Shown here: one piece after another, positions 1 through 64,000 of the stretch
How positions within the stretch are numbered: the stretch's first letter is position 1
Layout: each line of letters opens with the position of its first letter
Source of the DNA: Candidatus Latescibacterota bacterium
GTDB taxonomy: Bacteria; Latescibacterota; CBDEFO01
Length of the DNA: 64,000 nt
Direction of reading: 5' to 3'
NCBI GenBank assembly: GCA_965237525.1
Contig: CBDEFO010000007.1
Coordinates: forward strand, 128,001 to 192,000
Program-made: the position numbers and the translations under genes
The notes under the pieces: model-generated
Database searches by the model: none
Told to the model about the DNA's origin: nothing
What the model saw: only the letters and a program-made list of their open reading frames with translations

Positions 1-365
1 AGAGTCACAAACGATGGATCGAACCAATCGTTTTCGAGGGCGGCTATGTGGAGGTTCCGCTCCGCTACCTCCAACATCTCAGGCACACTGTCTACAGCTA
101 TGACCGATCCCGGACGCCTTGTAAAATACGCAAACTGTAGCGCTTCCATTCCTCCCCCGACACCGACATAAAGAATATCCATATCAGAACTCAAGTCCTG
201 AATGTGCACAGTCGTCCCGCAACCGTAGTTCATCTCTATCATCTCTTTGGGAATAGAAAGCCCCGGAAGCTCATAGCCAGAGCCGGTCGAACAGCAAAGC
301 CCCGGCTGTGGTTCTAACGCCGCATCTTTGTAGAGTTCCCTCGCCGTCTCCAAGTAACTCATCAT
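1..365 (-). CDS. arsM: Arsenite S-adenosylmethyltransferase, arsenosugar-biosynthesis (cyanobacterial ArsM) type; 5' part only, runs off the window
   Basis: Not in the ORF track. Manual translation gives MMSYLETARELYKDAALEPQPGLCCSTG...IPKEMIEMNYGCGTTVH...ILYVGVGGGMEALQFAYFTRRPGSVIAVD...NDWFDPSFV. The GLCC, MNYGCG and YVGVGGG motifs fit this ArsM type. SD AAGGAG lies just upstream. Confidence 0.8.
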   Translation of the reverse strand, partial: MMSYLETARELYKDAALEPQPGLCCSTGSGYELPGLSIPKEMIEMNYGCGTTVHIQDLSSDMDILYVGVGGGMEALQFAYFTRRPGSVIAVDSVPEMLEVAERNLHIAALENDWFDPSFVT

Positions 366-418
366 ATGTCTCCTTTTGGTTTTCTTTACTTCAAAAACCT
401 GCATTGGACTACTACTAA

Positions 419-667
419 CCCGATTAATTCATAAGCTTGGTGGAGTCATTGCGAGGAGCAAAGCGGTCCCCGATTGAGTCTATCGGGGAAGCAATCTCAA
501 GGTTTTATAGTGGTCTCCTATGAGATCCGGAGAGTATTACATCTACCACAGAATCGAGATTGCTTCGCCTTCGGCTCGCAATAACACTGAAGATGGTTAA
601 ACGGCATAACTATAATATAATACACTCCCTTAATTAATACACGACCTTTTTTTGTGAATTATTCGGG
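419..667. mobile_element. MITE copy 1 (249 bp), IS1380-related
   Basis: Terminal inverted repeats CCCGATTAATTCA...TGAATTATTCGGG, 4-bp duplication CTAA (415-418 and 668-671), and near-identical copies at 23905 and 38687. Confidence 0.9.
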
Positions 668-757
668 CTAAAATACATTCATACGTAACTGCCGGGAGAA
701 TAGACCCTTCCGTCTATCACCTCCGAACTGTAGCTGGGTAAGAACGCTAAATAACCC

Positions 758-1699
758 CTATCTCTCAAATAACTGAGGGTGCATATATCCTACCATAATC
801 TCCAGCGCATCCACCAACCTCGGACCTGCCCGCCCAGCGATCGAAATATCTATGTAATACACCCTCCCTTCTTTCACAGCCGATACGGCCTTCCATCCTT
901 CTATTCTTCTTAATTCTGCCCGTATCCCCTCCACTCTCTTTTCGATGCTCTCATCTGCATTTCCCCCTAAATATCCTGTGAAGATCACATCAGGATCACT
1001 CGCAAGGATCCTCTCAAGGCCGAAATTAGGCCATGCCATCCTGGCCGCTCCCGCCATGTTTATTCCATCAGATAAAGTTATCAGATCATCCATAATGGTC
1101 CCGGGACCTGCGGTATATATCGACGTGTCAAAAGCGCTGACATTCCACAGCACTTTCTGCTTTTGATAACCACTTATCCCCTCTAAGGCCTTGGTGATCC
1201 TATTTACCCTCATCTTCAAAACCGAAACCAGCGAATCAGCCCTGCTTTCGACCTTCGCTATTTTTCCCATCGTCTCCAGCACCGATAGCATATCACCGAT
1301 AGATCTGGGATCCACTGCAAAGACGTTTATGTTAAATTCTCTCAGACGCTCCAGAACAGGGATGGGATTACCCCTCGTTGCAAAGACGAGATCTGGCTCT
1401 AAAGACACTATCTTCTCCAGATTTGGAGTCTTAAATCCCCCTATCGTATCCTTTTTTGCCGCTTGGGGAGGATAATCGGAATAATTAGTAACTCCTACCA
1501 CTCTGTCACCGAGTCCCAGAGCAAACAAAATCTCAGTATTCTCAGGGGACATGGACACAATCCTTTTCGGCGCATGCTCGAATTCCACCTCAACACCCAA
1601 GGCATCGACAAACTTCAACGCCTCGGCATGCACACAATCTACCGAAATCAACAGGCATATTAAAGATATGAAAATGTGTCCTATCCTCCTAATGTCCAT
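758..1699 (-). CDS. btuF: Periplasmic cobalamin-binding protein (Peripla_BP_2/BtuF-like)
   Basis: Signal peptide; motifs PKRIVSMSPENTEILFALG, PNLEKIVSLEPDLV and GPRLVDALE; lies in the operon under the B12 riboswitch. Confidence 0.8.
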   Translation of the reverse strand: MDIRRIGHIFISLICLLISVDCVHAEALKFVDALGVEVEFEHAPKRIVSMSPENTEILFALGLGDRVVGVTNYSDYPPQAAKKDTIGGFKTPNLEKIVSLEPDLVFATRGNPIPVLERLREFNINVFAVDPRSIGDMLSVLETMGKIAKVESRADSLVSVLKMRVNRITKALEGISGYQKQKVLWNVSAFDTSIYTAGPGTIMDDLITLSDGINMAGAARMAWPNFGLERILASDPDVIFTGYLGGNADESIEKRVEGIRAELRRIEGWKAVSAVKEGRVYYIDISIAGRAGPRLVDALEIMVGYMHPQLFER

Positions 1700-2046
1700 G
1701 ATAACATTATCTCTTATCTTATTTTTGTAGAATAAAATAGGGTTTCACCTAATCGTTAATCATTTTTTCACTAACATCTGCTCCTGTCAAAAGAGCCCAC
1801 ACCACCTCTGCCTTACGACTCGGTGTCTAACGCGTCGTGTCGTTTGCTTTGAGGCCTTACATATCTTTAACCTCCTTTCCCCGATAGCATCACTCGGGGA
1901 CAAGCCTCATACCACAATTTGCAAAATATCTGTTGCTTTCTCAAGGGGAGGAGTATGAAGATTACCAGTGATAGTTAGACTCCCAGAGGTACGATAAGTT
2001 GCATGTGCAGCATAAGACCGGAGGGCATCCCCTATTAGGTTGCCTT

Positions 2047-3459
2047 TCATTTCGAGACCGTGAGCTTGATCGTCCTGCCAAAGCTCCCAGCCTTCAACCT
2101 GGCAACATATATCCCGCTGGAGACGGCATTCCCCAGACCATCTTTCCCGTCCCACAGGACAAGATAACGGCCCGGTCCTTGCATCGCGTTCAAAAGGGAC
2201 GCCACCCGCTGTCCCAATGAGTTGTACAGATCCAGGTTAACTCTTAAAACTTTATCGCCGGCGATGGAATAAGGAATGGCGGTAGAAGGATTGAAGGGAT
2301 TCGGATAGTTCTGTCCAAGGGAGAATTCCTCCGGAGTAGAGTCAACTCCCGCAAATTCAACCACAGCAGTCCCTGTATCCTCATCCCCTATAAACGCTAT
2401 GAAGAAAGGCGGAAGCCCGGTGTCGATGGGACCTGCTATTTTGACATCTGAAACTGTATCGTAGATCAATATCCCCGGATTAGTTATGCTCCTGTCCGGC
2501 ACATACAGAAGACCGTTATCTATTGCTATGTTCGGCGTAGATCCCCCCGAATGCCCCTCCAGAGCCTTTGATACTTCCCCTGTCTCGGGATTAAATGGCT
2601 TGACAAAGTTGTTGAAAGACTCATCCGATACCACAGCATAGCCTTTTTCTTCCGATAGCATAGCTATGCCCGTAATATCCCCTCCTAAAGACTCCTCAGA
2701 GACTATTACCCCTCGAGTCCTGAAAGTGGCGGGATCGACCACTTCAATACCGCCTTCCTTATCGAAGAAGGCGTTCGGAGAAACCAAATATAGCTTTCCT
2801 TTGAATAGATCCAGACTGAACGGTTGTTTCACAGCCAGATCTATCGCCTGCACGCCGTCCCTTTGGGGATCTACATCTACTATAGTATCTGTCTTTGTAT
2901 CTATCACCACCACTACGCTCTTGTCCGTCGGAGCAAAGTTCTCAAGCCTCTGGCAGGTCACAAAGAGTTTATCACCCACCATCGCCATTTGAGCTATCTC
3001 CGGTATACCGTCCGAGTCAGCAAAGGCCGAAAGGTCTATCTGCCCTAATTCGTTGCCGTCTTTCGGATCTATTATCAACAGCTCCGCCGAGTTCAACCTG
3101 GACACATACGCCTTATCCGGGCTTGCAAACTCTATATCCTGGGGATTCGTGCCGTTCCCCACTGAGTGCTGAACCTTCGGATTCGACAGGTCCTCAGGAT
3201 CCAAAACCAGGATGTTATCCGCTCCGAACCTGTTGATTACATAGACCAGCCCACTGTAAAAGACCACAGTCGCATCGCTGTTTATAAGTAGAATATTCAC
3301 CGAAACTTCTCCCTCCGGAGAGATAGTGGCAAGGCTCCCCGTTGCGAAGTCCGTCGTGGTTACAATTGCCGTTCTTTGGGCTAACACATCTGAAATTACA
3401 AAGACCGAAAAGAGAACCACTAAAACCGCCTGTAGATAAGAACGTCTATCGTATGACAT
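2047..3459 (-). CDS. Secreted YncE/BtuG-like beta-propeller with C-terminal FlgD-Ig/T9SS-like domain
   Basis: Signal peptide from MSYDRR (ATG at 3459, SD GGAGGT). Propeller-like repeats (NPQDIEFASPDKAYVS, GKLYLVS) and tail QNYPNPFNPST...WDGKD...SSGIY...KLTVSK. Sits between btuB and btuF. Confidence 0.7.
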   Translation of the reverse strand: MSYDRRSYLQAVLVVLFSVFVISDVLAQRTAIVTTTDFATGSLATISPEGEVSVNILLINSDATVVFYSGLVYVINRFGADNILVLDPEDLSNPKVQHSVGNGTNPQDIEFASPDKAYVSRLNSAELLIIDPKDGNELGQIDLSAFADSDGIPEIAQMAMVGDKLFVTCQRLENFAPTDKSVVVVIDTKTDTIVDVDPQRDGVQAIDLAVKQPFSLDLFKGKLYLVSPNAFFDKEGGIEVVDPATFRTRGVIVSEESLGGDITGIAMLSEEKGYAVVSDESFNNFVKPFNPETGEVSKALEGHSGGSTPNIAIDNGLLYVPDRSITNPGILIYDTVSDVKIAGPIDTGLPPFFIAFIGDEDTGTAVVEFAGVDSTPEEFSLGQNYPNPFNPSTAIPYSIAGDKVLRVNLDLYNSLGQRVASLLNAMQGPGRYLVLWDGKDGLGNAVSSGIYVARLKAGSFGRTIKLTVSK

Positions 3460-3538
3460 GTATGTTACCTCCCCTTTAAAATTTTCAGGCAAAGGGGGCT
3501 AAGGCAGTAGGGACTTTCCCTTATCCTCAGCCTTCGCC

Positions 3539-5782
3539 TTAAAAATAGCCGTTCAGCGTGATGAAATACGACCTGCCCGGCAAAGGATAACCTACAATAT
3601 CGGCTATTCGATTGTTGTTTATGTTCTTCACCTCAAAAGTACCTCTCAAATGTCCAAAAGGCCTGATACTTATGCCCAGGTTCACAACTGTCCTGGCCTT
3701 TATTACAGGTCTTAAATTAGCCTGGTCCAGAAAATTGTCCCCTTCAAAATTGTGCTCGTAGTATATCCTCCCCCAACCTAAGAGAAACTCCACTTTTGCG
3801 CTCAACTCCGTCTTGGGCCTGTTCGGCAGAATTTTTCCTTTCAAGTGCGGAATAGGAGATCTGTTCAAAGCCTCTTGAAAGGTGTAGTTTCCCCCCAAAC
3901 GGAAGAAACCCCAGAGGACAACACTTGTGTTCATCTCTATGCCCCATATTCGGGCTTTGCCTATATTCTTCGGTATGGATACTGCAGCGCTCTTCTCAAT
4001 AAACTGGATCAGATTATCCACCTCGTTATTATAATAGACCACCTCCCAAACTAAGCCTTCGGCGAAGACAGCCCTGTCCTTATGCAGTCTAAACCCCACG
4101 TCCCGGTTCAGACCCTCCTCAGCTTTCAGGTCTGTGTTTCCTACCACAGCTCCCTTATCCCCAAAGAGCTCTAAAAAGTTCGGAACCCTCATATAGGCCG
4201 CTACGTTACCCTTGATTAAAAACCAATCTGTCACTTGAATCTTCATTCCCAGACGATAGTTCTTAAAGCTCTCCGCTTTAGAGTCTTTCGGAGCTATGGG
4301 TGAAAACTGGAAGGGGCTCTCCTCGAAGATTCTGCTTTTGTAGCGATCGTACTGAAAAGAAGGGAGGAACGTCAACCTCCCGAAGAATACCTCGTCCTCT
4401 ACCCCGAATAGAACCCTGTTTCGCGAACTTTCAAAAAGCCCTCTCTGTCTTATGATATTCTCCTGGGGTGTGTACGACTCGCGTGATAGTGTCCCCACCA
4501 AAGTCACTATATGGTGTCCCCCGAGCAGTAACTTAAAGACAGGTTTGATCCCGTAAGTCTTGGTGACATCATGACTGTCCTGCCTTCCTATTCCTACCTC
4601 GCCCAGAAGATCTGTATAGTCATCTACATGATAGCTGAAAAATGCCCTCTGTTTGTAAATCAGTCTGCTCCATATTCGGTTCGGCACGTCAAGCGTAAGC
4701 TCCGAGAGGTTCCTCAGGGTCCTCAGTGTCACCTCCTTGGACTGATTGTTGCTAATCCCCGGGATGCCCTTGTCCTTTCGGTAGAAATTGTTGCCGAGAC
4801 TCAGGGACATCCCGTCCCTGAAGTCGTACTTGGCCTTCCCCATTATATTGACGGAATTGAAGTCGTTATTGGCTCTCTGGGCAATTTCGTCGTCATTGGG
4901 ATTATACGGTGTTCCGTTGTCGTCCCTGAATTCAAAATTGTTATCGCTTTCGGAGTAGTCCGTAAAGATCAGATAGCTCCACTTTTCTTTCCTTTGAGAG
5001 ATAAACCAGTTTAAGCTCTGGGTGTTAAACGACCCAACCGACAGACTTACCTCTCCTGGGATACTACTTTTTGAGCTTCTGGTCAGAATGTTTACAACGC
5101 CTCCTATACCACTCCCTCCTAACTCGATCGGAGCTGTCCCCTTGTACACCTCTATTCTCTCTATGTTAGAAAGTGGCAATCCCCCAATGTCCACACCTCC
5201 GCCGAGGGCCTGGTTCAATAAGATGCCGTCCAGATAGATATTTACCTGCTCCGACGAGGAGGCCCTTATCGAAACCGTGCTGAAGCTCCCCAATCCCCCC
5301 AAAGAGTTCACCTGAACCCCTGAGGATTTGGACAAAAGGTCAGGTAAAGACGAGAACTTTCCCTCAAAGTCCTCTCTTCTTATCACAGTCACAAAAGCAG
5401 GTGTCCTCTCCTCCGGGATCAACCTCTTCGCCTCAGCAGTTACGACGACCTCCTCTAACTCTACCATCTCCTCCTCTAATTCAAAAGAAAAGTAGTTATC
5501 GCTATCTTCCCTCACTTCTATTTCCTCCTTAACATCCTTAAAGCCGATCATCTCAACACTGACCATATAAGTGCCTTGGGGGACTTTTTCTATCACGAAT
5601 ACACCCAGGCTATCAGCAAAGGCGCCTATTCTCAATTCCTCTATAGAAACTACAGCGCCTACTACCGGTTCGCCCGTCTTTGAATCCAGGACCCAGCCGC
5701 GCACCTTGCCCAATTCTGCCGCTGCCTCACTAAATGCGGCAAATACCAGTAAAATAATTACGAATAATGTCGAAACTTTCAT
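3539..5782 (-). CDS. btuB: TonB-dependent receptor, probably for cobalamin (BtuB-like), with N-terminal carboxypeptidase-regulatory-like domain
   Basis: Plug motifs (SIRASSSEQVNIYLDGI, NIERIEVYKG) and C-terminal PGRSYFITLNGYF. First gene after the cobalamin riboswitch. The track start at 5821 falls inside a terminator hairpin, so ATG 5782 is preferred. Confidence 0.8.
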   Translation of the reverse strand: MKVSTLFVIILLVFAAFSEAAAELGKVRGWVLDSKTGEPVVGAVVSIEELRIGAFADSLGVFVIEKVPQGTYMVSVEMIGFKDVKEEIEVREDSDNYFSFELEEEMVELEEVVVTAEAKRLIPEERTPAFVTVIRREDFEGKFSSLPDLLSKSSGVQVNSLGGLGSFSTVSIRASSSEQVNIYLDGILLNQALGGGVDIGGLPLSNIERIEVYKGTAPIELGGSGIGGVVNILTRSSKSSIPGEVSLSVGSFNTQSLNWFISQRKEKWSYLIFTDYSESDNNFEFRDDNGTPYNPNDDEIAQRANNDFNSVNIMGKAKYDFRDGMSLSLGNNFYRKDKGIPGISNNQSKEVTLRTLRNLSELTLDVPNRIWSRLIYKQRAFFSYHVDDYTDLLGEVGIGRQDSHDVTKTYGIKPVFKLLLGGHHIVTLVGTLSRESYTPQENIIRQRGLFESSRNRVLFGVEDEVFFGRLTFLPSFQYDRYKSRIFEESPFQFSPIAPKDSKAESFKNYRLGMKIQVTDWFLIKGNVAAYMRVPNFLELFGDKGAVVGNTDLKAEEGLNRDVGFRLHKDRAVFAEGLVWEVVYYNNEVDNLIQFIEKSAAVSIPKNIGKARIWGIEMNTSVVLWGFFRLGGNYTFQEALNRSPIPHLKGKILPNRPKTELSAKVEFLLGWGRIYYEHNFEGDNFLDQANLRPVIKARTVVNLGISIRPFGHLRGTFEVKNINNNRIADIVGYPLPGRSYFITLNGYF

Positions 5783-5793
5783 AAGTATGATGC

Positions 5794-5831
5794 AAATAAA
5801 AACCCCGACTTCCTCTTTCAAGGAGCCGGGG
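5794..5831 (-). terminator. Intrinsic terminator, expression platform of the B12 riboswitch
   Basis: Minus strand reads CCCCGGCTCCT-TGAAAG-AGGAAGTCGGGG followed by TTTTTATTT, between the aptamer and the btuB start. Confidence 0.65.
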
Positions 5832-5879
5832 CAAGTACACTTATCCCTTTAACCTCCTGCTACCGAGGAAGACCACCGA

Positions 5880-6060
5880 GGAACAGGTTCAGGCAGGTTT
5901 TCTGGCTCCCGGATACAGACCTACTCTCCGCGCCTTCCCACTCACAAAAAAAGCAGTGGCAAATAATGCGGCTTTCGTCTCCGGTCACAGCGGCGGGCCC
6001 GCGACGGACTTTCACCGTCTTCCCTATTATGTCCAAAGGACCACCTGAACCGACAATATT
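5880..6060 (-). promoter_or_regulatory. Cobalamin (B12) riboswitch
   Basis: Minus strand carries AGGTG...AATAGGGAAGACGGTGAAAGTCCGTCGCGGGCCCGCCGCTGTGA...GCCACTG...TGGGAAGG...GAGCCAGAAAACCTGCCT (B12 box), upstream of a TBDR. Confidence 0.93.
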
Positions 6061-6257
6061 CAGTTTTCGAAGTCGATACAAGTTATATCTTTTGGCCTGA
6101 TAAGTCAAGAGATTTTTTTGATTTTCCCCTTTTTTCTTTTGTACTTGACTTTTCAGGAACGATGCACTATTATAATACGTTGCTTACTGTGGCATAAGCT
6201 ACGACAGGTCAATATATAAGACATAATAAGACTTCCATTTTCTCTTCAAGGACAACT

Positions 6258-7664
6258 ATGGAGACAGGATTAAGTCCAGATCAGTTGTTACTGGTGACAC
6301 TGCTTCTGAGAATAGGCGTAATAGCTAGTTTAGCCGGGGCACTTCTGAAGATGCAGTGGTTTAAACGGATACTCTTTAAGGAAAACAAGAGCCTCACGGA
6401 TCAGCTTAAGTTTACAGGGCTGTTAAGCGTCCTTTTAGCCTTCGGGGTAGGAGTCAGGATCGTGGTCGGCTATCAGTCCGGGTCCGGGGATCTGAGCCTG
6501 GTTGGGACCCTTCTAATCGGCCTTATGGCCGGATTGTGGTCAGGAGTTGCAGCGGGCTGTACGGCAGGCCTTGTGGCGGCTTTCCTCCCGCCCGCTATCG
6601 GACCGGGCTCAAGTGAGATTTTGGCCATCCCGATGGGCATCCTCTACGGCCTTACAGGCGGCTCTATAAGGAAATTCAGCGACGATAAAGAAGAGATATG
6701 GAACTTTTCCCCGTTGGTGTTCCGTAGCCTCTGGAAATTCTTGAAGTCGGGCTTTAAGACCGTGGATCGGAAAATCACCATCTTTGCATCCTGCGTATTC
6801 CTCGAACTTTTGAGGATGTCTACACAGAGCCACTGGGATGAGCGGATCTTCAGCTTCTCAACTTTCAGCGATGACCTTCCTATCATCTTGTGCGTTCTGT
6901 TGACCACTGTTTCGTGTCTGGGTGTTTCCCTTAATATATGGAATAGCTCCCGCCGCGAACTCCTGCTCGAACAGCAAAAGGCCCTAACTTCTGCGCAGGC
7001 AGTGCTGCTTATGGAAGCCAGATTTGAAGCCCTCAAGAATCAGATTAACCCGCATTTTCTCTTCAACACACTTAACTCCATCAAATCTTCTATAAGGTCG
7101 AACCCTCAAGCAGCGGGCCTTATAGTCCTTAAACTCTCAAGTATACTCAGAAGAATTCTGAACTCAGACACGGACTTTGTGCCGCTCAAAGAGGAATTAG
7201 ACTTAATAGATGCGTATCTGGACATAGAGACCATAAGGTTCGGAGATGACAAGCTGAAGGTCGTAAAGGCGATCCAACCAGACGTCTTAAATGCCGTAAT
7301 ACCGACTATGGCGCTCCAGCCTATTGTAGAAAACTCCGTAAAACACGGAATATCACCCAAAATTGAGGGAGGAACAATAAAGATCTCCGCATGGAGAGAA
7401 AACGGCAAAGTGCTCGTCTCAATAGAAGACGACGGACCTGGGATCTCCCAGGAAAGATTGCCGGGAGTCCTAAAGACAGGAATCGGGATCAGCAACGTCA
7501 ATGAGAGGCTCAAGCTCGCCTTCGGAGAGGAGTGCCAGCTGGAGGTGGTAAGCCGACAGGGAGCCGGAACGCAGGTGGTAATGTGGGTTCCGGAGGATAA
7601 AGGGAAAGTTGAATATAACCAGGAGATGATGAGCGTTGGAGATAAGGACGATAGTAGTCGATGA
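6258..7664 (+). CDS. LytS/YehU-family membrane sensor histidine kinase
   Basis: Multiple TM segments; ALKNQINPHFLFNTLN, LQPIVENSVKHG, EDDGPG and GIGISNV motifs. Confidence 0.92.
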   Translation: METGLSPDQLLLVTLLLRIGVIASLAGALLKMQWFKRILFKENKSLTDQLKFTGLLSVLLAFGVGVRIVVGYQSGSGDLSLVGTLLIGLMAGLWSGVAAGCTAGLVAAFLPPAIGPGSSEILAIPMGILYGLTGGSIRKFSDDKEEIWNFSPLVFRSLWKFLKSGFKTVDRKITIFASCVFLELLRMSTQSHWDERIFSFSTFSDDLPIILCVLLTTVSCLGVSLNIWNSSRRELLLEQQKALTSAQAVLLMEARFEALKNQINPHFLFNTLNSIKSSIRSNPQAAGLIVLKLSSILRRILNSDTDFVPLKEELDLIDAYLDIETIRFGDDKLKVVKAIQPDVLNAVIPTMALQPIVENSVKHGISPKIEGGTIKISAWRENGKVLVSIEDDGPGISQERLPGVLKTGIGISNVNERLKLAFGEECQLEVVSRQGAGTQVVMWVPEDKGKVEYNQEMMSVGDKDDSSR

Positions 7665-8424
7665 TGAGAAGTTAGCAAGGGACGAACTCTGCTATCTCCT
7701 CAAGTCCATCCCCGATATTAAGGTCGTGGGACAGGCTACCAACGGGATCGAGACATTAGAACTTATCCGGGAACTCCAGCCCGATCTGGTATTTCTGGAC
7801 ATCCAGATGCCTGGTGGTAACGGATTGAGTGTGGTGGAGGAATTGGAGCTTTCCAAGGACGCGCCCTATGTAATCTTCGTCACAGCCTACGACGAATACG
7901 CCCTGAAAGCCTTCGAAGTCAACGCTATAGACTATCTTTTAAAGCCCATAGTGGACAAGGAAAGACTCCAGCAATCCATAGGGAGGGTCAAGGACCAGAT
8001 GGGCCAGATAGACTACATGTCCGAAAAGATCATCAGTCTTGTCAACTCACTGAGGGATAAGGAGGCCTTATCCCTGAAGAGTCATTACCTCCCCCGGCTG
8101 TCCGTAAATATGGGGGGACATCTTATGGTGATAGACGTGGATAAGATCATCTATACCCAAGTTCTGGATGGAATAGTGAACGCCGTTACCGAGGATGGAG
8201 AAGGGACAACAGGCTATCGGACTCTGGACGAACTCGAATCGGCTCTGGATCCGACCAAGTTCTGGAGGGTGCACAGAAGTTACGTTGCCAACATAAATAA
8301 AATAGAAGAGATCATACCCTGGTTTAGCGGTACGCATCAGCTCAAGATGTCCGATAAGGATAAGTCCCGCATCCCCTTGAGCCGCGCGCAGTCCAGAAGG
8401 CTCAGGAAATTCCTTAAATGGTAG
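7636..8424 (+). CDS. LytTR-family response regulator
   Basis: Receiver domain (VVDDE, FLDIQMP, DYLLKP) plus LytTR domain (FWRVHRSYVAN); overlaps the kinase. Confidence 0.93.
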   Translation: MEIRTIVVDDEKLARDELCYLLKSIPDIKVVGQATNGIETLELIRELQPDLVFLDIQMPGGNGLSVVEELELSKDAPYVIFVTAYDEYALKAFEVNAIDYLLKPIVDKERLQQSIGRVKDQMGQIDYMSEKIISLVNSLRDKEALSLKSHYLPRLSVNMGGHLMVIDVDKIIYTQVLDGIVNAVTEDGEGTTGYRTLDELESALDPTKFWRVHRSYVANINKIEEIIPWFSGTHQLKMSDKDKSRIPLSRAQSRRLRKFLKW

Positions 8425-8450
8425 TAGGGGCGAGGTTACCTCGCCCCTAC
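8424..8450. repeat. GTAG-type REP palindrome between convergent genes
   Basis: Palindrome GTAGGGGCGAGGTTACCTCGCCCCTAC. Confidence 0.7.
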
Positions 8451-8453
8451 ATT

Positions 8454-10045
8454 TTAACGAAGGAGGATCATCTTCCTGGAAGCTTCGAAGCCCCCCAAGA
8501 CTAATCTGTAGATGTAGACGCCGCTTGCGACTTTGTTGCCTCTTTCATCTTTCCCGTCCCATATGACAGAATGTCCGCCCACTCCTTGATTTTCCTCTAT
8601 CAGTGTTCTTATCCTCTGTCCATCTGTATTGTAAACGTAAAGACGCACTCTGCCAGATTCCGTAAGATCATAGCGAATTGTTGTCTGGGGGTTGAAAGGA
8701 TTGGGATAGTTCTGAAATAGTCTATGCTCATAAGGAAGCATCCCTTCATAAAGCAGAAGATGAACCTCTATATCTCCTTCGTTGAAACGGGCGCCAGATA
8801 AAGATATGCCACTTATGTCGTGCTCGTCATTCTGGTCTTCCACCGTTATCCACGCTATAACTCTCCTACCCTCTAATGACCAAGGCCCTGCAAAGGCTAT
8901 CTTGATGTTGCCGTCATCTACACGACTCTCCATCAAAAATTCACCACCCAAGTCGCCCTTTACCACTTCTAAAACCCTGAAAGCTGTCCCGTCCAACGAT
9001 ACCGAAATCTCCGCGCCCAATATCCCCTCCATATCATCTATGATAATAGGGATCGAAACGCTCTTGCCGTCTTTTTCGGATTCACCGAGGCCGATCGATT
9101 TAACCCAAAAGAGGGGCTTGACTACACCTCCCTCTTCCACGGGAAACCTGTCTATAAGACCGACTACAAACCTTAGTATATAGGCCGCATCGAGCGAGCT
9201 TATCCCTCCTTTGCCCGTGACATCTGCCGCTATAGAGTCCCGTCCTGCAAGGAACAAGGACCCCACTGCGTGCCTCAAGACTAAAGAGGCATCGAACGCT
9301 GTCACTCTGTTATTGTGGCTGGCATCTCCAAACCTAACCAACCCCCTTCCCTTAAGCTCCACATCCAACACGGCAGACACCGGGTCACCGCTGTGAACCC
9401 TAATCACAGAAGCAAATACGCCCGGATCAGGCGGCTTAAATCTTATTCTGGCTGTTACGCTTCCGCCCGGAGGTAGGACACCCGGAACTGCAGGGGATAC
9501 TGAGACGATAGAAAAAGGAGATGGTAAGAGGACCAGACTGTCTAAGGAACGGTCTTCTGTTCCAAAGTTGGATATAATCAGGTTCAAATCCAGAGAATCG
9601 CGCTCTGTCACGCCTCCGAAGTCCAGAGAGTCGGGAAACACTCCCACACCTCCCCCTGACGGAAGATCCACCTGGAATATTCCACCCGGATTACCAACCC
9701 GCCACGAACTTTCAGGAGGTGTGACACCGGCAAATTCACCGTTTACGTAAAAGCTGATGAGATCGCCATCGACCGCTCCCTCATCTATATCGGGAGTCGT
9801 AGGATCCCCCCGTAGACGTGCAAAAAGCCGTAGAATCCCTCCTGCACCACTACAAAGCGTCCGCAGAGAACACTGTCCGGATCGAGCGCCTCGATGACCG
9901 ATCCTACGGAGATGGGAGACGTAGCTACATTGCTGTTGTCGCTGAAGTAGTCCGTCCACCTGTCCGTCTTTGCAAAATCACCAGCGAGCGATGATAAGGG
10001 AACAAGAAAAGCTATAATCACCATGGAAGCTGTAAAAAGACGCAT
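8454..10045 (-). pseudogene. Secreted protein (novel N-terminal repeat domain, ASH/Ig-like, dockerin, cohesin, FlgD/T9SS-like tail) with one frameshift in a G6 run
   Basis: ORF 9785..10045 (signal peptide ...GFLHVYG) joins ORF 8454..9959 (DPTTPDIDEGAVDGD...) across C6 at 9806-9811; paralogous domains read VYGDDP. Dockerin pair GDASHNNRVTAFDASLVL / ADVTGKGGISSLDAAYIL; tail QNYPNPFNP...RKMILLR. Confidence 0.8.
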
Positions 10046-10064
10046 ATTGGACCTTTCAAGGACG

Positions 10065-10255
10065 GTAGTTAGTAGACAGGTGAGATTGCTTCGTCAGACA
10101 GGAATGTCTGACCCACCGGGTGGTTGGTAGGACAGACATTCCTGTCTGTCCTACTGAAGGCAAAAGCCAAACAGCGTCATTGTCATTGCGAGCGAAGCGA
10201 AGCAATCTCGTAGACAGTAGTCAAGAAGAAGCAGAGATGCCCTGTCTACTGTCTA
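10065..10255. repeat. Intergenic cluster of REP-like palindromes
   Basis: GAGATTGCTTCG pairs with GTCATTGCGAGCGAAGCGAAGCAATCTC, and GACAGGAATGTCTG pairs with GTAGGACAGACATTCCTGTCTGTCCTAC. Related motifs occur at 22520-22700 and inside the MITEs. Confidence 0.7.
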
Positions 10256-13200
10256 TTTATTTGATGAGTATCATTTTGCGGACCTTCGTAAATTCCCCGG
10301 CTTCCATCTTGTAGACGTAGACGCCGCTGGCCGCTACCCTACCTTTGCTGTCCCGGCCGTTCCATACAGCCGAGTAGAATCCGGCTTCCTTTTGTTCATC
10401 AACAAGCACTTTTATCTCCTGTCGCGACACGCTATAGACTGTGATCACCACTTCGCCTGCTTTAGGAACCTGGTATTCTATAGTCGTCTCCGGGTTGAAC
10501 GGATTCGGGAAGTTCTGATAGAGGTCGTATGCCCTGGGTGCCCGCGATTCGCCGAGAGCATGGCCGGCGCCTTCGAACACTATGTCGAGCCTGTTTATCT
10601 CGCCCCCTGAAGACCATCTCACTTTCTCATCCTCCGTCTTTGCAATCAAACGCCCATCAAAATAGAAGCTTATGACATCTCCGGGCTCTGCTCCTTCGTC
10701 TATCGATGTGCTCGGATCGTCGCCGTAGACAGGCATGAAGCCGAAGAGACCGTCATTGTCTACCACAAACACTCCAGCCTTTACCCCATCAGGATCGTAG
10801 GCCTCTATAATGGACCCTGCGGGAAGATCGGATCCGTTCATAGTTACAGATCCGTAGTAATCAGCCCACCAGACGGTGGGATTGACCCCCTCAGGTTGAT
10901 ATGCTATAATATGCGGATCGGGAAGAAACTTCTCCGAGGGAGCACCTTTGATCCGATAGTTGAGAGCAGTAGGCGCTATTGTCCTTATGAAATATCCCAG
11001 GTTATTTTTCATAAGAGTAAGATCGTTGAACGGGCTTCCGGGGACAAATGTCATAGCGCCATCGTCGAACCCGCTAACCACTCCGATCAGACCTATTATC
11101 GAAGACAGCGCCGACTCTGTGGAATCAGGAGTCTCAGGGAGATAGCTTAGAGAGTTCCATCCCGAAGCAAGAGAGAGGAACGTATCGTCGTATATCTTCT
11201 GGCCCTGTACGGTCAGAAGAGCCGTCGTATCCATCTTGACCCAGTATCCGTGCAGACCGTCCATAGAGGTCAACGTGTTGAACAGATCCATACCCGGAAC
11301 GTAGGTCCGTCCTGATCCTGCGAAGCCCCTGACCAAATTGAACTTGCCGTCTATCGTGGAAAGGACCGCCGACACGGACTTGTCCGGGGGATCGACGTTG
11401 AACGAAATCAGGTTGAATCCGCTCCTTAATGTCATCGTATCCCGTCTTGCGGCGGAAAGGTCGACTTGCTCTATAGCCCCGTCCTCCCTCCACACTGGGT
11501 CACCGGACACGACTGTCGCTATAAAGTCGTTGACGTAGAAGCTCAATGTGTCTCCGGGCTCTGCTCCCTCATCCTCAGGCGTGGTAATGTCGTCCCTGTA
11601 GACCGGCATGAAACCGTATGAACTGTCCGCCCTTACGGTAAAGGTACCAGCGACCACACCGTCAGGATCGCGGACAGACACGACGTCGCCGATCTGTATC
11701 GGTTGGCCGGCATAGAAGGAGTTCGGACTCCAGAAGTCCACCCACTGGCTGGTCGGTGCAATCTTATGGACTCCATGCATTGTAATATTCGCCCAGGCGT
11801 CCGGAACGACCTGGTCTCTTGTAAGGCTCGGGAAGAACCCATCGGCGTACGCTCTCAGGTCGTAATTACCTGTAGATAAGCCGTAGAACGCATAGAGCCC
11901 ATCATCCCCTGCCGTCGTCTCGGTGATTATGTTGCCGCCGCTGTCGAAGGCCTGAATGCTGGCAAAGGGTACAAAAGCAGAACCGAGGGTACCGGACAAT
12001 TGAGACACGGGACGGCCAAAGACATCTTTTACGAGTCCCACAAGCTGTGTAACGCTGGGATCCAGGACCCTGAGTATCGCCCTTATTATGATCCGGGGCT
12101 CATCCGGATCGTTTGTATCCAGCACTACATATGCCGTATCTATCGAAGCTGAGGTCATTCCCGTGGCATCGAACGTCACCACCAGGCTCTTCCTCTCATT
12201 GGCGTTCACGATCAGATTGCTCGCAACGGAGAGCCACGTCACGTCTGTAGGCGTGGGCGGCAGAGTATCTGCCTCGCTTATGGTCAGCACAAGCGACCCG
12301 ACGCCACTATTCTGGATCCCGAACGCCCTGTTGCCCGTCAGGTTCTCAGGCAGCGATAAAACCAACTCAGACACGTTCACAGATAGTTCCGGCCGCTCGG
12401 TGACTATGAGCTTTCCGGCCTTTTTCACACTGTATCCGTTCGTCCCTCCAGAGCCTATGTCGTTACCGTCCGTATCGGCGAAGATCCAGTTGACTCCGCC
12501 GTTTATGGAGAACCTGAAGGCGAAATCTAAAGTTCCTAAAGTCCCGACGTTCAAGATTCCGAAATAGACATCTCTGTTCCCCGAATCGCCCAGGTAAGTG
12601 GCCGTCACGGGCCATGTCCAGGAGGAATCTCTCGGCGGGACACCGTCTGGACCGTAGCCTAACTGAGCCATCAAGCCCGCACCCTGGCCGGTAGCCTCAG
12701 TTATCCCCGGCTCAAAGACAGAGCCCTGAATCCTTCCGGTGGGGTTCCCGACCGCAGCGGAAGCAACATTCGGGAAATCTATCGTTGCAAAATCCACAAT
12801 AGCCGTAGCCGCAGGATCTTCCCTGACCTGTATATTATCTATAAGCCAACGATCGGTGTAATAGCTCCTATTTACATAAAACCTTATGCGTATCTTCTGG
12901 TTTATGTAACTGGCTAAACTCAACTTCTTCTCTGTCCAACCCGTACTGGTCGTAGTGCTAAATAAAGTAGCCCAATTGAGACCGCCGTCCTGCGATATCT
13001 GAACATAGTAGGTTGCACCATAGCGATTGATAGAATGCCTAAAGACTAACTGAGGGTTTTGCGTCCCTGTTAAATCTATCTCATTTGCTAAGGTCATACG
13101 CGCAAATGTGCGGTAGACACCGGACGAACTGTGATTCTGAGTCCTGGGTCTGGAGTTCCAATGTTGACTTCCGTCAAAGCTACCTCTTTCTATCAATTCG

Positions 13201-13564
13201 AATGTGGACGATTGCCAGTACATATTTGTGATCGTGTCGTCGTTCGTATCGTCAACGAACGGCAACCCACCCAACGGGCCTGTGGTAGTCTCCTCTAACC
13301 TTATTTCGTCTATGAACCATCCGTTCCCAACTGTGGCATCGCCATCTGGCCACAGCCAGAATTGAACGAGTATCTCCCGCCCTCTCCAGGGAGTCAGGTC
13401 TATCTTCTCCTGGACCCAATCGCTGGACCCAGTTGCCGTATACAGGTTGGTCCAGCTCGACCCGGAATTGGACGAGACGCGAACGTAGACAAAATCCCCC
13501 TGATTGCCGGAGGTAGCCTGCTCAAGACTATACTTTTGCCAGAAGCTCAACTGCGGCTTGTTAG

Positions 13565-15083
13565 AAGCCTTGTGAAATAGTTATGTCCCAGGCAGCGTCT
13601 GAAGCGCTGATTATGGGTCAAAGAGTAGCATATCGTATCGTTTTGCTGTGGAATAAGCAAAATAGTCTTATCAGAGTTCTGGTCAGCAAGGAACAGGAGC
13701 TGTTTGAAGAACAGGATGCACTGTCTTTGACAGGCAGGGCACACATAGACGCTTTCCCCCTTCTTATGAAAGATACAAGCCTCTTGAGATTCTGTACTGT
13801 TGCAACAAGATTCAACTGTTCATTCAGTGAGGCTGGTCCTCTGTAACGGGCTCGTCCCATACCGTGTTGTTGCCTGGCTTCAGCAAAGATATGTTCACTG
13901 CGTTTACGGAGTCTCCGGGAGAGTTTGTAGTCAGCTGTTAATGAGATAGACCGTGCATGATTTCTGGCTTTCGCCTCTCGCACTTTTCTATCCCGTTCGG
14001 CCTGAATATGTGCTGGATTTGTCTTGTTTTTCCATGTAGGAATCGGTTCAATCTTCTCATCGGCTCGCAGAGGAATATGGGGTATGATTCCCCGGTCAAG
14101 TACATCAGCGATAAAATTACCAGAACCGTAACCGGTATCGGCACTAAGTGTCTGAATGTCTTTGGGCATGGTGTATGTTTCAAGGTCATCTACCATCTTA
14201 AGGGCACTTTCGGGCTCTGCTGTCCCTGTCGCCTGCGTGCCCTGAGTCTCAAGGATTACTCTGCTTTTTGTGTCGATCAGATCATGGCCCATAAACGAGA
14301 GAAAAGCCCCTTTGCCCTTCGATTTGCTGTATAAGCGCGCGTCGGGGTCTGTAGTCGAACGGTGTGTTTGGTTCGTCCACTTTTCACCATGAAAGTCTTT
14401 ATCCTGAGGATGCCCGGACCTACCCTTTGTCTTATCACCTTCAAAACCGATTCCCTTGAGATAATCATCAAGAGAAACAGGGGGTTCTATCGGCTCAATA
14501 CTTTTCACTGAAGCATCAGCTTGTATCTGAGTGCCGTCGACACTAAGGTGTTTACCGCTCACAAGACCGACATCTATGCAACACTGGACTACCTGACGCA
14601 TTATCCGTTCAAACAACCCACTGGATGCCCACTTGTGATTGCGAAGCTTGTTGATCGTGCTCCTATCCGGAACCGCATCATCAAATGTCTGATGACAAAA
14701 CAACCGATATGCCGCATGCATCCCCACTTCCTGACAGAGCCGATTCTCACTCAAATTATACAGATAGCCAATAAGGATCATTCGAACAACTAATTCAGGA
14801 TCAATACCGGGTCTGCCATTGTCAGGGCAATAACAATCTGATACAACGTCTCGTACAAATGAAAAATCAACTGCCTCATCAATCTGACGAAGGATATGAT
14901 CCTCGGGAACTAAATCCTCCATCTGAAAATAGTGAAACATCGGATTTGTCTGTTCCTGCTCTTGTGGGGTCATTGTTTCCTCCATGTATAATATTATCAA
15001 TAACATAATATAATACATCGGAGCTGCTTTATCAATGCTTGTTCTATACTACTTTCTGAATCTAAGGGTTTTTCACAAGGCTT
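13565..15083 (-). mobile_element. IS1182-family insertion sequence, copy 1 (1,519 bp)
   Basis: IRs AAGCCTTGTGAAA / TTTCACAAGGCTT; TSD TTAG at 13561-13564 and 15084-15087; near-identical copies at 20678 and 60468. Confidence 0.93.
13618..14973 (-). CDS. IS1182-family transposase (DUF772 plus DDE)
   Basis: LVPEDHILRQID, GRPGIDPE, PDRSTINKLR, SVDGTQIQADAS, STTDPDA, ADTGYG and RSEHIFAE motifs. Probable start MTPQ after SD GGAGG. Confidence 0.9.
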   Translation of the reverse strand: MTPQEQEQTNPMFHYFQMEDLVPEDHILRQIDEAVDFSFVRDVVSDCYCPDNGRPGIDPELVVRMILIGYLYNLSENRLCQEVGMHAAYRLFCHQTFDDAVPDRSTINKLRNHKWASSGLFERIMRQVVQCCIDVGLVSGKHLSVDGTQIQADASVKSIEPIEPPVSLDDYLKGIGFEGDKTKGRSGHPQDKDFHGEKWTNQTHRSTTDPDARLYSKSKGKGAFLSFMGHDLIDTKSRVILETQGTQATGTAEPESALKMVDDLETYTMPKDIQTLSADTGYGSGNFIADVLDRGIIPHIPLRADEKIEPIPTWKNKTNPAHIQAERDRKVREAKARNHARSISLTADYKLSRRLRKRSEHIFAEARQQHGMGRARYRGPASLNEQLNLVATVQNLKRLVSFIRRGKASMCALPVKDSASCSSNSSCSLLTRTLIRLFCLFHSKTIRYATL

Positions 15084-18000
15084 TTAGATAGCGAAAGATT
15101 TATCGAAAGCGTAAGAGTCTTGCTGGCATTGGTGGCGTAGGATCTCCCGGGGCTGTCGCTCCAGCCGAAGTTGTCGCTGTATGCAGCCTCTCCTGACACC
15201 TCCCAGGGCAGATCCCAATTCCAATTGTCGGGACCTGCCTCCATACCGTCGTAAAACGGATATGAACTCTGACTGGCAAGTAAGTTTGTCCCCGAGACAA
15301 CGTTGCTGCCCAAGGTGACCACATTGGTCGAATCCACCACAAAGACCCGATAATAGTACGTTCCGGAAACAGTGACCGCATCCACAAAACTGGTGTCCGA
15401 AGGATCTACCGAGGAAAATGCCAAAATATTGCTCCTGCTCACAGATGAACTCGTATTCCTTCTGACCTCATAACGCAGAAACTTGGGATCTGGGGACTTG
15501 CTCCAGGTCATCCTGAGACTATGGCGGTCTATCTCAGTCGGTGCCTTTAAAACAACATCCACAGGGGCCTCCCTGATCCATATATTATCCAAAAGCCAGC
15601 GATCGGTGTAATAGCTTCTGTTTACATTAAACCTTATGCGTATCTTCTGATTTAAGTAACCTGACAGATCCAACTGCTGCTGTGTCCAGCCGGTACTTGT
15701 GGTCGAACTAAACAAAGTAGACCAATTGACACCGCTGTCCTGTGATATCTGAACGTAATAGGTCGCGCCGTAGCGATTGATAGAATGCCAGAAGACTAAC
15801 TGAGGATGTTGTGTCCCTGTCAAATCTAGATCATTGGCTAACGTCAAACGTCCCAACGTGCGATAGGTACCGGATGAACTATGATGCTGAGTCCGGGGAC
15901 TGGAGTGCCAGTACTGACTCCCGTCAAAACTCCCGCCTTCTATCAACTCGAATGTGGACGACTGCCAGTACATATTCGTAGTCGTGTCGTCGTTCACATC
16001 GTCAAAAAATGGTATCCCACCCAAGGGACCGGTGGTCGTCTCATCTATCCTTACATCGTCTATGAACCATCCGTCCCCAACTGCGGCATCCCCATCCGCC
16101 CACAGCCAGAATTGGACAAGTACAACCAGTCCCCTCCAGGGAGTCAGGTCTATCTTCTCATGGACCCAATCGCTCGACCCAGATGCCGTATACAGGTTCG
16201 TCCAGCTTGTTCCAGAATTGGACGAAATGCGAACGTAGACAAAATCTCCCTGGTTGGAGGATGTAGCCTGCTCAAGACTATACTTGTGCCAGAGACTCAA
16301 CTGGGGCTTATTCGAACCCTGAAGGTTTATCGGAAGCGTAAGGGTCTTGCTGGCATTGGTCGCATAGAATAGCCCGGGGCTGTCGCTCCAACCGAGACTA
16401 TCGCTGTATGCGGCCCCCTCTGACAGCCCCCAGGGCAGATCCCAATTCCAATTTCCGGAGCCAGCCTCCATACCGTCATAAAACGGATATGAACTGACAT
16501 CAGCCGACGTGTTCGTCCCAGAAACAGTGTTGCTGCCTATACTGACCACATTTGCAGAATCCACCACAAAGATCCGATAATAATACGTCCCGGAAACACT
16601 CGGAATATCTACAAAACTTGTGTCCGAAGGATCAGTAGAGGAAAAGACCAAAGAACTGCTCCTGCTCACAGATGAACTGGTATTCCTTCTAACCTCATAA
16701 CGCAAAAACTTAGGCTCTGGGGACTTGCTCCAGGCCAATCGTAGTCTATGCCGGTCTATCTCCGTAGGAGCCTGAAGAACAACATCCACAGGAGCCTCCC
16801 TGATCCATATATTATCTATAAGCCAACGATCGGTGTAATAGCTTCTATTTACATGAAACCTTATGCGTATCTTCTGGTTTATGTAACTGGCCAAACTCAA
16901 CTGCTTCTGTGTCCAACCGGTACTGCTCGTCGTACTAAACAGAGTAGACCAGTTGAGACCACCATCTTGGGATATCTCAACATAGTAGGTAGCGCCATAC
17001 CGATTGACAGAATTCCAGAAGACTAACTGAGGATTTGTCGTCCCATTCAAATCTATCTCATTTGCCAAGGTCATACTCGCAAATGTACGGTAGACAGCGG
17101 ACGAACTGTGATTCTGAGTCCTGGGACTGGAGTGCCAGTACTGACTCCCGTCGAAGCTCCCGCTTTCTATCAACTCGAATGTGGACGATTGCCAGTACAT
17201 ATTCGTGGTCGTGTCATCGTTCACATCGTCAAAAATGGGCAGTCCTCCCAATGGAGGGGGCTCCGTCTCACCTATACTCACATCGTCTATATGCCATCCG
17301 TCTCCAACTGTGCCATCGCTATCTGCCCAGAGCCAAAATTGGACGAGTATCTCCCTGCCGCTCCAGGGAGTCAAGTCTATCCTCTCCTGGACCCAATTGC
17401 TCGCACCAGTTGCCGTATAAAGGTTCGTCCAGCTTACCCCAGAATTGACCGAAATGCGCACATAGCCAAAATCTCCCTGATTGCCGGAGGTAGCTTGCTC
17501 AAGACTATACTTTTGCCAGAAACTCAACTCGGGCTTGGATGCACCGACCAATGTCATCGGCAATGTTAAGGTAACGCTCGCATTGGTTGCGTAAGAAGTG
17601 CCGGGGCTATCTGTCCAGCTGACACCTCCGCTGTGGGCGTCCTCCGTTGTCTGTGCCCATGTACCGCCCGGCATCCAGGTGCGCGGACCCCTTTCCATAT
17701 CGTCGAAGAACGGATATACTATGACAGTACCTATATCTCCTGCAATCTGAACATTGCTAAATTGTACGTGTGATGCGAAGGTATTCAGAGCCACGCGGGT
17801 CTCCACAAGGGGAGAGTGATCCGTGTCCTCCAAAACCAGCTTGTCGTTTATGTAAAACCTCAAAATGCTGCCTACCTACCTTTTCGACCTGAATGTTGTA
17901 AGCAACACCGGGGACGATCCTGAGGTCGTTTCTCTCAGCCAGCGTGAACCCGAGCCTCTGTATCTTCGTGTTGGTGTTGCCGTCCCCTCCGAATATGAAC

Positions 18001-19599
18001 TTATATCCTGAGTTTGCACTCGATCCGTTGCCATAGATAATAACGTTGATGTTAGAGCTGTCGGGGGCCACAGTGTTAGCCTGAAATCTCACCCGCGTAT
18101 CGCCGGCAAAGCTCAGCCTGTTCCACAAAGTAGCATTGCCCGTTGAACTCCCTAATGCAGAGCCCACAGTCCAGCTACCCTCGCCTATTATCCACTCGTC
18201 GAGATCAGCAAAATCGTCCGCAAAGGTGAACCCCAAGGGAGTGGCGTGCGCTTCGTCCGAAAGACCGCTCCTGTCGCCCAGCGTGTCCACCGCCGCGACG
18301 CGGTAGTAGTACTTTGTCCCGTTCGATAGAGGCGCATCCGTATAAATATTACTGGTGGGACCCGCTATGGAGTCGGAGGGAGTTGGCACAAAGCCCTTTG
18401 TCGTGCTCCTGTACAGGATGAAATGATCGAAGATACCCTGCGTGTTAGGCGACCAATTCAGAGAAACCTCCGAATCCCCTCCCAGGGCACTAAGCCCCGC
18501 AGGCGTCATTACAGGAGGAGGAGGTCCTGTTCCCTCCACGACTACGTTGACCGTATCCGGGAGGCTCGCATCCAGACCGTCGTCCACAGTCAACTTGAAA
18601 GAGAATATCTCCGCAAAGTCCATAGCAGGAGCAAGAAATGTAGGGCTTACGGCCGACGAACTCGACAGCGAAACTGCCGTCCCTGCTATCTGCATCCAGT
18701 TGAAGGAAAGAGAGTCCCCGTCCGCGTCGCTGCTTCCCGAACCATCCAGCGCCACCTCGACATTTGCGTTGACTATCTGATCTTGTCCGGCGTTCGCCAG
18801 GGGGATCGCATTGAGGAAAGTAAACCCAGCCTCAAGTGTATCCACCAGACCGTTGGGATTTGTGACTATCACATCCACGTTTCCTACAGCATGAGCGGGA
18901 GTCGTTGCATTGATGACCGAATCGGAGGATACGATTATATCCGTAGCTGAGCTATCCCCGAAAGCCAGAGCAGCCCCATCCATAAAGCCGCTCCCGATGA
19001 TCGTCACCGACGTAGCGCCCAATTTCGTGCCGGCGGCAGGGCTGATGGATACTACATCGGGAGCCGGCGTCACCGTGACAATCACCAAAGCAGAGTCGGT
19101 ATTTGCTCCGTCGCTTATGACATATTGGAGCGTATCATTACCTGAGAAACCCACGTCCGGCGTATACGTCACCGTTGTGTCACCCGGGTCAATGGCGGCA
19201 GAGCCGTTCGGAGGATCAGTTATGCTGATTACAGTAAGCGGATCACCGTTCGGGTCGGAGTCGTTCGCCAGAACGTCAACAGTAACAGCGCTGCCCTGTG
19301 GCGTACTTGCAGTGTCGTTCACAGCGAGGGGGATAACAGCGACAAATTCAAATCCGCCAGAGAGCGTATCTGCCTGACCATCGGGATTTGTAACTATCAC
19401 GTCCACAGTGTCAGCAGGATGTGCAGGCGTCACAGCAGTAATAACAGTATCCGACGCTACGACTACACTATCGGCTGTGATACCATCGAAAGAAACAGTA
19501 GCTCCGCTCTGGAAACTGCTGCCTTTTATCGTCACAGGTGTACCACCCAATTCCGGGCCCGAAGCAGGATCAATAGATGTAACAGCAGGAGGCTCCACT

Positions 19600-20600
19600 A
19601 CCTTACGTATCCGGTGATTGAGCCTATCCGTAATATAGATATTGCCCAATCCATCCACGAATACGCCAGAAGGAGAATTCAAACTGGCATCGGTAGCAGT
19701 ACCTCCATCACCGGAAAATCCAGGAGTGCCATCTCCAGCCACGGTGGTTATGACGCCCGATGTACCGACCTTACGTATCCGATCATTGTTCTCATCCGCT
19801 ATATAGATAACTCCAGATCCATCCACGAATACGCCCAAAGGCTGACTCAAACTCGCACTGATAGCAGTACCTCCATCACCGGAAAATCCACCAGTGCCAT
19901 TTCCCGCCACCGTGGTGATGACGCCCGATGTATCGACCTTGCGTATTCGGTGATTGTTTAAATCCGCAATATAGATATTGCCCGATCCATCCACGAATAC
20001 GCCAGAAGGCTCATTCAAACTCGCGTCGGTAGCTGGACCAACATCACCGGAAAATCCAGCAGTGCCATTCCCCGCCACGGTGGTGATGACGCCCGATGTA
20101 TCGACCTTGCGTATCCGCTGATTCTGACGATCCGCTATATAGATAATCCCCGATCCATCCACGAATACACCAGAAGGGTTATGCAAGCTCGCACTGGTAG
20201 CTGGACCAACATCACCAGAAAATCCAAACGTGCCATTTCCTGCCACGGTGGTGATGGTGTCCGCTGACGTATCCACCTTGCGTATCCGGGCATTGCCTGT
20301 ATCCGCAATATAGATATTGCCCAATCCATCCACGAATACGCCATAAGGCTCATTCAAACTTGCAGTGGTAGCTGAACCTCCATCACCGGAAAATCCACCA
20401 GTGCCATTTCCTGTCACGGTGGACATGATGCCTGACGTATTCACCTTACGTATCCGGTGATTGCTCGCATCCGCGATATAGATATTGCCCGATCCATCCA
20501 CGAATACGCCACGAGGAAAATTCAAACTTGCACTGGTGGCTGCACCACCATCACCAGAAAAACCACCAGTGTCAGTTCCTGCCACGGTTGAGATGATGCC
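19600..20600 (-). repeat. NHL/teneurin-like repeat array (~168-bp unit, six copies)
   Basis: Repeated ITTVAGNGTxGFSGDGGxAxxASLNxPxGVFVDGSGNIYIADxxNxRIRKVD. Confidence 0.9.
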
Positions 20601-20677
20601 CGGTGTAGCAGCAACTGTAGAGACAAATGCAAACATCCAAAAACCCAAAAGCAAAATACTAATCAGAATCTCTTTAA

Positions 20678-22198
20678 AAGCCTTGTGAAAAACCCTTAGA
20701 TTCAGAAAATAGTATAAAACAAGCATTGATAAAGCAGCTCCGATGTATTATATTATGTTATTGATAGTATTATACATGGAGGAAACAATGACCCCACAAA
20801 AGCAGGAACAGACAAGTCCGATATTTCACTATTTTCAGATGGAGGATTTAGTTCCCGAGGATCATATCCTTCGTCAGATTGATGAGGCAGTTGATTTTTC
20901 ATTTGTACGAGACGTTGTATCAGATTGTTATTGCCCTGACAATGGCAGACCCGGTATTGATCCTGAATTAGTTGTTCGAATGATCCTTATTGGCTATCTG
21001 TATAATTTGAGTGAGAATCGGCTCTGTCAGGAAGTGGGGATGCATGCGGCATATCGGTTGTTTTGTCATCAGACATTTGATGATGCGGTTCCGGATAGGA
21101 GCACGATCAACAAGCTTCGCAATCACAAGTGGGCATCCAGTGGGTTGTTTGAACGGATAATGCGTCAGGTAGTCCAGTGTTGCATAGATGTCGGTGTTGT
21201 GAGCGGTAAACACCTTAGTGTCGACGGCACTCAGATACAAGCTGATGCTTCAGTGAAAAGTATTGAGCCGATAGAACCCCCTGTTTCTCTTGATGATTAT
21301 CTCAAGGGAATCGGTTTTGAAGGTGATAAGACAAAGGGTAGGTCCGGGCATCCTCAGGATAAAGACTTTCATGGTGAAAGGTGGACGAACCAAACACACC
21401 GTTCGACTACAGACCCCGACGCGCGCTTATACAGCAAATCGAAGGGCAAAGGGGCTTTTCTCTCTCGTTTATGGGCCATGATCTGATCGACACAAAAAGC
21501 AGAGTAATCCTTGAGACTCAGGGCACGCAGGCGACAGGGACAGCAGAGCCCGAAAGTGCCCTTAAGATGGTAGATGACCTTGAAACATACACCATGCCCA
21601 AAGACATTCAGACACTTAGTGCCGATACCGGTTACGGTTCTGGTAATTTTATCGCTGATGTACTTGACCGGGGAATCATACCCCATATTCCTCTGCGAGC
21701 CGATGAGAAGATTGAACCGATTCCTACATGGAAAAACAAGACAAATCCAGCACATATTCAGGCCGAACGGGATAGAAAAGTGCGAGAGGCGAAAGCCAGA
21801 AATCATGCACGGTCTATCTCATTAACAGCTGACTACAAACTCTCCCGGAGACTCCGTAAACGCAGTGAACATATCTTTGCTGAAGCCAGGCAACAACACG
21901 GTATGGGACGAGCCCGTTACAGAGGACCAGCCTCACTGAATGAACAGTTGAATCTTGTTGCAACAGTACAGAATCTCAAGAGGCTTGTATCTTTCATAAG
22001 AAGGGGGAAAGCGTCTATGTGTGCCCTGTCTGTCAAAGACAGTGCATCCTGTTCTTCAAACAGCTCCTGTTCCTTGCTGACCAGAACTCTGATAAGACTA
22101 TTTTGCTTATTCCACAGCAAAACGATACGATATGCTACTCTTTGACCCATAATCGGCGCTTCAGACGCTGCCTGGGACATAACTATTTCACAAGGCTT
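20678..22198 (+). mobile_element. IS1182-family insertion sequence, copy 2 (1,521 bp), transposase frameshifted
   Basis: Same IRs; TSD TTAA at 20674-20677 and 22199-22202. An extra CT at ~21460 (TTTTCTCTCTCG versus TTTTCTCTCG) splits the transposase into 20743..21486 and 21381..22145. Confidence 0.92.
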
Positions 22199-22427
22199 TT
22201 AAAGTGATCCTTTTTCGTGTTCATTTTATTATACCCCCTACTTTAATAGTGCATTCCAGTAAGTGTTTAGGTCTATTGAAGCTGTTTAGGAAATTAGCAC
22301 AACTTAATATACCATATCAACTTTATCTTGCTCGTGACAGGGGTCACATCTTAATAAGTATTTTTGTGATCCTCCGGTCCACAGGACATAAGAAGCGCGG
22401 ACTCGCTAAAGGCACAAATTTGCAGTG

Positions 22428-22456
22428 AATATATAAAACTTTAGTGTAAATGTCAA
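22428..22456 (-). promoter_or_regulatory. Sigma70-type promoter for the giant surface-protein gene
   Basis: Minus strand TTGACA-N17-TATATT, about 200 bp upstream of the reconstructed ATG at 22224. Confidence 0.55.
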
Positions 22457-22519
22457 CAAGAGTTTTAATTTGTGATTCGGGAAGGTTGTATTTCGCAGGA
22501 AATTGTCGCACATCGAACA

Positions 22520-22700
22520 TCTGTAGGGGTATACCCGCGTGTCTGCCCGGAAAATTAGGGCGAACACATGGGTTCGCCCCTACGTAGAATGGGCAATTCG
22601 GGCATGTCAGACAGGAATGCCTGACCCACCACACATGGGGCCGCCCTGCGGGCCTCCAAACAAGGAGCTTGAATGTAAGGGCGGGGTTATGCCCCCCTGG
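22520..22700. repeat. REP-like palindrome cluster at the truncation point of the IS1380
   Basis: GTAGGGGTATACCCGCGTGTCTGCCC pairs with GGGCGAACACATGGGTTCGCCCCTAC; GTCAGACAGGAATGCCTGACCCACC is a near copy of 10092-10116. Confidence 0.65.
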
Positions 22701-22704
22701 AGCG

Positions 22705-23305
22705 AGGCGCCGTGGGTAATATCATCAGTATCGTCAATATCCAGAATGATACCCTTTGGTGGTTTTTCATATGAATCTATGAACCGATCTACGAATACTT
22801 CTTCTATTTTGTAGAGTTCTTTGGAGCAGATGGAGTTTTCAAAACGACTCATAGTGGGCTGACTTGCCAAATGGGCCTCAGAGGGGAGCCTGTCGCAGGA
22901 GACCTTGAACCCAGGATCGGCCCTCAGATAATCTGAATCGTTAGTATCTTCATAACCACATATAATCTGAAAAATACGTTGATTCAGGAGTTCCCCGATA
23001 TGATGCTGTACATAGCTTTGATGACGATCATCACCTATAGCCTCTGCAAGGTGTTCTATGATCCCAATTTTCTTTGCAACTTCTTTCAAAGCAAGGACTC
23101 CAGCATCGGATGTCACATCTCCACCGGTGAAATCTACAGTCACTTTCTTGCCAGAAACGTCTTTCAACTTAAGCGAAACTTGTATATCTTCATTCATGGC
23201 AGTGCCTCTTTAATTTTCGGGATTGTTTTTGTAATTATACTACCTAACTATAATACAATTCAATCCCTTAATTAATGCACTGCCTTTTCTCGTTAATTAT
23301 TCGGG
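22705..23305 (-). mobile_element. Truncated IS1380-family element (left end plus 5' third of the transposase, ATG 23197)
   Basis: VDFTGGDVTSDAGVL, QRIFQIICGYEDTNDSDYLRADP, LASQPTMSRFEN and ILDIDDTDDITHG, then the sequence breaks off. Terminal CCCGAATAATT at 23305 abuts the upstream gene's stop codon. Confidence 0.85.
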
Positions 23306-23902
23306 TTAGGTCTTTTTCTGGGCTTCTTCTTTTTCCAGAATCTCTTTTATCTCCTCCTCTCGCCATTTAGCTCTGTCGAATTTAAGATGCTCAGCTGTGA
23401 CGTTTCGGGGAATTTCAAATACGATCTGTCCTCTTATCACCTCGTCCCTTTCCAAGTAGAACTCTCCAAACTCGCCGCCCTGCTCTATAAACAGTGGTGA
23501 ATTGGACAGAGGAAAGTGATCCTTTCCGTCTGAGTCCACAAGTAAAAAGCATTCTCTTAGGGTCGGATAGGCAAGTTTGAAGCGACATTCCATCTCCAAG
23601 TAGAGCACAACGAACTGCTTGTCCTTCCGTGGAATAACGCCCTGATACCTCGGTACGGTCACCACCTTGTCCACAGTGACGATCATAGGTTTCCTCACCC
23701 TCGATGCTAAATCGGGTAGCATTTCAAAGGGAGAAAGTGATGAGTCTTTGAACTGCATGTAGAGCATAACAGGTATCGTTAAAATAGCCAGTCCAAAGAC
23801 CAATCTGTGAACAAGAAGTATTTTTCCCGTGCTCCTCTTTAAGAGGGACTCTCCAGATCGGGAGTATTTACTTTGGCGGCTGTATCTATCTTTCCCTATC
23901 AT
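23306..23902 (-). CDS. Membrane-anchored DUF4352-like protein
   Basis: One TM segment, then KQFVVLYLEM...FLLVDSDGK...IRGQIVFEIP, which resembles DUF4352. Confidence 0.55.
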   Translation of the reverse strand: MIGKDRYSRQSKYSRSGESLLKRSTGKILLVHRLVFGLAILTIPVMLYMQFKDSSLSPFEMLPDLASRVRKPMIVTVDKVVTVPRYQGVIPRKDKQFVVLYLEMECRFKLAYPTLRECFLLVDSDGKDHFPLSNSPLFIEQGGEFGEFYLERDEVIRGQIVFEIPRNVTAEHLKFDRAKWREEEIKEILEKEEAQKKT

Positions 23903-23904
23903 AG

Positions 23905-24172
23905 CCCGATTAATTCATAAACTTGGTGGAGTCATTGTGAGGAGCAAAGCGGTCCCCGATTGAGTCTATCGGGGAAGCAATCTCAAGGTTTTATAGTGGT
24001 CTCCTATGAGAGCCGCAGAGTATTACATCTACCACAGTAACCCCCGATTAAATCTATCGGGGGGATTGCTTCGCCTTCGGCTCGCAATGACACCGAAGGC
24101 GGTTAAACGGCATAACTATAATATAATACAAACCCTTAATTAAAACACGTCCTTTTTTGTGAATTATTCGGG
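23905..24172. mobile_element. MITE copy 2 (268 bp), with an extra internal palindrome
   Basis: Same TIRs; TSD ATAG at 23901-23904 and 24173-24176; inserted right at the start codon of the DUF4352-like gene. Confidence 0.9.
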
Positions 24173-24192
24173 ATAGGAAACCATTGTGCTGT

Positions 24193-24672
24193 CTATTTAA
24201 ATTTCTCTGTCAATCTTCGATAGGTTTCCTCCAGTCCCTCAGAGATCACCTTGGTATCCCCAATTATGGGCATAAAATTCGTATCCCCTTTCCATCTGGG
24301 AACGATGTGCAGATGAACGTGCTCTTCTATGCCCGCTCCGGCGACGCGGCCTATGTTCATTCCCATGTTGAAGCCCTGGGGATTCAAGGCTTCCTGGAGA
24401 GTAGACAGGGACATCTCCATTAACTTGAACATCTCCAGCTTCTCGTCGTCCGACAGATCGCCGATCTGAGAGGTATGTCTCTTAGGAACGATCATCAGAT
24501 GGCCGTTGTTGTAAGGGAAGAGGTTCATAATAACATATACCACTTTTCCCCTTTTGAGGATCAGATTCTCCTTATCTTTGTTCTCCTCCCACTTGTCGCA
24601 GAATATGCAACCTTGGGAGTTGTCAACGCTCTCTATGTATTTGATCCTCCAGGGCGCCCAGAGATTTTCCAT
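24193..24672 (-). CDS. HIT-family hydrolase (Ap4A phosphorylase/hydrolase type)
   Basis: LWAPWR, CIFC, NLFPYNNGHLMIVP and HVHLHIVPRWKGD. Confidence 0.93.
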   Translation of the reverse strand: MENLWAPWRIKYIESVDNSQGCIFCDKWEENKDKENLILKRGKVVYVIMNLFPYNNGHLMIVPKRHTSQIGDLSDDEKLEMFKLMEMSLSTLQEALNPQGFNMGMNIGRVAGAGIEEHVHLHIVPRWKGDTNFMPIIGDTKVISEGLEETYRRLTEKFK

Positions 24673-24680
24673 AGTTTGTC

Positions 24681-26561
24681 CTATCTTTTTATGGCTATTT
24701 TCCCAGTCTTTTCAAAGTCTTTAGCCTGGATGAGATAGTAATAAATACCGCTTGACACATCTTCGCCTGAGGCATTCTGCCCGTTCCAGAATGGGACTCT
24801 GCTCCCTTTAGTGTAGTCTCCGGCCTGAAGCAAGCTGTTGAAGGCAATAATACTCCTCACCAGTTCGCCAGAGGATGAGAATATGCTCAAAGACACCGCA
24901 GAGTCTTGCGCTAAACTGATGGGGAAGAATATACTGCCGCTTGAAGGATTGGGAAAGGGAGATTCGACCACTGTCTGGCTCGTAGTGGCGCTGGGATCAA
25001 ATATCGGATCTCGATCTTCTCCGTGTACCAGAGTATTCAGCGTATCTGCCGCCGCTAATCTTGCGGCGGCGTGGGCGTCCACTAATCCCCAACCGTAGAG
25101 CGTATCGGGTCCGGAGGGCCCCAGGTCTTTTGCTGTCTCCTTGAGGCTCCCTATTATCTGGGCAGGGCCCCACGAAGGATTGATCTGCAGAAGGAGAACG
25201 CACGCTCCTGCTACCACAGGAGCCGAAAAAGACGTGCCGTTGCGAGATTCATAGGAGTTAGGATCATTTGACGAAGCTACGACGACGTTGATTCCCCTTG
25301 CCACGACGTCCGGCTTTATCCGACTGTCGGCTGTCGGACCGAGGGAACTGAAGGTCGCCAGTCCGTTCCCTGCGTCAATAGCTCCCACTGTTATAACGCT
25401 TTCGGCGTCAGCGGGAACGGTTATCTTCTGCCAGGGAGTGTTCCCCTGGTTCCCGGCGGAGACTACGACCGTAATCCCCTTTAAGACCGCTATCTGGGCT
25501 GCAATAGTAGTCTTGGCGGTCTTTCCGTCCAGATCCTTGAGAGTATAACTTTCCCCCGTCCCTTCATCCCAGATATTATATCCCAGGGAACTGCTGACCA
25601 CATCTGCGCCGAGGCTGTCGGCCCACTCTATTCCGGCGAGCCAGAAGTCCTCCTCTATAGGCGTCTCGCTGGATACATCTTCGGTCTTCCCCAGAGCAAA
25701 CTCGGCGCCGAAGGCGGCCCCCACAAAATTTCCGGGATCGTAGCCTCCTATCGTCGAAAGGACCCAGGTTCCGTGAGATTCCTGCGGTCTCCCATGTTCA
25801 TCCTGGCCGTCCTGTCCCGGCTCGTCACGGACGTCGTCGTCTTTGTTTATGAAGTCCCTTTGAGCTACTATGTTTATCCCGGAAAACGCATTATGATTTA
25901 TGTCGTAGCCGGTATCCAGAAGGCATATTCTCACTCCTTCGCCGTGGTACCCCATGTCGTGGACAGCTATTACTCCTATATGATTCAGTTGGTCAAACGA
26001 CAGCCCGTAGTCAATTGTGGTGGAAGTACTTTCCTCTCTGTCGCGAAGAATTTTAGGAGAAATGTCCGAGGGAGACGGCTCAGAGCGTCTGTAGTGTTTT
26101 ACAGTTTCCACGAATTTAACGTATGAAAGCTCTTTTATCCCTTCGATCTGTTCTGCATTAGCCGAGACACTGACTCCGTTGAGCCAGCGGGAGACGACTC
26201 TGATTTTGGCTCCTGTCTTTTTTACCCCCTCTATGTATTCCTCATACACGGGCAGATCCCGAAAGTCCACCAACTCCTCTTGGGGCAAAACTTTTGCCCT
26301 CCTTTTCAAAGAGCGTTCGGATATTTGCCGGAAAGCCTTTTTATTCAGTTGGGACGAGCCGATGTCTCCCTTATCTTTAAACATCGCCCAGACGTTGTAG
26401 GTTTCATTTTCATCCCTACGGGACATCTTATCTCTAAGTTCCGCACTTATCTTGAAAGAGGGAAAAATACCTGCATAGCAGTATAAGGGAGCAATAAGAG
26501 AAATTATAATTGCGATTCCCACGATGCGGTTTTTGAACAGCCCCTTTATCCTATCTTTCAT
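24681..26561 (-). CDS. S8 subtilisin-like serine protease with FlgD/T9SS-like tail
   Basis: Catalytic LLDTG, SHGT and GTSFSAP; tail PFPNP...WNGQN...SSGIYYY...GKIAIKR. Confidence 0.92.
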   Translation of the reverse strand: MKDRIKGLFKNRIVGIAIIISLIAPLYCYAGIFPSFKISAELRDKMSRRDENETYNVWAMFKDKGDIGSSQLNKKAFRQISERSLKRRAKVLPQEELVDFRDLPVYEEYIEGVKKTGAKIRVVSRWLNGVSVSANAEQIEGIKELSYVKFVETVKHYRRSEPSPSDISPKILRDREESTSTTIDYGLSFDQLNHIGVIAVHDMGYHGEGVRICLLDTGYDINHNAFSGINIVAQRDFINKDDDVRDEPGQDGQDEHGRPQESHGTWVLSTIGGYDPGNFVGAAFGAEFALGKTEDVSSETPIEEDFWLAGIEWADSLGADVVSSSLGYNIWDEGTGESYTLKDLDGKTAKTTIAAQIAVLKGITVVVSAGNQGNTPWQKITVPADAESVITVGAIDAGNGLATFSSLGPTADSRIKPDVVARGINVVVASSNDPNSYESRNGTSFSAPVVAGACVLLLQINPSWGPAQIIGSLKETAKDLGPSGPDTLYGWGLVDAHAAARLAAADTLNTLVHGEDRDPIFDPSATTSQTVVESPFPNPSSGSIFFPISLAQDSAVSLSIFSSSGELVRSIIAFNSLLQAGDYTKGSRVPFWNGQNASGEDVSSGIYYYLIQAKDFEKTGKIAIKR

Positions 26562-26565
26562 CCTT

Positions 26566-27246
26566 CTATCTTGTGTCTATCACCTCCACGCCTTGGGGAG
26601 GGCTAAATTGAAAGATGGAATCTTCCAGATCGGAATCTATCACCACGTTGGACAGTACATAGGTAGTTACATCCTCGTTTACATCCATCTGTTTCACCTT
26701 CAAGGTCACCCACTCTTTTTTATCTATCCATACTTTCATCCTGGTGATATAAGCATCCTTGCTGTTGGAGGTAAGCTCCAGGATGTGACATTTCTTCCCA
26801 GCCATCCTATCCTCGCCCAAATAGAGCGGATCGTAGTTTTGTGTGTACTCGAACAGTATCTTTTCTGGGCTGTCGGGATTACCCTGTGGATCGTATCTGG
26901 ATATGAGGACCTGATTGTTGTCGGGAGTATAGTTCCAGAGGTCTTTCCCATCTGTCACCAATGTCTGTTGATCGGTCTGAAGTCTGAATTTATGGGGCTT
27001 TTTGATGTATAACTTGCCCTTGAACTTCTGAGTCTGTTCGGCCAGTGACCAGTAGAAAGTCTTCTTAAAATCCGCCGAGAAGTCCTTCATATTCGCGAAC
27101 TTCTCCCTGACCTTTTTAAGCACCTCCTCCCCTTCAAGGGCGTGAGATGGGGAGTAAAAGCCAAGGATAAGAGCGAAATAGATTATGAGGATAATCATAC
27201 GCGAAATGGCGCTTAACATCTTTGGCCTTTGCGAAGTGCAGAGCAT
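26566..27246 (-). CDS. lolA: Outer-membrane lipoprotein carrier protein
   Basis: FSADF, GKLYIKKPHKFRL, LVTDGKDLWNY and FQFSPPQGVEVID; syntenic with ftsK. Confidence 0.85.
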   Translation of the reverse strand: MLCTSQRPKMLSAISRMIILIIYFALILGFYSPSHALEGEEVLKKVREKFANMKDFSADFKKTFYWSLAEQTQKFKGKLYIKKPHKFRLQTDQQTLVTDGKDLWNYTPDNNQVLISRYDPQGNPDSPEKILFEYTQNYDPLYLGEDRMAGKKCHILELTSNSKDAYITRMKVWIDKKEWVTLKVKQMDVNEDVTTYVLSNVVIDSDLEDSIFQFSPPQGVEVIDTR

Positions 27247-27288
27247 TTTGGCGAATTCTTACACTTTGAACAGTTCAATGGTGCAAGG

Positions 27289-27885
27289 CTAGGAATCTGT
27301 TGCGATACTAATTTTGCGAACTAAGTAGTCTACGACCTGGAATATGACAATCAGGCCTATCAGTGTCTTTGCCATCAGAGTCAGCGTATAGCCAATAAGC
27401 AAGAAGACACCAGCCCAATCCTTTGTTATTGTCAGGTGTTTCGCTAATGACTCGTATTTTAGTGATAACCTGGCATTGACAAAATTTGCAACCTCGTTCG
27501 GCCACTTGAAAAACCAATACCAGTTTGTAGAAAGGAAGAAAGTGGTACCCAACAGCCTTACCGGGAGTTATAGTATATGAGTAATTCGTGGCCTCAGCAA
27601 TGACCTTATGTATTCTGTAAATGCAGAATAGCCAATAAATCCACCGATCAGGGCTATTAGAATAGACAAGAGGGCTACTTTATCAGCAGTGGTGGGATCT
27701 ATAATCTCTTCTATTATAGGGAGATTGCTGATATTATCGACCACAAGGAGCGCTGCCACAATGATGTATCCAATCCACATTTTGGGGAGAGCAGATGAAA
27801 TATGCTCTTTTGGTGATTGAATCTCGTTGATGGTGTCCTTTTCCTTCAGAAGCCAGACAAAACTGGCTATCTTCCAGCATCCCAA
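27289..27885 (-). pseudogene. Degenerate multi-TM membrane protein with an internal TAA
   Basis: ORFs 27568..27885 and 27289..27552 are in the same frame, separated by one TAA; both are hydrophobic. Confidence 0.45.
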
Positions 27886-30138
27886 CTATTCATCATCTCC
27901 CATTTCCAATTCTTCAAGATAGCTATCATCCACAAGGACTTCTCTTGCCTTGCTCCCGTCGGCAGGACCCACTATTCCCTCAGCTTCAAGCTCGTCCATG
28001 ATCCTTCCTGCTCTGGAGTATCCGACCTTTAGTCTGCGCTGGAGGAAGGAAGTTGATCCCTGCTGGTGCAGGATAATCAGCCTTGCTGCGTCTTCGAACA
28101 ACTCGTCTCTTTCGCCGCGTACACCGCCTCTTATAGCCTCGCCCTGTTCATCGAATATCGCGACCTCTTCAGCATTTATCTTCTGAACTTTTATCGCCTC
28201 CACTATGCGCTCTACTTCCTCAGTGGAAATGTAAGCGCCGTGAATCCTTACTGGTTCGGGCTGACCCACAGGGATGAAGAGCATATCCCCGCTTCCAATG
28301 AGACTCTCTGCGCCGTTGGTGTCTAAAATAGTTCTGGAGTCCACCTTGGAGGCGACCTGAAAGGCTATTCTTGAGGGGAAATTGGCCTTTATCACCCCTG
28401 TGATGATATTCACAGAGGGGCGCTGTGTCGCCAGGATCAGGTGTATGCCGATCGCCCTTGCCATCTGCGCCAGCCGCGCTATCGAATCCTCAATGTCCCT
28501 CGATGCAGTCAACATCAGATCTGCAAGCTCATCTATAATGATCACTATATAGGGCATGCGAGGCGGCACATCGTGGTCCTCCCTCGATTCTGCCGGTGGC
28601 GGTAGACGTTCTACCTTTCGGTTGTAATCATCTATATTCCTGACGCCTAATTTTACCATGTTTCTGTAGCGGGTTTCCATTTCCGCCACGGCCCACTTTA
28701 GAGCCTCAGATGCACTCTGCGGATCTGTAACGACAGGCGTCAGAAGATGGGGTATATCGTTATAGACCGAAAGTTCCAGCATCTTGGGATCTACCAGGAT
28801 CAATCTTACCTCCTCGGGGGTGGATCTGAATAGCAGACTGTTGATCAAAGCATTTAAGCACATGCTTTTGCCGCTGCCCGTTGCTCCGGCTATCAAAAGA
28901 TGCGGCATCTTTACCAGGTCAACGCAGTAAGGTTCTCCCCAGGTGGTCTTGCCGAGGGCAAAGAGTGTCTTGGACGTAGATTCCCTGAATTGGTCCGATT
29001 CCACTATCTCCTTGAGGTAGACCACAGAAGGCTCCTGATTGGGGACTTCAATCCCGACTACGGCTTTGCCCGGTATGGGAGCCTGAATCCTGATCCTTTT
29101 GGCTTTCATGACTAAGGCTAAGTCATCGACAAGAGCGACTATCCTGTTGACTTTGACCCCCGGCGCCGGCTCCACCTCATAGCGCGTTATCACAGGACCC
29201 GGGGTTACCTGTACGATCTTGCCGTCTATTCCGAAGTTGAAGAGTCCCTTCTCCACTACCGCTGCGCTCTTCATAAGCTCCTCTCTTTTGGGTTTGCTCT
29301 TCTCTTCGGGCAAGTCCTCCAAGAGCAGGGAGGATGGATATTCGTATATTATCTCCTCATCCTCATATCCTTCGGGGTCAGAGATCTCTGCTCGTGGCAG
29401 ACGTTCTTCACTATCATCCAAAGGGTCCACTATCTCTGGCTCGTGATACTCTATCACCTGGGGAGACGCGACGCTCTTCCGTTTAACCTTAACTGTAGGA
29501 CTACCTTTGGCGTTATTGCTTTCTTTGTCAGGCTCTGTGGAACGTCCACCACGATTGGATTTTGATTTTCCATCCTTCTGTTTTGACCTTCTGTTTTTGA
29601 TTCTGGTTCCGAACACCTCTCCTTTGGCTCTGATCTTGTCGGACACGGACGCTATAATCTTGGAGAGGCTGATTCTGGTAGCCGCGACAACTGTGACGAG
29701 GAAGAAAGCCGCTATCAGCACGTACGAACCGCCCTTTCCTAAATAGGGCAGCAGCACTTTAGTGGAGAGATTAAGTCCTAACCAACCTCCCAGTACAGAG
29801 CCTACATCCTCATTTGCTCCGGACGCCAATCCCGCCGCTCCGCAGTAGAGGGTTATAATAAGCAAGAGCGCAAGAGTCTTTATCAGGGATTCGGCGGCAT
29901 CTGTTCTGCGGAGCCTGTCCCATCCCCAGATTAAGAAGAACAGAGGGAGTGCAAAGGCTGCATATCCGACCCCTCGAAGCGCCAGGGACGATATGTATTC
30001 CCCGGCTTTGCCCGCCCAATTTCCATCTGTGACATCGTGAGGGATAAGGCTTATGGCTATCAATATGGATATAGCTATCAGAACGACGCCCAATATCTCA
30101 GATATCTTTCCATCGGACGCATTTGCATTATCAAGCAC
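27886..30138 (-). CDS. ftsK: DNA translocase FtsK
   Basis: Four N-terminal TMs; GPVITRYE, MPHLLIAGATGSGKS, IIDELADLM, ATQRPSV; gamma domain LQRRLKVGYSRAGR. Confidence 0.97.
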   Translation of the reverse strand: MLDNANASDGKISEILGVVLIAISILIAISLIPHDVTDGNWAGKAGEYISSLALRGVGYAAFALPLFFLIWGWDRLRRTDAAESLIKTLALLLIITLYCGAAGLASGANEDVGSVLGGWLGLNLSTKVLLPYLGKGGSYVLIAAFFLVTVVAATRISLSKIIASVSDKIRAKGEVFGTRIKNRRSKQKDGKSKSNRGGRSTEPDKESNNAKGSPTVKVKRKSVASPQVIEYHEPEIVDPLDDSEERLPRAEISDPEGYEDEEIIYEYPSSLLLEDLPEEKSKPKREELMKSAAVVEKGLFNFGIDGKIVQVTPGPVITRYEVEPAPGVKVNRIVALVDDLALVMKAKRIRIQAPIPGKAVVGIEVPNQEPSVVYLKEIVESDQFRESTSKTLFALGKTTWGEPYCVDLVKMPHLLIAGATGSGKSMCLNALINSLLFRSTPEEVRLILVDPKMLELSVYNDIPHLLTPVVTDPQSASEALKWAVAEMETRYRNMVKLGVRNIDDYNRKVERLPPPAESREDHDVPPRMPYIVIIIDELADLMLTASRDIEDSIARLAQMARAIGIHLILATQRPSVNIITGVIKANFPSRIAFQVASKVDSRTILDTNGAESLIGSGDMLFIPVGQPEPVRIHGAYISTEEVERIVEAIKVQKINAEEVAIFDEQGEAIRGGVRGERDELFEDAARLIILHQQGSTSFLQRRLKVGYSRAGRIMDELEAEGIVGPADGSKAREVLVDDSYLEELEMGDDE

Positions 30139-30164
30139 TCTTTCTCCCCCCTTGTTTTCAATCT

Positions 30165-30395
30165 TTAAAAAGGGAATACCTTATCTATATTCGCTTTTAG
30201 GTACTCTTCTTCCCTTATCTTCTCTATATCCTCTTTGGACCGATAGACAAACAGAGTTCCGCATCGCTTGCAGACGCCGTAGAGCTTATCGTCCCCCGGG
30301 TGTCTTTCGATCGGGATGTTCGCAACTTCTCCCCTGCAGACATGCACCACATAATCAGAGTCACTTACAAAGACAACGTCTTTACCCATAAGCAA
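30165..30395 (-). CDS. Small hypothetical protein, possible Zn-ribbon (HVC...CKRC)
   Basis: Fits tightly between glnD and ftsK on the same strand; CxxC motif. Confidence 0.5.
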   Translation of the reverse strand: MLMGKDVVFVSDSDYVVHVCRGEVANIPIERHPGDDKLYGVCKRCGTLFVYRSKEDIEKIREEEYLKANIDKVFPF

Positions 30396-30416
30396 TCTCG
30401 TTTTTCGTCTTTGACT

Positions 30417-33110
30417 TCAACTAATCCTATCTAAGAGTGTATCTGCTATTATCTCCTGCTCATCTGGGTAGGTGATCCTGCTCCCGTCTACTTTGGTTAT
30501 GTAGAAGGCATCCACTGTCTGATCGACTTCTGTTGTGATCTTGGCTGTGTGTATATCCAACCCAAGATCCGAAAGCGTCCGCGTGATCTTGTAGAGGAGG
30601 CCGACGGTGTCCTGCGCGAATACGTCTATTACCGTGTATATATCGGACACACCGGCTTCGAAGACGACCTTTGTCGGGCGCGCAGATTCGGGAGGCTCTT
30701 TTCTTTTTGACCACCGTCTTTCGTGTTGGCGGAATAGGAGTTCGGTGCTTTGGTGTCCCCCGAAGATATCCTGAAGCTGCTTTTCTACCTCCGCCCAGCT
30801 TCCGGCGCGCACAGGACCGTGCGTCTCTGCGTCTGTAACCCGGAAGGTATCCAATGCCGTGTGGTCCGCTCTGGTGTATATCTCGGCGCTGAAGATATTG
30901 ATGTCGTTGACTGCAAGGATCGCACAGATTTGGGAGAGCAGATAGGGTCTATCCTTTGCGGCAAAATGGACGGATGTAAACTGGCTTTCTGGTTGTGGAG
31001 AAAGTGCAATAGGTTGTGTGTCCAGGGAATCCACAAGTTTTATATGTGTCCTTATATGTTCTGCATCGTTTGACAGGACGTATCTGGGGGGGAGGCTCCG
31101 TATATGGTTTCGGATTTTGTCTTCGGGAAATTCGTCCTGAAGCTGAGTTAGGATCTTCTTGAGAGCATCTTCGGCTTTTTGTTTTTCCTCCTCTTCCTTT
31201 GCCCCTGAGGTAATTCTTTCTGAGGTTTTGTAGTAAAGGTCAGTAAGGAGAGTCTCTTTCCAGTCTGTGAGTGCTTCCTTTGTAAGCGCAGACAGGTCTG
31301 CATAATTAAGCAGATATAGCATCTTTAACGTTTCAAGGTCGGGGAATGTTTCTGCGAAGGTCTCTTTGAACTTGGGATCGTTAAAGTCCCTCCTTTGCGA
31401 GTTCTGGGACATTATCAGGTGATTGGCGACGAGGAACTCTACAGTGTCCCTTTCCTTGTCGCAGAAATTCCAGCGCGAAAGGACTTCCCTGGATAGCTGG
31501 GCGCCTCTTTTTGAGTGATCCTTGCCCTCTCCCTTGCCGATGTCATGGAAAAGGATGGCAAGGTAAAGCAATTCTATTTTCCCTGTAATTTCGTAGAGCA
31601 CCCTTGCTATTGTGTATGGTGAACCGTTACCTCTGATTCTTTCTATGTTCTCGATTGCGACAAGTGTATGTTCATCCGCTGTGAAGACGTGGTATGTGTC
31701 GTACTGGACCAGACAATTTATCCGTCCAAATTCGGGGATGTAGCTTTCAAGGACCCCAAGTTCGTGCATGGAAAAGAGCGTAGATGCCACTCCGTAAGGG
31801 GCTTTCAATATCTTTAAAAACATGTCTCTATTTTGGGGTGATCTTCGAAAATCGTCGTCTACTAAATCGAGGTCTATTCTTATCTGTCTGTAAGCAGTTT
31901 CGCTTATGCAGGCTCTATATCTTTGAGCCTGGAAGAAGATGCTCAAGAGCCTTGTGGGGTCTTCTTTGAAAAAACTGCTTCTCCTTTTGGGCAGATATAT
32001 CTCACCTCCGGAAAGGATGGTGCCATCCGCAAGGTCTTTCTTGGGGAATCTTAGGAGCTTGGAATTCTTGCCCCCAAGTTTGTTGCAGAGCAGATCGGAG
32101 ATATGCTTGGTATTCCTGGCTTGAAGGTAATAGTTGCGCATAAAATCTTCTACAGCTAGCCCTTCAGGACTGTCGCAATATCCCAGGGCTTTAGCTATCT
32201 GAGGTTGAAGTTCGTATCTGAGGACATCGGACTTGGCTCCTTCCAGAAAGTGGAGTTCATTGCGGACTTCAAGTAGAAAGTCCAGAGCCCCTACATAAAG
32301 GTGATAGTCTCTTTTAGGGAGGAGTTTCGATGAAAGCAGACTTTCAAGGAAGAAAGAGCCTTTCCGGGCTTTCAGGAGCCACTGGACAGTATGTATATCT
32401 CTAAGGCCGCCGGGACTCTCTTTGACGTTGGGTTCTAAGAGTTGGACTGAAAGACCCGTCCTTGCGTGGCGCTGGTTTTTCTCTGCTAACTTGGCTTTGA
32501 TAAAGGCTCTGTCATTTAACTGCCCAACTATTGCGTCCTGAAATTCTCTGTAAAGGCTCGTATTGCCCGCAAGGTATCTGGATTCGAGCATTGCGGTCTT
32601 GGAGGTGATATCCCTTTTAGCCTGATGGACACATTCTTTTGGGGTCCTTACACTGTGTCCGATATCAAAACGGAGATCCCATAGGAGATAGAGGATACCT
32701 TTTACTATTTTCTCCGTCTTCTGGTCGTGGGACCTGATAATGAAGAGGATATCCACATCTGATTGAGGATTAAGAAGACCCCTTCCGTACCCGCCGAGAG
32801 CCGCAACGGCACAGGGTGCTAAGTGCACTCCGTGCGAACCGTCTCTATGGCGATATCCCAGTATATCCTGAGTCATCTTTTCATAGGCCCTTTTGATCAC
32901 GTTGTCCACCATCTGGCAGAGGGCGGAGGAGACGGATATCCCATGAGCGCCCGATCTGTGGAGATTGAGTATCCCCTGTCTTTGGGACTCAAGGAAGCTC
33001 TTGAAGACCTGGACTGCCTCTCTTTCGGAGGGTGTCTCTGATGCGGAACTCCCACTGCGGGTGGAGTTCCTGCTGCCAGAGGCCAAAGATGTCCCTCTAT
33101 TGTTGGTCAT
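30417..33110 (-). CDS. glnD: [Protein-PII] uridylyltransferase/uridylyl-removing enzyme
   Basis: ALGGYGRG...SDVDIL, EPNVKESPGGLRDI, HD motif (LFHDIGKG) and two ACT domains. Confidence 0.96.
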   Translation of the reverse strand: MTNNRGTSLASGSRNSTRSGSSASETPSEREAVQVFKSFLESQRQGILNLHRSGAHGISVSSALCQMVDNVIKRAYEKMTQDILGYRHRDGSHGVHLAPCAVAALGGYGRGLLNPQSDVDILFIIRSHDQKTEKIVKGILYLLWDLRFDIGHSVRTPKECVHQAKRDITSKTAMLESRYLAGNTSLYREFQDAIVGQLNDRAFIKAKLAEKNQRHARTGLSVQLLEPNVKESPGGLRDIHTVQWLLKARKGSFFLESLLSSKLLPKRDYHLYVGALDFLLEVRNELHFLEGAKSDVLRYELQPQIAKALGYCDSPEGLAVEDFMRNYYLQARNTKHISDLLCNKLGGKNSKLLRFPKKDLADGTILSGGEIYLPKRRSSFFKEDPTRLLSIFFQAQRYRACISETAYRQIRIDLDLVDDDFRRSPQNRDMFLKILKAPYGVASTLFSMHELGVLESYIPEFGRINCLVQYDTYHVFTADEHTLVAIENIERIRGNGSPYTIARVLYEITGKIELLYLAILFHDIGKGEGKDHSKRGAQLSREVLSRWNFCDKERDTVEFLVANHLIMSQNSQRRDFNDPKFKETFAETFPDLETLKMLYLLNYADLSALTKEALTDWKETLLTDLYYKTSERITSGAKEEEEKQKAEDALKKILTQLQDEFPEDKIRNHIRSLPPRYVLSNDAEHIRTHIKLVDSLDTQPIALSPQPESQFTSVHFAAKDRPYLLSQICAILAVNDINIFSAEIYTRADHTALDTFRVTDAETHGPVRAGSWAEVEKQLQDIFGGHQSTELLFRQHERRWSKRKEPPESARPTKVVFEAGVSDIYTVIDVFAQDTVGLLYKITRTLSDLGLDIHTAKITTEVDQTVDAFYITKVDGSRITYPDEQEIIADTLLDRIS

Positions 33111-33149
33111 TTGGTCCTACTCTCGGTAATTTCCACAAAAGCCTTATGG

Positions 33150-34418
33150 CTACTCTATCGGAATGCCTTTGGGCACTACTGTTATACCTTCCTCCGTTAC
33201 AGTGAATCTCTTCCTATCTTCTTCGAGGCAATATCCGATCTCGCATCCTTGGGGTATTCTTACATCTTTGTCTATTATGGCTCTTTTTATCCTGGCGCCC
33301 CTTCCGATGTCCACTCCTTCCAAAAGTATAGATTCAAAAACATGCGAGTAACTGTGTACTTTGACGCCGTGTGAAAGGACAGATCTTTCAACTGTTCCTC
33401 CTGAGATTATGCAACCTCCTGAGATTATGGAATCAAGAGCAAGTCCCACTCGATTCTCGCCGTAGCTGGAGAAGACTGTCTTGGCGGGCGGATATTGCTC
33501 CTGGTAGGTCCTTATGGGCCAATCCTCATCGTAGAGATTAAAGAGCGGAGTAACCTCGACAAGGTCCATGTTAGCCTCCCAGTAGGCATCTATCTTCCCT
33601 ATGTCCCTCCAGTATTTAGTCTCCTTTTTGTTCTCGTCTATGAAGTTGTAGGCAAAGACGGTGGAAGTATCTATCATTGTGGGGAGTATGTCTCTGCCGA
33701 AGTCGTGCGTGGAATCAACTTTGGCATCCTCAATAACCGCTCTGGCAAGGACAGGAGTCTCGAAGACATAGATCCCCATAGAGACGAGGGCATGTGTGGG
33801 TTTGCCCGGGATAGTTTTAGGATCTTCAGGTTTTTCCTGGAAACCTATTATTCTGGAGTCTTGATCTATCTGGATTACGCCGAAATCTTTAGTCTTAGTG
33901 GCCTCAAACTCCACTGCACCGACCGTAAGATCCGCACCCTTTTCCTCGTGAAATTCGAGCATGTGGCTGTAGTCCATCTTGTAGATGTGGTCTCCTGCAA
34001 GGATGAGGACCCTTTCGGGACGTTCCTGTTCGAGCGTGTAAATATTTTGATAAATGGCGTCGGCGGTTCCTCTGTACCAGCTTTGGGTAGTTCTCTGCTG
34101 GGGTGGAATAGTGTAGATAAATTCCCCGAGTTCGTCGTTGAAGATGTTCCATCCGAGTCTCAAATGCTTTTGAAGCGAGATAGATTTGTACTGAGTGAGG
34201 ACATAGATTCTTCTCATATTGGAGTTGACACAGTTCGAGAGCGTAAAATCGATGATTCTGTAGATTCCGCCAAAGGGCACGGCTGGCTTTGCCCTATCTC
34301 TTGTCAAAGGGTGGAGTCTTTCGCCCTGTCCTCCGGACAGCACTATAGCCAGCGTGTTTCTCAGAAGGGCGCGCAGATCTTTTCCGGGCATTATAGGTAA
34401 TTCCTTATTTTGAAACAT
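33150..34418 (-). CDS. glgC: Glucose-1-phosphate adenylyltransferase
   Basis: GGQGERLHPLTRDRAKPAVPFGG, WYRGTADAIYQN, GDHIYKMDY, SMGIYVF and YWRDIG. Confidence 0.97.
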   Translation of the reverse strand: MFQNKELPIMPGKDLRALLRNTLAIVLSGGQGERLHPLTRDRAKPAVPFGGIYRIIDFTLSNCVNSNMRRIYVLTQYKSISLQKHLRLGWNIFNDELGEFIYTIPPQQRTTQSWYRGTADAIYQNIYTLEQERPERVLILAGDHIYKMDYSHMLEFHEEKGADLTVGAVEFEATKTKDFGVIQIDQDSRIIGFQEKPEDPKTIPGKPTHALVSMGIYVFETPVLARAVIEDAKVDSTHDFGRDILPTMIDTSTVFAYNFIDENKKETKYWRDIGKIDAYWEANMDLVEVTPLFNLYDEDWPIRTYQEQYPPAKTVFSSYGENRVGLALDSIISGGCIISGGTVERSVLSHGVKVHSYSHVFESILLEGVDIGRGARIKRAIIDKDVRIPQGCEIGYCLEEDRKRFTVTEEGITVVPKGIPIE

Positions 34419-34423
34419 AGAGG

Positions 34424-35154
34424 CTATCTTAGACGGGTCACCTCATCGACCTAATGGATCAAGACGTCCTTGAACTTATATTTCCGGGACCTTATATTTC
34501 CGGCCGGATTTGGCGTTATAGAAGTCCAGATCGTACTTTATGGCCTTTTTTCCCGACCATATCAGCAGAGGCAAGATATGAACCCTCCTGAAGTTTATAC
34601 ACGCCTTCGTGGACATATTCTGTTGCCAAGTTCCAAGGGCGGTTCTCCCGAGAATCATATACGAGGAATTTGCCGCCCTTCATGGCAGTTTCCTGCGTTA
34701 CAGAGTTTTGGATAGCAGTCTTGACATCTGAGACTGAGTCGCCGGGATCGTCCGCTTCTTCTTCGCCTCGTATCCGAACTTTGGCTTTGACCTAGCGCAG
34801 AACGACCTCATCAACCTCCAAGATATCTTCTCCTTTACGGACGAAGAAGTCGAGGTCGAAGGTGTTATTCTGTGAGTCGGAAAAGTCAGCGCAGGCAAAG
34901 TACGATCTGTCCTTGACTCGGTGCACGCCTTTGTGGATTTCCAGGAACTCCAACTTGCGGACCAGCTCAGAGCGCAAGTCCCGTATGGCGTAGTGCTCTT
35001 TGTCTTTGATCTTACTCCACATATAGTCCTGAATAGATCGGCGTAAGTCTGATGGGGTATTTTCAACCTCAGCAGGTGCAGGGGAGGAGACAAAGCTCCA
35101 CACGAGGGCCGTTGTAACCAGAAAGACAAAGACACGAGACGAGCTATTTTTCAT
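34424..35154 (-). pseudogene. Secreted two-repeat protein with internal TAGs, a frameshift and a 16-bp duplication
   Basis: Repeat 1 reads ...IHKGVH...YFACADF...FDLDFFV...VVLR*; reading past the TAG gives repeat 2 ...VHEGVY...YLASADM...YDLDFY...VLIH*VDEVTRLR. Tandem duplication CTTATATTTCCGG at 34475-34503. Confidence 0.6.
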
Positions 35155-35525
35155 CTACTCCCCCTCTTCTCGGCTTTTGCAAGCGATTTCTTGATCTCTT
35201 CCTTAAGTTCGGTGAGGTCTGAGGATTTGACGGCGTAGGCGTCGGCCGACCAGCTCATAAAATTGTCTTTGTGGCTGGCATAGGCCGTATTCAGTATGAC
35301 CGGCATTTTGCTATCCCTCCTGAGTATCCTCTCCAGCACCTCGAGCCCGTCCATTCCGGGCATCGCTATGTCCAGGACAACAAGATCGGGCCGGATTTGC
35401 TGAACTTTATCGAGGGCTTCCTGTCCGTCTGATGCCAGAATCACGTTGTAGCCGTCATCAGTGAGCTCCTGCTCGTAGAGGAGTCTCTGGTTCAAGTCGT
35501 CATCCACCAGTAATATAGTCTTCAC
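35151..35525 (-). CDS. Single-domain response regulator
   Basis: LLVDDD, VLDIAMPGMDG and ILNTAY. Confidence 0.92.
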   Translation of the reverse strand: MKTILLVDDDLNQRLLYEQELTDDGYNVILASDGQEALDKVQQIRPDLVVLDIAMPGMDGLEVLERILRRDSKMPVILNTAYASHKDNFMSWSADAYAVKSSDLTELKEEIKKSLAKAEKRGSR

Positions 35526-35527
35526 CC

Positions 35528-38382
35528 TTAATCACTCCCTTCGAGTTGATCCCCGAAAGAATCAATCGGGGACTGATCCTGTGATTCGGGGTTGACCGCG
35601 GGGAGACGGATAGTCAGGGTCATCCCGCTTCCCTCCGTGCTGTGAATGTCTATCTTTCCCCCCTGATCATCTATTATCTTCTGGCAGACAGCAAGACCGA
35701 GTCCAGTTCCGTAGGTCTTGGTAGTAAAAAAGGGACTGAAGATGTCTCCTATATCACCATCAGGTATTCCAGGACCGCTATCTGTTATCTCGATCTTCAC
35801 GTATGGGTTATCCTGGCTAGCTTTTATTTCTATCCTTCCCCCTTGGGGCATGGCTTCCAAGGAGTTCTGCACAGCGTTTAAAATCACCTGTTTGATCTGT
35901 CCGGCGTCAGCTAAAATCCGGGGTACATCGGGTTGGTATTGAACGGAAAAGTCTATAGAATTATCTTTAAGTCGGTGTTCAAGAATAGGATACAGTTCTT
36001 CTATTATCGAGTTTATATCTTCTGCCTCCTTTTTCAGGCTCTGTGGGTCTTACAAAGTCAAGGGTCTCTGAGATTACCCTTTCGAGCCTTTTCACTTCGT
36101 CCGCGATGATCGCGGCGTTTCTTTCTGTGCGTTCTGATGTAGGGTCCTTGACAATGGACCGGGCGAATCCGCCGATAGTGGAAAGAGGGTTTCTGATCTC
36201 GTGGGCGATTCGGGCGGAGATCTCCCCGATCTCTGCGAGCCTCTCGGAGCGAAGGAGCCGATCGTGAGCCTCTTCAAGCTTTTCATGGGCCCCTTCAAGT
36301 TCTTCGATCTTCTCCTCAATCTCCCTGTAAATTTCGGCATTTTCTATAGCGAGGCACGCCTGGTTTGCAAAGATAGTTAGAAGCTCCACGCTAAGATCGT
36401 CTATGGGTCGTCCGCTGTAGAGGTTGTCGGCGATTATAGCTCCTATGGCTCTATCCTTGAAGATCAAAGGAACACATATGAACTCAGGGGTGTTGAGAGC
36501 GTTTAAAAGTTGAGGATCTACTAAAGGGTTATCAAACGCATCAGTGATTTTGAAGGGAACCTTTTCGAATATAGAAAGGGCAGGGACAGTTCGGGCATTT
36601 GAAAGGGGAAACCTCAGCCCTTGGGAGACCCTATAAAGGGGAATTTCTTCTTTTTTGTCTTTTATGCGGTCATATTCGGAAAGGTGATCCTCGAGCTTTA
36701 GGTTCTGGTGCGCCATTTCATGCCATATTCTGTATGCATCTTCGCGGCTTGAAGGACCCACTCCCATTTTGCCTTCGAGCATATCTTTTTCCTCGTTTAC
36801 AAGGAAGAGAAAAGCCCGGTTGAATCCGAGGGCGTGTCCGGCTGTGACGTAGGTGAGTATAGCATAGAGGAGGCGATCCAAGTCGAAGATCGTCTGCATC
36901 ATTTCACCTGTCTGACGAAGCATAGAAAATTCATAAGCTTTTTCTACTGTATCAGTTACGTCCTCAATCACCACCAAAGCTCTCCCCATTCCTCCGTCTT
37001 TTGCGCTGGTTATCGAGACATTGAAGAATCCTACTGGAGGTGTGGGGCGTACGACCCTGAAGTTGGTGAGGTTGAAAGGTCCTTCTCCTGCTGTCGCCCG
37101 CTCTATAAGACTCTCGATGTCGGGTCGCAGGAGGAGCGATTCGGGGACAGTCTCGCGCAGGTTCTTACCCTCTATGTCTTCTCTTCGGAGACCTCTCCTC
37201 TGGCAGTAGGCATTGTTGGCAAGTATTATGTTGAGATCTTTGTCAAGAAGGAGGATAGCAGACGGCATCGTGGCTATCAGGCTTTCATTGAACTGATTGA
37301 GACGGACGCTCTCTTCGTAAAGACGGCTGTTTTCTGCAGCTCTTGCTATCTGGTTGGAGATGGTATGGAGGGAGGCCACGTCTATCCCGTCAAAGGAATT
37401 AAGGACAGCACTTTGCACGTCTATTACTCCTACTACGTTTCCAGATATTTTTATAGGGACACAAAGTTCGGACTTTGTCTTCGCCTCTTCAGGAAAGACA
37501 AATATATGTCTGGGCTCTGTTATCACATCGTTAGCCAAAAGGTGTTCCCCTGTTCGGGTGACGTAGCCTATTATGCCCTCATCGATACTCTGATGGTATC
37601 TCTCTGGGATTTTGAGTCCATCAGCGCTGGCGTGGGCTTTAAGGACGAGTTCTTCGGAAGGAGGACTATCCAGGAAGAATAGAAAGACTGCGTAGTATGC
37701 AAAGCTCTTTTGTATGGCTTCGGCGACCTCGCGGAGCATCCTGTCCTGATCGAGAGTGGACATCGCTATTTTGCCGACCTCGTTGACCATAGAAAGCTGA
37801 GTCGATCTCTTCTCAGTAGACTCGATCAGAGAACGTTGCTTCTCTTCTGATTCTCTCAGTTCCTCCTCCTGCCTGCGCTTTATAATTTTGGACGATCGCT
37901 CGGCAAGAGCGCTGATCAAATTTCTCTCTTCCTTGAGGAAAGGTCCCTCATCGCTTTCCGGTCTTTCTTCCAGGAGACAGACCTCCATTGTGCCGATTCG
38001 ATCGTCCTTCACAATCATGTCACAGGACTGCTTCCACATAGTTTCCTTAAAGTTGCTCGTTCTATACGTTTGATCGTCCAGAATGATTCGCGCGCACGTA
38101 ATCTGCCGGATACTGGCAGGCCGGCGGAATAAGGTCTACTATCCCCTGAAGTATCTCCCCCAGTGAAATATCTGGCTTTTCAACAAGGTTAGAAATGGCG
38201 TAGAGGCAATTTAGCTCCTTGTCGCGCTCGGCAAGATCGTATGTCCGCTTCTGTAATGCCTCCTCCGTCCGCTTGCATTCGGCTTTAGATGCTTCTATTT
38301 CACCAACCAATCGGCGCATTTCTGCCAATTCATCTATGAGTTGCTCTTTTGTCTTAGCTTCATCTTTCATAACGATATCCAT
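35528..38382 (-). pseudogene. GAF-PAS-GAF sensor histidine kinase with two +1 frameshifts
   Basis: Fragments 38062..38382, 35979..38039 and 35528..35887. Removing one base near 38105 gives QYPEITCARIILDD...KETMWKQ. Removing one A of the run near 36030 gives PEKEAEDINSII...QIKQVILNAVQN. H-box AHEIRNPL and G boxes are intact. Confidence 0.8.
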
Positions 38383-38583
38383 ATAGATAGGCAGCTTTTG
38401 GTATCGTTCACAATCGGAAAGCGACAGATGGCAGGTTTCATGTCTGTTTAGTGATAATACTTTTACATCACACTATGCCCTAACGGCTTAATTTACATAT
38501 AATATAAAAAATACTTCAACTATATGCAAGAGTGTTTTTGCCTCTTTGGGAAGGACAAAAACACTGGGGGTGAAGAATTGGAT

Positions 38584-38625
38584 AGAGAAAATAAGAGGCG
38601 TCGACCGCCGGGAGGTCGACGCCTC
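38584..38625 (-). terminator. Intrinsic terminator downstream of the ECF sigma gene
   Basis: Minus strand GAGGCGTCGACC-TCCCGGC-GGTCGACGCCTC followed by TTATTTTCT. Confidence 0.65.
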
Positions 38626-38686
38626 AGCCCTGAATGAAGAGCGTCAACGCTCTCTCTTCGGGAATAGGTCTGAAACTCAATACTAG

Positions 38687-38934
38687 CCCGAATAATTCAC
38701 AGAAAAAGGCCGTGTATTAATTAAGGGATTGTATTATATTATAGTTATGCCTTTTACCACCTTCGGTGTCCTTGCGAGCCGAAGGCGAAGCAATCTCGAT
38801 TCTGTGGTAGATGTAACACTCTCCGGCTCTCATAGGAGACCACTATAAAACCTTGAGATTGCTTCCCCGATAGACTCAATCGGGGACCGCTTTGCTCCTC
38901 GCAATGACTCCACCAGGTTTATGAATTAAACGGG
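38687..38934. mobile_element. MITE copy 3 (248 bp), opposite orientation
   Basis: TIRs CCCGAATAATTCA...TGAATTAAACGGG; TSD CTAG at 38683-38686 and 38935-38938, which includes the sigma-factor stop codon. Confidence 0.9.
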
Positions 38935-39564
38935 CTAGTTAGTCGAGTATATAACAATTCTGGGCTCGTTCAGGATACATGGAATTTCATCACCTAACTG
39001 TTCTAATTCCTGCTGAATTTTGAGGCGGCTCCTGTTGACGCGCGATTTGATTGTTCCGACAGGAGAGTCTGTGATTCTGGCTATTTCGTCGTAGGACCGT
39101 CCCTCTATATCGCGCATTATGATAGCCTCGCGATATCTGGGAGGTAGAGAATCTATGGCCGTGCGGATCATCGAGTGCATGATTTTGGATTCTGTTGTGT
39201 GATCTGGCCGATGCGATTCGTCTATCGCTTCGACTATGACATCAGTATCTTCATGTGTGGAACTGTCTATAGATATAAACCTCCACCTCTTTCTGTATCT
39301 TAACTGGCTTTTTGCAAGGTTAGCGGCTATAGTAAATATCCACGTTGAGAAATTATTTAGAGTCCGCGCCCGATCGCTGTTGGTAAAGACTCTAAGAAAG
39401 GTCTCCTGGACTATATCTTCGGCCGTCTGTTGATCGCCCACAAACCTGAGCACGAAATTGAAGAGCTTATCGCTGTATCTCTCTACGATAACACTGAACG
39501 AATCTTCATCTCCGTTGGATGCTTGGATCAAAAGGTCTGTATCCTTGATAAGAGGAGTTACCAT
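38935..39564 (-). CDS. ECF (sigma-70 group 4, RpoE/SigW-like) sigma factor
   Basis: AEDIVQETFLRV, FSTWIFTIAAN and region 4 LPPRYREAIIMRDIEGRSYDEIA...GTIKSRVNRSR. Confidence 0.93.
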   Translation of the reverse strand: MVTPLIKDTDLLIQASNGDEDSFSVIVERYSDKLFNFVLRFVGDQQTAEDIVQETFLRVFTNSDRARTLNNFSTWIFTIAANLAKSQLRYRKRWRFISIDSSTHEDTDVIVEAIDESHRPDHTTESKIMHSMIRTAIDSLPPRYREAIIMRDIEGRSYDEIARITDSPVGTIKSRVNRSRLKIQQELEQLGDEIPCILNEPRIVIYSTN

Positions 39565-39641
39565 AGCGTGTATTCTCTTTGCGATTTATGCATGTTTGCA
39601 GGATGTCTTAGAAGTTATCAACTACCCCTTGTTCTCTTATA

Positions 39642-39770
39642 TGAGGAATATCAGGGGTAGCGTGACCAGATAAAGCCTTCAGTTTGGACCAGGCCAGGGG
39701 GGAGATAGCAGCGGTCCTACTTATGGGCTATGAATTCTACACGTCATCGCTATTCCCTGATATATCCTCA
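39642..39770 (+). ncRNA. Candidate rod-shaped structured RNA with an SRP-RNA-like core
   Basis: Arms TGAGGAATATCAGGGGTAGCGTGAC and GTCATCGCTATTCCCTGATATATCCTCA pair. The core ACCAGGCCAGG...AGCAGC resembles SRP domain IV but has no clean GNRA hairpin. Confidence 0.3.
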
Positions 39771-40225
39771 CTCTGTCAGGATGCGCAAGTTATGTGCCAA
39801 GAAACAGAAAGCTTTTTCAGCTCCCTTGTGAAGCGGTAAAGAACGAGACTACTTTTTGAGTAAAGTGTTGAGATTTGTGTAATCGCCATTCTGGTATAGG
39901 TAAACGATACTATCATTGCCATTGTAAAATGCAATCGAGGCGACATCTCAATCTGAAATAGACTATAAGAGTATTGTTCAATTGTGTAATTAGTGAAGTA
40001 CAGAGATCATACCTGTGGACATAGGGAGACGGATTTTGCACCTTTTCTGTTTATCTCCTAAAAGATGCAAAGAGTCACATCCTTAAACTCATATTGTCAT
40101 AGAATTATGATATGCAATTGATTTTAATCTACTTAATTGACATAATCTGTAGGGAATCGCGAGTGCGAACAGAACATAAGGTATCGCTAAGAGCTTAAAA
40201 GGTATTGCAAATTATCAAAAAAGTG

Positions 40226-40254
40226 TTGACAAAGGGTCAACATTGTCATATATT
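40226..40254 (+). promoter_or_regulatory. Sigma70-type promoter P1 with an operator-like palindrome over the -35 box
   Basis: TTGACA-N17-TATATT; inverted repeat TGTTGAC-AAAGG-GTCAACA. Confidence 0.6.
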
Positions 40255-40423
40255 GTATCACTGCGATCTTGTGTGTACGATGTAGAAAGCACATATTAAG
40301 CACAGTAGGGCGTATGCTCTTTGGTGTGGATTTGTACAATCTATGTTCCTGCTTGGTCAGGAACCTAAAGTGAACATTAGAGCATAGCTGCCTTGAAATT
40401 ATTGCAGAAAACTAAAAAAAAGC

Positions 40424-40452
40424 TTGACAGTTTACAAATATTTTTATATACT
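40424..40452 (+). promoter_or_regulatory. Sigma70-type promoter P2 for the S-layer-like gene
   Basis: TTGACA-N17-TATACT preceded by an A-tract (UP-element-like). Confidence 0.7.
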
Positions 40453-40849
40453 TATGCTTGACACTGTCAGGCTATATTAAAATCATCGGAGGAATTACAG
40501 AAAGTGACGGAGTGATTCAAGCAAACTAAGTATTTACTTACAATCGTTTAGCAGGTTAGGAACGCGTCGCATTTTTTTAAAATAGGCGCGCAAATGCTCA
40601 ATTTTTCGAGTGATCTTAAATTCAAGGGGGGTGCCATTCGAGATCTTTACGGTTTAAATTGTCCTGCTGTTCTGGAAATCTCTAGTTGCTAAAGCTCTTA
40701 AGGATTTTCAAGTCAGCTTTCAACAACCAGTAATACACGTGAGGGAGGATAAGTCAACTATGCCAGGTTCATTAGCAGAAGACACAGACGGTGCGTTTGA
40801 GAAATCGAGTCGTTTTACTTTTCAACCTTACGGTTCAAGGAGGGATGAC

Positions 40850-43800
40850 ATGAAAGCGAAGGCGGTGGTTGGTCTTTTAGCGGTTGGCTTGTTCATATTC
40901 GGGATGACTTTCTCTGCGGATGCTGCCTTAACGCAAGCTGTTACGAATGACGTAGCAACCACTCCGACGCGTGAAGGCAGTGATGTGACTTACGGTGGTG
41001 CGACTCTCGCTCCAGTAACGGGGCCGGTTTCTGTCCTTAGGGTCGTCCTTCAGTCTGACGTAACAGCCGAGACTATTAGTACCGTCAAGGTGGATATAAA
41101 CAGGGTATCTGGACAAGGCCTTCCCGACTCATACGTAGCTGCCCTTACTTCTGGTGATGACAGCGGCATTGCCATATACGTGGACGATGGTGATAATGTC
41201 TTTGAGCGCGTAGCAGATACTTTTGCCGGTGCTGGGACTATCAACTTTGATCCGGTGTCCGGCAATGAAGGTATTCGTACAGTCACCATAGAAAATCCTA
41301 CTACTGACGACGGTGCCCTCCCTGTAAATCCTGGGCCGTTGACGCTATTCATCGTTGCTAGAGGTGGAAGTGATTTAGATGCCGACGATCAGTTTACGTT
41401 CAGCACGGACCTCTCAAACTGGGTATTCAGCGGGGCGACGGCAGGAACTGGAACTGCAACTGCTACTTCAGGGACCATAACCGGCGATGTAACCGCTCCT
41501 ACTATAGCTGATGGCAACGTGGTGACGCTGGACGATGACTCCGATGGACTTTTGGACGGCGTACAGATAACCTGGAGTGAGGAAATCGCCGATGTAAGCT
41601 TTACCAGCTTTTCCAGTGCGACTGCTTCTTTTGCCGTAGCAGTTGACACTGAAGTCGGGGCCTACCAAAATCGGCAGATAGCCCAAGACGGTCCTCCTCG
41701 CACTCCGGATACCATAAACAACAACGTCACCTTCATCACTTTTGATGAACAGGTAACTCTTGGGACGAAGACCCTCGATCAGCTTGATACGGACGCGACT
41801 CCCACTTTAAATATGGCTACGGCTACCGTAACGGACCTTGCAGGCAACCCCATCGCCGGTGTCTCACTTACTTCGGTTGACAAAGCCCCTCCTGTCATCT
41901 TCCAGAGCCTCTATCTGGACGCCGATGATAATGGCAGGATAGATGAGGTGCAGGTCCAGTTTTCCGAGAACATTGATGATGCTACTTTTGGCAACAACAA
42001 CGGCTGGACTGTCGCTGGGTTTAATTTCAAAGACGTTGCCAATGATCCACCTGTCCTCATAGGTGCGGCTTCTTCTGCAGATCCTCCGACTATACCAACT
42101 GAAGGCACTACAGATGTCCTCAGGCTCCTGCTTGAAGAGGAGACTGACTTCTTCAGCACCGGTATAGATCTAGCAGGGGACCAGGTGACTTACAGAGCGA
42201 CTGTTGGCGATGTAGCAGATCTAGCGACTCCGCCTAACGAGCTTAATAGCGTGTTCGTAGGAACCGCTCCGGAGGTGGACAGAGCCAGTCCGATTTTGAT
42301 TGATGCGAAAACTGGAGACATTATCGCTACCCGACCTCGAGGTCAGATTGATCGATACGAGATTAAATTCAGCGAACCTGTGGAAGCGCGAGGTGAAGAA
42401 GCCGACTTTATCCTTTTGGACGACTTTGCAGTTGACTCTCTGAACGGCAACCTCACCAACACGCTTACTCTTGTAATAAGGGAGAGAGGCTTTATCGATA
42501 CGGGAGTCACACCCGGGCTCGGCGTAAATATAGACATAGACGCTAGTCCGAATGCAGGTATTGTAGACTTGGCCAAGGATAGGTTAGGAGCGAATGCCCC
42601 GAACGGTTTGGTTGCTCCTTCGTTAAATGTAATAGCCGGCGCAGTTACCTTCAATCTAGTGCCTGACGCAAAGCGACTCGACGGCGCTCCGCCCCTGATA
42701 AGGAGGGATGCTGTGATCACGGGAGACAGCAACAGAGATGGCAGGCTCGATCGGCTACTTGTGGAGTTTACTGAGGTCATGCCCGGTGATCAGGACTATG
42801 TCAGTGGTGTCACTATCGGAGGAATTGCTCCTAGTGGAGCGTCGCGGACGGCAGTCGATCAGGTGACCTATAGGTTGACAGTAGCTCCAGGCGCCCTGCC
42901 TAACACAGGCGTTGTACTCGACTATCTCTATCGCAGCGCTAGGGGAGCCATATCAGATCCCGCCGGGCTGCAGTTGCTGGATGTCCGGAGCGCCGATATT
43001 GCGGAGCTGGATGGAGCTGCTCCGGTCCTCGTGACCGCTGTCACAGATGACGCTGACGGAGACGGAAAAATAGATAAATACGTTATCACTGCAAGTGAGC
43101 CTATATCGATAGCTGGTGGTGCGGCCTCGACAGGAATAGGCCTGAGAGTTGAGGATCGCCCCGATACACTCGCCACCCTGGATGCAACCAAGAAGATTAT
43201 CACCTTATTCTTCCGTGAAACAGCCGCGACAACGCTGGACGATTTCGATACTGGAGTGACCCCTGACGTTACTTATACTAGAGTGCAGGATGAGCGTGGC
43301 GAGATCAAGGATCTTTCAGGCCCCGGCGGTACGCCAAATATTCCTATGACGAACATACTCGACGACGACGCTGTCCTGACGGAGACTGACGGCGCGAGGC
43401 CCGTTATTGTTGTCGCTGATGATGATACCTCAAGCACAGGGGACGGAAACAGCGATGGCTTTATAGATCAGTTGACGGTGACCTTCAGCGAGCCTGTGAC
43501 GGCGGACAGCGGTAACATCGGCATAACCGTTGATAAAACTGCTTCGGGCGGCAACAAGGTAACCCTCAGTGAAGTCTTGAGCGGCGGCGGAACCAGGGCT
43601 GTGGTCTTCCGCGGAACTTCCGACAGATCCGGAAATCCCGATACGGAGGACATTCCGTTCTTTGACTACGTCGAGGCCGGATCTATTCGCGATATGTCTG
43701 CTGCTGCAAATGCACTTCGAGCTGCTGCCGATCAGATAACGATAGATGAGGCAAGGCCCGTTATTGTCTTTACGACGGGGAGGGATAAAGGACTGCGGAT

Positions 43801-46669
43801 AAAGTTCTCCGAGGCTGTACTCGGTACTGGAGTCGCAGGGGATCTGCGTGTAGCCGATCTCTTCTATGAGAATACCAACGGAGTCGGGGCCGGCGATATT
43901 GACGCTGTGGACGATGAAGCAGCAGCTGTCAATGGGGCCGATGAACTCATAACAGTCACTTTGGATAATACCCTTAGCCTTCAAGATGTGCTACAGGACT
44001 CTATATCGTTCGCTCCGTCAACTACGAATCGAGCTTTCAGCCTTGTGACGGATGCAGCGTCTGTGCCTAATCAAGCGCGCGTCATCCTCGTCACAATAGA
44101 CGATCGCATAAGTCCCACAATCACGGCCATGAGCACGGTGGACGAGGACGCAAACGGATGGATTGATCATATCAGGATCCAGCTGAGTGAGCCTGTGGAC
44201 GATTCGGGCCTTATCGGTTTTGTAACCACCGACAGCCTGTCCGCTCCCATCGGTGACCAGGGATGGGATGTGGTGGGCTATACAGGCGAGAAGTGGAACC
44301 TCTATGTCACCGGCGGCAAAGGGGCTGCTGCTGACACGGCCGTTGCTTTCGGAGATAATGCTGCAAATGACAATGTCCTCTACATACAGGTTGACGAGCA
44401 GAGCGCCGGTGGAAATGCAAAAACGGGAACAGGCGATACTGATGCTACACCTGCGTCGGTTATTGCTGCGGATACGACAGGGCCAGATGAGGCGGGTGTG
44501 AGTGTGAGCGCCTTCTCGGGATTGGTTGACTTCAAGCCTAATCCTCTGAACCTGAACACGTCGGTAACGACTCCGAGCGATAAGGTAGGTCCTGTGATTA
44601 TGGAAGCCAAGGCCTTGACAACTACGGCGGTCCTGGTGACTATGAGCGAGGACATCGATGGCGAGACTGTTCATCGGGAGGACTTTGATCTCGAAATAGC
44701 CAGCTCTCCTAACGGCACCCAGGACTCCGTTGGAGTAAGTCATGTGGCTGAGACGGAGCCGGGGATTGTCAAAGTAAGAGTTAAACAGACTGATGAATGG
44801 TACCCGGATTTAGGTGGACAGATAACTGTTGCAGTTGGCTCTATTGCAGATGTCCCTGGAAACGTGAATCCAGAAACCGATACTGCGTTTGTTCCTGTTG
44901 TCGCATTCGCACCCACAGTCGCAGTCACACCCACAATAGATGCTCCCGATACTCTGGCAGTTAGAGACAGGCCCGGCGATCAGGGAGGTGTCGTGATTGT
45001 GGAGTTCGACGCATCTGCTAATCACCCGGGGATAGGCCTGCAAAATATAGTGGATGCATACGTGCTGGAGCGGGAGATGGATGACGGCACCGGAACAGTT
45101 AAGTTCATAGTGATCCAACTGCTGGCAGCCGTACCAGGAGAGAATCCTATCATCCGTCAGGTCTTCCTTGGCGACGCTTTGCAGACGAACTACAGAGTAA
45201 AGGCTGTGTCTGGAGTAACCGTCTCTGGACCGTCTGCCAAGCAGGCCGGCTCCAACAGCGTTCTGGTCGCAGAGGCCCAGAGCGGAGATGCCATAGATAA
45301 TAGGATATCTGCATTCTCGGTGTATAGCCCGACCGCTATTGGCCAAGCTCTGGACGATCTGGCTCCTGCTGCTGTGGCAGCGTTCACTGCTCAGGATGCT
45401 CCCGACGACGACGGCGGGGCTATTAAGCTAACGTGGACACCGTCTGAGGACGACAAATTGGTTGAGGCGTTCTCAACGGGAGGACGTATGGTTCCGCTCT
45501 TTGGAGTTACCAGTTACAAGATCATGCGTAAGACTCCTGCTGAGGCCGATTTTTCGCTGATCGGTACGGCGCTTCCGGGATCTAACTCGTTCGTGGATAA
45601 CACGGCTGTGACAGGTACAACTTACGAATATAAGGTCATAGCTGCAGATACACAGAACGACGCCGAGCCGGACTTCACCAGGAAGGCATCTGCCATCAGA
45701 AACACTAATGTGGTAGATGAAAGTGGCCAGCCTGTGTTCGGATACTTCGGACCGGACGACGGCGAAGTCGGCTTAAACGACTTTGTGACGTTCCTGGATA
45801 AGTTCGGAATAGGAGAAGATTCAGAGAGCTTCGAGCCGGCGTTGGATATAGACGCCGACGGCGACATCGGTCTTTCTGACTTCGTGATCTTTTTGGACAA
45901 CTTCGGGAAGCCGGTCGTCACAGCTTCCGGTAAGGCTCTGCCTCCTCAAGTGGGCGCGAACAAAGATGCAAAGATGTCGCTCTCCCTTGCCAGTGATGTC
46001 GTGAGGGCCGGAACGGAGATAATCATCGATGCCTCGGTGTCGAGTGTGACGAATCTCAAGGGATACAGCTTCGCTTTAAGCTACGATCCTGACAAATTTG
46101 AGTTTGTAGGCGCCGAAAGCGGCCAGGACAATTTACTGAACATCAACGGTGGAGCGACTCCGCTGTTCCTTTCAAAGTCGGATGAGCCGGGCAAGGTGAA
46201 TCTGGCAAACGGTATTTCTGATGACGATCTTGCCAGCGGCGAAGGTTTAACCGCCGAGATCACGTTCAGAGTTAAATCCGACTTTGAGGACGACGTGAGC
46301 ATCGCCATAATTGACGGCGAGATTATTGACGGCTTCTATCTCCTTAACAACGTTAGGGAGATGGGATCTTTGACCGTAGCGATAACTCCTGACAGATATG
46401 ACCTTGCTCAGAACTATCCCAACCCGTTCAACCCCAGTACGACTATCGAGTACGCCCTGCCCAAGACCTCGTCCGTACAGCTGACGATCTACAACGTGGC
46501 TGGACAGGCTGCAAGGACGCTTGTAGACGATCGGCAGAAGGCGGGAAGCTACTCGGTGGAGTGGGACGGTAGGGATAACAGCGGACGTCAGATGGCAAGC
46601 GGTATATACTTTTACAACATCAAGGCGGACGACTTCCAGTCAGTCCGGAAAATGGTATTAGTAAAATAA
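40850..46669 (+). CDS. Large acidic S-layer-like/scaffold protein: Ig-like repeats, FN3, dockerin/EF-hand pair, cohesin, FlgD/T9SS-like tail
   Basis: Signal peptide MKAKAVVGLL after SD AAGGAGG. Repeated DxAxPxI...D.D.DG.ID...v.FSE modules; GEVGLNDFVTFLDKFG / DIDADGDIGLSDFVIFLDNFG; cohesin-like NLKGYSFALSYDPDKFEF...AEITFRV; tail QNYPNPFNP...RKMVLVK. Confidence 0.8.
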   Translation: MKAKAVVGLLAVGLFIFGMTFSADAALTQAVTNDVATTPTREGSDVTYGGATLAPVTGPVSVLRVVLQSDVTAETISTVKVDINRVSGQGLPDSYVAALTSGDDSGIAIYVDDGDNVFERVADTFAGAGTINFDPVSGNEGIRTVTIENPTTDDGALPVNPGPLTLFIVARGGSDLDADDQFTFSTDLSNWVFSGATAGTGTATATSGTITGDVTAPTIADGNVVTLDDDSDGLLDGVQITWSEEIADVSFTSFSSATASFAVAVDTEVGAYQNRQIAQDGPPRTPDTINNNVTFITFDEQVTLGTKTLDQLDTDATPTLNMATATVTDLAGNPIAGVSLTSVDKAPPVIFQSLYLDADDNGRIDEVQVQFSENIDDATFGNNNGWTVAGFNFKDVANDPPVLIGAASSADPPTIPTEGTTDVLRLLLEEETDFFSTGIDLAGDQVTYRATVGDVADLATPPNELNSVFVGTAPEVDRASPILIDAKTGDIIATRPRGQIDRYEIKFSEPVEARGEEADFILLDDFAVDSLNGNLTNTLTLVIRERGFIDTGVTPGLGVNIDIDASPNAGIVDLAKDRLGANAPNGLVAPSLNVIAGAVTFNLVPDAKRLDGAPPLIRRDAVITGDSNRDGRLDRLLVEFTEVMPGDQDYVSGVTIGGIAPSGASRTAVDQVTYRLTVAPGALPNTGVVLDYLYRSARGAISDPAGLQLLDVRSADIAELDGAAPVLVTAVTDDADGDGKIDKYVITASEPISIAGGAASTGIGLRVEDRPDTLATLDATKKIITLFFRETAATTLDDFDTGVTPDVTYTRVQDERGEIKDLSGPGGTPNIPMTNILDDDAVLTETDGARPVIVVADDDTSSTGDGNSDGFIDQLTVTFSEPVTADSGNIGITVDKTASGGNKVTLSEVLSGGGTRAVVFRGTSDRSGNPDTEDIPFFDYVEAGSIRDMSAAANALRAAADQITIDEARPVIVFTTGRDKGLRIKFSEAVLGTGVAGDLRVADLFYENTNGVGAGDIDAVDDEAAAVNGADELITVTLDNTLSLQDVLQDSISFAPSTTNRAFSLVTDAASVPNQARVILVTIDDRISPTITAMSTVDEDANGWIDHIRIQLSEPVDDSGLIGFVTTDSLSAPIGDQGWDVVGYTGEKWNLYVTGGKGAAADTAVAFGDNAANDNVLYIQVDEQSAGGNAKTGTGDTDATPASVIAADTTGPDEAGVSVSAFSGLVDFKPNPLNLNTSVTTPSDKVGPVIMEAKALTTTAVLVTMSEDIDGETVHREDFDLEIASSPNGTQDSVGVSHVAETEPGIVKVRVKQTDEWYPDLGGQITVAVGSIADVPGNVNPETDTAFVPVVAFAPTVAVTPTIDAPDTLAVRDRPGDQGGVVIVEFDASANHPGIGLQNIVDAYVLEREMDDGTGTVKFIVIQLLAAVPGENPIIRQVFLGDALQTNYRVKAVSGVTVSGPSAKQAGSNSVLVAEAQSGDAIDNRISAFSVYSPTAIGQALDDLAPAAVAAFTAQDAPDDDGGAIKLTWTPSEDDKLVEAFSTGGRMVPLFGVTSYKIMRKTPAEADFSLIGTALPGSNSFVDNTAVTGTTYEYKVIAADTQNDAEPDFTRKASAIRNTNVVDESGQPVFGYFGPDDGEVGLNDFVTFLDKFGIGEDSESFEPALDIDADGDIGLSDFVIFLDNFGKPVVTASGKALPPQVGANKDAKMSLSLASDVVRAGTEIIIDASVSSVTNLKGYSFALSYDPDKFEFVGAESGQDNLLNINGGATPLFLSKSDEPGKVNLANGISDDDLASGEGLTAEITFRVKSDFEDDVSIAIIDGEIIDGFYLLNNVREMGSLTVAITPDRYDLAQNYPNPFNPSTTIEYALPKTSSVQLTIYNVAGQAARTLVDDRQKAGSYSVEWDGRDNSGRQMASGIYFYNIKADDFQSVRKMVLVK

Positions 46670-46695
46670 CCTTGAGTCTGTAAGGAGGAGTCATC

Positions 46696-46740
46696 GGGAG
46701 TCCCCCCTGGTAGACCTTTTGGAGGGACTCCCATTTCTTG
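46696..46740 (+). terminator. Hairpin between the scaffold gene and the cohesin gene (partial terminator or mRNA stabiliser)
   Basis: GGGAGTCCC...GGGACTCCC followed by ATTTCTT. Confidence 0.45.
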
Positions 46741-46775
46741 GGTACCTTTCAAGCTTTAACAAGAGGGGTGATACG

Positions 46776-47429
46776 ATGGCAAGATTAACGATTATAGGAG
46801 GTGTTGCCCTCTGGGTCTTATGCGCGGTTGGTATGGCTTCTGCCGGGCAGAATTCGGGGGCTACCATAGTTTTGGATCTTGATGCCGCAACTGCAGGCAA
46901 TCAGGCCAACGACCTTCAGCAGAACGTCGGAGCGAGTGAGGCTGTTGACATAGCGGTTTACGTCACAGGAGCGCAGAATCTGAAGGCATATCAGGTAGAC
47001 CTCATGTTCGACACGACTAAGGTTGAGTGGAATTCTGCCCTTACGGGCGATGCGTTTGGTAGAGAGGAGACGAACTTTCTGGGTTCGGAGGGAGGGGCAT
47101 TTGTCTTCGGGAACCTTCTTAAGGCGGGTACGACAGACGTAGTCAGAATACTAAACGGAATTACCGGCGCGACAGAAGCAAACGCCCCTGAGGGGGATGG
47201 CCTCATAGGTGTTATCAGCTTTACAACACTGGGAGGATTTGACACCAACGCTGATGCAATCTTCACAGTGGTGTTCTTTGAGTTTTCAGATACGAATAAT
47301 GACCTGGACACATTCGACATGCCCTCGCCTCATGACCCTGGTATTCGCGTTTTCCTAAATAAGAGAACAGCGGTTGAAGCCGACACTTGGGGGAGGGTAA
47401 AGGAGCTATTTTCGGGTCTGCTCAGGTAG
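46776..47429 (+). CDS. Secreted cohesin-like protein with TWGxxK tail
   Basis: Signal peptide MARLTII; QNLKAYQVDLMFDTTKVEW...GDGLIGVISF resembles the cohesin of the upstream gene; ends TAVEADTWGRVKELFSGLLR. Confidence 0.7.
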   Translation: MARLTIIGGVALWVLCAVGMASAGQNSGATIVLDLDAATAGNQANDLQQNVGASEAVDIAVYVTGAQNLKAYQVDLMFDTTKVEWNSALTGDAFGREETNFLGSEGGAFVFGNLLKAGTTDVVRILNGITGATEANAPEGDGLIGVISFTTLGGFDTNADAIFTVVFFEFSDTNNDLDTFDMPSPHDPGIRVFLNKRTAVEADTWGRVKELFSGLLR

Positions 47430-47660
47430 GCTATCTTGTACGGAATAGTAAGATATAGGCTTGCTTGAGACCTTATGAACATCCTCAAGAAGGCACAGAT
47501 GGAGATCGAGGCCGAGCGGCGAGCGCTTGAGTTCTCACTTACTTGACTTTTAAGGCTGATTTTCGTATCCTACACGTGGCCACAACTCTAGCGGCAGGTT
47601 CGGCGTGGGCCCGCTGCGGAGGAAACTGCTACTACTTACTTTCTAGAAAGGGAGATAATC

Positions 47661-48638
47661 GTGAAAAAGACCTCAATCCTGGTGGCTCTTCTTGTCGTGG
47701 CGCTCGGAGGCGTGCCGAGCCCGGCGCAAGGGCAGGGCTGGTATCTGGGGAGCGAACTGGGCGGGCATGTGGTCCCGGCCTTGGGCTTCACCGGGCTGTC
47801 CAACGACGTAGCGAGTGTGTGTGACGAGTTTATCAATCCGGAATATGCAACGGTGACACAGACGGCGGGATATGAAGCCTACAACTGCACGGGACCGGAT
47901 CGCAGTGATGACTGGGCTAATGAGTTCGCCAGGGCCACGGGCCTCCAGGCCAGCTGGGTGCTGGGGTATCGCTTCGGGGCCGACGCCTCTGGCCCGCGGT
48001 GGCACCACGTGCGGACGGAGATGGAATACTTCTACCGAGCCACCGCCTACGACCAGAGCGAAGCCGTTCCCGGCATCGGCGGTGGCTCGGGCAGCGTCAC
48101 CGCCGACAAGCTGAATCAAGAAATTCGGAAGGCGACGGACTACCTCGGCCGTGTGACCGCGCACACCCTGTTTGCCAACCTGTATTGGGACGTTCGGACG
48201 CGCAGTCGGCTCACGCCCTATGTCGGCGTGGGTGTGGGGATCGGGTGGACGGCGGTGTCCTACGGCAGTCTGTGGTCGAGGAACGCCAATGCCACGGCGA
48301 TTACCACCGGCGAGGGGCTGCCCAACGTGGACGAGATTCGCCAGAACCTAGCAGCCACGACAAGTAGCTTCCAGGGCATCCTGTCCGACAAGCTGATCAG
48401 CGAGCAGGTGCTGGTCGGAGTGAACTACGCGCTCACCGAGGGTCTGTCGGTGGGTGTCAAGGGTCGCTGGGTCCACGTTGCGGCCTTCGAGAGTCCCCAA
48501 GGCAGCCTCATCTGGGATCCGCTGCGTAGTCACGTCCCCAATCTGCGGCGCGATGGGAGCGAACCCGTCACGGGGCAGGTGCTGACCGACGCCAGCACGC
48601 TCTGGGATGTGGGCCTGAGTCTCACGTACCACTTGTAA
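47661..48638 (+). CDS. Outer-membrane beta-barrel protein (opacity/OmpA-membrane-like), passenger
   Basis: Signal peptide; WYLGSELG, VLGYRF, LFANLYWD, PYVGVGVG and terminal GLSLTYHL. Visibly more GC-rich than the flanks. Confidence 0.8.
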   Translation: MKKTSILVALLVVALGGVPSPAQGQGWYLGSELGGHVVPALGFTGLSNDVASVCDEFINPEYATVTQTAGYEAYNCTGPDRSDDWANEFARATGLQASWVLGYRFGADASGPRWHHVRTEMEYFYRATAYDQSEAVPGIGGGSGSVTADKLNQEIRKATDYLGRVTAHTLFANLYWDVRTRSRLTPYVGVGVGIGWTAVSYGSLWSRNANATAITTGEGLPNVDEIRQNLAATTSSFQGILSDKLISEQVLVGVNYALTEGLSVGVKGRWVHVAAFESPQGSLIWDPLRSHVPNLRRDGSEPVTGQVLTDASTLWDVGLSLTYHL

Positions 48639-48744
48639 AGCGGGACGCTGGGTCCCCGGCTCGCCGGCCACCCCCTTCCACGGGGAGGTCCACCGTAAAG
48701 CGCGCCTCGTAGCCAGTAAGGGTGTGCCGAACGGCAACGATGCC

Positions 48745-50400
48745 TTAGGGGGCGCTCAGCGCCTCGGGCGTGGCCTTCCACAACGGAATAGCAAGATATG
48801 GGCTTGCTTGAGACCTTAGCAAGTTGTAGTGGTACCGTGTGCAAATTGTCTTCGACGGCAAGTCCAGTTTGATCTGTTGCTTGTGTTCCTTACGCCCCAA
48901 CCATAGGGAGTAGGGAGTATCGAAGGTTTTCCCCTCAAATATCTCGGCTACCGTCAATAACAGCATCCTGGGAAACAGACGCCCCTTGGCCTCCAAATGT
49001 CCAGCTTTAGCCATTTCCCTATGAAAATTGCGTTCTTTGGTTTGGCCCAGAGGTTCAAGTATAATCAGGCCAGCCATTAAGGCGCCCCAACCCTCAAGGA
49101 CTCCACGAAGTCGCTGCACAGCGGCCGTCCCGACATTCCTTCCGCCCTTGACCTAAATAATCATGCTTTGAAGCTCGCCTTCTTCTTCTAGCTCAAAATA
49201 CAAACGTCCATCTACTCCACCGTCCGCCGTGTTCTTGTCTGTTACAAAGCCGTCTACCGTTTCAACCGCCCAGGTTTGGAACGTGTACTTATCCTGCTCC
49301 CAGAGATGCCTTGCGCCCTCTACATTCTCAGGAAGTCCATCTATTTCAAAGTCACGTCCTTCTTTCAGGCCAGGACGATCTTTCAATCTGATTGCGGACA
49401 CTCGCTTAATGGCGTGTATGGCAATGTCCGTACCGATCCATTGGCGACCTGGTCTGTGCGCTGCCTCTAAAGTGCTTCCGCAGCCGCAGAAGGGATCAAA
49501 AATAACATCTCCCTTTTTACTGCTCGCCTCTATAATTCTATGCATAAGTTTCAGTGGTTTTTGCGTAGCATAGCCTGGCCTCTCTTTTGATCCGGGATTC
49601 AGAGGGTCAATCTCCCAAACATCAGGGCAGGGCCTATCTCCCGTTTTCTTCGTCTGATCTACTCTTTCCAGTTCAGGGGAAAGCCGACCGGATGATATTG
49701 CGCCTTCAACTTTTCTTTTATTGTAAACTCTTATTCTTGAACCTCTTTCCCCATTTCTTTCAATGGTATCTGTGCCCCAGCCGCGCTCTATATCTTTTCT
49801 TACTCGATCCCCTGGAACAGTTAAAACCTTGAAGGTGTGCTTGTCGGTTTTCGTGTAGAACAGAATTACATCATGTTGAGACTGCCATTTTTTGGCTTTC
49901 GCCGGCCATCTATTTTTATAATACCAAGTAATTTCGTTGCGGAAATTAGAGTGATGAAAGATAGAATCCATCATCACCTTGACATAATGACTTGCCGTGG
50001 GATCACAGTGCAAATATATCGATCCAGTAGGTTTTATAATGCGCTTGATCCAAATTAATCTTTCTGTCATATAGGCAAGATAGGCCAGCAATTCGGGTTG
50101 CGTCTCCCTAAGAGCATTCATCCATAAACGCCAGAACTCAGTAACGCTATCTTCAATGCCTGACTCCCTCATCAACACGGGCATCTGTCGAATGATGCGC
50201 TCCTTATCTTGATCGAGTGTCCAGGCATCATTGAACGCCCTTACTTGATCTGGCAAGAGCCGTCCCGTCTCATCCTTGTAGATGCTATTGTAGGCACTTT
50301 GGGAATTGAACGGCGGATCGAGGTAGACCAGATCAACACTGGCCAAGCGGATCTTATCCCTGATAATGGTGAGGCAATCCCCGAAGTAAAGGCGATTCAC
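48745..50400 (-). pseudogene. N6/N4 DNA methyltransferase fused to a C-terminal restriction-endonuclease-like domain, interrupted by TAG at 49153-49155
   Basis: YLDPPF and FDPFCGCGST motifs, then TADGGVDG...MII*VKGG continuing in frame into ORF 48745..49119. The GTG start overlaps the transposase stop (GTGA). Confidence 0.8.
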
Positions 50401-51272
50401 GAGAAGCACGCCACCAGAAAGTTCTCAAAAGCATGATTGCTTTTGCGGTGGTTGTACTTAAAGCAGGCCTTAGGGACATAGAGGGGCATGTAACGCTTTG
50501 AATAGTGATGGTGCGATCCATACCAAGCCCGTTTTAGCAGCGACCAGACACCCTCTGTCGTATTGGTATGAATACCGCCCTCGGCATAGGTTTGACTGTG
50601 GTCGATTACTGAACGGGAGACGAACTTCTCAACCGCATTATAGGCGCGATATTCGTCTGTGATGAGGTGGGAACCGGCAGGATCTACAGTACCTTTGATG
50701 AATTTCAAGACGCCCTTGCCGGTTAGGTCTTTGGCTGCTTGGGCAACTACGCGGCCGCCGCGTTCTACGGCCCCGATAACTGGCGTTTTGCTGGTGCCAC
50801 GGCCCCTTGGATGCTGGGTCTTGTCGTTGCGGTGCCGCTTTCGAGGCTTCCCGCCGACATAGGTTTCGTCAGCTTCTATGCTGCGATGTAACATTCTGGC
50901 GCCGTGCTTAGACGTCATTTCGGAACGGATGCGCTCTTGCATGAAAAGTGCCGTTTGGTGTGTCAATTCAAGGTCTCTGGCAAGCTGGTAGCTCGACAAG
51001 GATTTCTTGGCATTGACCATCAACCCGATAGCCATGAACCATTTTTGAAGGGGGACTTTCGTCTTGCTCAGGATGGTGCCGGACAATACATTGAAGCTTG
51101 ACTTGCAGTTGTGGCAATTCCATCGACCTATGCGGTCGCCGTCCATCCTGCGCTCAACCCTGGGGTTTTCGCAATGCGGACAAGTTGGAACGCCGCACCA
51201 GCGCACTTTTTCAAGGTGCTCAATGCAAGCTTCCTGATCAGGGAAAAGGCTAAAAACGGTGAGTAAATTCAT
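50397..51272 (-). CDS. IS1595-family (ISXO2-like) transposase
   Basis: Zn ribbon CPHC...CHNC; IEADETYVGG, LITDEYRAY and HTNTTEGVWSLLKR. Confidence 0.93.
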   Translation of the reverse strand: MNLLTVFSLFPDQEACIEHLEKVRWCGVPTCPHCENPRVERRMDGDRIGRWNCHNCKSSFNVLSGTILSKTKVPLQKWFMAIGLMVNAKKSLSSYQLARDLELTHQTALFMQERIRSEMTSKHGARMLHRSIEADETYVGGKPRKRHRNDKTQHPRGRGTSKTPVIGAVERGGRVVAQAAKDLTGKGVLKFIKGTVDPAGSHLITDEYRAYNAVEKFVSRSVIDHSQTYAEGGIHTNTTEGVWSLLKRAWYGSHHHYSKRYMPLYVPKACFKYNHRKSNHAFENFLVACFS

Positions 51273-51415
51273 GGCTGATCTCCTTTACAATTAAGATACA
51301 AAAATCAGCCTTAAAAGTCAAGCCCATATCTTGCTATTCCGATCTTGTATTACAATAATCGCTGTTGGAAATAACCACGCCTCAGGTCATCGTCTCCATC
51401 TAAAGCAGTACAGTT

Positions 51416-51444
51416 AAAAAGGCTATGTTGTGACATAGCCTTTT
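51416..51444. terminator. Bidirectional intrinsic terminator
   Basis: AAAAAGGCTATGT-TGTG-ACATAGCCTTTT. Confidence 0.7.
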
Positions 51445-51481
51445 CATTTTGATGCACTGTGGACTTATGCCAAGCCTACTT

Positions 51482-51946
51482 TTACCTGAAAAGCTCCTTG
51501 ATCTTTCCCCACGTGGTCTTACCCACGTCTGTAGGCTTGAGCAGCCTCTCAACGACGGATGTTATCGAATCGTATTCGTATCCCTCCTGGCTGTAGGTGA
51601 TGTTCAGATCGCTGTCGAGAACTACAGTGTAGTTGCGCATCTTTGCGGATATGTCAGTGATCAGCCGATAGGAGACATCAAGACCTTCGGTCAGATGGGG
51701 CGTGGAGCTTACGCCTATTATCTGCACGTCTTTGTTTCTGTATTTGGCCCACATACCATTTTCGATGGATAGCGCAGTCTCTCGGTCATCACCGAAGAAA
51801 TGGACAACTATGATCTTATCCGGATAACCCTGGAGGATGTCCTGCTTTAAGTAATCCCCGAACACTGCACCTTTATCGGGGCTTGGGGCTCCGGGAACTG
51901 CGGCAAAGAGTATAAGAAGGGGTATCAACAAATAGATGGCTTTCAC
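51482..51946 (-). CDS. Secreted Cys-free redoxin/thioredoxin-like protein with TWGKIK tail
   Basis: SD GGAGGT plus GTG start; signal peptide; KIIVVHFF...KYRNKDVQIIGVS...YRLITD...VVLDSD resembles the AhpC/TSA fold; ends TTWGKIKELFR. Confidence 0.6.
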   Translation of the reverse strand: MKAIYLLIPLLILFAAVPGAPSPDKGAVFGDYLKQDILQGYPDKIIVVHFFGDDRETALSIENGMWAKYRNKDVQIIGVSSTPHLTEGLDVSYRLITDISAKMRNYTVVLDSDLNITYSQEGYEYDSITSVVERLLKPTDVGKTTWGKIKELFR

Positions 51947-51987
51947 TGCTGAACCACCTCCTGAATAAGTAGACAGTAGGGGTTGAA

Positions 51988-53275
51988 TATCAAATGAAAT
52001 CGGTGCACCTAATTTGATCTTTGTTTAGAGTATTAGTAGATTAAGTTGAGTTGATTGTCTTAACTTTAATCTACGGAGTCCTATGGACAAAGAGAGATTG
52101 GCCGTATTAAGACAAGAAGTCAACGAGATGTATTTTAAGAAAGAAATGTCAAAGCGAGAAGTTATCAAACAAGCGAGAGTTTCCAATGATTTCGTTACGG
52201 CTTGGACTAAATCTCCGGATCAGGATTTTGCCATGGATAATCGGGGTTGGCCAAAAGGAAAAAGGCAAAAATTGGCTAAAGTTGACGAACAGAGAATCAA
52301 AGAGATTTACCATAGCTTAGAGGACGATCCTTATCAGTTCTATTCAGGAGCCACTGTTATTGAACAAGAATGGAGGAATCGATATTCTAGCACCCCTCCT
52401 CCGTCGTTGCCGACTATCGGCAGAATGCTTTCAGATTTAGGACTTTCCCAGAGAAGGAAGAAAGGTAAAAACAAGGGTGCATCTCGTTATCTTTGTTATC
52501 CAGAGTATACCATTTACTATCTTTCAGGAGGCAGAGTCCTAGAATCAGACTTTATTGGTAAAAAGTATCTTACCGGCAGAACTGAGCCGGTCAACTTCGT
52601 TGGATTTTCCTTTAAGAAAGAGCCTAAGTTAAGGTATTTTCGGCGGGTTGACGGTCAAACAGCAACTAACTTTATCGAGAAGTGTCAGTCTTTCTTTGAC
52701 AGGTTTGAAAAACCAGATTTCGTTAAGGTGGACAATTGCTCGGCGACTATTGGCAGTGTTTCAGGTAAAAGGAATGTCAGCAAAGCAATGCAGTTTCTCT
52801 TGAAAAATCAAGTGATTCCGATATTTGCCGTTCCCAGAAGGCCCTTTTCTCAAGCATCTATAGAAGGCAACAATTCTGTATTTTCAAGGAAGTTCTGGAA
52901 CAGAATTCAGTTCAAAAGCTTACAAGAAGTTGATCAGAAGTTAGAATGGTTTAATCTTTCATCACAGAGATACACCGGCTACCGTCCACCTAAGCAAGAG
53001 AAGTCAAACGAGAAAGATTTCATTCCCAAGACCTATTTTATCAGACAAGTCAAACAGGACACAGAACAGACAGATAAAGCCTTTATCGATGTCCTAAATG
53101 AGAAAGTATCTCTTCCCTCCTCTTACACCAACTACTTTGTCCTGGCTGAATGGAACCTAAAAGAAGAACAATTATACATCCATTTTGAAAAAGAACAGAA
53201 ACCAAAGATTGTCCAAAACCTATCATTCAAGATCAATCAAAGATCGAAAGAGAAGTGCACCGATTTCATTTGATA
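51988..53275 (+). mobile_element. Insertion sequence with an integrase-core DDE transposase (family not assigned; IS481/IS630-like)
   Basis: Perfect 21-bp IRs TATCAAATGAAATCGGTGCAC / GTGCACCGATTTCATTTGATA around a single ORF. Confidence 0.88.
52083..53273 (+). CDS. Transposase (HTH plus rve-like DDE)
   Basis: PSLPTIGRML; candidate catalytic residues in ESDF, KVDN and SIEGNN; stop codon lies inside the right IR. Confidence 0.8.
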   Translation: MDKERLAVLRQEVNEMYFKKEMSKREVIKQARVSNDFVTAWTKSPDQDFAMDNRGWPKGKRQKLAKVDEQRIKEIYHSLEDDPYQFYSGATVIEQEWRNRYSSTPPPSLPTIGRMLSDLGLSQRRKKGKNKGASRYLCYPEYTIYYLSGGRVLESDFIGKKYLTGRTEPVNFVGFSFKKEPKLRYFRRVDGQTATNFIEKCQSFFDRFEKPDFVKVDNCSATIGSVSGKRNVSKAMQFLLKNQVIPIFAVPRRPFSQASIEGNNSVFSRKFWNRIQFKSLQEVDQKLEWFNLSSQRYTGYRPPKQEKSNEKDFIPKTYFIRQVKQDTEQTDKAFIDVLNEKVSLPSSYTNYFVLAEWNLKEEQLYIHFEKEQKPKIVQNLSFKINQRSKEKCTDFI

Positions 53276-53326
53276 AATAACCAGTAGTCAGTAAACAGGG
53301 CACCTCTCCTCTCCCTGTCTGTCCAG

Positions 53327-54382
53327 CTATTCGGTTCTGAGCATATTGCCTTCCTTGATATCGCTGTAGCCTTCAATTATCCTTGCTTTGGAAAAGTGCT
53401 TGGCAGTGACTTCAATGACCTGGATAGTTCCTACCTTTATCTCATCGGTTTTTCCCACTACCTTGCCCGTGATAGGGTCTGAAAGCTCTTCTCCCTCTTG
53501 ATATACACTATATTTGTCTCCTGCCTCAACTCCATCGGCGATCCCTATGTTGACATACACCTCATCGTCTTGGACCCAGAGTACGACAGGATCCGAGACT
53601 TCGGGCTGAGGCGGTGGTTCTATGTATTCTTCGATTTTGGCTTTGATCTGTTCAGAACACCTTGTAAAGGCTATGCCTACTACAGTATCTTTGAGCTCCT
53701 CTGACTCGAATTCATAGTTTCCCATCTCAAAGAACTCTTTGTTCCTCTGTCTTGCTTTGTCATCCCGATAACTGGCTCCAAGTTCGTTGTCATCGTATTC
53801 CCCAACTCCCTCGATTATGCCGAGTTCCATTCCGTCCACAACGCGAAAGATCGTCAGTTTTACATTGACATATGCTCCGTACCTGAAGAATCCGGCGAGT
53901 GGAACTCCAGCTCTGAAGCGAGTTACGTTAAAGTTTTCGATCTCTCCGGTCAGGACGAAGTCAGCTTTGACGTCTCGACCTATCTGGATGGCTCTTTCGT
54001 TTTTAAATTTACCGAGAGTCTCTTTTCCATCCTTCAATCGCTCCAATATTGCGCCATGCGGAACTGTTTTGTAGAAGGGATTTTCCGACAGTTTCTGAGC
54101 GATAGCTTGAGGAACGCTGTTTACTATGTCCCAGGTCCCCTTTAATTTGGATCTATCCTCCAAGGGGAGTATAAGCAGAGTCTGGGACCCTGTGGAGTGC
54201 GAAAATAGAGTGTCCTGTACAGCCTTGCCATTCGTCTTTTGTACGTTTGGGGAGGTCTGAACCGATGAATATCCCAAAGCGACCAGAGCCGACAGAACGC
54301 CAACGCCGAGTATTCTGGGTAGTCGACTGTTAGGACTACTTTTCAAAGCTGCGCCAGAACCTGTCTTGCCTCTTTTGTTCAT
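53327..54382 (-). CDS. CsgG/FlgT-like envelope protein with a FlgT C-terminal-like domain
   Basis: AIQIGRDVKADFVLTGEI (CsgG/TolB-N-like) and VYVNIGIADGVEAGD...DPITGKVVG (FlgT_C-like). Confidence 0.65.
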   Translation of the reverse strand: MNKRGKTGSGAALKSSPNSRLPRILGVGVLSALVALGYSSVQTSPNVQKTNGKAVQDTLFSHSTGSQTLLILPLEDRSKLKGTWDIVNSVPQAIAQKLSENPFYKTVPHGAILERLKDGKETLGKFKNERAIQIGRDVKADFVLTGEIENFNVTRFRAGVPLAGFFRYGAYVNVKLTIFRVVDGMELGIIEGVGEYDDNELGASYRDDKARQRNKEFFEMGNYEFESEELKDTVVGIAFTRCSEQIKAKIEEYIEPPPQPEVSDPVVLWVQDDEVYVNIGIADGVEAGDKYSVYQEGEELSDPITGKVVGKTDEIKVGTIQVIEVTAKHFSKARIIEGYSDIKEGNMLRTE

Positions 54383-54394
54383 ATCAGTTCACCT

Positions 54395-55675
54395 TTACGC
54401 CGCTTTTCTGATTTTAGGGAGGACGTATGGTCCCTTCGGTATTACCGCTATTTTAGCATCTCTACCGGATTTTTGAAGGGCCTGCTGGACTCCGTCCTCT
54501 ACAGATTCTACAGGTTGAACCATAATGCTTTTAGCTCGTTGGGAATCTATGCCTTCGCTGTATAAGAGTACCTCGCCCCTTTTGAGGGCTTTACACATCT
54601 CCTGCACCTGCCATTGGTCGTGGCAGAAGAACATGGGGCTTTTTATGGTTTGAAGGAAGTTTTCGGGATCTTTTGTGTCATTAAGGAGGCGGGAAAACTC
54701 CGAACTCCCGATACCTTCAGTGCATCGGGAAGCTACAATAAGCGTCCCATCTTGCTTCAGCACGGGTAAAGCGGCGGTCATACCCTTTATGGTCTGGTAG
54801 AATGTGAGGTCGAGAGGGTATCCCGCGCTGGTAGTTATCACTATATCGGCGAGCTCATCAAGATAGGCGGTAGATTGTCTTTCGACGAATTTTACGCCTG
54901 CCCAGTGGGCGGCTTCAAGTTCGCCACAGAAGAGTCCGGTTATCTGTCTTTTTCCGTTGATGGCTACATTGAGGCTAAAATCGACCCCGGCTTTGTGTGC
55001 AACTTCTAACATCTGTTGATGTACAGGGTTGCCATCAATTATGCCTTCAGCTGCCCGGGGCGATGAGAGTATTTCATATCCGTGCAGGACTTTGACAGTT
55101 TCGACTCCGCATATCCCGGGGCAGATAGCCTTTCTCCCGCCTGAGTAGCCCGCCATAAGGTGAGGTTCAATCAGGGAGGTGGCGATCGTGAGATCGGATT
55201 CGAGGTAGAGCGTATTGACATAGACAGGCACGCCGAACGAAGTCTCACCGAGGTGGCTTAGCGTATCTTTTTCACTGGATAGGTGATTGACTATCTTGTA
55301 GTTTCGGACTATATGCTCCCCGACCATTGTGCTGAGCTCTTGCTCCGTATTGGGTCGATGGAGTCCCGTCCCGACGAGGATGGTGATATTTTCTTTGGGG
55401 ATGTCAGAGTCCTGGAGGACCTTCAGCATTGGTGGCAAAATAGTTTCGTTGGGCACAGGCCTGGTGATGTCTGAGATGACGATACAGGCGTTTCTTTTGC
55501 CATGTGCAAGCTCCCAAAGCGGTGGCGAGGATGCAGGGTTTTCAAGGCCCTCCAAGACGGCTGATTGTGGGTCCTGTAGAGGTTCCACTGGTTTTATGTC
55601 GAGAACGCCCTCTAGATTCTGATCGGGAAGATCGACCCAGAGTCCTTCTTTTCCATAGGCGAGTTTGATTTTCAA
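54395..55675 (-). CDS. larA: Nickel-pincer-dependent lactate racemase family protein
   Basis: IVISDITRPVP, GTGLHR, IVNH, IEPHLMAGYSGGRKAICPG, GYPLDLTFYQ and DQWQ. Probable TTG start at 55675. Confidence 0.88.
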   Translation of the reverse strand: MKIKLAYGKEGLWVDLPDQNLEGVLDIKPVEPLQDPQSAVLEGLENPASSPPLWELAHGKRNACIVISDITRPVPNETILPPMLKVLQDSDIPKENITILVGTGLHRPNTEQELSTMVGEHIVRNYKIVNHLSSEKDTLSHLGETSFGVPVYVNTLYLESDLTIATSLIEPHLMAGYSGGRKAICPGICGVETVKVLHGYEILSSPRAAEGIIDGNPVHQQMLEVAHKAGVDFSLNVAINGKRQITGLFCGELEAAHWAGVKFVERQSTAYLDELADIVITTSAGYPLDLTFYQTIKGMTAALPVLKQDGTLIVASRCTEGIGSSEFSRLLNDTKDPENFLQTIKSPMFFCHDQWQVQEMCKALKRGEVLLYSEGIDSQRAKSIMVQPVESVEDGVQQALQKSGRDAKIAVIPKGPYVLPKIRKAA

Positions 55676-55809
55676 ATCTCTAATCTCCCTACTGCTGAGT
55701 GGATCGAGGTTTCTGCCCCTCGCAATGTCAGGAGACACGCGATGGCATTGTAATGCATCTATGACAGCCACAGCAAACGAAGCAATCTCGTAGAGAGGGT
55801 ACTGCCCCT

Positions 55810-56192
55810 CCTAAACCGTGTACATCCACAAAGGAGTCGCCCAACACGAAGTCCTCGGCTATTCCTAGAGCGCCTCTGAGTCCCAGGGGGAATTCCTACC
55901 CTGGGGTTATTGTCTGCCGGGTGTAAAAGAGATTTACCATTGTGTTCCCGGTTCTAAATGCTCTAAAAGATGGAGTTTGTTGTCATCAAACAGCGTGTGC
56001 AAAAATCCAGGATCTTTATCGAAGTGATCTTCTACGGAACGCTTACTTTTTCCTGTGACAAATGGTAAATTCTTTGACTCCCTGTCGGGTCATCTCCTCG
56101 ACCGTCTGCTGGCCTACGGGCTTTATCCCGACGGGGAGCATCACCTTGGGCTGAGATTTTGTACCAGGCTGTAGTTTAGTGCCCAGTTCAGC
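55810..56192 (-). pseudogene. galU: Decayed UTP-glucose-1-phosphate uridylyltransferase fragment
   Basis: Manual translation: AELGTKLQPGTKSQPKVMLPVGIKP...TVEE, a frameshift, FVTGKSKRSVEDHFD, then LFYTRQ...PLGL...AEDFV. No intact start. Confidence 0.7.
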
Positions 56193-56330
56193 TTATGTTT
56201 TCCCTTGACAGCTTGGGTTTTATGTATTAAAGTTCGCTCTATCAATCGGACAATCTCGTACAAAATATAACCTTGGGGCTTGGAAATGTCAAGCTAAAAT
56301 GGTCTGATGTAATATATCTGATATGTACTC

Positions 56331-56561
56331 TTGAATTTAGGGGGAGTCTTTATCTGTCAGATAATCTTATATCCGGGCAAGGATGGTTTTTGGATATTAG
56401 AATGTTTCAGCCTTCCAGGATGTATAAGTCAGGGAACGACAAGGGAGGAGGCACTAAGGAATATCAAGGAGGCTATCGAGTGTTACATTGAGAGTTTGGA
56501 AGAGGATGGTCTGCCGGTGCCCCCTGATAGAATTGAGGCTATGGTGGTGACGATTGAATAG
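56331..56561 (+). CDS. hicB: HicB-family antitoxin; native start codon probably lost
   Basis: ILYPGKDGFWILECFSLPGCISQGTTREEALRNIKEAI...EEDGLPVP. The codon after SD GGGGAG is ATC rather than ATG. Confidence 0.75.
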   Translation: MNLGGVFICQIILYPGKDGFWILECFSLPGCISQGTTREEALRNIKEAIECYIESLEEDGLPVPPDRIEAMVVTIE

Positions 56562-56774
56562 ACTTCCAACACTGTCAGGAAAAAAGTTGATCAAGCTTCT
56601 ACAAAAGACCGGATTTTACGTACAACGACGGAAGGGGAGTCATATGAAATTGAGAGGGATGATCCCTTCTGCCAGGTTGTCGTTCCTGATCATAGGACCT
56701 TAGAGAGAGGCACGCTGAGAGGAATCATCAGACAGACAGGAATGTCCGTTGATTAATTCATCAATCTCGTATAG
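56554..56774 (+). pseudogene. hicA: HicA-family toxin, frameshifted and with a premature stop
   Basis: TTG start, then NRLPTLSGKKLIKLLQKTGFYVQRRKGSHMKL, a frameshift, DDPFCQVVVPDHRTLERGTLRGIIRQTGMSVD*FINLV. Confidence 0.8.
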
Positions 56775-57164
56775 AGACCATCGTAGAGCGCGAAGGAGAT
56801 AGGAATCTCTTGCCATCTGTGTCGGCGAATACTCCGATCACTTGAAAAATGCCGCAAACTCCTAAAATAATTGCTCATACGCTCAAAAAAAGATTGACCT
56901 TGCGACAAGAATGTAATAAATTGATATAACACGAAATCCTAGATGCTCTAAACGTCTTATTCTTCGAGCAGCCATACTCGTTGTAGCAGCTTTGGTTCTC
57001 TAATGAAGTGTGGGAACACCGAATCTCTCTGGAAGTCCGCTTGATCAGGATCTAATCAGAAAAAATTTGAACTTAGTGTTCTAAATCACAAAAAATCTTA
57101 TCCGGATGTCTTATAATATTATTTGATTAATCTCTTTATCAACAGAAAAAGGGGACATCTTTCG

Positions 57165-58049
57165 ATGAAATTAGTCACGTTTGATTATAAGAAGAAAGAG
57201 AATTTCGGAGCTTTACTAGGGCAGGAGAATATTGTTGATTTAGGAAGTGTAGCCGGATCTGTAATAGAACTTTTAGGGATGCGGGATGAGGGAATAGAGA
57301 GAGCGCGCAGGGCGGTTGAGGAAAATGAGCCGGCATTGAAGTTGAAGGATGTGACCTTGAAAGCCCCTGTGCCAAGGCCTTCTAAGCTTTTGTGTTTGGC
57401 TGGGAATTACGCAGAACATATAAGAGAGGGAGGTGGAGAAGTGAGCGAGAAGGAAAAGACGACCCCGCGCGTGTTTATGAAACCTCCTTCCACAACGGTG
57501 ATAGGCTCAGGGCAGCCCATAATCCTGCCTAAGAATGCCAACAAGATAGATTGGGAGTGCGAAATTGGAGCTGTGATAGGAAAGAACGCGCGTTTTGTGA
57601 GCGCAGATGAGGCTCTGGATTATGTTGCTGGTTATACTATCGTAAACGATGTATCGGAAAGAGCGTTGAAGATCGAAAAGGACAGAGAGCCGAGGGACGG
57701 AGACGGTTGGTTCGACTGGCTAAACGGCAAGTGGTTCGATACGTTTGCCCCTATGGGTCCCTGTCTTGTGTTGAAGGATGAGATGCAAGACCCTCAAAGC
57801 TTAAGGATTACTTTAAGGGTGAACGGAGAGACAAAGCAGGATTCCAATACCAGTCAGATGATATTTACTGTGGCTGAGCTGGTGGAATGGGCGTCCACGT
57901 TAGTGACGTTGGAGCCGGGCGACGTTATATCGACGGGGACACCCTCGGGTGTAGGATCAACTACAGGGACGTTTCTTTCTGCGGGAGATGTTGTAGAGGC
58001 TGAGATCGAGGGGATAGGAATACTGAGGAATCCTGTGGAGAAAGGGTAG
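57165..58049 (+). CDS. Fumarylacetoacetate hydrolase family protein
   Basis: AGNYAEH, DWECEIG, GYTIVNDVSER, GKWFDTFAPMGP and GDVISTGTPSGVG. Confidence 0.93.
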   Translation: MKLVTFDYKKKENFGALLGQENIVDLGSVAGSVIELLGMRDEGIERARRAVEENEPALKLKDVTLKAPVPRPSKLLCLAGNYAEHIREGGGEVSEKEKTTPRVFMKPPSTTVIGSGQPIILPKNANKIDWECEIGAVIGKNARFVSADEALDYVAGYTIVNDVSERALKIEKDREPRDGDGWFDWLNGKWFDTFAPMGPCLVLKDEMQDPQSLRITLRVNGETKQDSNTSQMIFTVAELVEWASTLVTLEPGDVISTGTPSGVGSTTGTFLSAGDVVEAEIEGIGILRNPVEKG

Positions 58050-58092
58050 GCTTTCAACGGCTGTTGGATCACCCATTAGCTTGGACGAACAT

Positions 58093-59046
58093 ATGAATAT
58101 AAAGTTCTGGGGCGTGAGAGGTTCCATCCCAACTCCCATTGGTCCTAAGGAGATTCGAAAAAAGATAGAAGACGTCCTCTTTGAGGCAAAGGACATAAAG
58201 TTTTCCAGCCGGGAAGACGTAACTAAGTATGTGGAGGGACTGCATTATCTGCAGCGAGGCACAGTTGGGGGCAACAGCTCCTGCGTGGAAGTCCAGACGC
58301 AGACTGGACATGTTCTTATTCTGGACGCGGGCTCGGGGATCGTAAAGCTGGGAGCAGAATTGATGAAAGGGGATTTCGGAAGGGGTAGCGGGGTAGCTCA
58401 CATATTTTTGTCTCATACTCATTGGGATCATATTATAGGTTTTCCGTTGTTTACTCCTGCGTATATTAAGGGAAACAGGATAATCTTTTACGGCGTGCAC
58501 GAAGATTTAGAGAAAAGGCTAAGACACCAGCAAAATGCCCCCGACCATTTTCCGGCGTCCCTGGAATTGATGGAAGCTGATATAGAATTTGTTCAGCTTA
58601 AAGGGAAGAAAAAGCTGAAGATAGGTAGCATGACTGTGGATAGCAAGGAGCTTTACCATCCGGGCGCAGCTTACAGTTATAGGATCACAGAAAATGAGAA
58701 GACCTTGGTCTATGCGACAGACGGTGAGTATAAGGTGGAGTGGGAAAATGTGCAGCAGTATCATAGCTATTATCAAAACGCCGATGTGTTGATCTTCGAC
58801 GCTATGTATACTGCTGGAGAGGCGATCGACCGCGAGGACTGGGGTCACAGCACCTCATTCATAGGAGCAGACATAGCGTCTATTACGGGGATCAAAAAGC
58901 TCGTATTGTTTCATCACTATCCCGCACGAGATGATGAGGCTATACATAGGATTTTGAAAGAGACAGAGGCGTACTGGAACGATCTCTATTCGGACTTTGA
59001 TTGTGAGATACTCATGGCACACGAGGGATTAGAAATAGAAATATAA
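58093..59046 (+). CDS. MBL-fold metallo-hydrolase
   Basis: FWGVRGSIPTP, GGNSSCV, SHTHWDHIIG, WGHS and LFHHYP. Confidence 0.92.
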   Translation: MNIKFWGVRGSIPTPIGPKEIRKKIEDVLFEAKDIKFSSREDVTKYVEGLHYLQRGTVGGNSSCVEVQTQTGHVLILDAGSGIVKLGAELMKGDFGRGSGVAHIFLSHTHWDHIIGFPLFTPAYIKGNRIIFYGVHEDLEKRLRHQQNAPDHFPASLELMEADIEFVQLKGKKKLKIGSMTVDSKELYHPGAAYSYRITENEKTLVYATDGEYKVEWENVQQYHSYYQNADVLIFDAMYTAGEAIDREDWGHSTSFIGADIASITGIKKLVLFHHYPARDDEAIHRILKETEAYWNDLYSDFDCEILMAHEGLEIEI

Positions 59047-59137
59047 CGTTTTTACTCCCAAAATATTCTTCGATACTTTTCGGGGCTCCCGAGTATATTA
59101 TTGCGAAAGCTCCTTTATCGAAGATCATCTTAGTACC

Positions 59138-59171
59138 GGCGGAAGCCATCAAGGTTTCCGCCTCTTTTTTT
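59138..59171 (+). terminator. Intrinsic terminator
   Basis: GGCGGAAGCC-ATCAA-GGTTTCCGCC followed by TCTTTTTTT. Confidence 0.75.
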
Positions 59172-59379
59172 GTTTCGCCGGATAGCACGATAAAGAAAAC
59201 AGATAATTACGATCCTGATAATCACAAAAACTCCTTGACATCCGCGAAAATATAGTTTTAATTGTACATAAAGAGTGATTGTGCTGTTTTTGTGCGTTGT
59301 CAGTGCAAGAATATCCAAGAAGACAAGTCTCATGTAGCTTGTTGATGGGAGTTGTCTTGTAAGGAGGTGATGAAACAAA

Positions 59380-60483
59380 ATGACAAGACGAGCAGTGAAA
59401 CCTTCCACAGTTCTGGCTACGATAACTTTCGTTATCTTGGGTATCGCTGCACAAATACACGCCCAGATGTCCGCCCCAATTATCACTAATTACGTCAGAG
59501 CAGTGGCAGTACTACCTGGAGGGAACGCGGTCTATGTGGGCATTGAAGAATTTGAAACGGGCGGGGTCCTTCGAATAAATGTAGATACTGGAGAAGTACA
59601 AGCGATGAACGAGGGTTTAACAGACCTGAATCTCCGCAGCCTCGTCATTGATCCTTCCGATCCATCACGGATCTATGTAGCTTCGGGAGAGGGTATCTTT
59701 CGCAGCGAAGATGGAGGAAGACACTGGATAGGGATCAACCAGGGGATATCTTCGGGTGGTATAAATGAAATCTGGGTAAGTTCCCTTAATTCGGACTTGC
59801 TATTGGCACAAGGTGCAGTCGGCTCTGTTTACCGTACAGATGATGGAGGGAACCAGTGGCGTTTGTTGTATGTGCCTCGTATCGACTATGGAAGTAATTG
59901 GGAGACTGCAATCGAAGCGACCAGTAACGGCAGTACTATCTTTGCCTTCAAGGCCGGCGTACCTTTCCGTCGGAGCACTGATGGTGGTGAGACCTGGGAG
60001 GATCTTTCAATAGTGAGTAGGGCCTTCGCGTTCTCTTCGGACGAGAAAATCTTTTACGCTGGCAAAGGATTAATCAGAGATGAAAGAGCGGTGGTCGTAT
60101 ATCGGAGTCTGGACGAAGGAGATACGTGGGAGGGACTCGAGTATGGTCCTCCGATCGATACTGAAGAATATCGGCTTCCTCAATGGGGAAACACTATCTG
60201 CCTGCTGCCAGATCCACACGCTCCTGGTGTTATCTATGCGGGTACTACAGAGGGGGTGTTTTACACGACTGATGGGGGAGTTGTCTGGCAGCCTTTGGGC
60301 AGTCAACCGTTGAACTTTGAAGAATGGAACGGTCTTGTTTTTGCACTGGCCTTAGACCTGGATAGATCGCGTCTTTACGTCGGGAGGCCTGACGGTCTGT
60401 TCTTCGTGCCGCTTCCAGAGTATCCTGATCCGACCGCTGTGGAGGCTAATTCGTGGGGAAAGATTAAAAGCCTTGTGAAATAG
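59380..60483 (+). CDS. Secreted BNR/Asp-box (VPS10/Ycf48-like) beta-propeller with SWGKIK tail; the last codons come from the IS
   Basis: Repeated S/TxDGGxxW; ends PTAVEANSWGKIK, with SLVK* read from the IS end starting at 60468. Confidence 0.8.
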   Translation: MTRRAVKPSTVLATITFVILGIAAQIHAQMSAPIITNYVRAVAVLPGGNAVYVGIEEFETGGVLRINVDTGEVQAMNEGLTDLNLRSLVIDPSDPSRIYVASGEGIFRSEDGGRHWIGINQGISSGGINEIWVSSLNSDLLLAQGAVGSVYRTDDGGNQWRLLYVPRIDYGSNWETAIEATSNGSTIFAFKAGVPFRRSTDGGETWEDLSIVSRAFAFSSDEKIFYAGKGLIRDERAVVVYRSLDEGDTWEGLEYGPPIDTEEYRLPQWGNTICLLPDPHAPGVIYAGTTEGVFYTTDGGVVWQPLGSQPLNFEEWNGLVFALALDLDRSRLYVGRPDGLFFVPLPEYPDPTAVEANSWGKIKSLVK

Positions 60484-61986
60484 TTATGTCGCAGGCAGCG
60501 TCTGAAGCGCCGATTATGGGTCAAAGAGTAGCATATCGTATCGTTTTGCTGTGGAATAAGCAAAATAGTCTTATCAGAGTTCTGGTCAGCAAGGAATAGG
60601 AGCTGTTTGAAGAACAGGATGCACTGTCTTTGACAGACAGGGCACACATAGACGCTTTCCCCCTTCTTATGAAAGATACAAGCCTCTTGAGATTCTGTAC
60701 TGTTGCAACAAGATTCAACTGTTCATTCAGTGAGGCTGGTCCTCTGTAACGGGCTCGTCCCATACCGTGTTGTTGCCTGGCTTCAGCAAAGATATGTTCA
60801 CTGCGTTTACGGAGTCTCCGGGAGAGTTTGTAGTCAGCTGTTAATGAGATAGACCGTGCATGATTTCTGGCTTTCGCCTCTCGCACTTTTCTATCCCGTT
60901 CGGCCTGAATATGTGCTGAATTTGTCTTGTTTTTCCATGTAGGAATCGGTTCAATCTTCTCATCGGCTCGCAGAGGAATATGGGGTATGATTCCCCGGTC
61001 AAGTACATCAGCGATAAAATTACCAGAACCGTAACCGGTATCGGCACTAAGTGTCTGAATGTCTTTGGGCATGGTGTATGTTTCAAGGTCATCTACCATC
61101 TTAAGGGCACTTTCGGGCTCTGCTGTCCCTGTCGCCTGCGTGCCCTGAGTCTCAAGGATTACTCTGCTTTTTGTGTCGATCAGATCATGGCCCATAAACG
61201 AGAGAAAAGCCCCTTTGCCCTTCGATTTGCTGTATAAGCGCGCGTCGGGGTCTGTAGTCGAACGGTGTGTTTGGTTCGTCCACTTTTCACCATGAAAGTC
61301 TTTATCCTGAGGATGCCCGGACCTACCCTTTGTCTTATCACCTTCAAAACCGATTCCCTTGAGATAATCATCAAGAGAAACAGGGGGTTCTATCGGCTCA
61401 ATACTTTTCACTGAAGCATCAGCTTGTATCTGAGTGCCGTCGACACTAAGGTGTTTACCGCTCACAAGACCGACATCTATGCAACACTGGACTACCTGAC
61501 GCATTATCCGTTCAAACAACCCACTGGATGCCCACTTGTGATTGCGAAGCTTGTTGATCGTGCTCCTATCCGGAACCGCATCATCAAATGTCTGATGACA
61601 AAACAACCGATATGCCGCATGCATCCCCACTTCCTGACAGAGCCGATTCTCACTCAAATTATACAGATAGCCAATAAGGATCATTCGAACAACTAATTCA
61701 GGATCAATACCGGGTCTGCCATTGTCAGGGCAATAACAATCTGATACAACGTCTCGTACAAATGAAAAATCAACTGCCTCATCAATCTGACGAAGGATAT
61801 GATCCTCGGGAACTAAATCCTCCATCTGAAAATAGTGAAACATCGGATTTGTCTGTTCCTGCTTTTGTGGGGTCATTGTTTCCTCCATGTATAATATTAT
61901 CAATAACATAATATAATACATCGGAGCTGCTTTATCAATGCTTGTTTTATACTATTTTCTGAATCTAAGGGTTTTTCACAAGGCTT
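60468..61986 (-). mobile_element. IS1182-family insertion sequence, copy 3 (1,519 bp, intact transposase ending at 60521)
   Basis: Same IRs and near-identical sequence; the flanks TTAA (60464-60467) and CTAA (61987-61990) do not match. Confidence 0.93.
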
Positions 61987-62888
61987 CTAAGTTCATACAG
62001 AAAGTGGACGAATGGGCATATAGAGACCGCGAAAATCTAAAAAAGATGGGATGCGAACCGATTTATCATGAAAAACACTATCCGGAAAGAGCCGCCGTTG
62101 TGGATTTTGTACGAAACGCTAACATTAGCTCAAGCTATTATCCATGGGGAAAACCCCTCCGATACGGAGATTTCCATCATTTCCGGCCTGTCCAGGTATT
62201 CATAAGCCCAGATATGCTCTTTGATGAGCCTATAGATTACCTGGAGAAAAGGGCGCAGGAATTGGGCGACGAGATAGGCTGTCTATTTAGGGATGGCCAC
62301 AGAGAGCGTATGGATATTGTACGTAGGTACTATGAGGATTTATTTCCCGAACTTCTTAAAAAAAATAGCTGGCTTTTCGATAGCAAGGAATCACTATTAA
62401 GTCTAAAGAGAAATTGGAAAAGAAAGAAACTTGGACTTGATCAATTATGGAGGGATTTTGATGACATTATGAAAAAGGCAAATGAGTTAATTAGAGAGAT
62501 TGAACGATCTATTGAAGCCGCCAGGAAAGATATTTCACAAGCTTATCCTGTACCAATACCAGATCCCGTTACTGGAGAACTGCTTTGGTCCCGTATGGAA
62601 TTATCAGAAGTCCTTACGGAAAACCAGGGGACAGTCTTATTCCGTCTCTTGAGGGGAAAAGAAGTTAAACGCGAAGAGTTTACAACATATAATGGAGATC
62701 CGTTCATGGTTGACCAATTACGACAGGATCTAAGTGCTCTGAGAAAACTATACCCTGGGTTGATCCCCCAAGGGACGACGAGGAAGGAAGGCCACTCCTA
62801 CTACGTAATCGTTGAGAATAAAGCCCTGCAGTACTTCCGTGAAGGTGATCTCAAGCGTATAAGGCAACAGCAGCCAAAGGAAGCATAA
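61938..62888 (+). pseudogene. 3' part of an unknown gene truncated by the IS and fused to 16 IS-derived codons
   Basis: MLVLYYFLNLRVFHKA comes from the IS end; about 300 further open codons have no motif I recognise. Confidence 0.55.
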
Positions 62889-63132
62889 GCCGTGAGCTTC
62901 AAAGTTCCTAATTGGAAAAAGCTTGACATAGGGCGAAGTCATGACAAAATCGAGAAAAATTGGCCGGCTAGTAGGCATAATTATGGTTCTGGTCATCGTG
63001 GGAATAACGATTCTCCTGAGCCAACCCGAAGGTGGTCCCTATCCACTGCGGTGTTCTAAATGAAGTAGAATGTACATGGTAGACCACTACAGCGGCCTAC
63101 TATTTACCTAACCTGGAGGGAGGCAAAAACAA

Positions 63133-64000
63133 ATGGTCCAAGATAACTCTGATACTTCTACCCAGCGCAAAGAAGGCAACGGAAGTCTCCGACGGATTGT
63201 TATCGGCATTATAATCGCTATTGTCATCGGTACTTCGGTGGGCGGTTGGCTGCCGAGGCTCGCGGTGAAGTTCGAGATTCTGGGTGATATGTTTCTGAAT
63301 TCGCTGATGATGATCGTTGTTCCACTTGTTATTTTTTCGATAATCGTTGGGATCACTGGCTTGGGTGATATTCGCAAGATCGGCTCTATTGGAAGGCGGA
63401 CTGTCATATATTACATGGTGACGACAGGTATTTCAGTACTCATTGGCATCATCTTAGTCAACATCATCAGACCGGGCGCAGGTATCTCTCCCGGTGAGGA
63501 GCACGCCGCATTTAACTATACGGTTGGTGGATTGAATAATCGCACTGTCATACTAACAAACAGAACATGGGAAAAGACAAACTATAGCCAGAAGTATCTA
63601 CTTGTTTTGATAGACCAAAAAGTGCAGGGGACCGTTGAGTCCTTCTCGGAAACTTCGGTGACGGTGAAACTCTGGGAACCTCAAGAATCAAGAGATGTAT
63701 TCTATGTCACTGCCGAGGATGGCACACGTCTCCCATTCCGCCGAGTCGGGGGACGATTAGTTTCTGCCGAGCCAGAACTTGCGCCGTCAGGGACGGGTGT
63801 CGAAATCACCTTACCTATCGCTCAAAAAGTGCGCGGTAAAGAGGAGAAAGACATCGGTCGTACGGTGGAAGAAGTCCTCGTCGGAGACAAGGAGACAGGA
63901 AAAGAGGGGTTAATTCCACGCAATCTCTTCAATGCGATGGTGAACACAGCCATACTGCCGTTGATTTTCTTCTCACTTCTATTAGGTGCGACACTTTCGG
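63133..64000 (+). CDS. Dicarboxylate/amino acid:cation symporter (DAACS/GltP family), 5' part
   Basis: Manual translation: LGDMFLNSLMMIVVPLVIFSIIVGI...IGSIGRRTVIYY...VNIIRPGAG ... LIPRNLFNAM...ILPLIFFSLLLG. SD GGAGG; runs off the window. Confidence 0.9.
   Translation, partial: MVQDNSDTSTQRKEGNGSLRRIVIGIIIAIVIGTSVGGWLPRLAVKFEILGDMFLNSLMMIVVPLVIFSIIVGITGLGDIRKIGSIGRRTVIYYMVTTGISVLIGIILVNIIRPGAGISPGEEHAAFNYTVGGLNNRTVILTNRTWEKTNYSQKYLLVLIDQKVQGTVESFSETSVTVKLWEPQESRDVFYVTAEDGTRLPFRRVGGRLVSAEPELAPSGTGVEITLPIAQKVRGKEEKDIGRTVEEVLVGDKETGKEGLIPRNLFNAMVNTAILPLIFFSLLLGATLS

Follow-up and report, generated by a model that had tools for sequence, protein, structure and literature searches.

Unrelated proteins of this Candidatus Latescibacterota genome were found to end in one and the same short peptide, about 16 residues long and with the consensus TAVExx(T/S)WG(R/K)IKxxF, which closes 24 ORFs belonging to 11 families whose passenger bodies are otherwise unrelated and most of which are likely to bear an export signal. 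The tail motif is real and far beyond chance, and it likely represents an undescribed way of sorting proteins at the cell envelope. The best candidate for a reader of the tail is an NTF2-like lipoprotein, and the tail looks tied to the attachment arm of the T9SS and not independent of it; the preliminary description of this DNA had proposed a tag parallel to the T9SS-like domain.

A C-terminal tail common to unrelated, probably exported proteins

Three proteins of the window (the whole stretch of 64,000 nucleotides analysed) end in the motif, and all three ends read exactly as first described. The first is a cohesin-like protein of 217 aa, counted from the ATG at 46776 (46776..47429, + strand), with a signal-like N-terminus and the tail TAVEADTWGRVKELFSGLLR-stop (47367..47429, +). 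For its earlier label, cohesin, the Pfam match (E 0.0026) stays under the cut-off (18.4 vs 24.1 bits), and it has CTD-bearing paralogues at E 1e-17 and 2e-77. The second, a protein of 154 aa (51482..51946, - strand), also has a signal-like N-terminus and ends in TDVGKTTWGKIKELFR-stop (51482..51532, -); it matches neither a Pfam nor an NCBIfam family, which leaves its former name, redoxin-like, without support from either. The third is a BNR/sortilin-type beta-propeller of 367 aa with two tailed paralogues (59380..60483, +), ending in TAVEANSWGKIKSLVK-stop (60433..60483, +). Here the motif is present as described, but its closing residues, LVK, are supplied by the terminus of an IS element inserted at this point, whose DUF772/DDE transposase lies at 60521..61921 (-); the two paralogues read on as KSVFTEE. 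A hydrophobic signal-like N-terminal stretch was detected by a crude test on each of the three proteins, their bodies are unrelated, as had been stated (pairwise phmmer E 0.2-0.43), and none of them matches a CTD model (TIGR04183, PF18962 or PF13860).

As also described beforehand, five other window proteins carry the PNP(FN) CTD. For comparison, these are a protein of 1976 aa that matches dockerin weakly and has a type-A-like T9SS CTD but no TWG tail, encoded upstream of the tailed cohesin-like gene (40739..46669, +), a protein with a TAVVE linker 12 residues ahead of its CTD (2047..3492, -), a dockerin-containing protein (8454..9959, -), a further CTD protein (10257..13550, -) and an S8 peptidase with a divergent CTD (24681..26561, -). 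The claim that no protein has both tails held for the whole genome, since the 24 tail ORFs and the 96 ORFs that match a CTD do not overlap.

In called genes of at least 100 aa, the pattern [TS]WGx[ILVM]K occurred 21 times in 76,560 terminal positions versus 2 times in 1,183,709 internal ones, an approximately 160-fold terminal enrichment. When the C-terminal 26 residues were shuffled in 3,828 proteins, each of 20 rounds yielded 0-1 matches. The tail is basic and, as predicted earlier, has the character of an amphipathic helix (mean hydrophobic moment 0.42, mean hydrophobicity -0.05); no transmembrane or hydrophobic segment was found near the C-terminus of the tailed proteins. The proposed strict C-terminal position was borne out in five other genomes, where the Trp lies 8-15 residues from the stop in 57/57 matches (mode 9 residues). 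The W, G and K of the tail are invariant and their distance to the stop is fixed. These outside tails belong to 22 families, and none of the 57 proteins matched a CTD. Tails are most abundant in genomes of family f12, with a maximum of at least 59 tailed proteins per genome. The expected association with export signals was also observed: by a crude hydrophobic-stretch test, not a trained predictor, a signal-like N-terminus is present in 42 of the 52 complete tailed ORFs outside this genome and in 15/24 here, fragments included, compared with 993/3160 in the background. Numerous tailed ORFs of this genome are fragmentary or interrupted by IS elements. In agreement with the initial impression of novelty, Pfam and NCBIfam searches placed the tail in no named family (0/22 tails matched in NCBIfam), and a literature search found no description of it.

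Predicted position of the tail helix at the pocket of an NTF2-like lipoprotein

The tail helix also terminates a conserved, unnamed NTF2-like lipoprotein, LP-A. A tail-less paralogue, LP-B, is usually encoded by the neighbouring gene, in a PorV operon, and this genome has LP-A together with two tail-less LP-B. Neither LP-A nor LP-B of this genome matched a Pfam or NCBIfam family, the LP-A profile found no solved structure (best E 0.1) and a word-based search with LP-A returned the self-match only; in a single-protein scan of named genomes, 1 of 4 loci was true. In the LP-A-family sequences examined, (T/S)WxxhK/R directly follows the last strand in 131/149, a figure biased upward because the query itself was tailed. 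The wording of the tail differs slightly, ELR or DLK in LP-A vs RIK or KIK in the cargo.

The AlphaFold model of LP-A has an NTF2-like fold by Foldseek, as does LP-B, and its residues 181-199 (pLDDT 94-96) make a beta-bridge at W-2 and are helical from W onwards. One naturally occurring LP-B orthologue carries a tail like that of cargo, ESDSWGRVKSVF; its model repeats this bridge-plus-helix geometry, the tail (pLDDT 91/86) following a loose 20-residue linker (68/55). Both models are single-chain, and the pLDDT of the tail can be compared only with that of the linker and that of the signal helix (74-82). P0212, a protein matching DUF4440, has three NTF2-like repeats, and a TWG helix comes after each of them; two of these helices are internal. 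Covariation analysis, based on an alignment of about 142 effective sequences, joined tail to domain in 13 of the top 40 pairs and in 2 in each of three tail-permuted controls, a contrast that is overstated because permutation destroys relatedness too. The covarying positions of the domain are L48/L49, D77/D80/F84/I87, E97/F100 and I157/S158/L163/L165. The two models and the covariation, all within one chain, predict that the tail helix sits at the pocket of the NTF2-like domain. Most f12 LP-B orthologues bear a degenerate tail of their own on a long linker, which could block the pocket.

Relation to the T9SS and distribution among genomes

The host genome encodes SprA (764 bits), PorU (709 bits) and PorV_fam (244 bits), all above cut-off. 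In the loci read, no wide-pore gene lies next to the lipoproteins, the SprA gene being on a different contig. GldN and GldM were not found in this genome, which is 96.6% complete (the GldM search had no positive control), and the same GldN search finds matches in 62/251 other genomes; the host T9SS appears motor-less. A TAV/TDI lies 10-13 residues ahead of the CTD in 13 of the 44 canonical CTD proteins. A whole tail immediately preceding a CTD was not seen in this genome: the TAV linker is all that is shared, and the loose W matches found in 2 of the 44 are unrelated words. Cohesin-like, CHRD and largest-tail-family passengers are found in this genome with either tail or CTD, as expected of alternative tags. 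Fourteen dockerin-terminated proteins of the genome have no CTD. The T/A of the linker is compatible with the loose cleavage preference of PorU described in PMC5445135.

The operon comprises a CTD-bearing propeller, two PorV-family barrels, an M50 peptidase, LP-A and LP-B; in most loci read, the M50 gene is immediately ahead of LP-A, and LP-A and LP-B are adjacent. Among 251 genomes around an Ignavibacteria MAG, 88 of the 91 positive ones had two LP matches and, among the matches listed, the second ones end before the tail. Among 151 genomes of the phylum, the LP-A/LP-B pair is present in 80/81 tail-bearing genomes. In families f7, f13 and f14 the tails are absent and SprA is retained, and none of their 56 genomes yielded the pair, canonical PorU or the propeller. 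This joint absence of pair and canonical PorU may be a single loss, and the co-loss took out several T9SS parts together. Families f4 and f6 retain the pair with tailed cargo nearly absent: profile A3 finds cargo in 1/15 genomes, and a broader profile run on 5 of their genomes found LP-A's own tail in every one, plus one cohesin-like cargo. The pair therefore has a job that does not require many cargo.

Other determinants were considered and rejected. SprA is present in 151/151 genomes and C25 peptidases in general in 148/151; only canonical PorU (about 1,300 aa), which also serves CTD cargo, tracks the pair. The co-distributed protease suggested at the outset was sought in the neighbouring M50 peptidase, which does not follow the tail: it occurs in 149/151 genomes, and no genome of the tail-less families (56/56) is without it. 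PorU is present with GldN and the pair both absent in 42/251 genomes, so that the motor need not be substituted by the pair, and the idea of an obligatory replacement of the Gld motor is weakened.

In distribution PorU is no less close to the tail than the lipoproteins are, and the host has about ten PorV-family matches, seven of them above cut-off. Together with the TAV linker and the interchangeable passengers, these observations would suit an alternative in which the tail is a minimal signal for secretion or cleavage that another component of the T9SS reads, be it SprA, PorU or a PorV-family barrel; LP-A would be just another tailed protein with its tail folded back on itself. We regard this as unlikely: it leaves unexplained the internal domain-plus-helix repeats of P0212, the tailed/tail-less pairing and the tail-pocket covariation, and the tail has no beta-sandwich fold, which is how PMC5445135 describes the T9SS signal. 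The basic, amphipathic nature of the helix and the M50 intramembrane peptidase gene directly before LP-A in most loci might also indicate that the tail binds membrane lipid directly or is an intramembrane-protease substrate, without any protein receptor. Such a role is decidedly improbable, because the invariant W, G and K and the fixed stop distance suggest a protein site, the mean hydrophobicity is near zero with no transmembrane segment, and M50 is present throughout the tail-less families.

A different arrangement of the same parts would be an ancestral LP-A:LP-B heterodimer or chain, with the tail of A in the pocket of B and cargo entering the freed LP-A pocket, giving a lipid-anchored B-A-cargo chain like a helix-exchange assembly. 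The pairing of A and B even where cargo is nearly absent, the subtle differences between cargo and A tails and the tail on a long linker acquired by f12 LP-B would all fit, but the short linker of LP-A is modelled confidently in cis (pLDDT 96), and we give this arrangement very little weight; it would still have an NTF2-like pocket reading the tail and would differ only in the binding paralogue. The many fragmentary or IS-disrupted tailed ORFs here might suggest that the tail has no function and is what remains of lost CTDs or of gene shuffling. This is scarcely credible for a peptide that 11 families here and 22 in five other genomes have conserved at a fixed stop distance, and that is unlike the start of a CTD (PNPFN).

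Proposed mechanism and significance

We lean towards the tail being a docking tag that inserts into the LP-B pocket, tethering cargo at the envelope or passing it to the PorU/PorV arm. Tagged proteins would first cross by Sec export, and the cargo tail helix would then plug in trans into the pocket of a tail-less LP-B. LP-B would in turn tether the cargo at the envelope or hand it to the PorU/PorV arm of the seemingly motor-less T9SS. Most speculatively, PorU might cut at the T/AV of the linker, which CTD cargo also has, and join the passenger to lipid. In favour of docking in LP-B we count the tail of the LP-A family, the two models, the repeats of P0212, the covariation, the tailed/tail-less pair, the operon, the co-distribution and the passengers whose paralogues bear a CTD. 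Against it we count the confinement of the structural support to single chains, the small effective alignment and overstated control of the covariation, the near absence of cargo in f4/f6, the possible single co-loss, the 42 genomes that have PorU with GldN and the pair absent, the degenerate tails of f12 LP-B and the differences between LP-A and cargo tails.

A more ambitious version, which we consider doubtful, would make of this helix of about 16 residues a T9SS-linked signal of a third class, with LP-B as reader, PorU/PorV delivery and surface display. The helix would have become detached from an ancient NTF2-like lipoprotein and would complete the pocket of the tail-less twin; the twin would bring proteins that bear the tag to the attachment complex (PorU/PorV) of a motor-less T9SS, where the T/AV linker would be cut and the passenger displayed on the surface, and the tailed cohesin would anchor the dockerin-terminated proteins that have no CTD.

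Docking of the tail in LP-B would bear on envelope-protein sorting in lineages such as Latescibacterota and Ignavibacteria, which have SprA, PorU and PorV and apparently no Gld motor. It names a candidate peptide-receptor pair for whose test a synthetic peptide and a soluble domain of 20 kDa would be enough, culture of the host being unnecessary. If true, the tail would be a localisation clue for many hypothetical proteins and, if the affinity is high, the pair would be a compact natural tag-and-catcher.

Comparison with known systems

The closest parallel is the T9SS type A CTD (TIGR04183/PF18962; FlgD_ig, PF13860), which is carried by PorV and cut by PorU and is likewise a C-terminal tag on proteins with export signals. 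In this genome it occurs on the same passenger families and with the same TAV linker, the tail co-distributes with canonical PorU, and the candidate reader is encoded in a PorV-family operon. The type A CTD is, however, an Ig-like beta-sandwich of about 70-80 aa, whereas the tail is one helix that matches no CTD model and never accompanies a CTD. The type B CTD is a folded domain of about 100 residues with five motifs and cognate PorP/SprF shuttles (PMC12618676). It resembles the present case as a second class of C-terminal signal with a dedicated reader beside the T9SS, although no type B CTD (CHU_C, PF13585) matched the tailed window proteins. PorP/SprF-like shuttles are beta-barrels, whereas the candidate reader of the tail is a small lipoprotein of NTF2-like fold, and what it would read is one helix.

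In the tripartite C-terminal sorting signals (LPXTG, PEP-CTERM, GlyGly-CTERM, MYXO-CTERM), a transmembrane helix and basic residues come after the motif. The tail resembles them in being short, portable and C-terminal, in occurring on many exported proteins that are unrelated to one another, and in its lineage-specific expansion, but neither a transmembrane helix nor a basic cluster follows the TWG motif, and M50, tested as the dedicated enzyme in place of a sortase, does not track it. In the donor-strand or fold complementation of chaperone-usher and type V pili, a terminal element completes the groove of a partner domain. The likeness lies in the existence of members with element and groove, with the groove alone or with the element alone; the difference is that a helix is predicted in an NTF2-like pocket rather than a beta-strand in an Ig-like or pilin fold, that the sequences are unrelated and that no filament is known here. 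Lastly, LP-A and LP-B have in common, by Foldseek, the fold of the NTF2-like/SnoaL-like superfamily (DUF4440, PF14534; SnoaL_3, PF13474), from which they are set apart by being lipoproteins and by a terminal helix that is predicted to cap the pocket.

The TWG tail in the genome and in related genomes

Re-reading of the sequence recovered the three tailed genes of the window with the C-terminal ends given in the preliminary description, namely a cohesin-like protein (46776..47429, + strand), a 154-aa protein (51482..51946, - strand) and a BNR propeller (59380..60483, + strand), and sequence comparison confirmed that their bodies are mutually unrelated. The fold labels held in part: the propeller stood, the cohesin-like domain was found only weakly, and the redoxin-like label found no support in Pfam or NCBIfam, leaving the 154-aa protein with no assigned family. 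A profile of the tail, TAVExx(T/S)WG(R/K)IKxxF, built from 22 seeds, matched 24 ORFs of 11 families in a genome-wide search at 21-36 bits, the next match scoring 13 bits. Since the seeds had been picked for their terminal position, two independent checks of position were run. The motif was not frequent internally in this genome, as a plain count gave 21 terminal against 2 internal occurrences (~160-fold enrichment); shuffled termini yielded 0-1 matches per round. One of the internal matches is the motif-like word SSWGQIK, in a protein without a signal peptide (contig C3, 253225-254007). Five further genomes of the phylum gave 57 matches (22 families, 1 match sitting in a 23-aa frame), and there the strict C-terminal position, the association with signal peptides and the exclusivity with the CTD (the FlgD/T9SS type A C-terminal domain) were all upheld: the Trp lay 8-15 residues ahead of the stop in 57/57 (mode 9), 42 of 52 complete ORFs passed a crude signal-peptide test against a background of 31%, and 0/57 carried a CTD. 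The TWG tail is real.

Among its neighbours in the window, a DUF772/DDE IS element (60470-61937) interrupts the BNR gene within its final codons and has taken the place of the native tail end; near-identical transposase ORFs recur many times among the genome regions listed, often next to broken genes. An IS1595 transposase overlaps the start of an ORF (48745-51272) that we take to be DNA-methyltransferase-like from its DPPF motif, and a LarA-family lactate racemase gene lies at 54395-55771.

Passengers and T9SS context

The host is probably a member of Latescibacterota, the label borne by homologues of a neighbouring-system protein, apart from one labelled Gemmatimonadetes. SprA, canonical PorU and PorV-family barrels scored over their cut-offs in this genome, PorQ-, PorW- and PorZ-like matches were weaker, and GldN and GldM were searched for there and not found, the GldN search being positive in other genomes. 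The CTD profile matched 96 ORFs, and tail and CTD never occurred on one protein, extending to the genome what had been seen in the window. Passenger families carry either ending, CTD-bearing paralogues existing for the window cohesin-like domain, the largest tail family and a CHRD protein. A TAV/TDI linker lies 10-13 residues ahead of the CTD in 13 of 44 canonical CTD proteins. In PMC5445135 the PorU cleavage preference is given as Ser/Thr/Asn/Asp then Gly/Ser/Ala and its specificity is called low; the T/AV linker fits this preference.

The largest tail family comprises 11 tailed ORFs of ~300 aa with a conserved DADHSGG word, and three members scanned had no Pfam match. It forms tandem arrays, some frameshifted (C8:2017988-2022072, C4:527746-531216, C7:524222); in one copy the tail has decayed to DTPGRVKSTL, and in another it is lost. 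A third kind of C-terminal tag, a dockerin-like motif, ends 14 ORFs genome-wide that lack both CTD and TWG tail; their carriers or anchors could be the cohesin-like proteins, known with either CTD or TWG tail.

A candidate reader

A looser motif scan of the genome retrieved LP-A, a 199-aa lipoprotein at C8:1174671 ending in STWGELRARFLN. Two paralogues without the tail (LP-B) are encoded in the genome: the first lies directly downstream, in a PorV operon that also holds LP-A, and the second after secA. The LP-A and LP-B profiles align with a probability of 99.7%. Clustered at 50% identity, the LP-A family counts at least 197 representatives. It had no counterpart in Pfam or NCBIfam, and sequence searches brought up no homologue of solved structure; its clusters in the Atlas are all unnamed and come from Ignavibacteriota, Fidelibacterota and Eiseniibacteriota. 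The helix formed the C-terminal end in 131 of 149 members examined, a count biased by the tailed query. Models of both LP-A and LP-B adopt a predicted NTF2-like fold, with a tail pLDDT of 94-96 in LP-A. In a natural LP-B orthologue bearing a cargo-like tail, a 20-residue linker (pLDDT 55-68) precedes the tail (86-91), whose modelled geometry equals that in LP-A, and a 587-aa relative contains three repeats of domain plus TWG helix. Across 183 sequences, the tail covaried with three helices and one strand of the domain, tail-domain links making up 13 of the top 40 pairs versus 2 after permutation, a noisy and partly phylogenetic signal. From general knowledge of the fold, these elements presumably form the pocket mouth. 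At one locus in a relative (L085, G014:C23), four NTF2-like lipoprotein genes, two of them tailed, lie in tandem within the PorV operon.

Distribution of tails and lipoproteins

Among 151 genomes of the phylum (at least 80% complete), 81 yielded tails. SprA was present in all 151, the lipoprotein family and canonical PorU in 94 each, and the CTD-bearing propeller of the operon in 88. The operon's M50 peptidase, examined as the anticipated protease co-distributed with the tail, did not track it, being present in 149 genomes versus 81 with tails. Lipoproteins occurred in 80 of the 81 tail-positive genomes, the lone exception being 86% complete and lacking M50 too. Families f4 and f6 have lipoproteins and PorU with almost no cargo. 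In families f7, f13 and f14, tails, lipoproteins, canonical PorU and propeller were each found in 0/56 genomes, and no lipoprotein genes followed the M50 gene in 7/7 loci read; this state is a reduced T9SS. SprA and a ~1,900-aa C25 peptidase are retained there (G007, G026, G049, G054, G064, G122, G146).

In a second sample, 251 genomes of the phylum holding an Ignavibacteria MAG, the lipoprotein family was present in 91, with two matches in 88 of them; 90 of the 91 had PorU and 1 had GldN. Another 42 genomes had PorU with neither GldN nor the pair. A single small signal-bearing protein with a TWGS(I/L)KxMFR tail was detected in 3 of 6 pair-positive genomes probed. This conserved protein of 130-150 aa, in the MAG and two relatives (L090:1501-1908, - strand; L106; L108), is probably Ig-like and possibly the ancestral cargo. 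The distribution suggests that the helix was ancestral to LP-A and later spread onto cargo in some lineages; as the patterns follow lineages, they may reflect very few events.

Proposed mechanism and comparison with known systems

On balance we favour a model in which the tailed protein would first be exported by Sec, after which a tail-less NTF2-like lipoprotein, a separate chain, would take up the tail in its pocket. Docking may be where the protein stays, or it may precede transfer to PorU/PorV. With dozens of cargo to one or two receptor genes, a shuttle would be a better fit than a permanent anchor. A connection with the attachment complex is favoured by the linker shared with CTD proteins, by the operon and by the passengers that occur with either ending; reading of the tail by another T9SS part, rather than by the lipoprotein, is the leading alternative, though an unlikely one. 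Direct membrane binding or proteolysis of the tail appears less probable still, an LP-A:LP-B chain is improbable, and that the tail is a relic we regard as very improbable.

The tail was rejected as a type A CTD, as a type B CTD (the ~100-aa domain with cognate PorP/SprF shuttles; PMC12618676) and as a tripartite CTERM signal: tests found no Ig-like type A domain on tailed proteins, no type B domain on those of the window and no transmembrane segment near the C-terminus. It is apparently undescribed in the open-access literature, a definition in subscription papers or supplements being conceivable. The receptor hypothesis, whereby a tail-less NTF2-like lipoprotein would read the tail, is concrete and should be cheap to test. 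Among known systems, the TWG tail would work like C-terminal sorting tags with a cognate reader, and possibly also like fold complementation.
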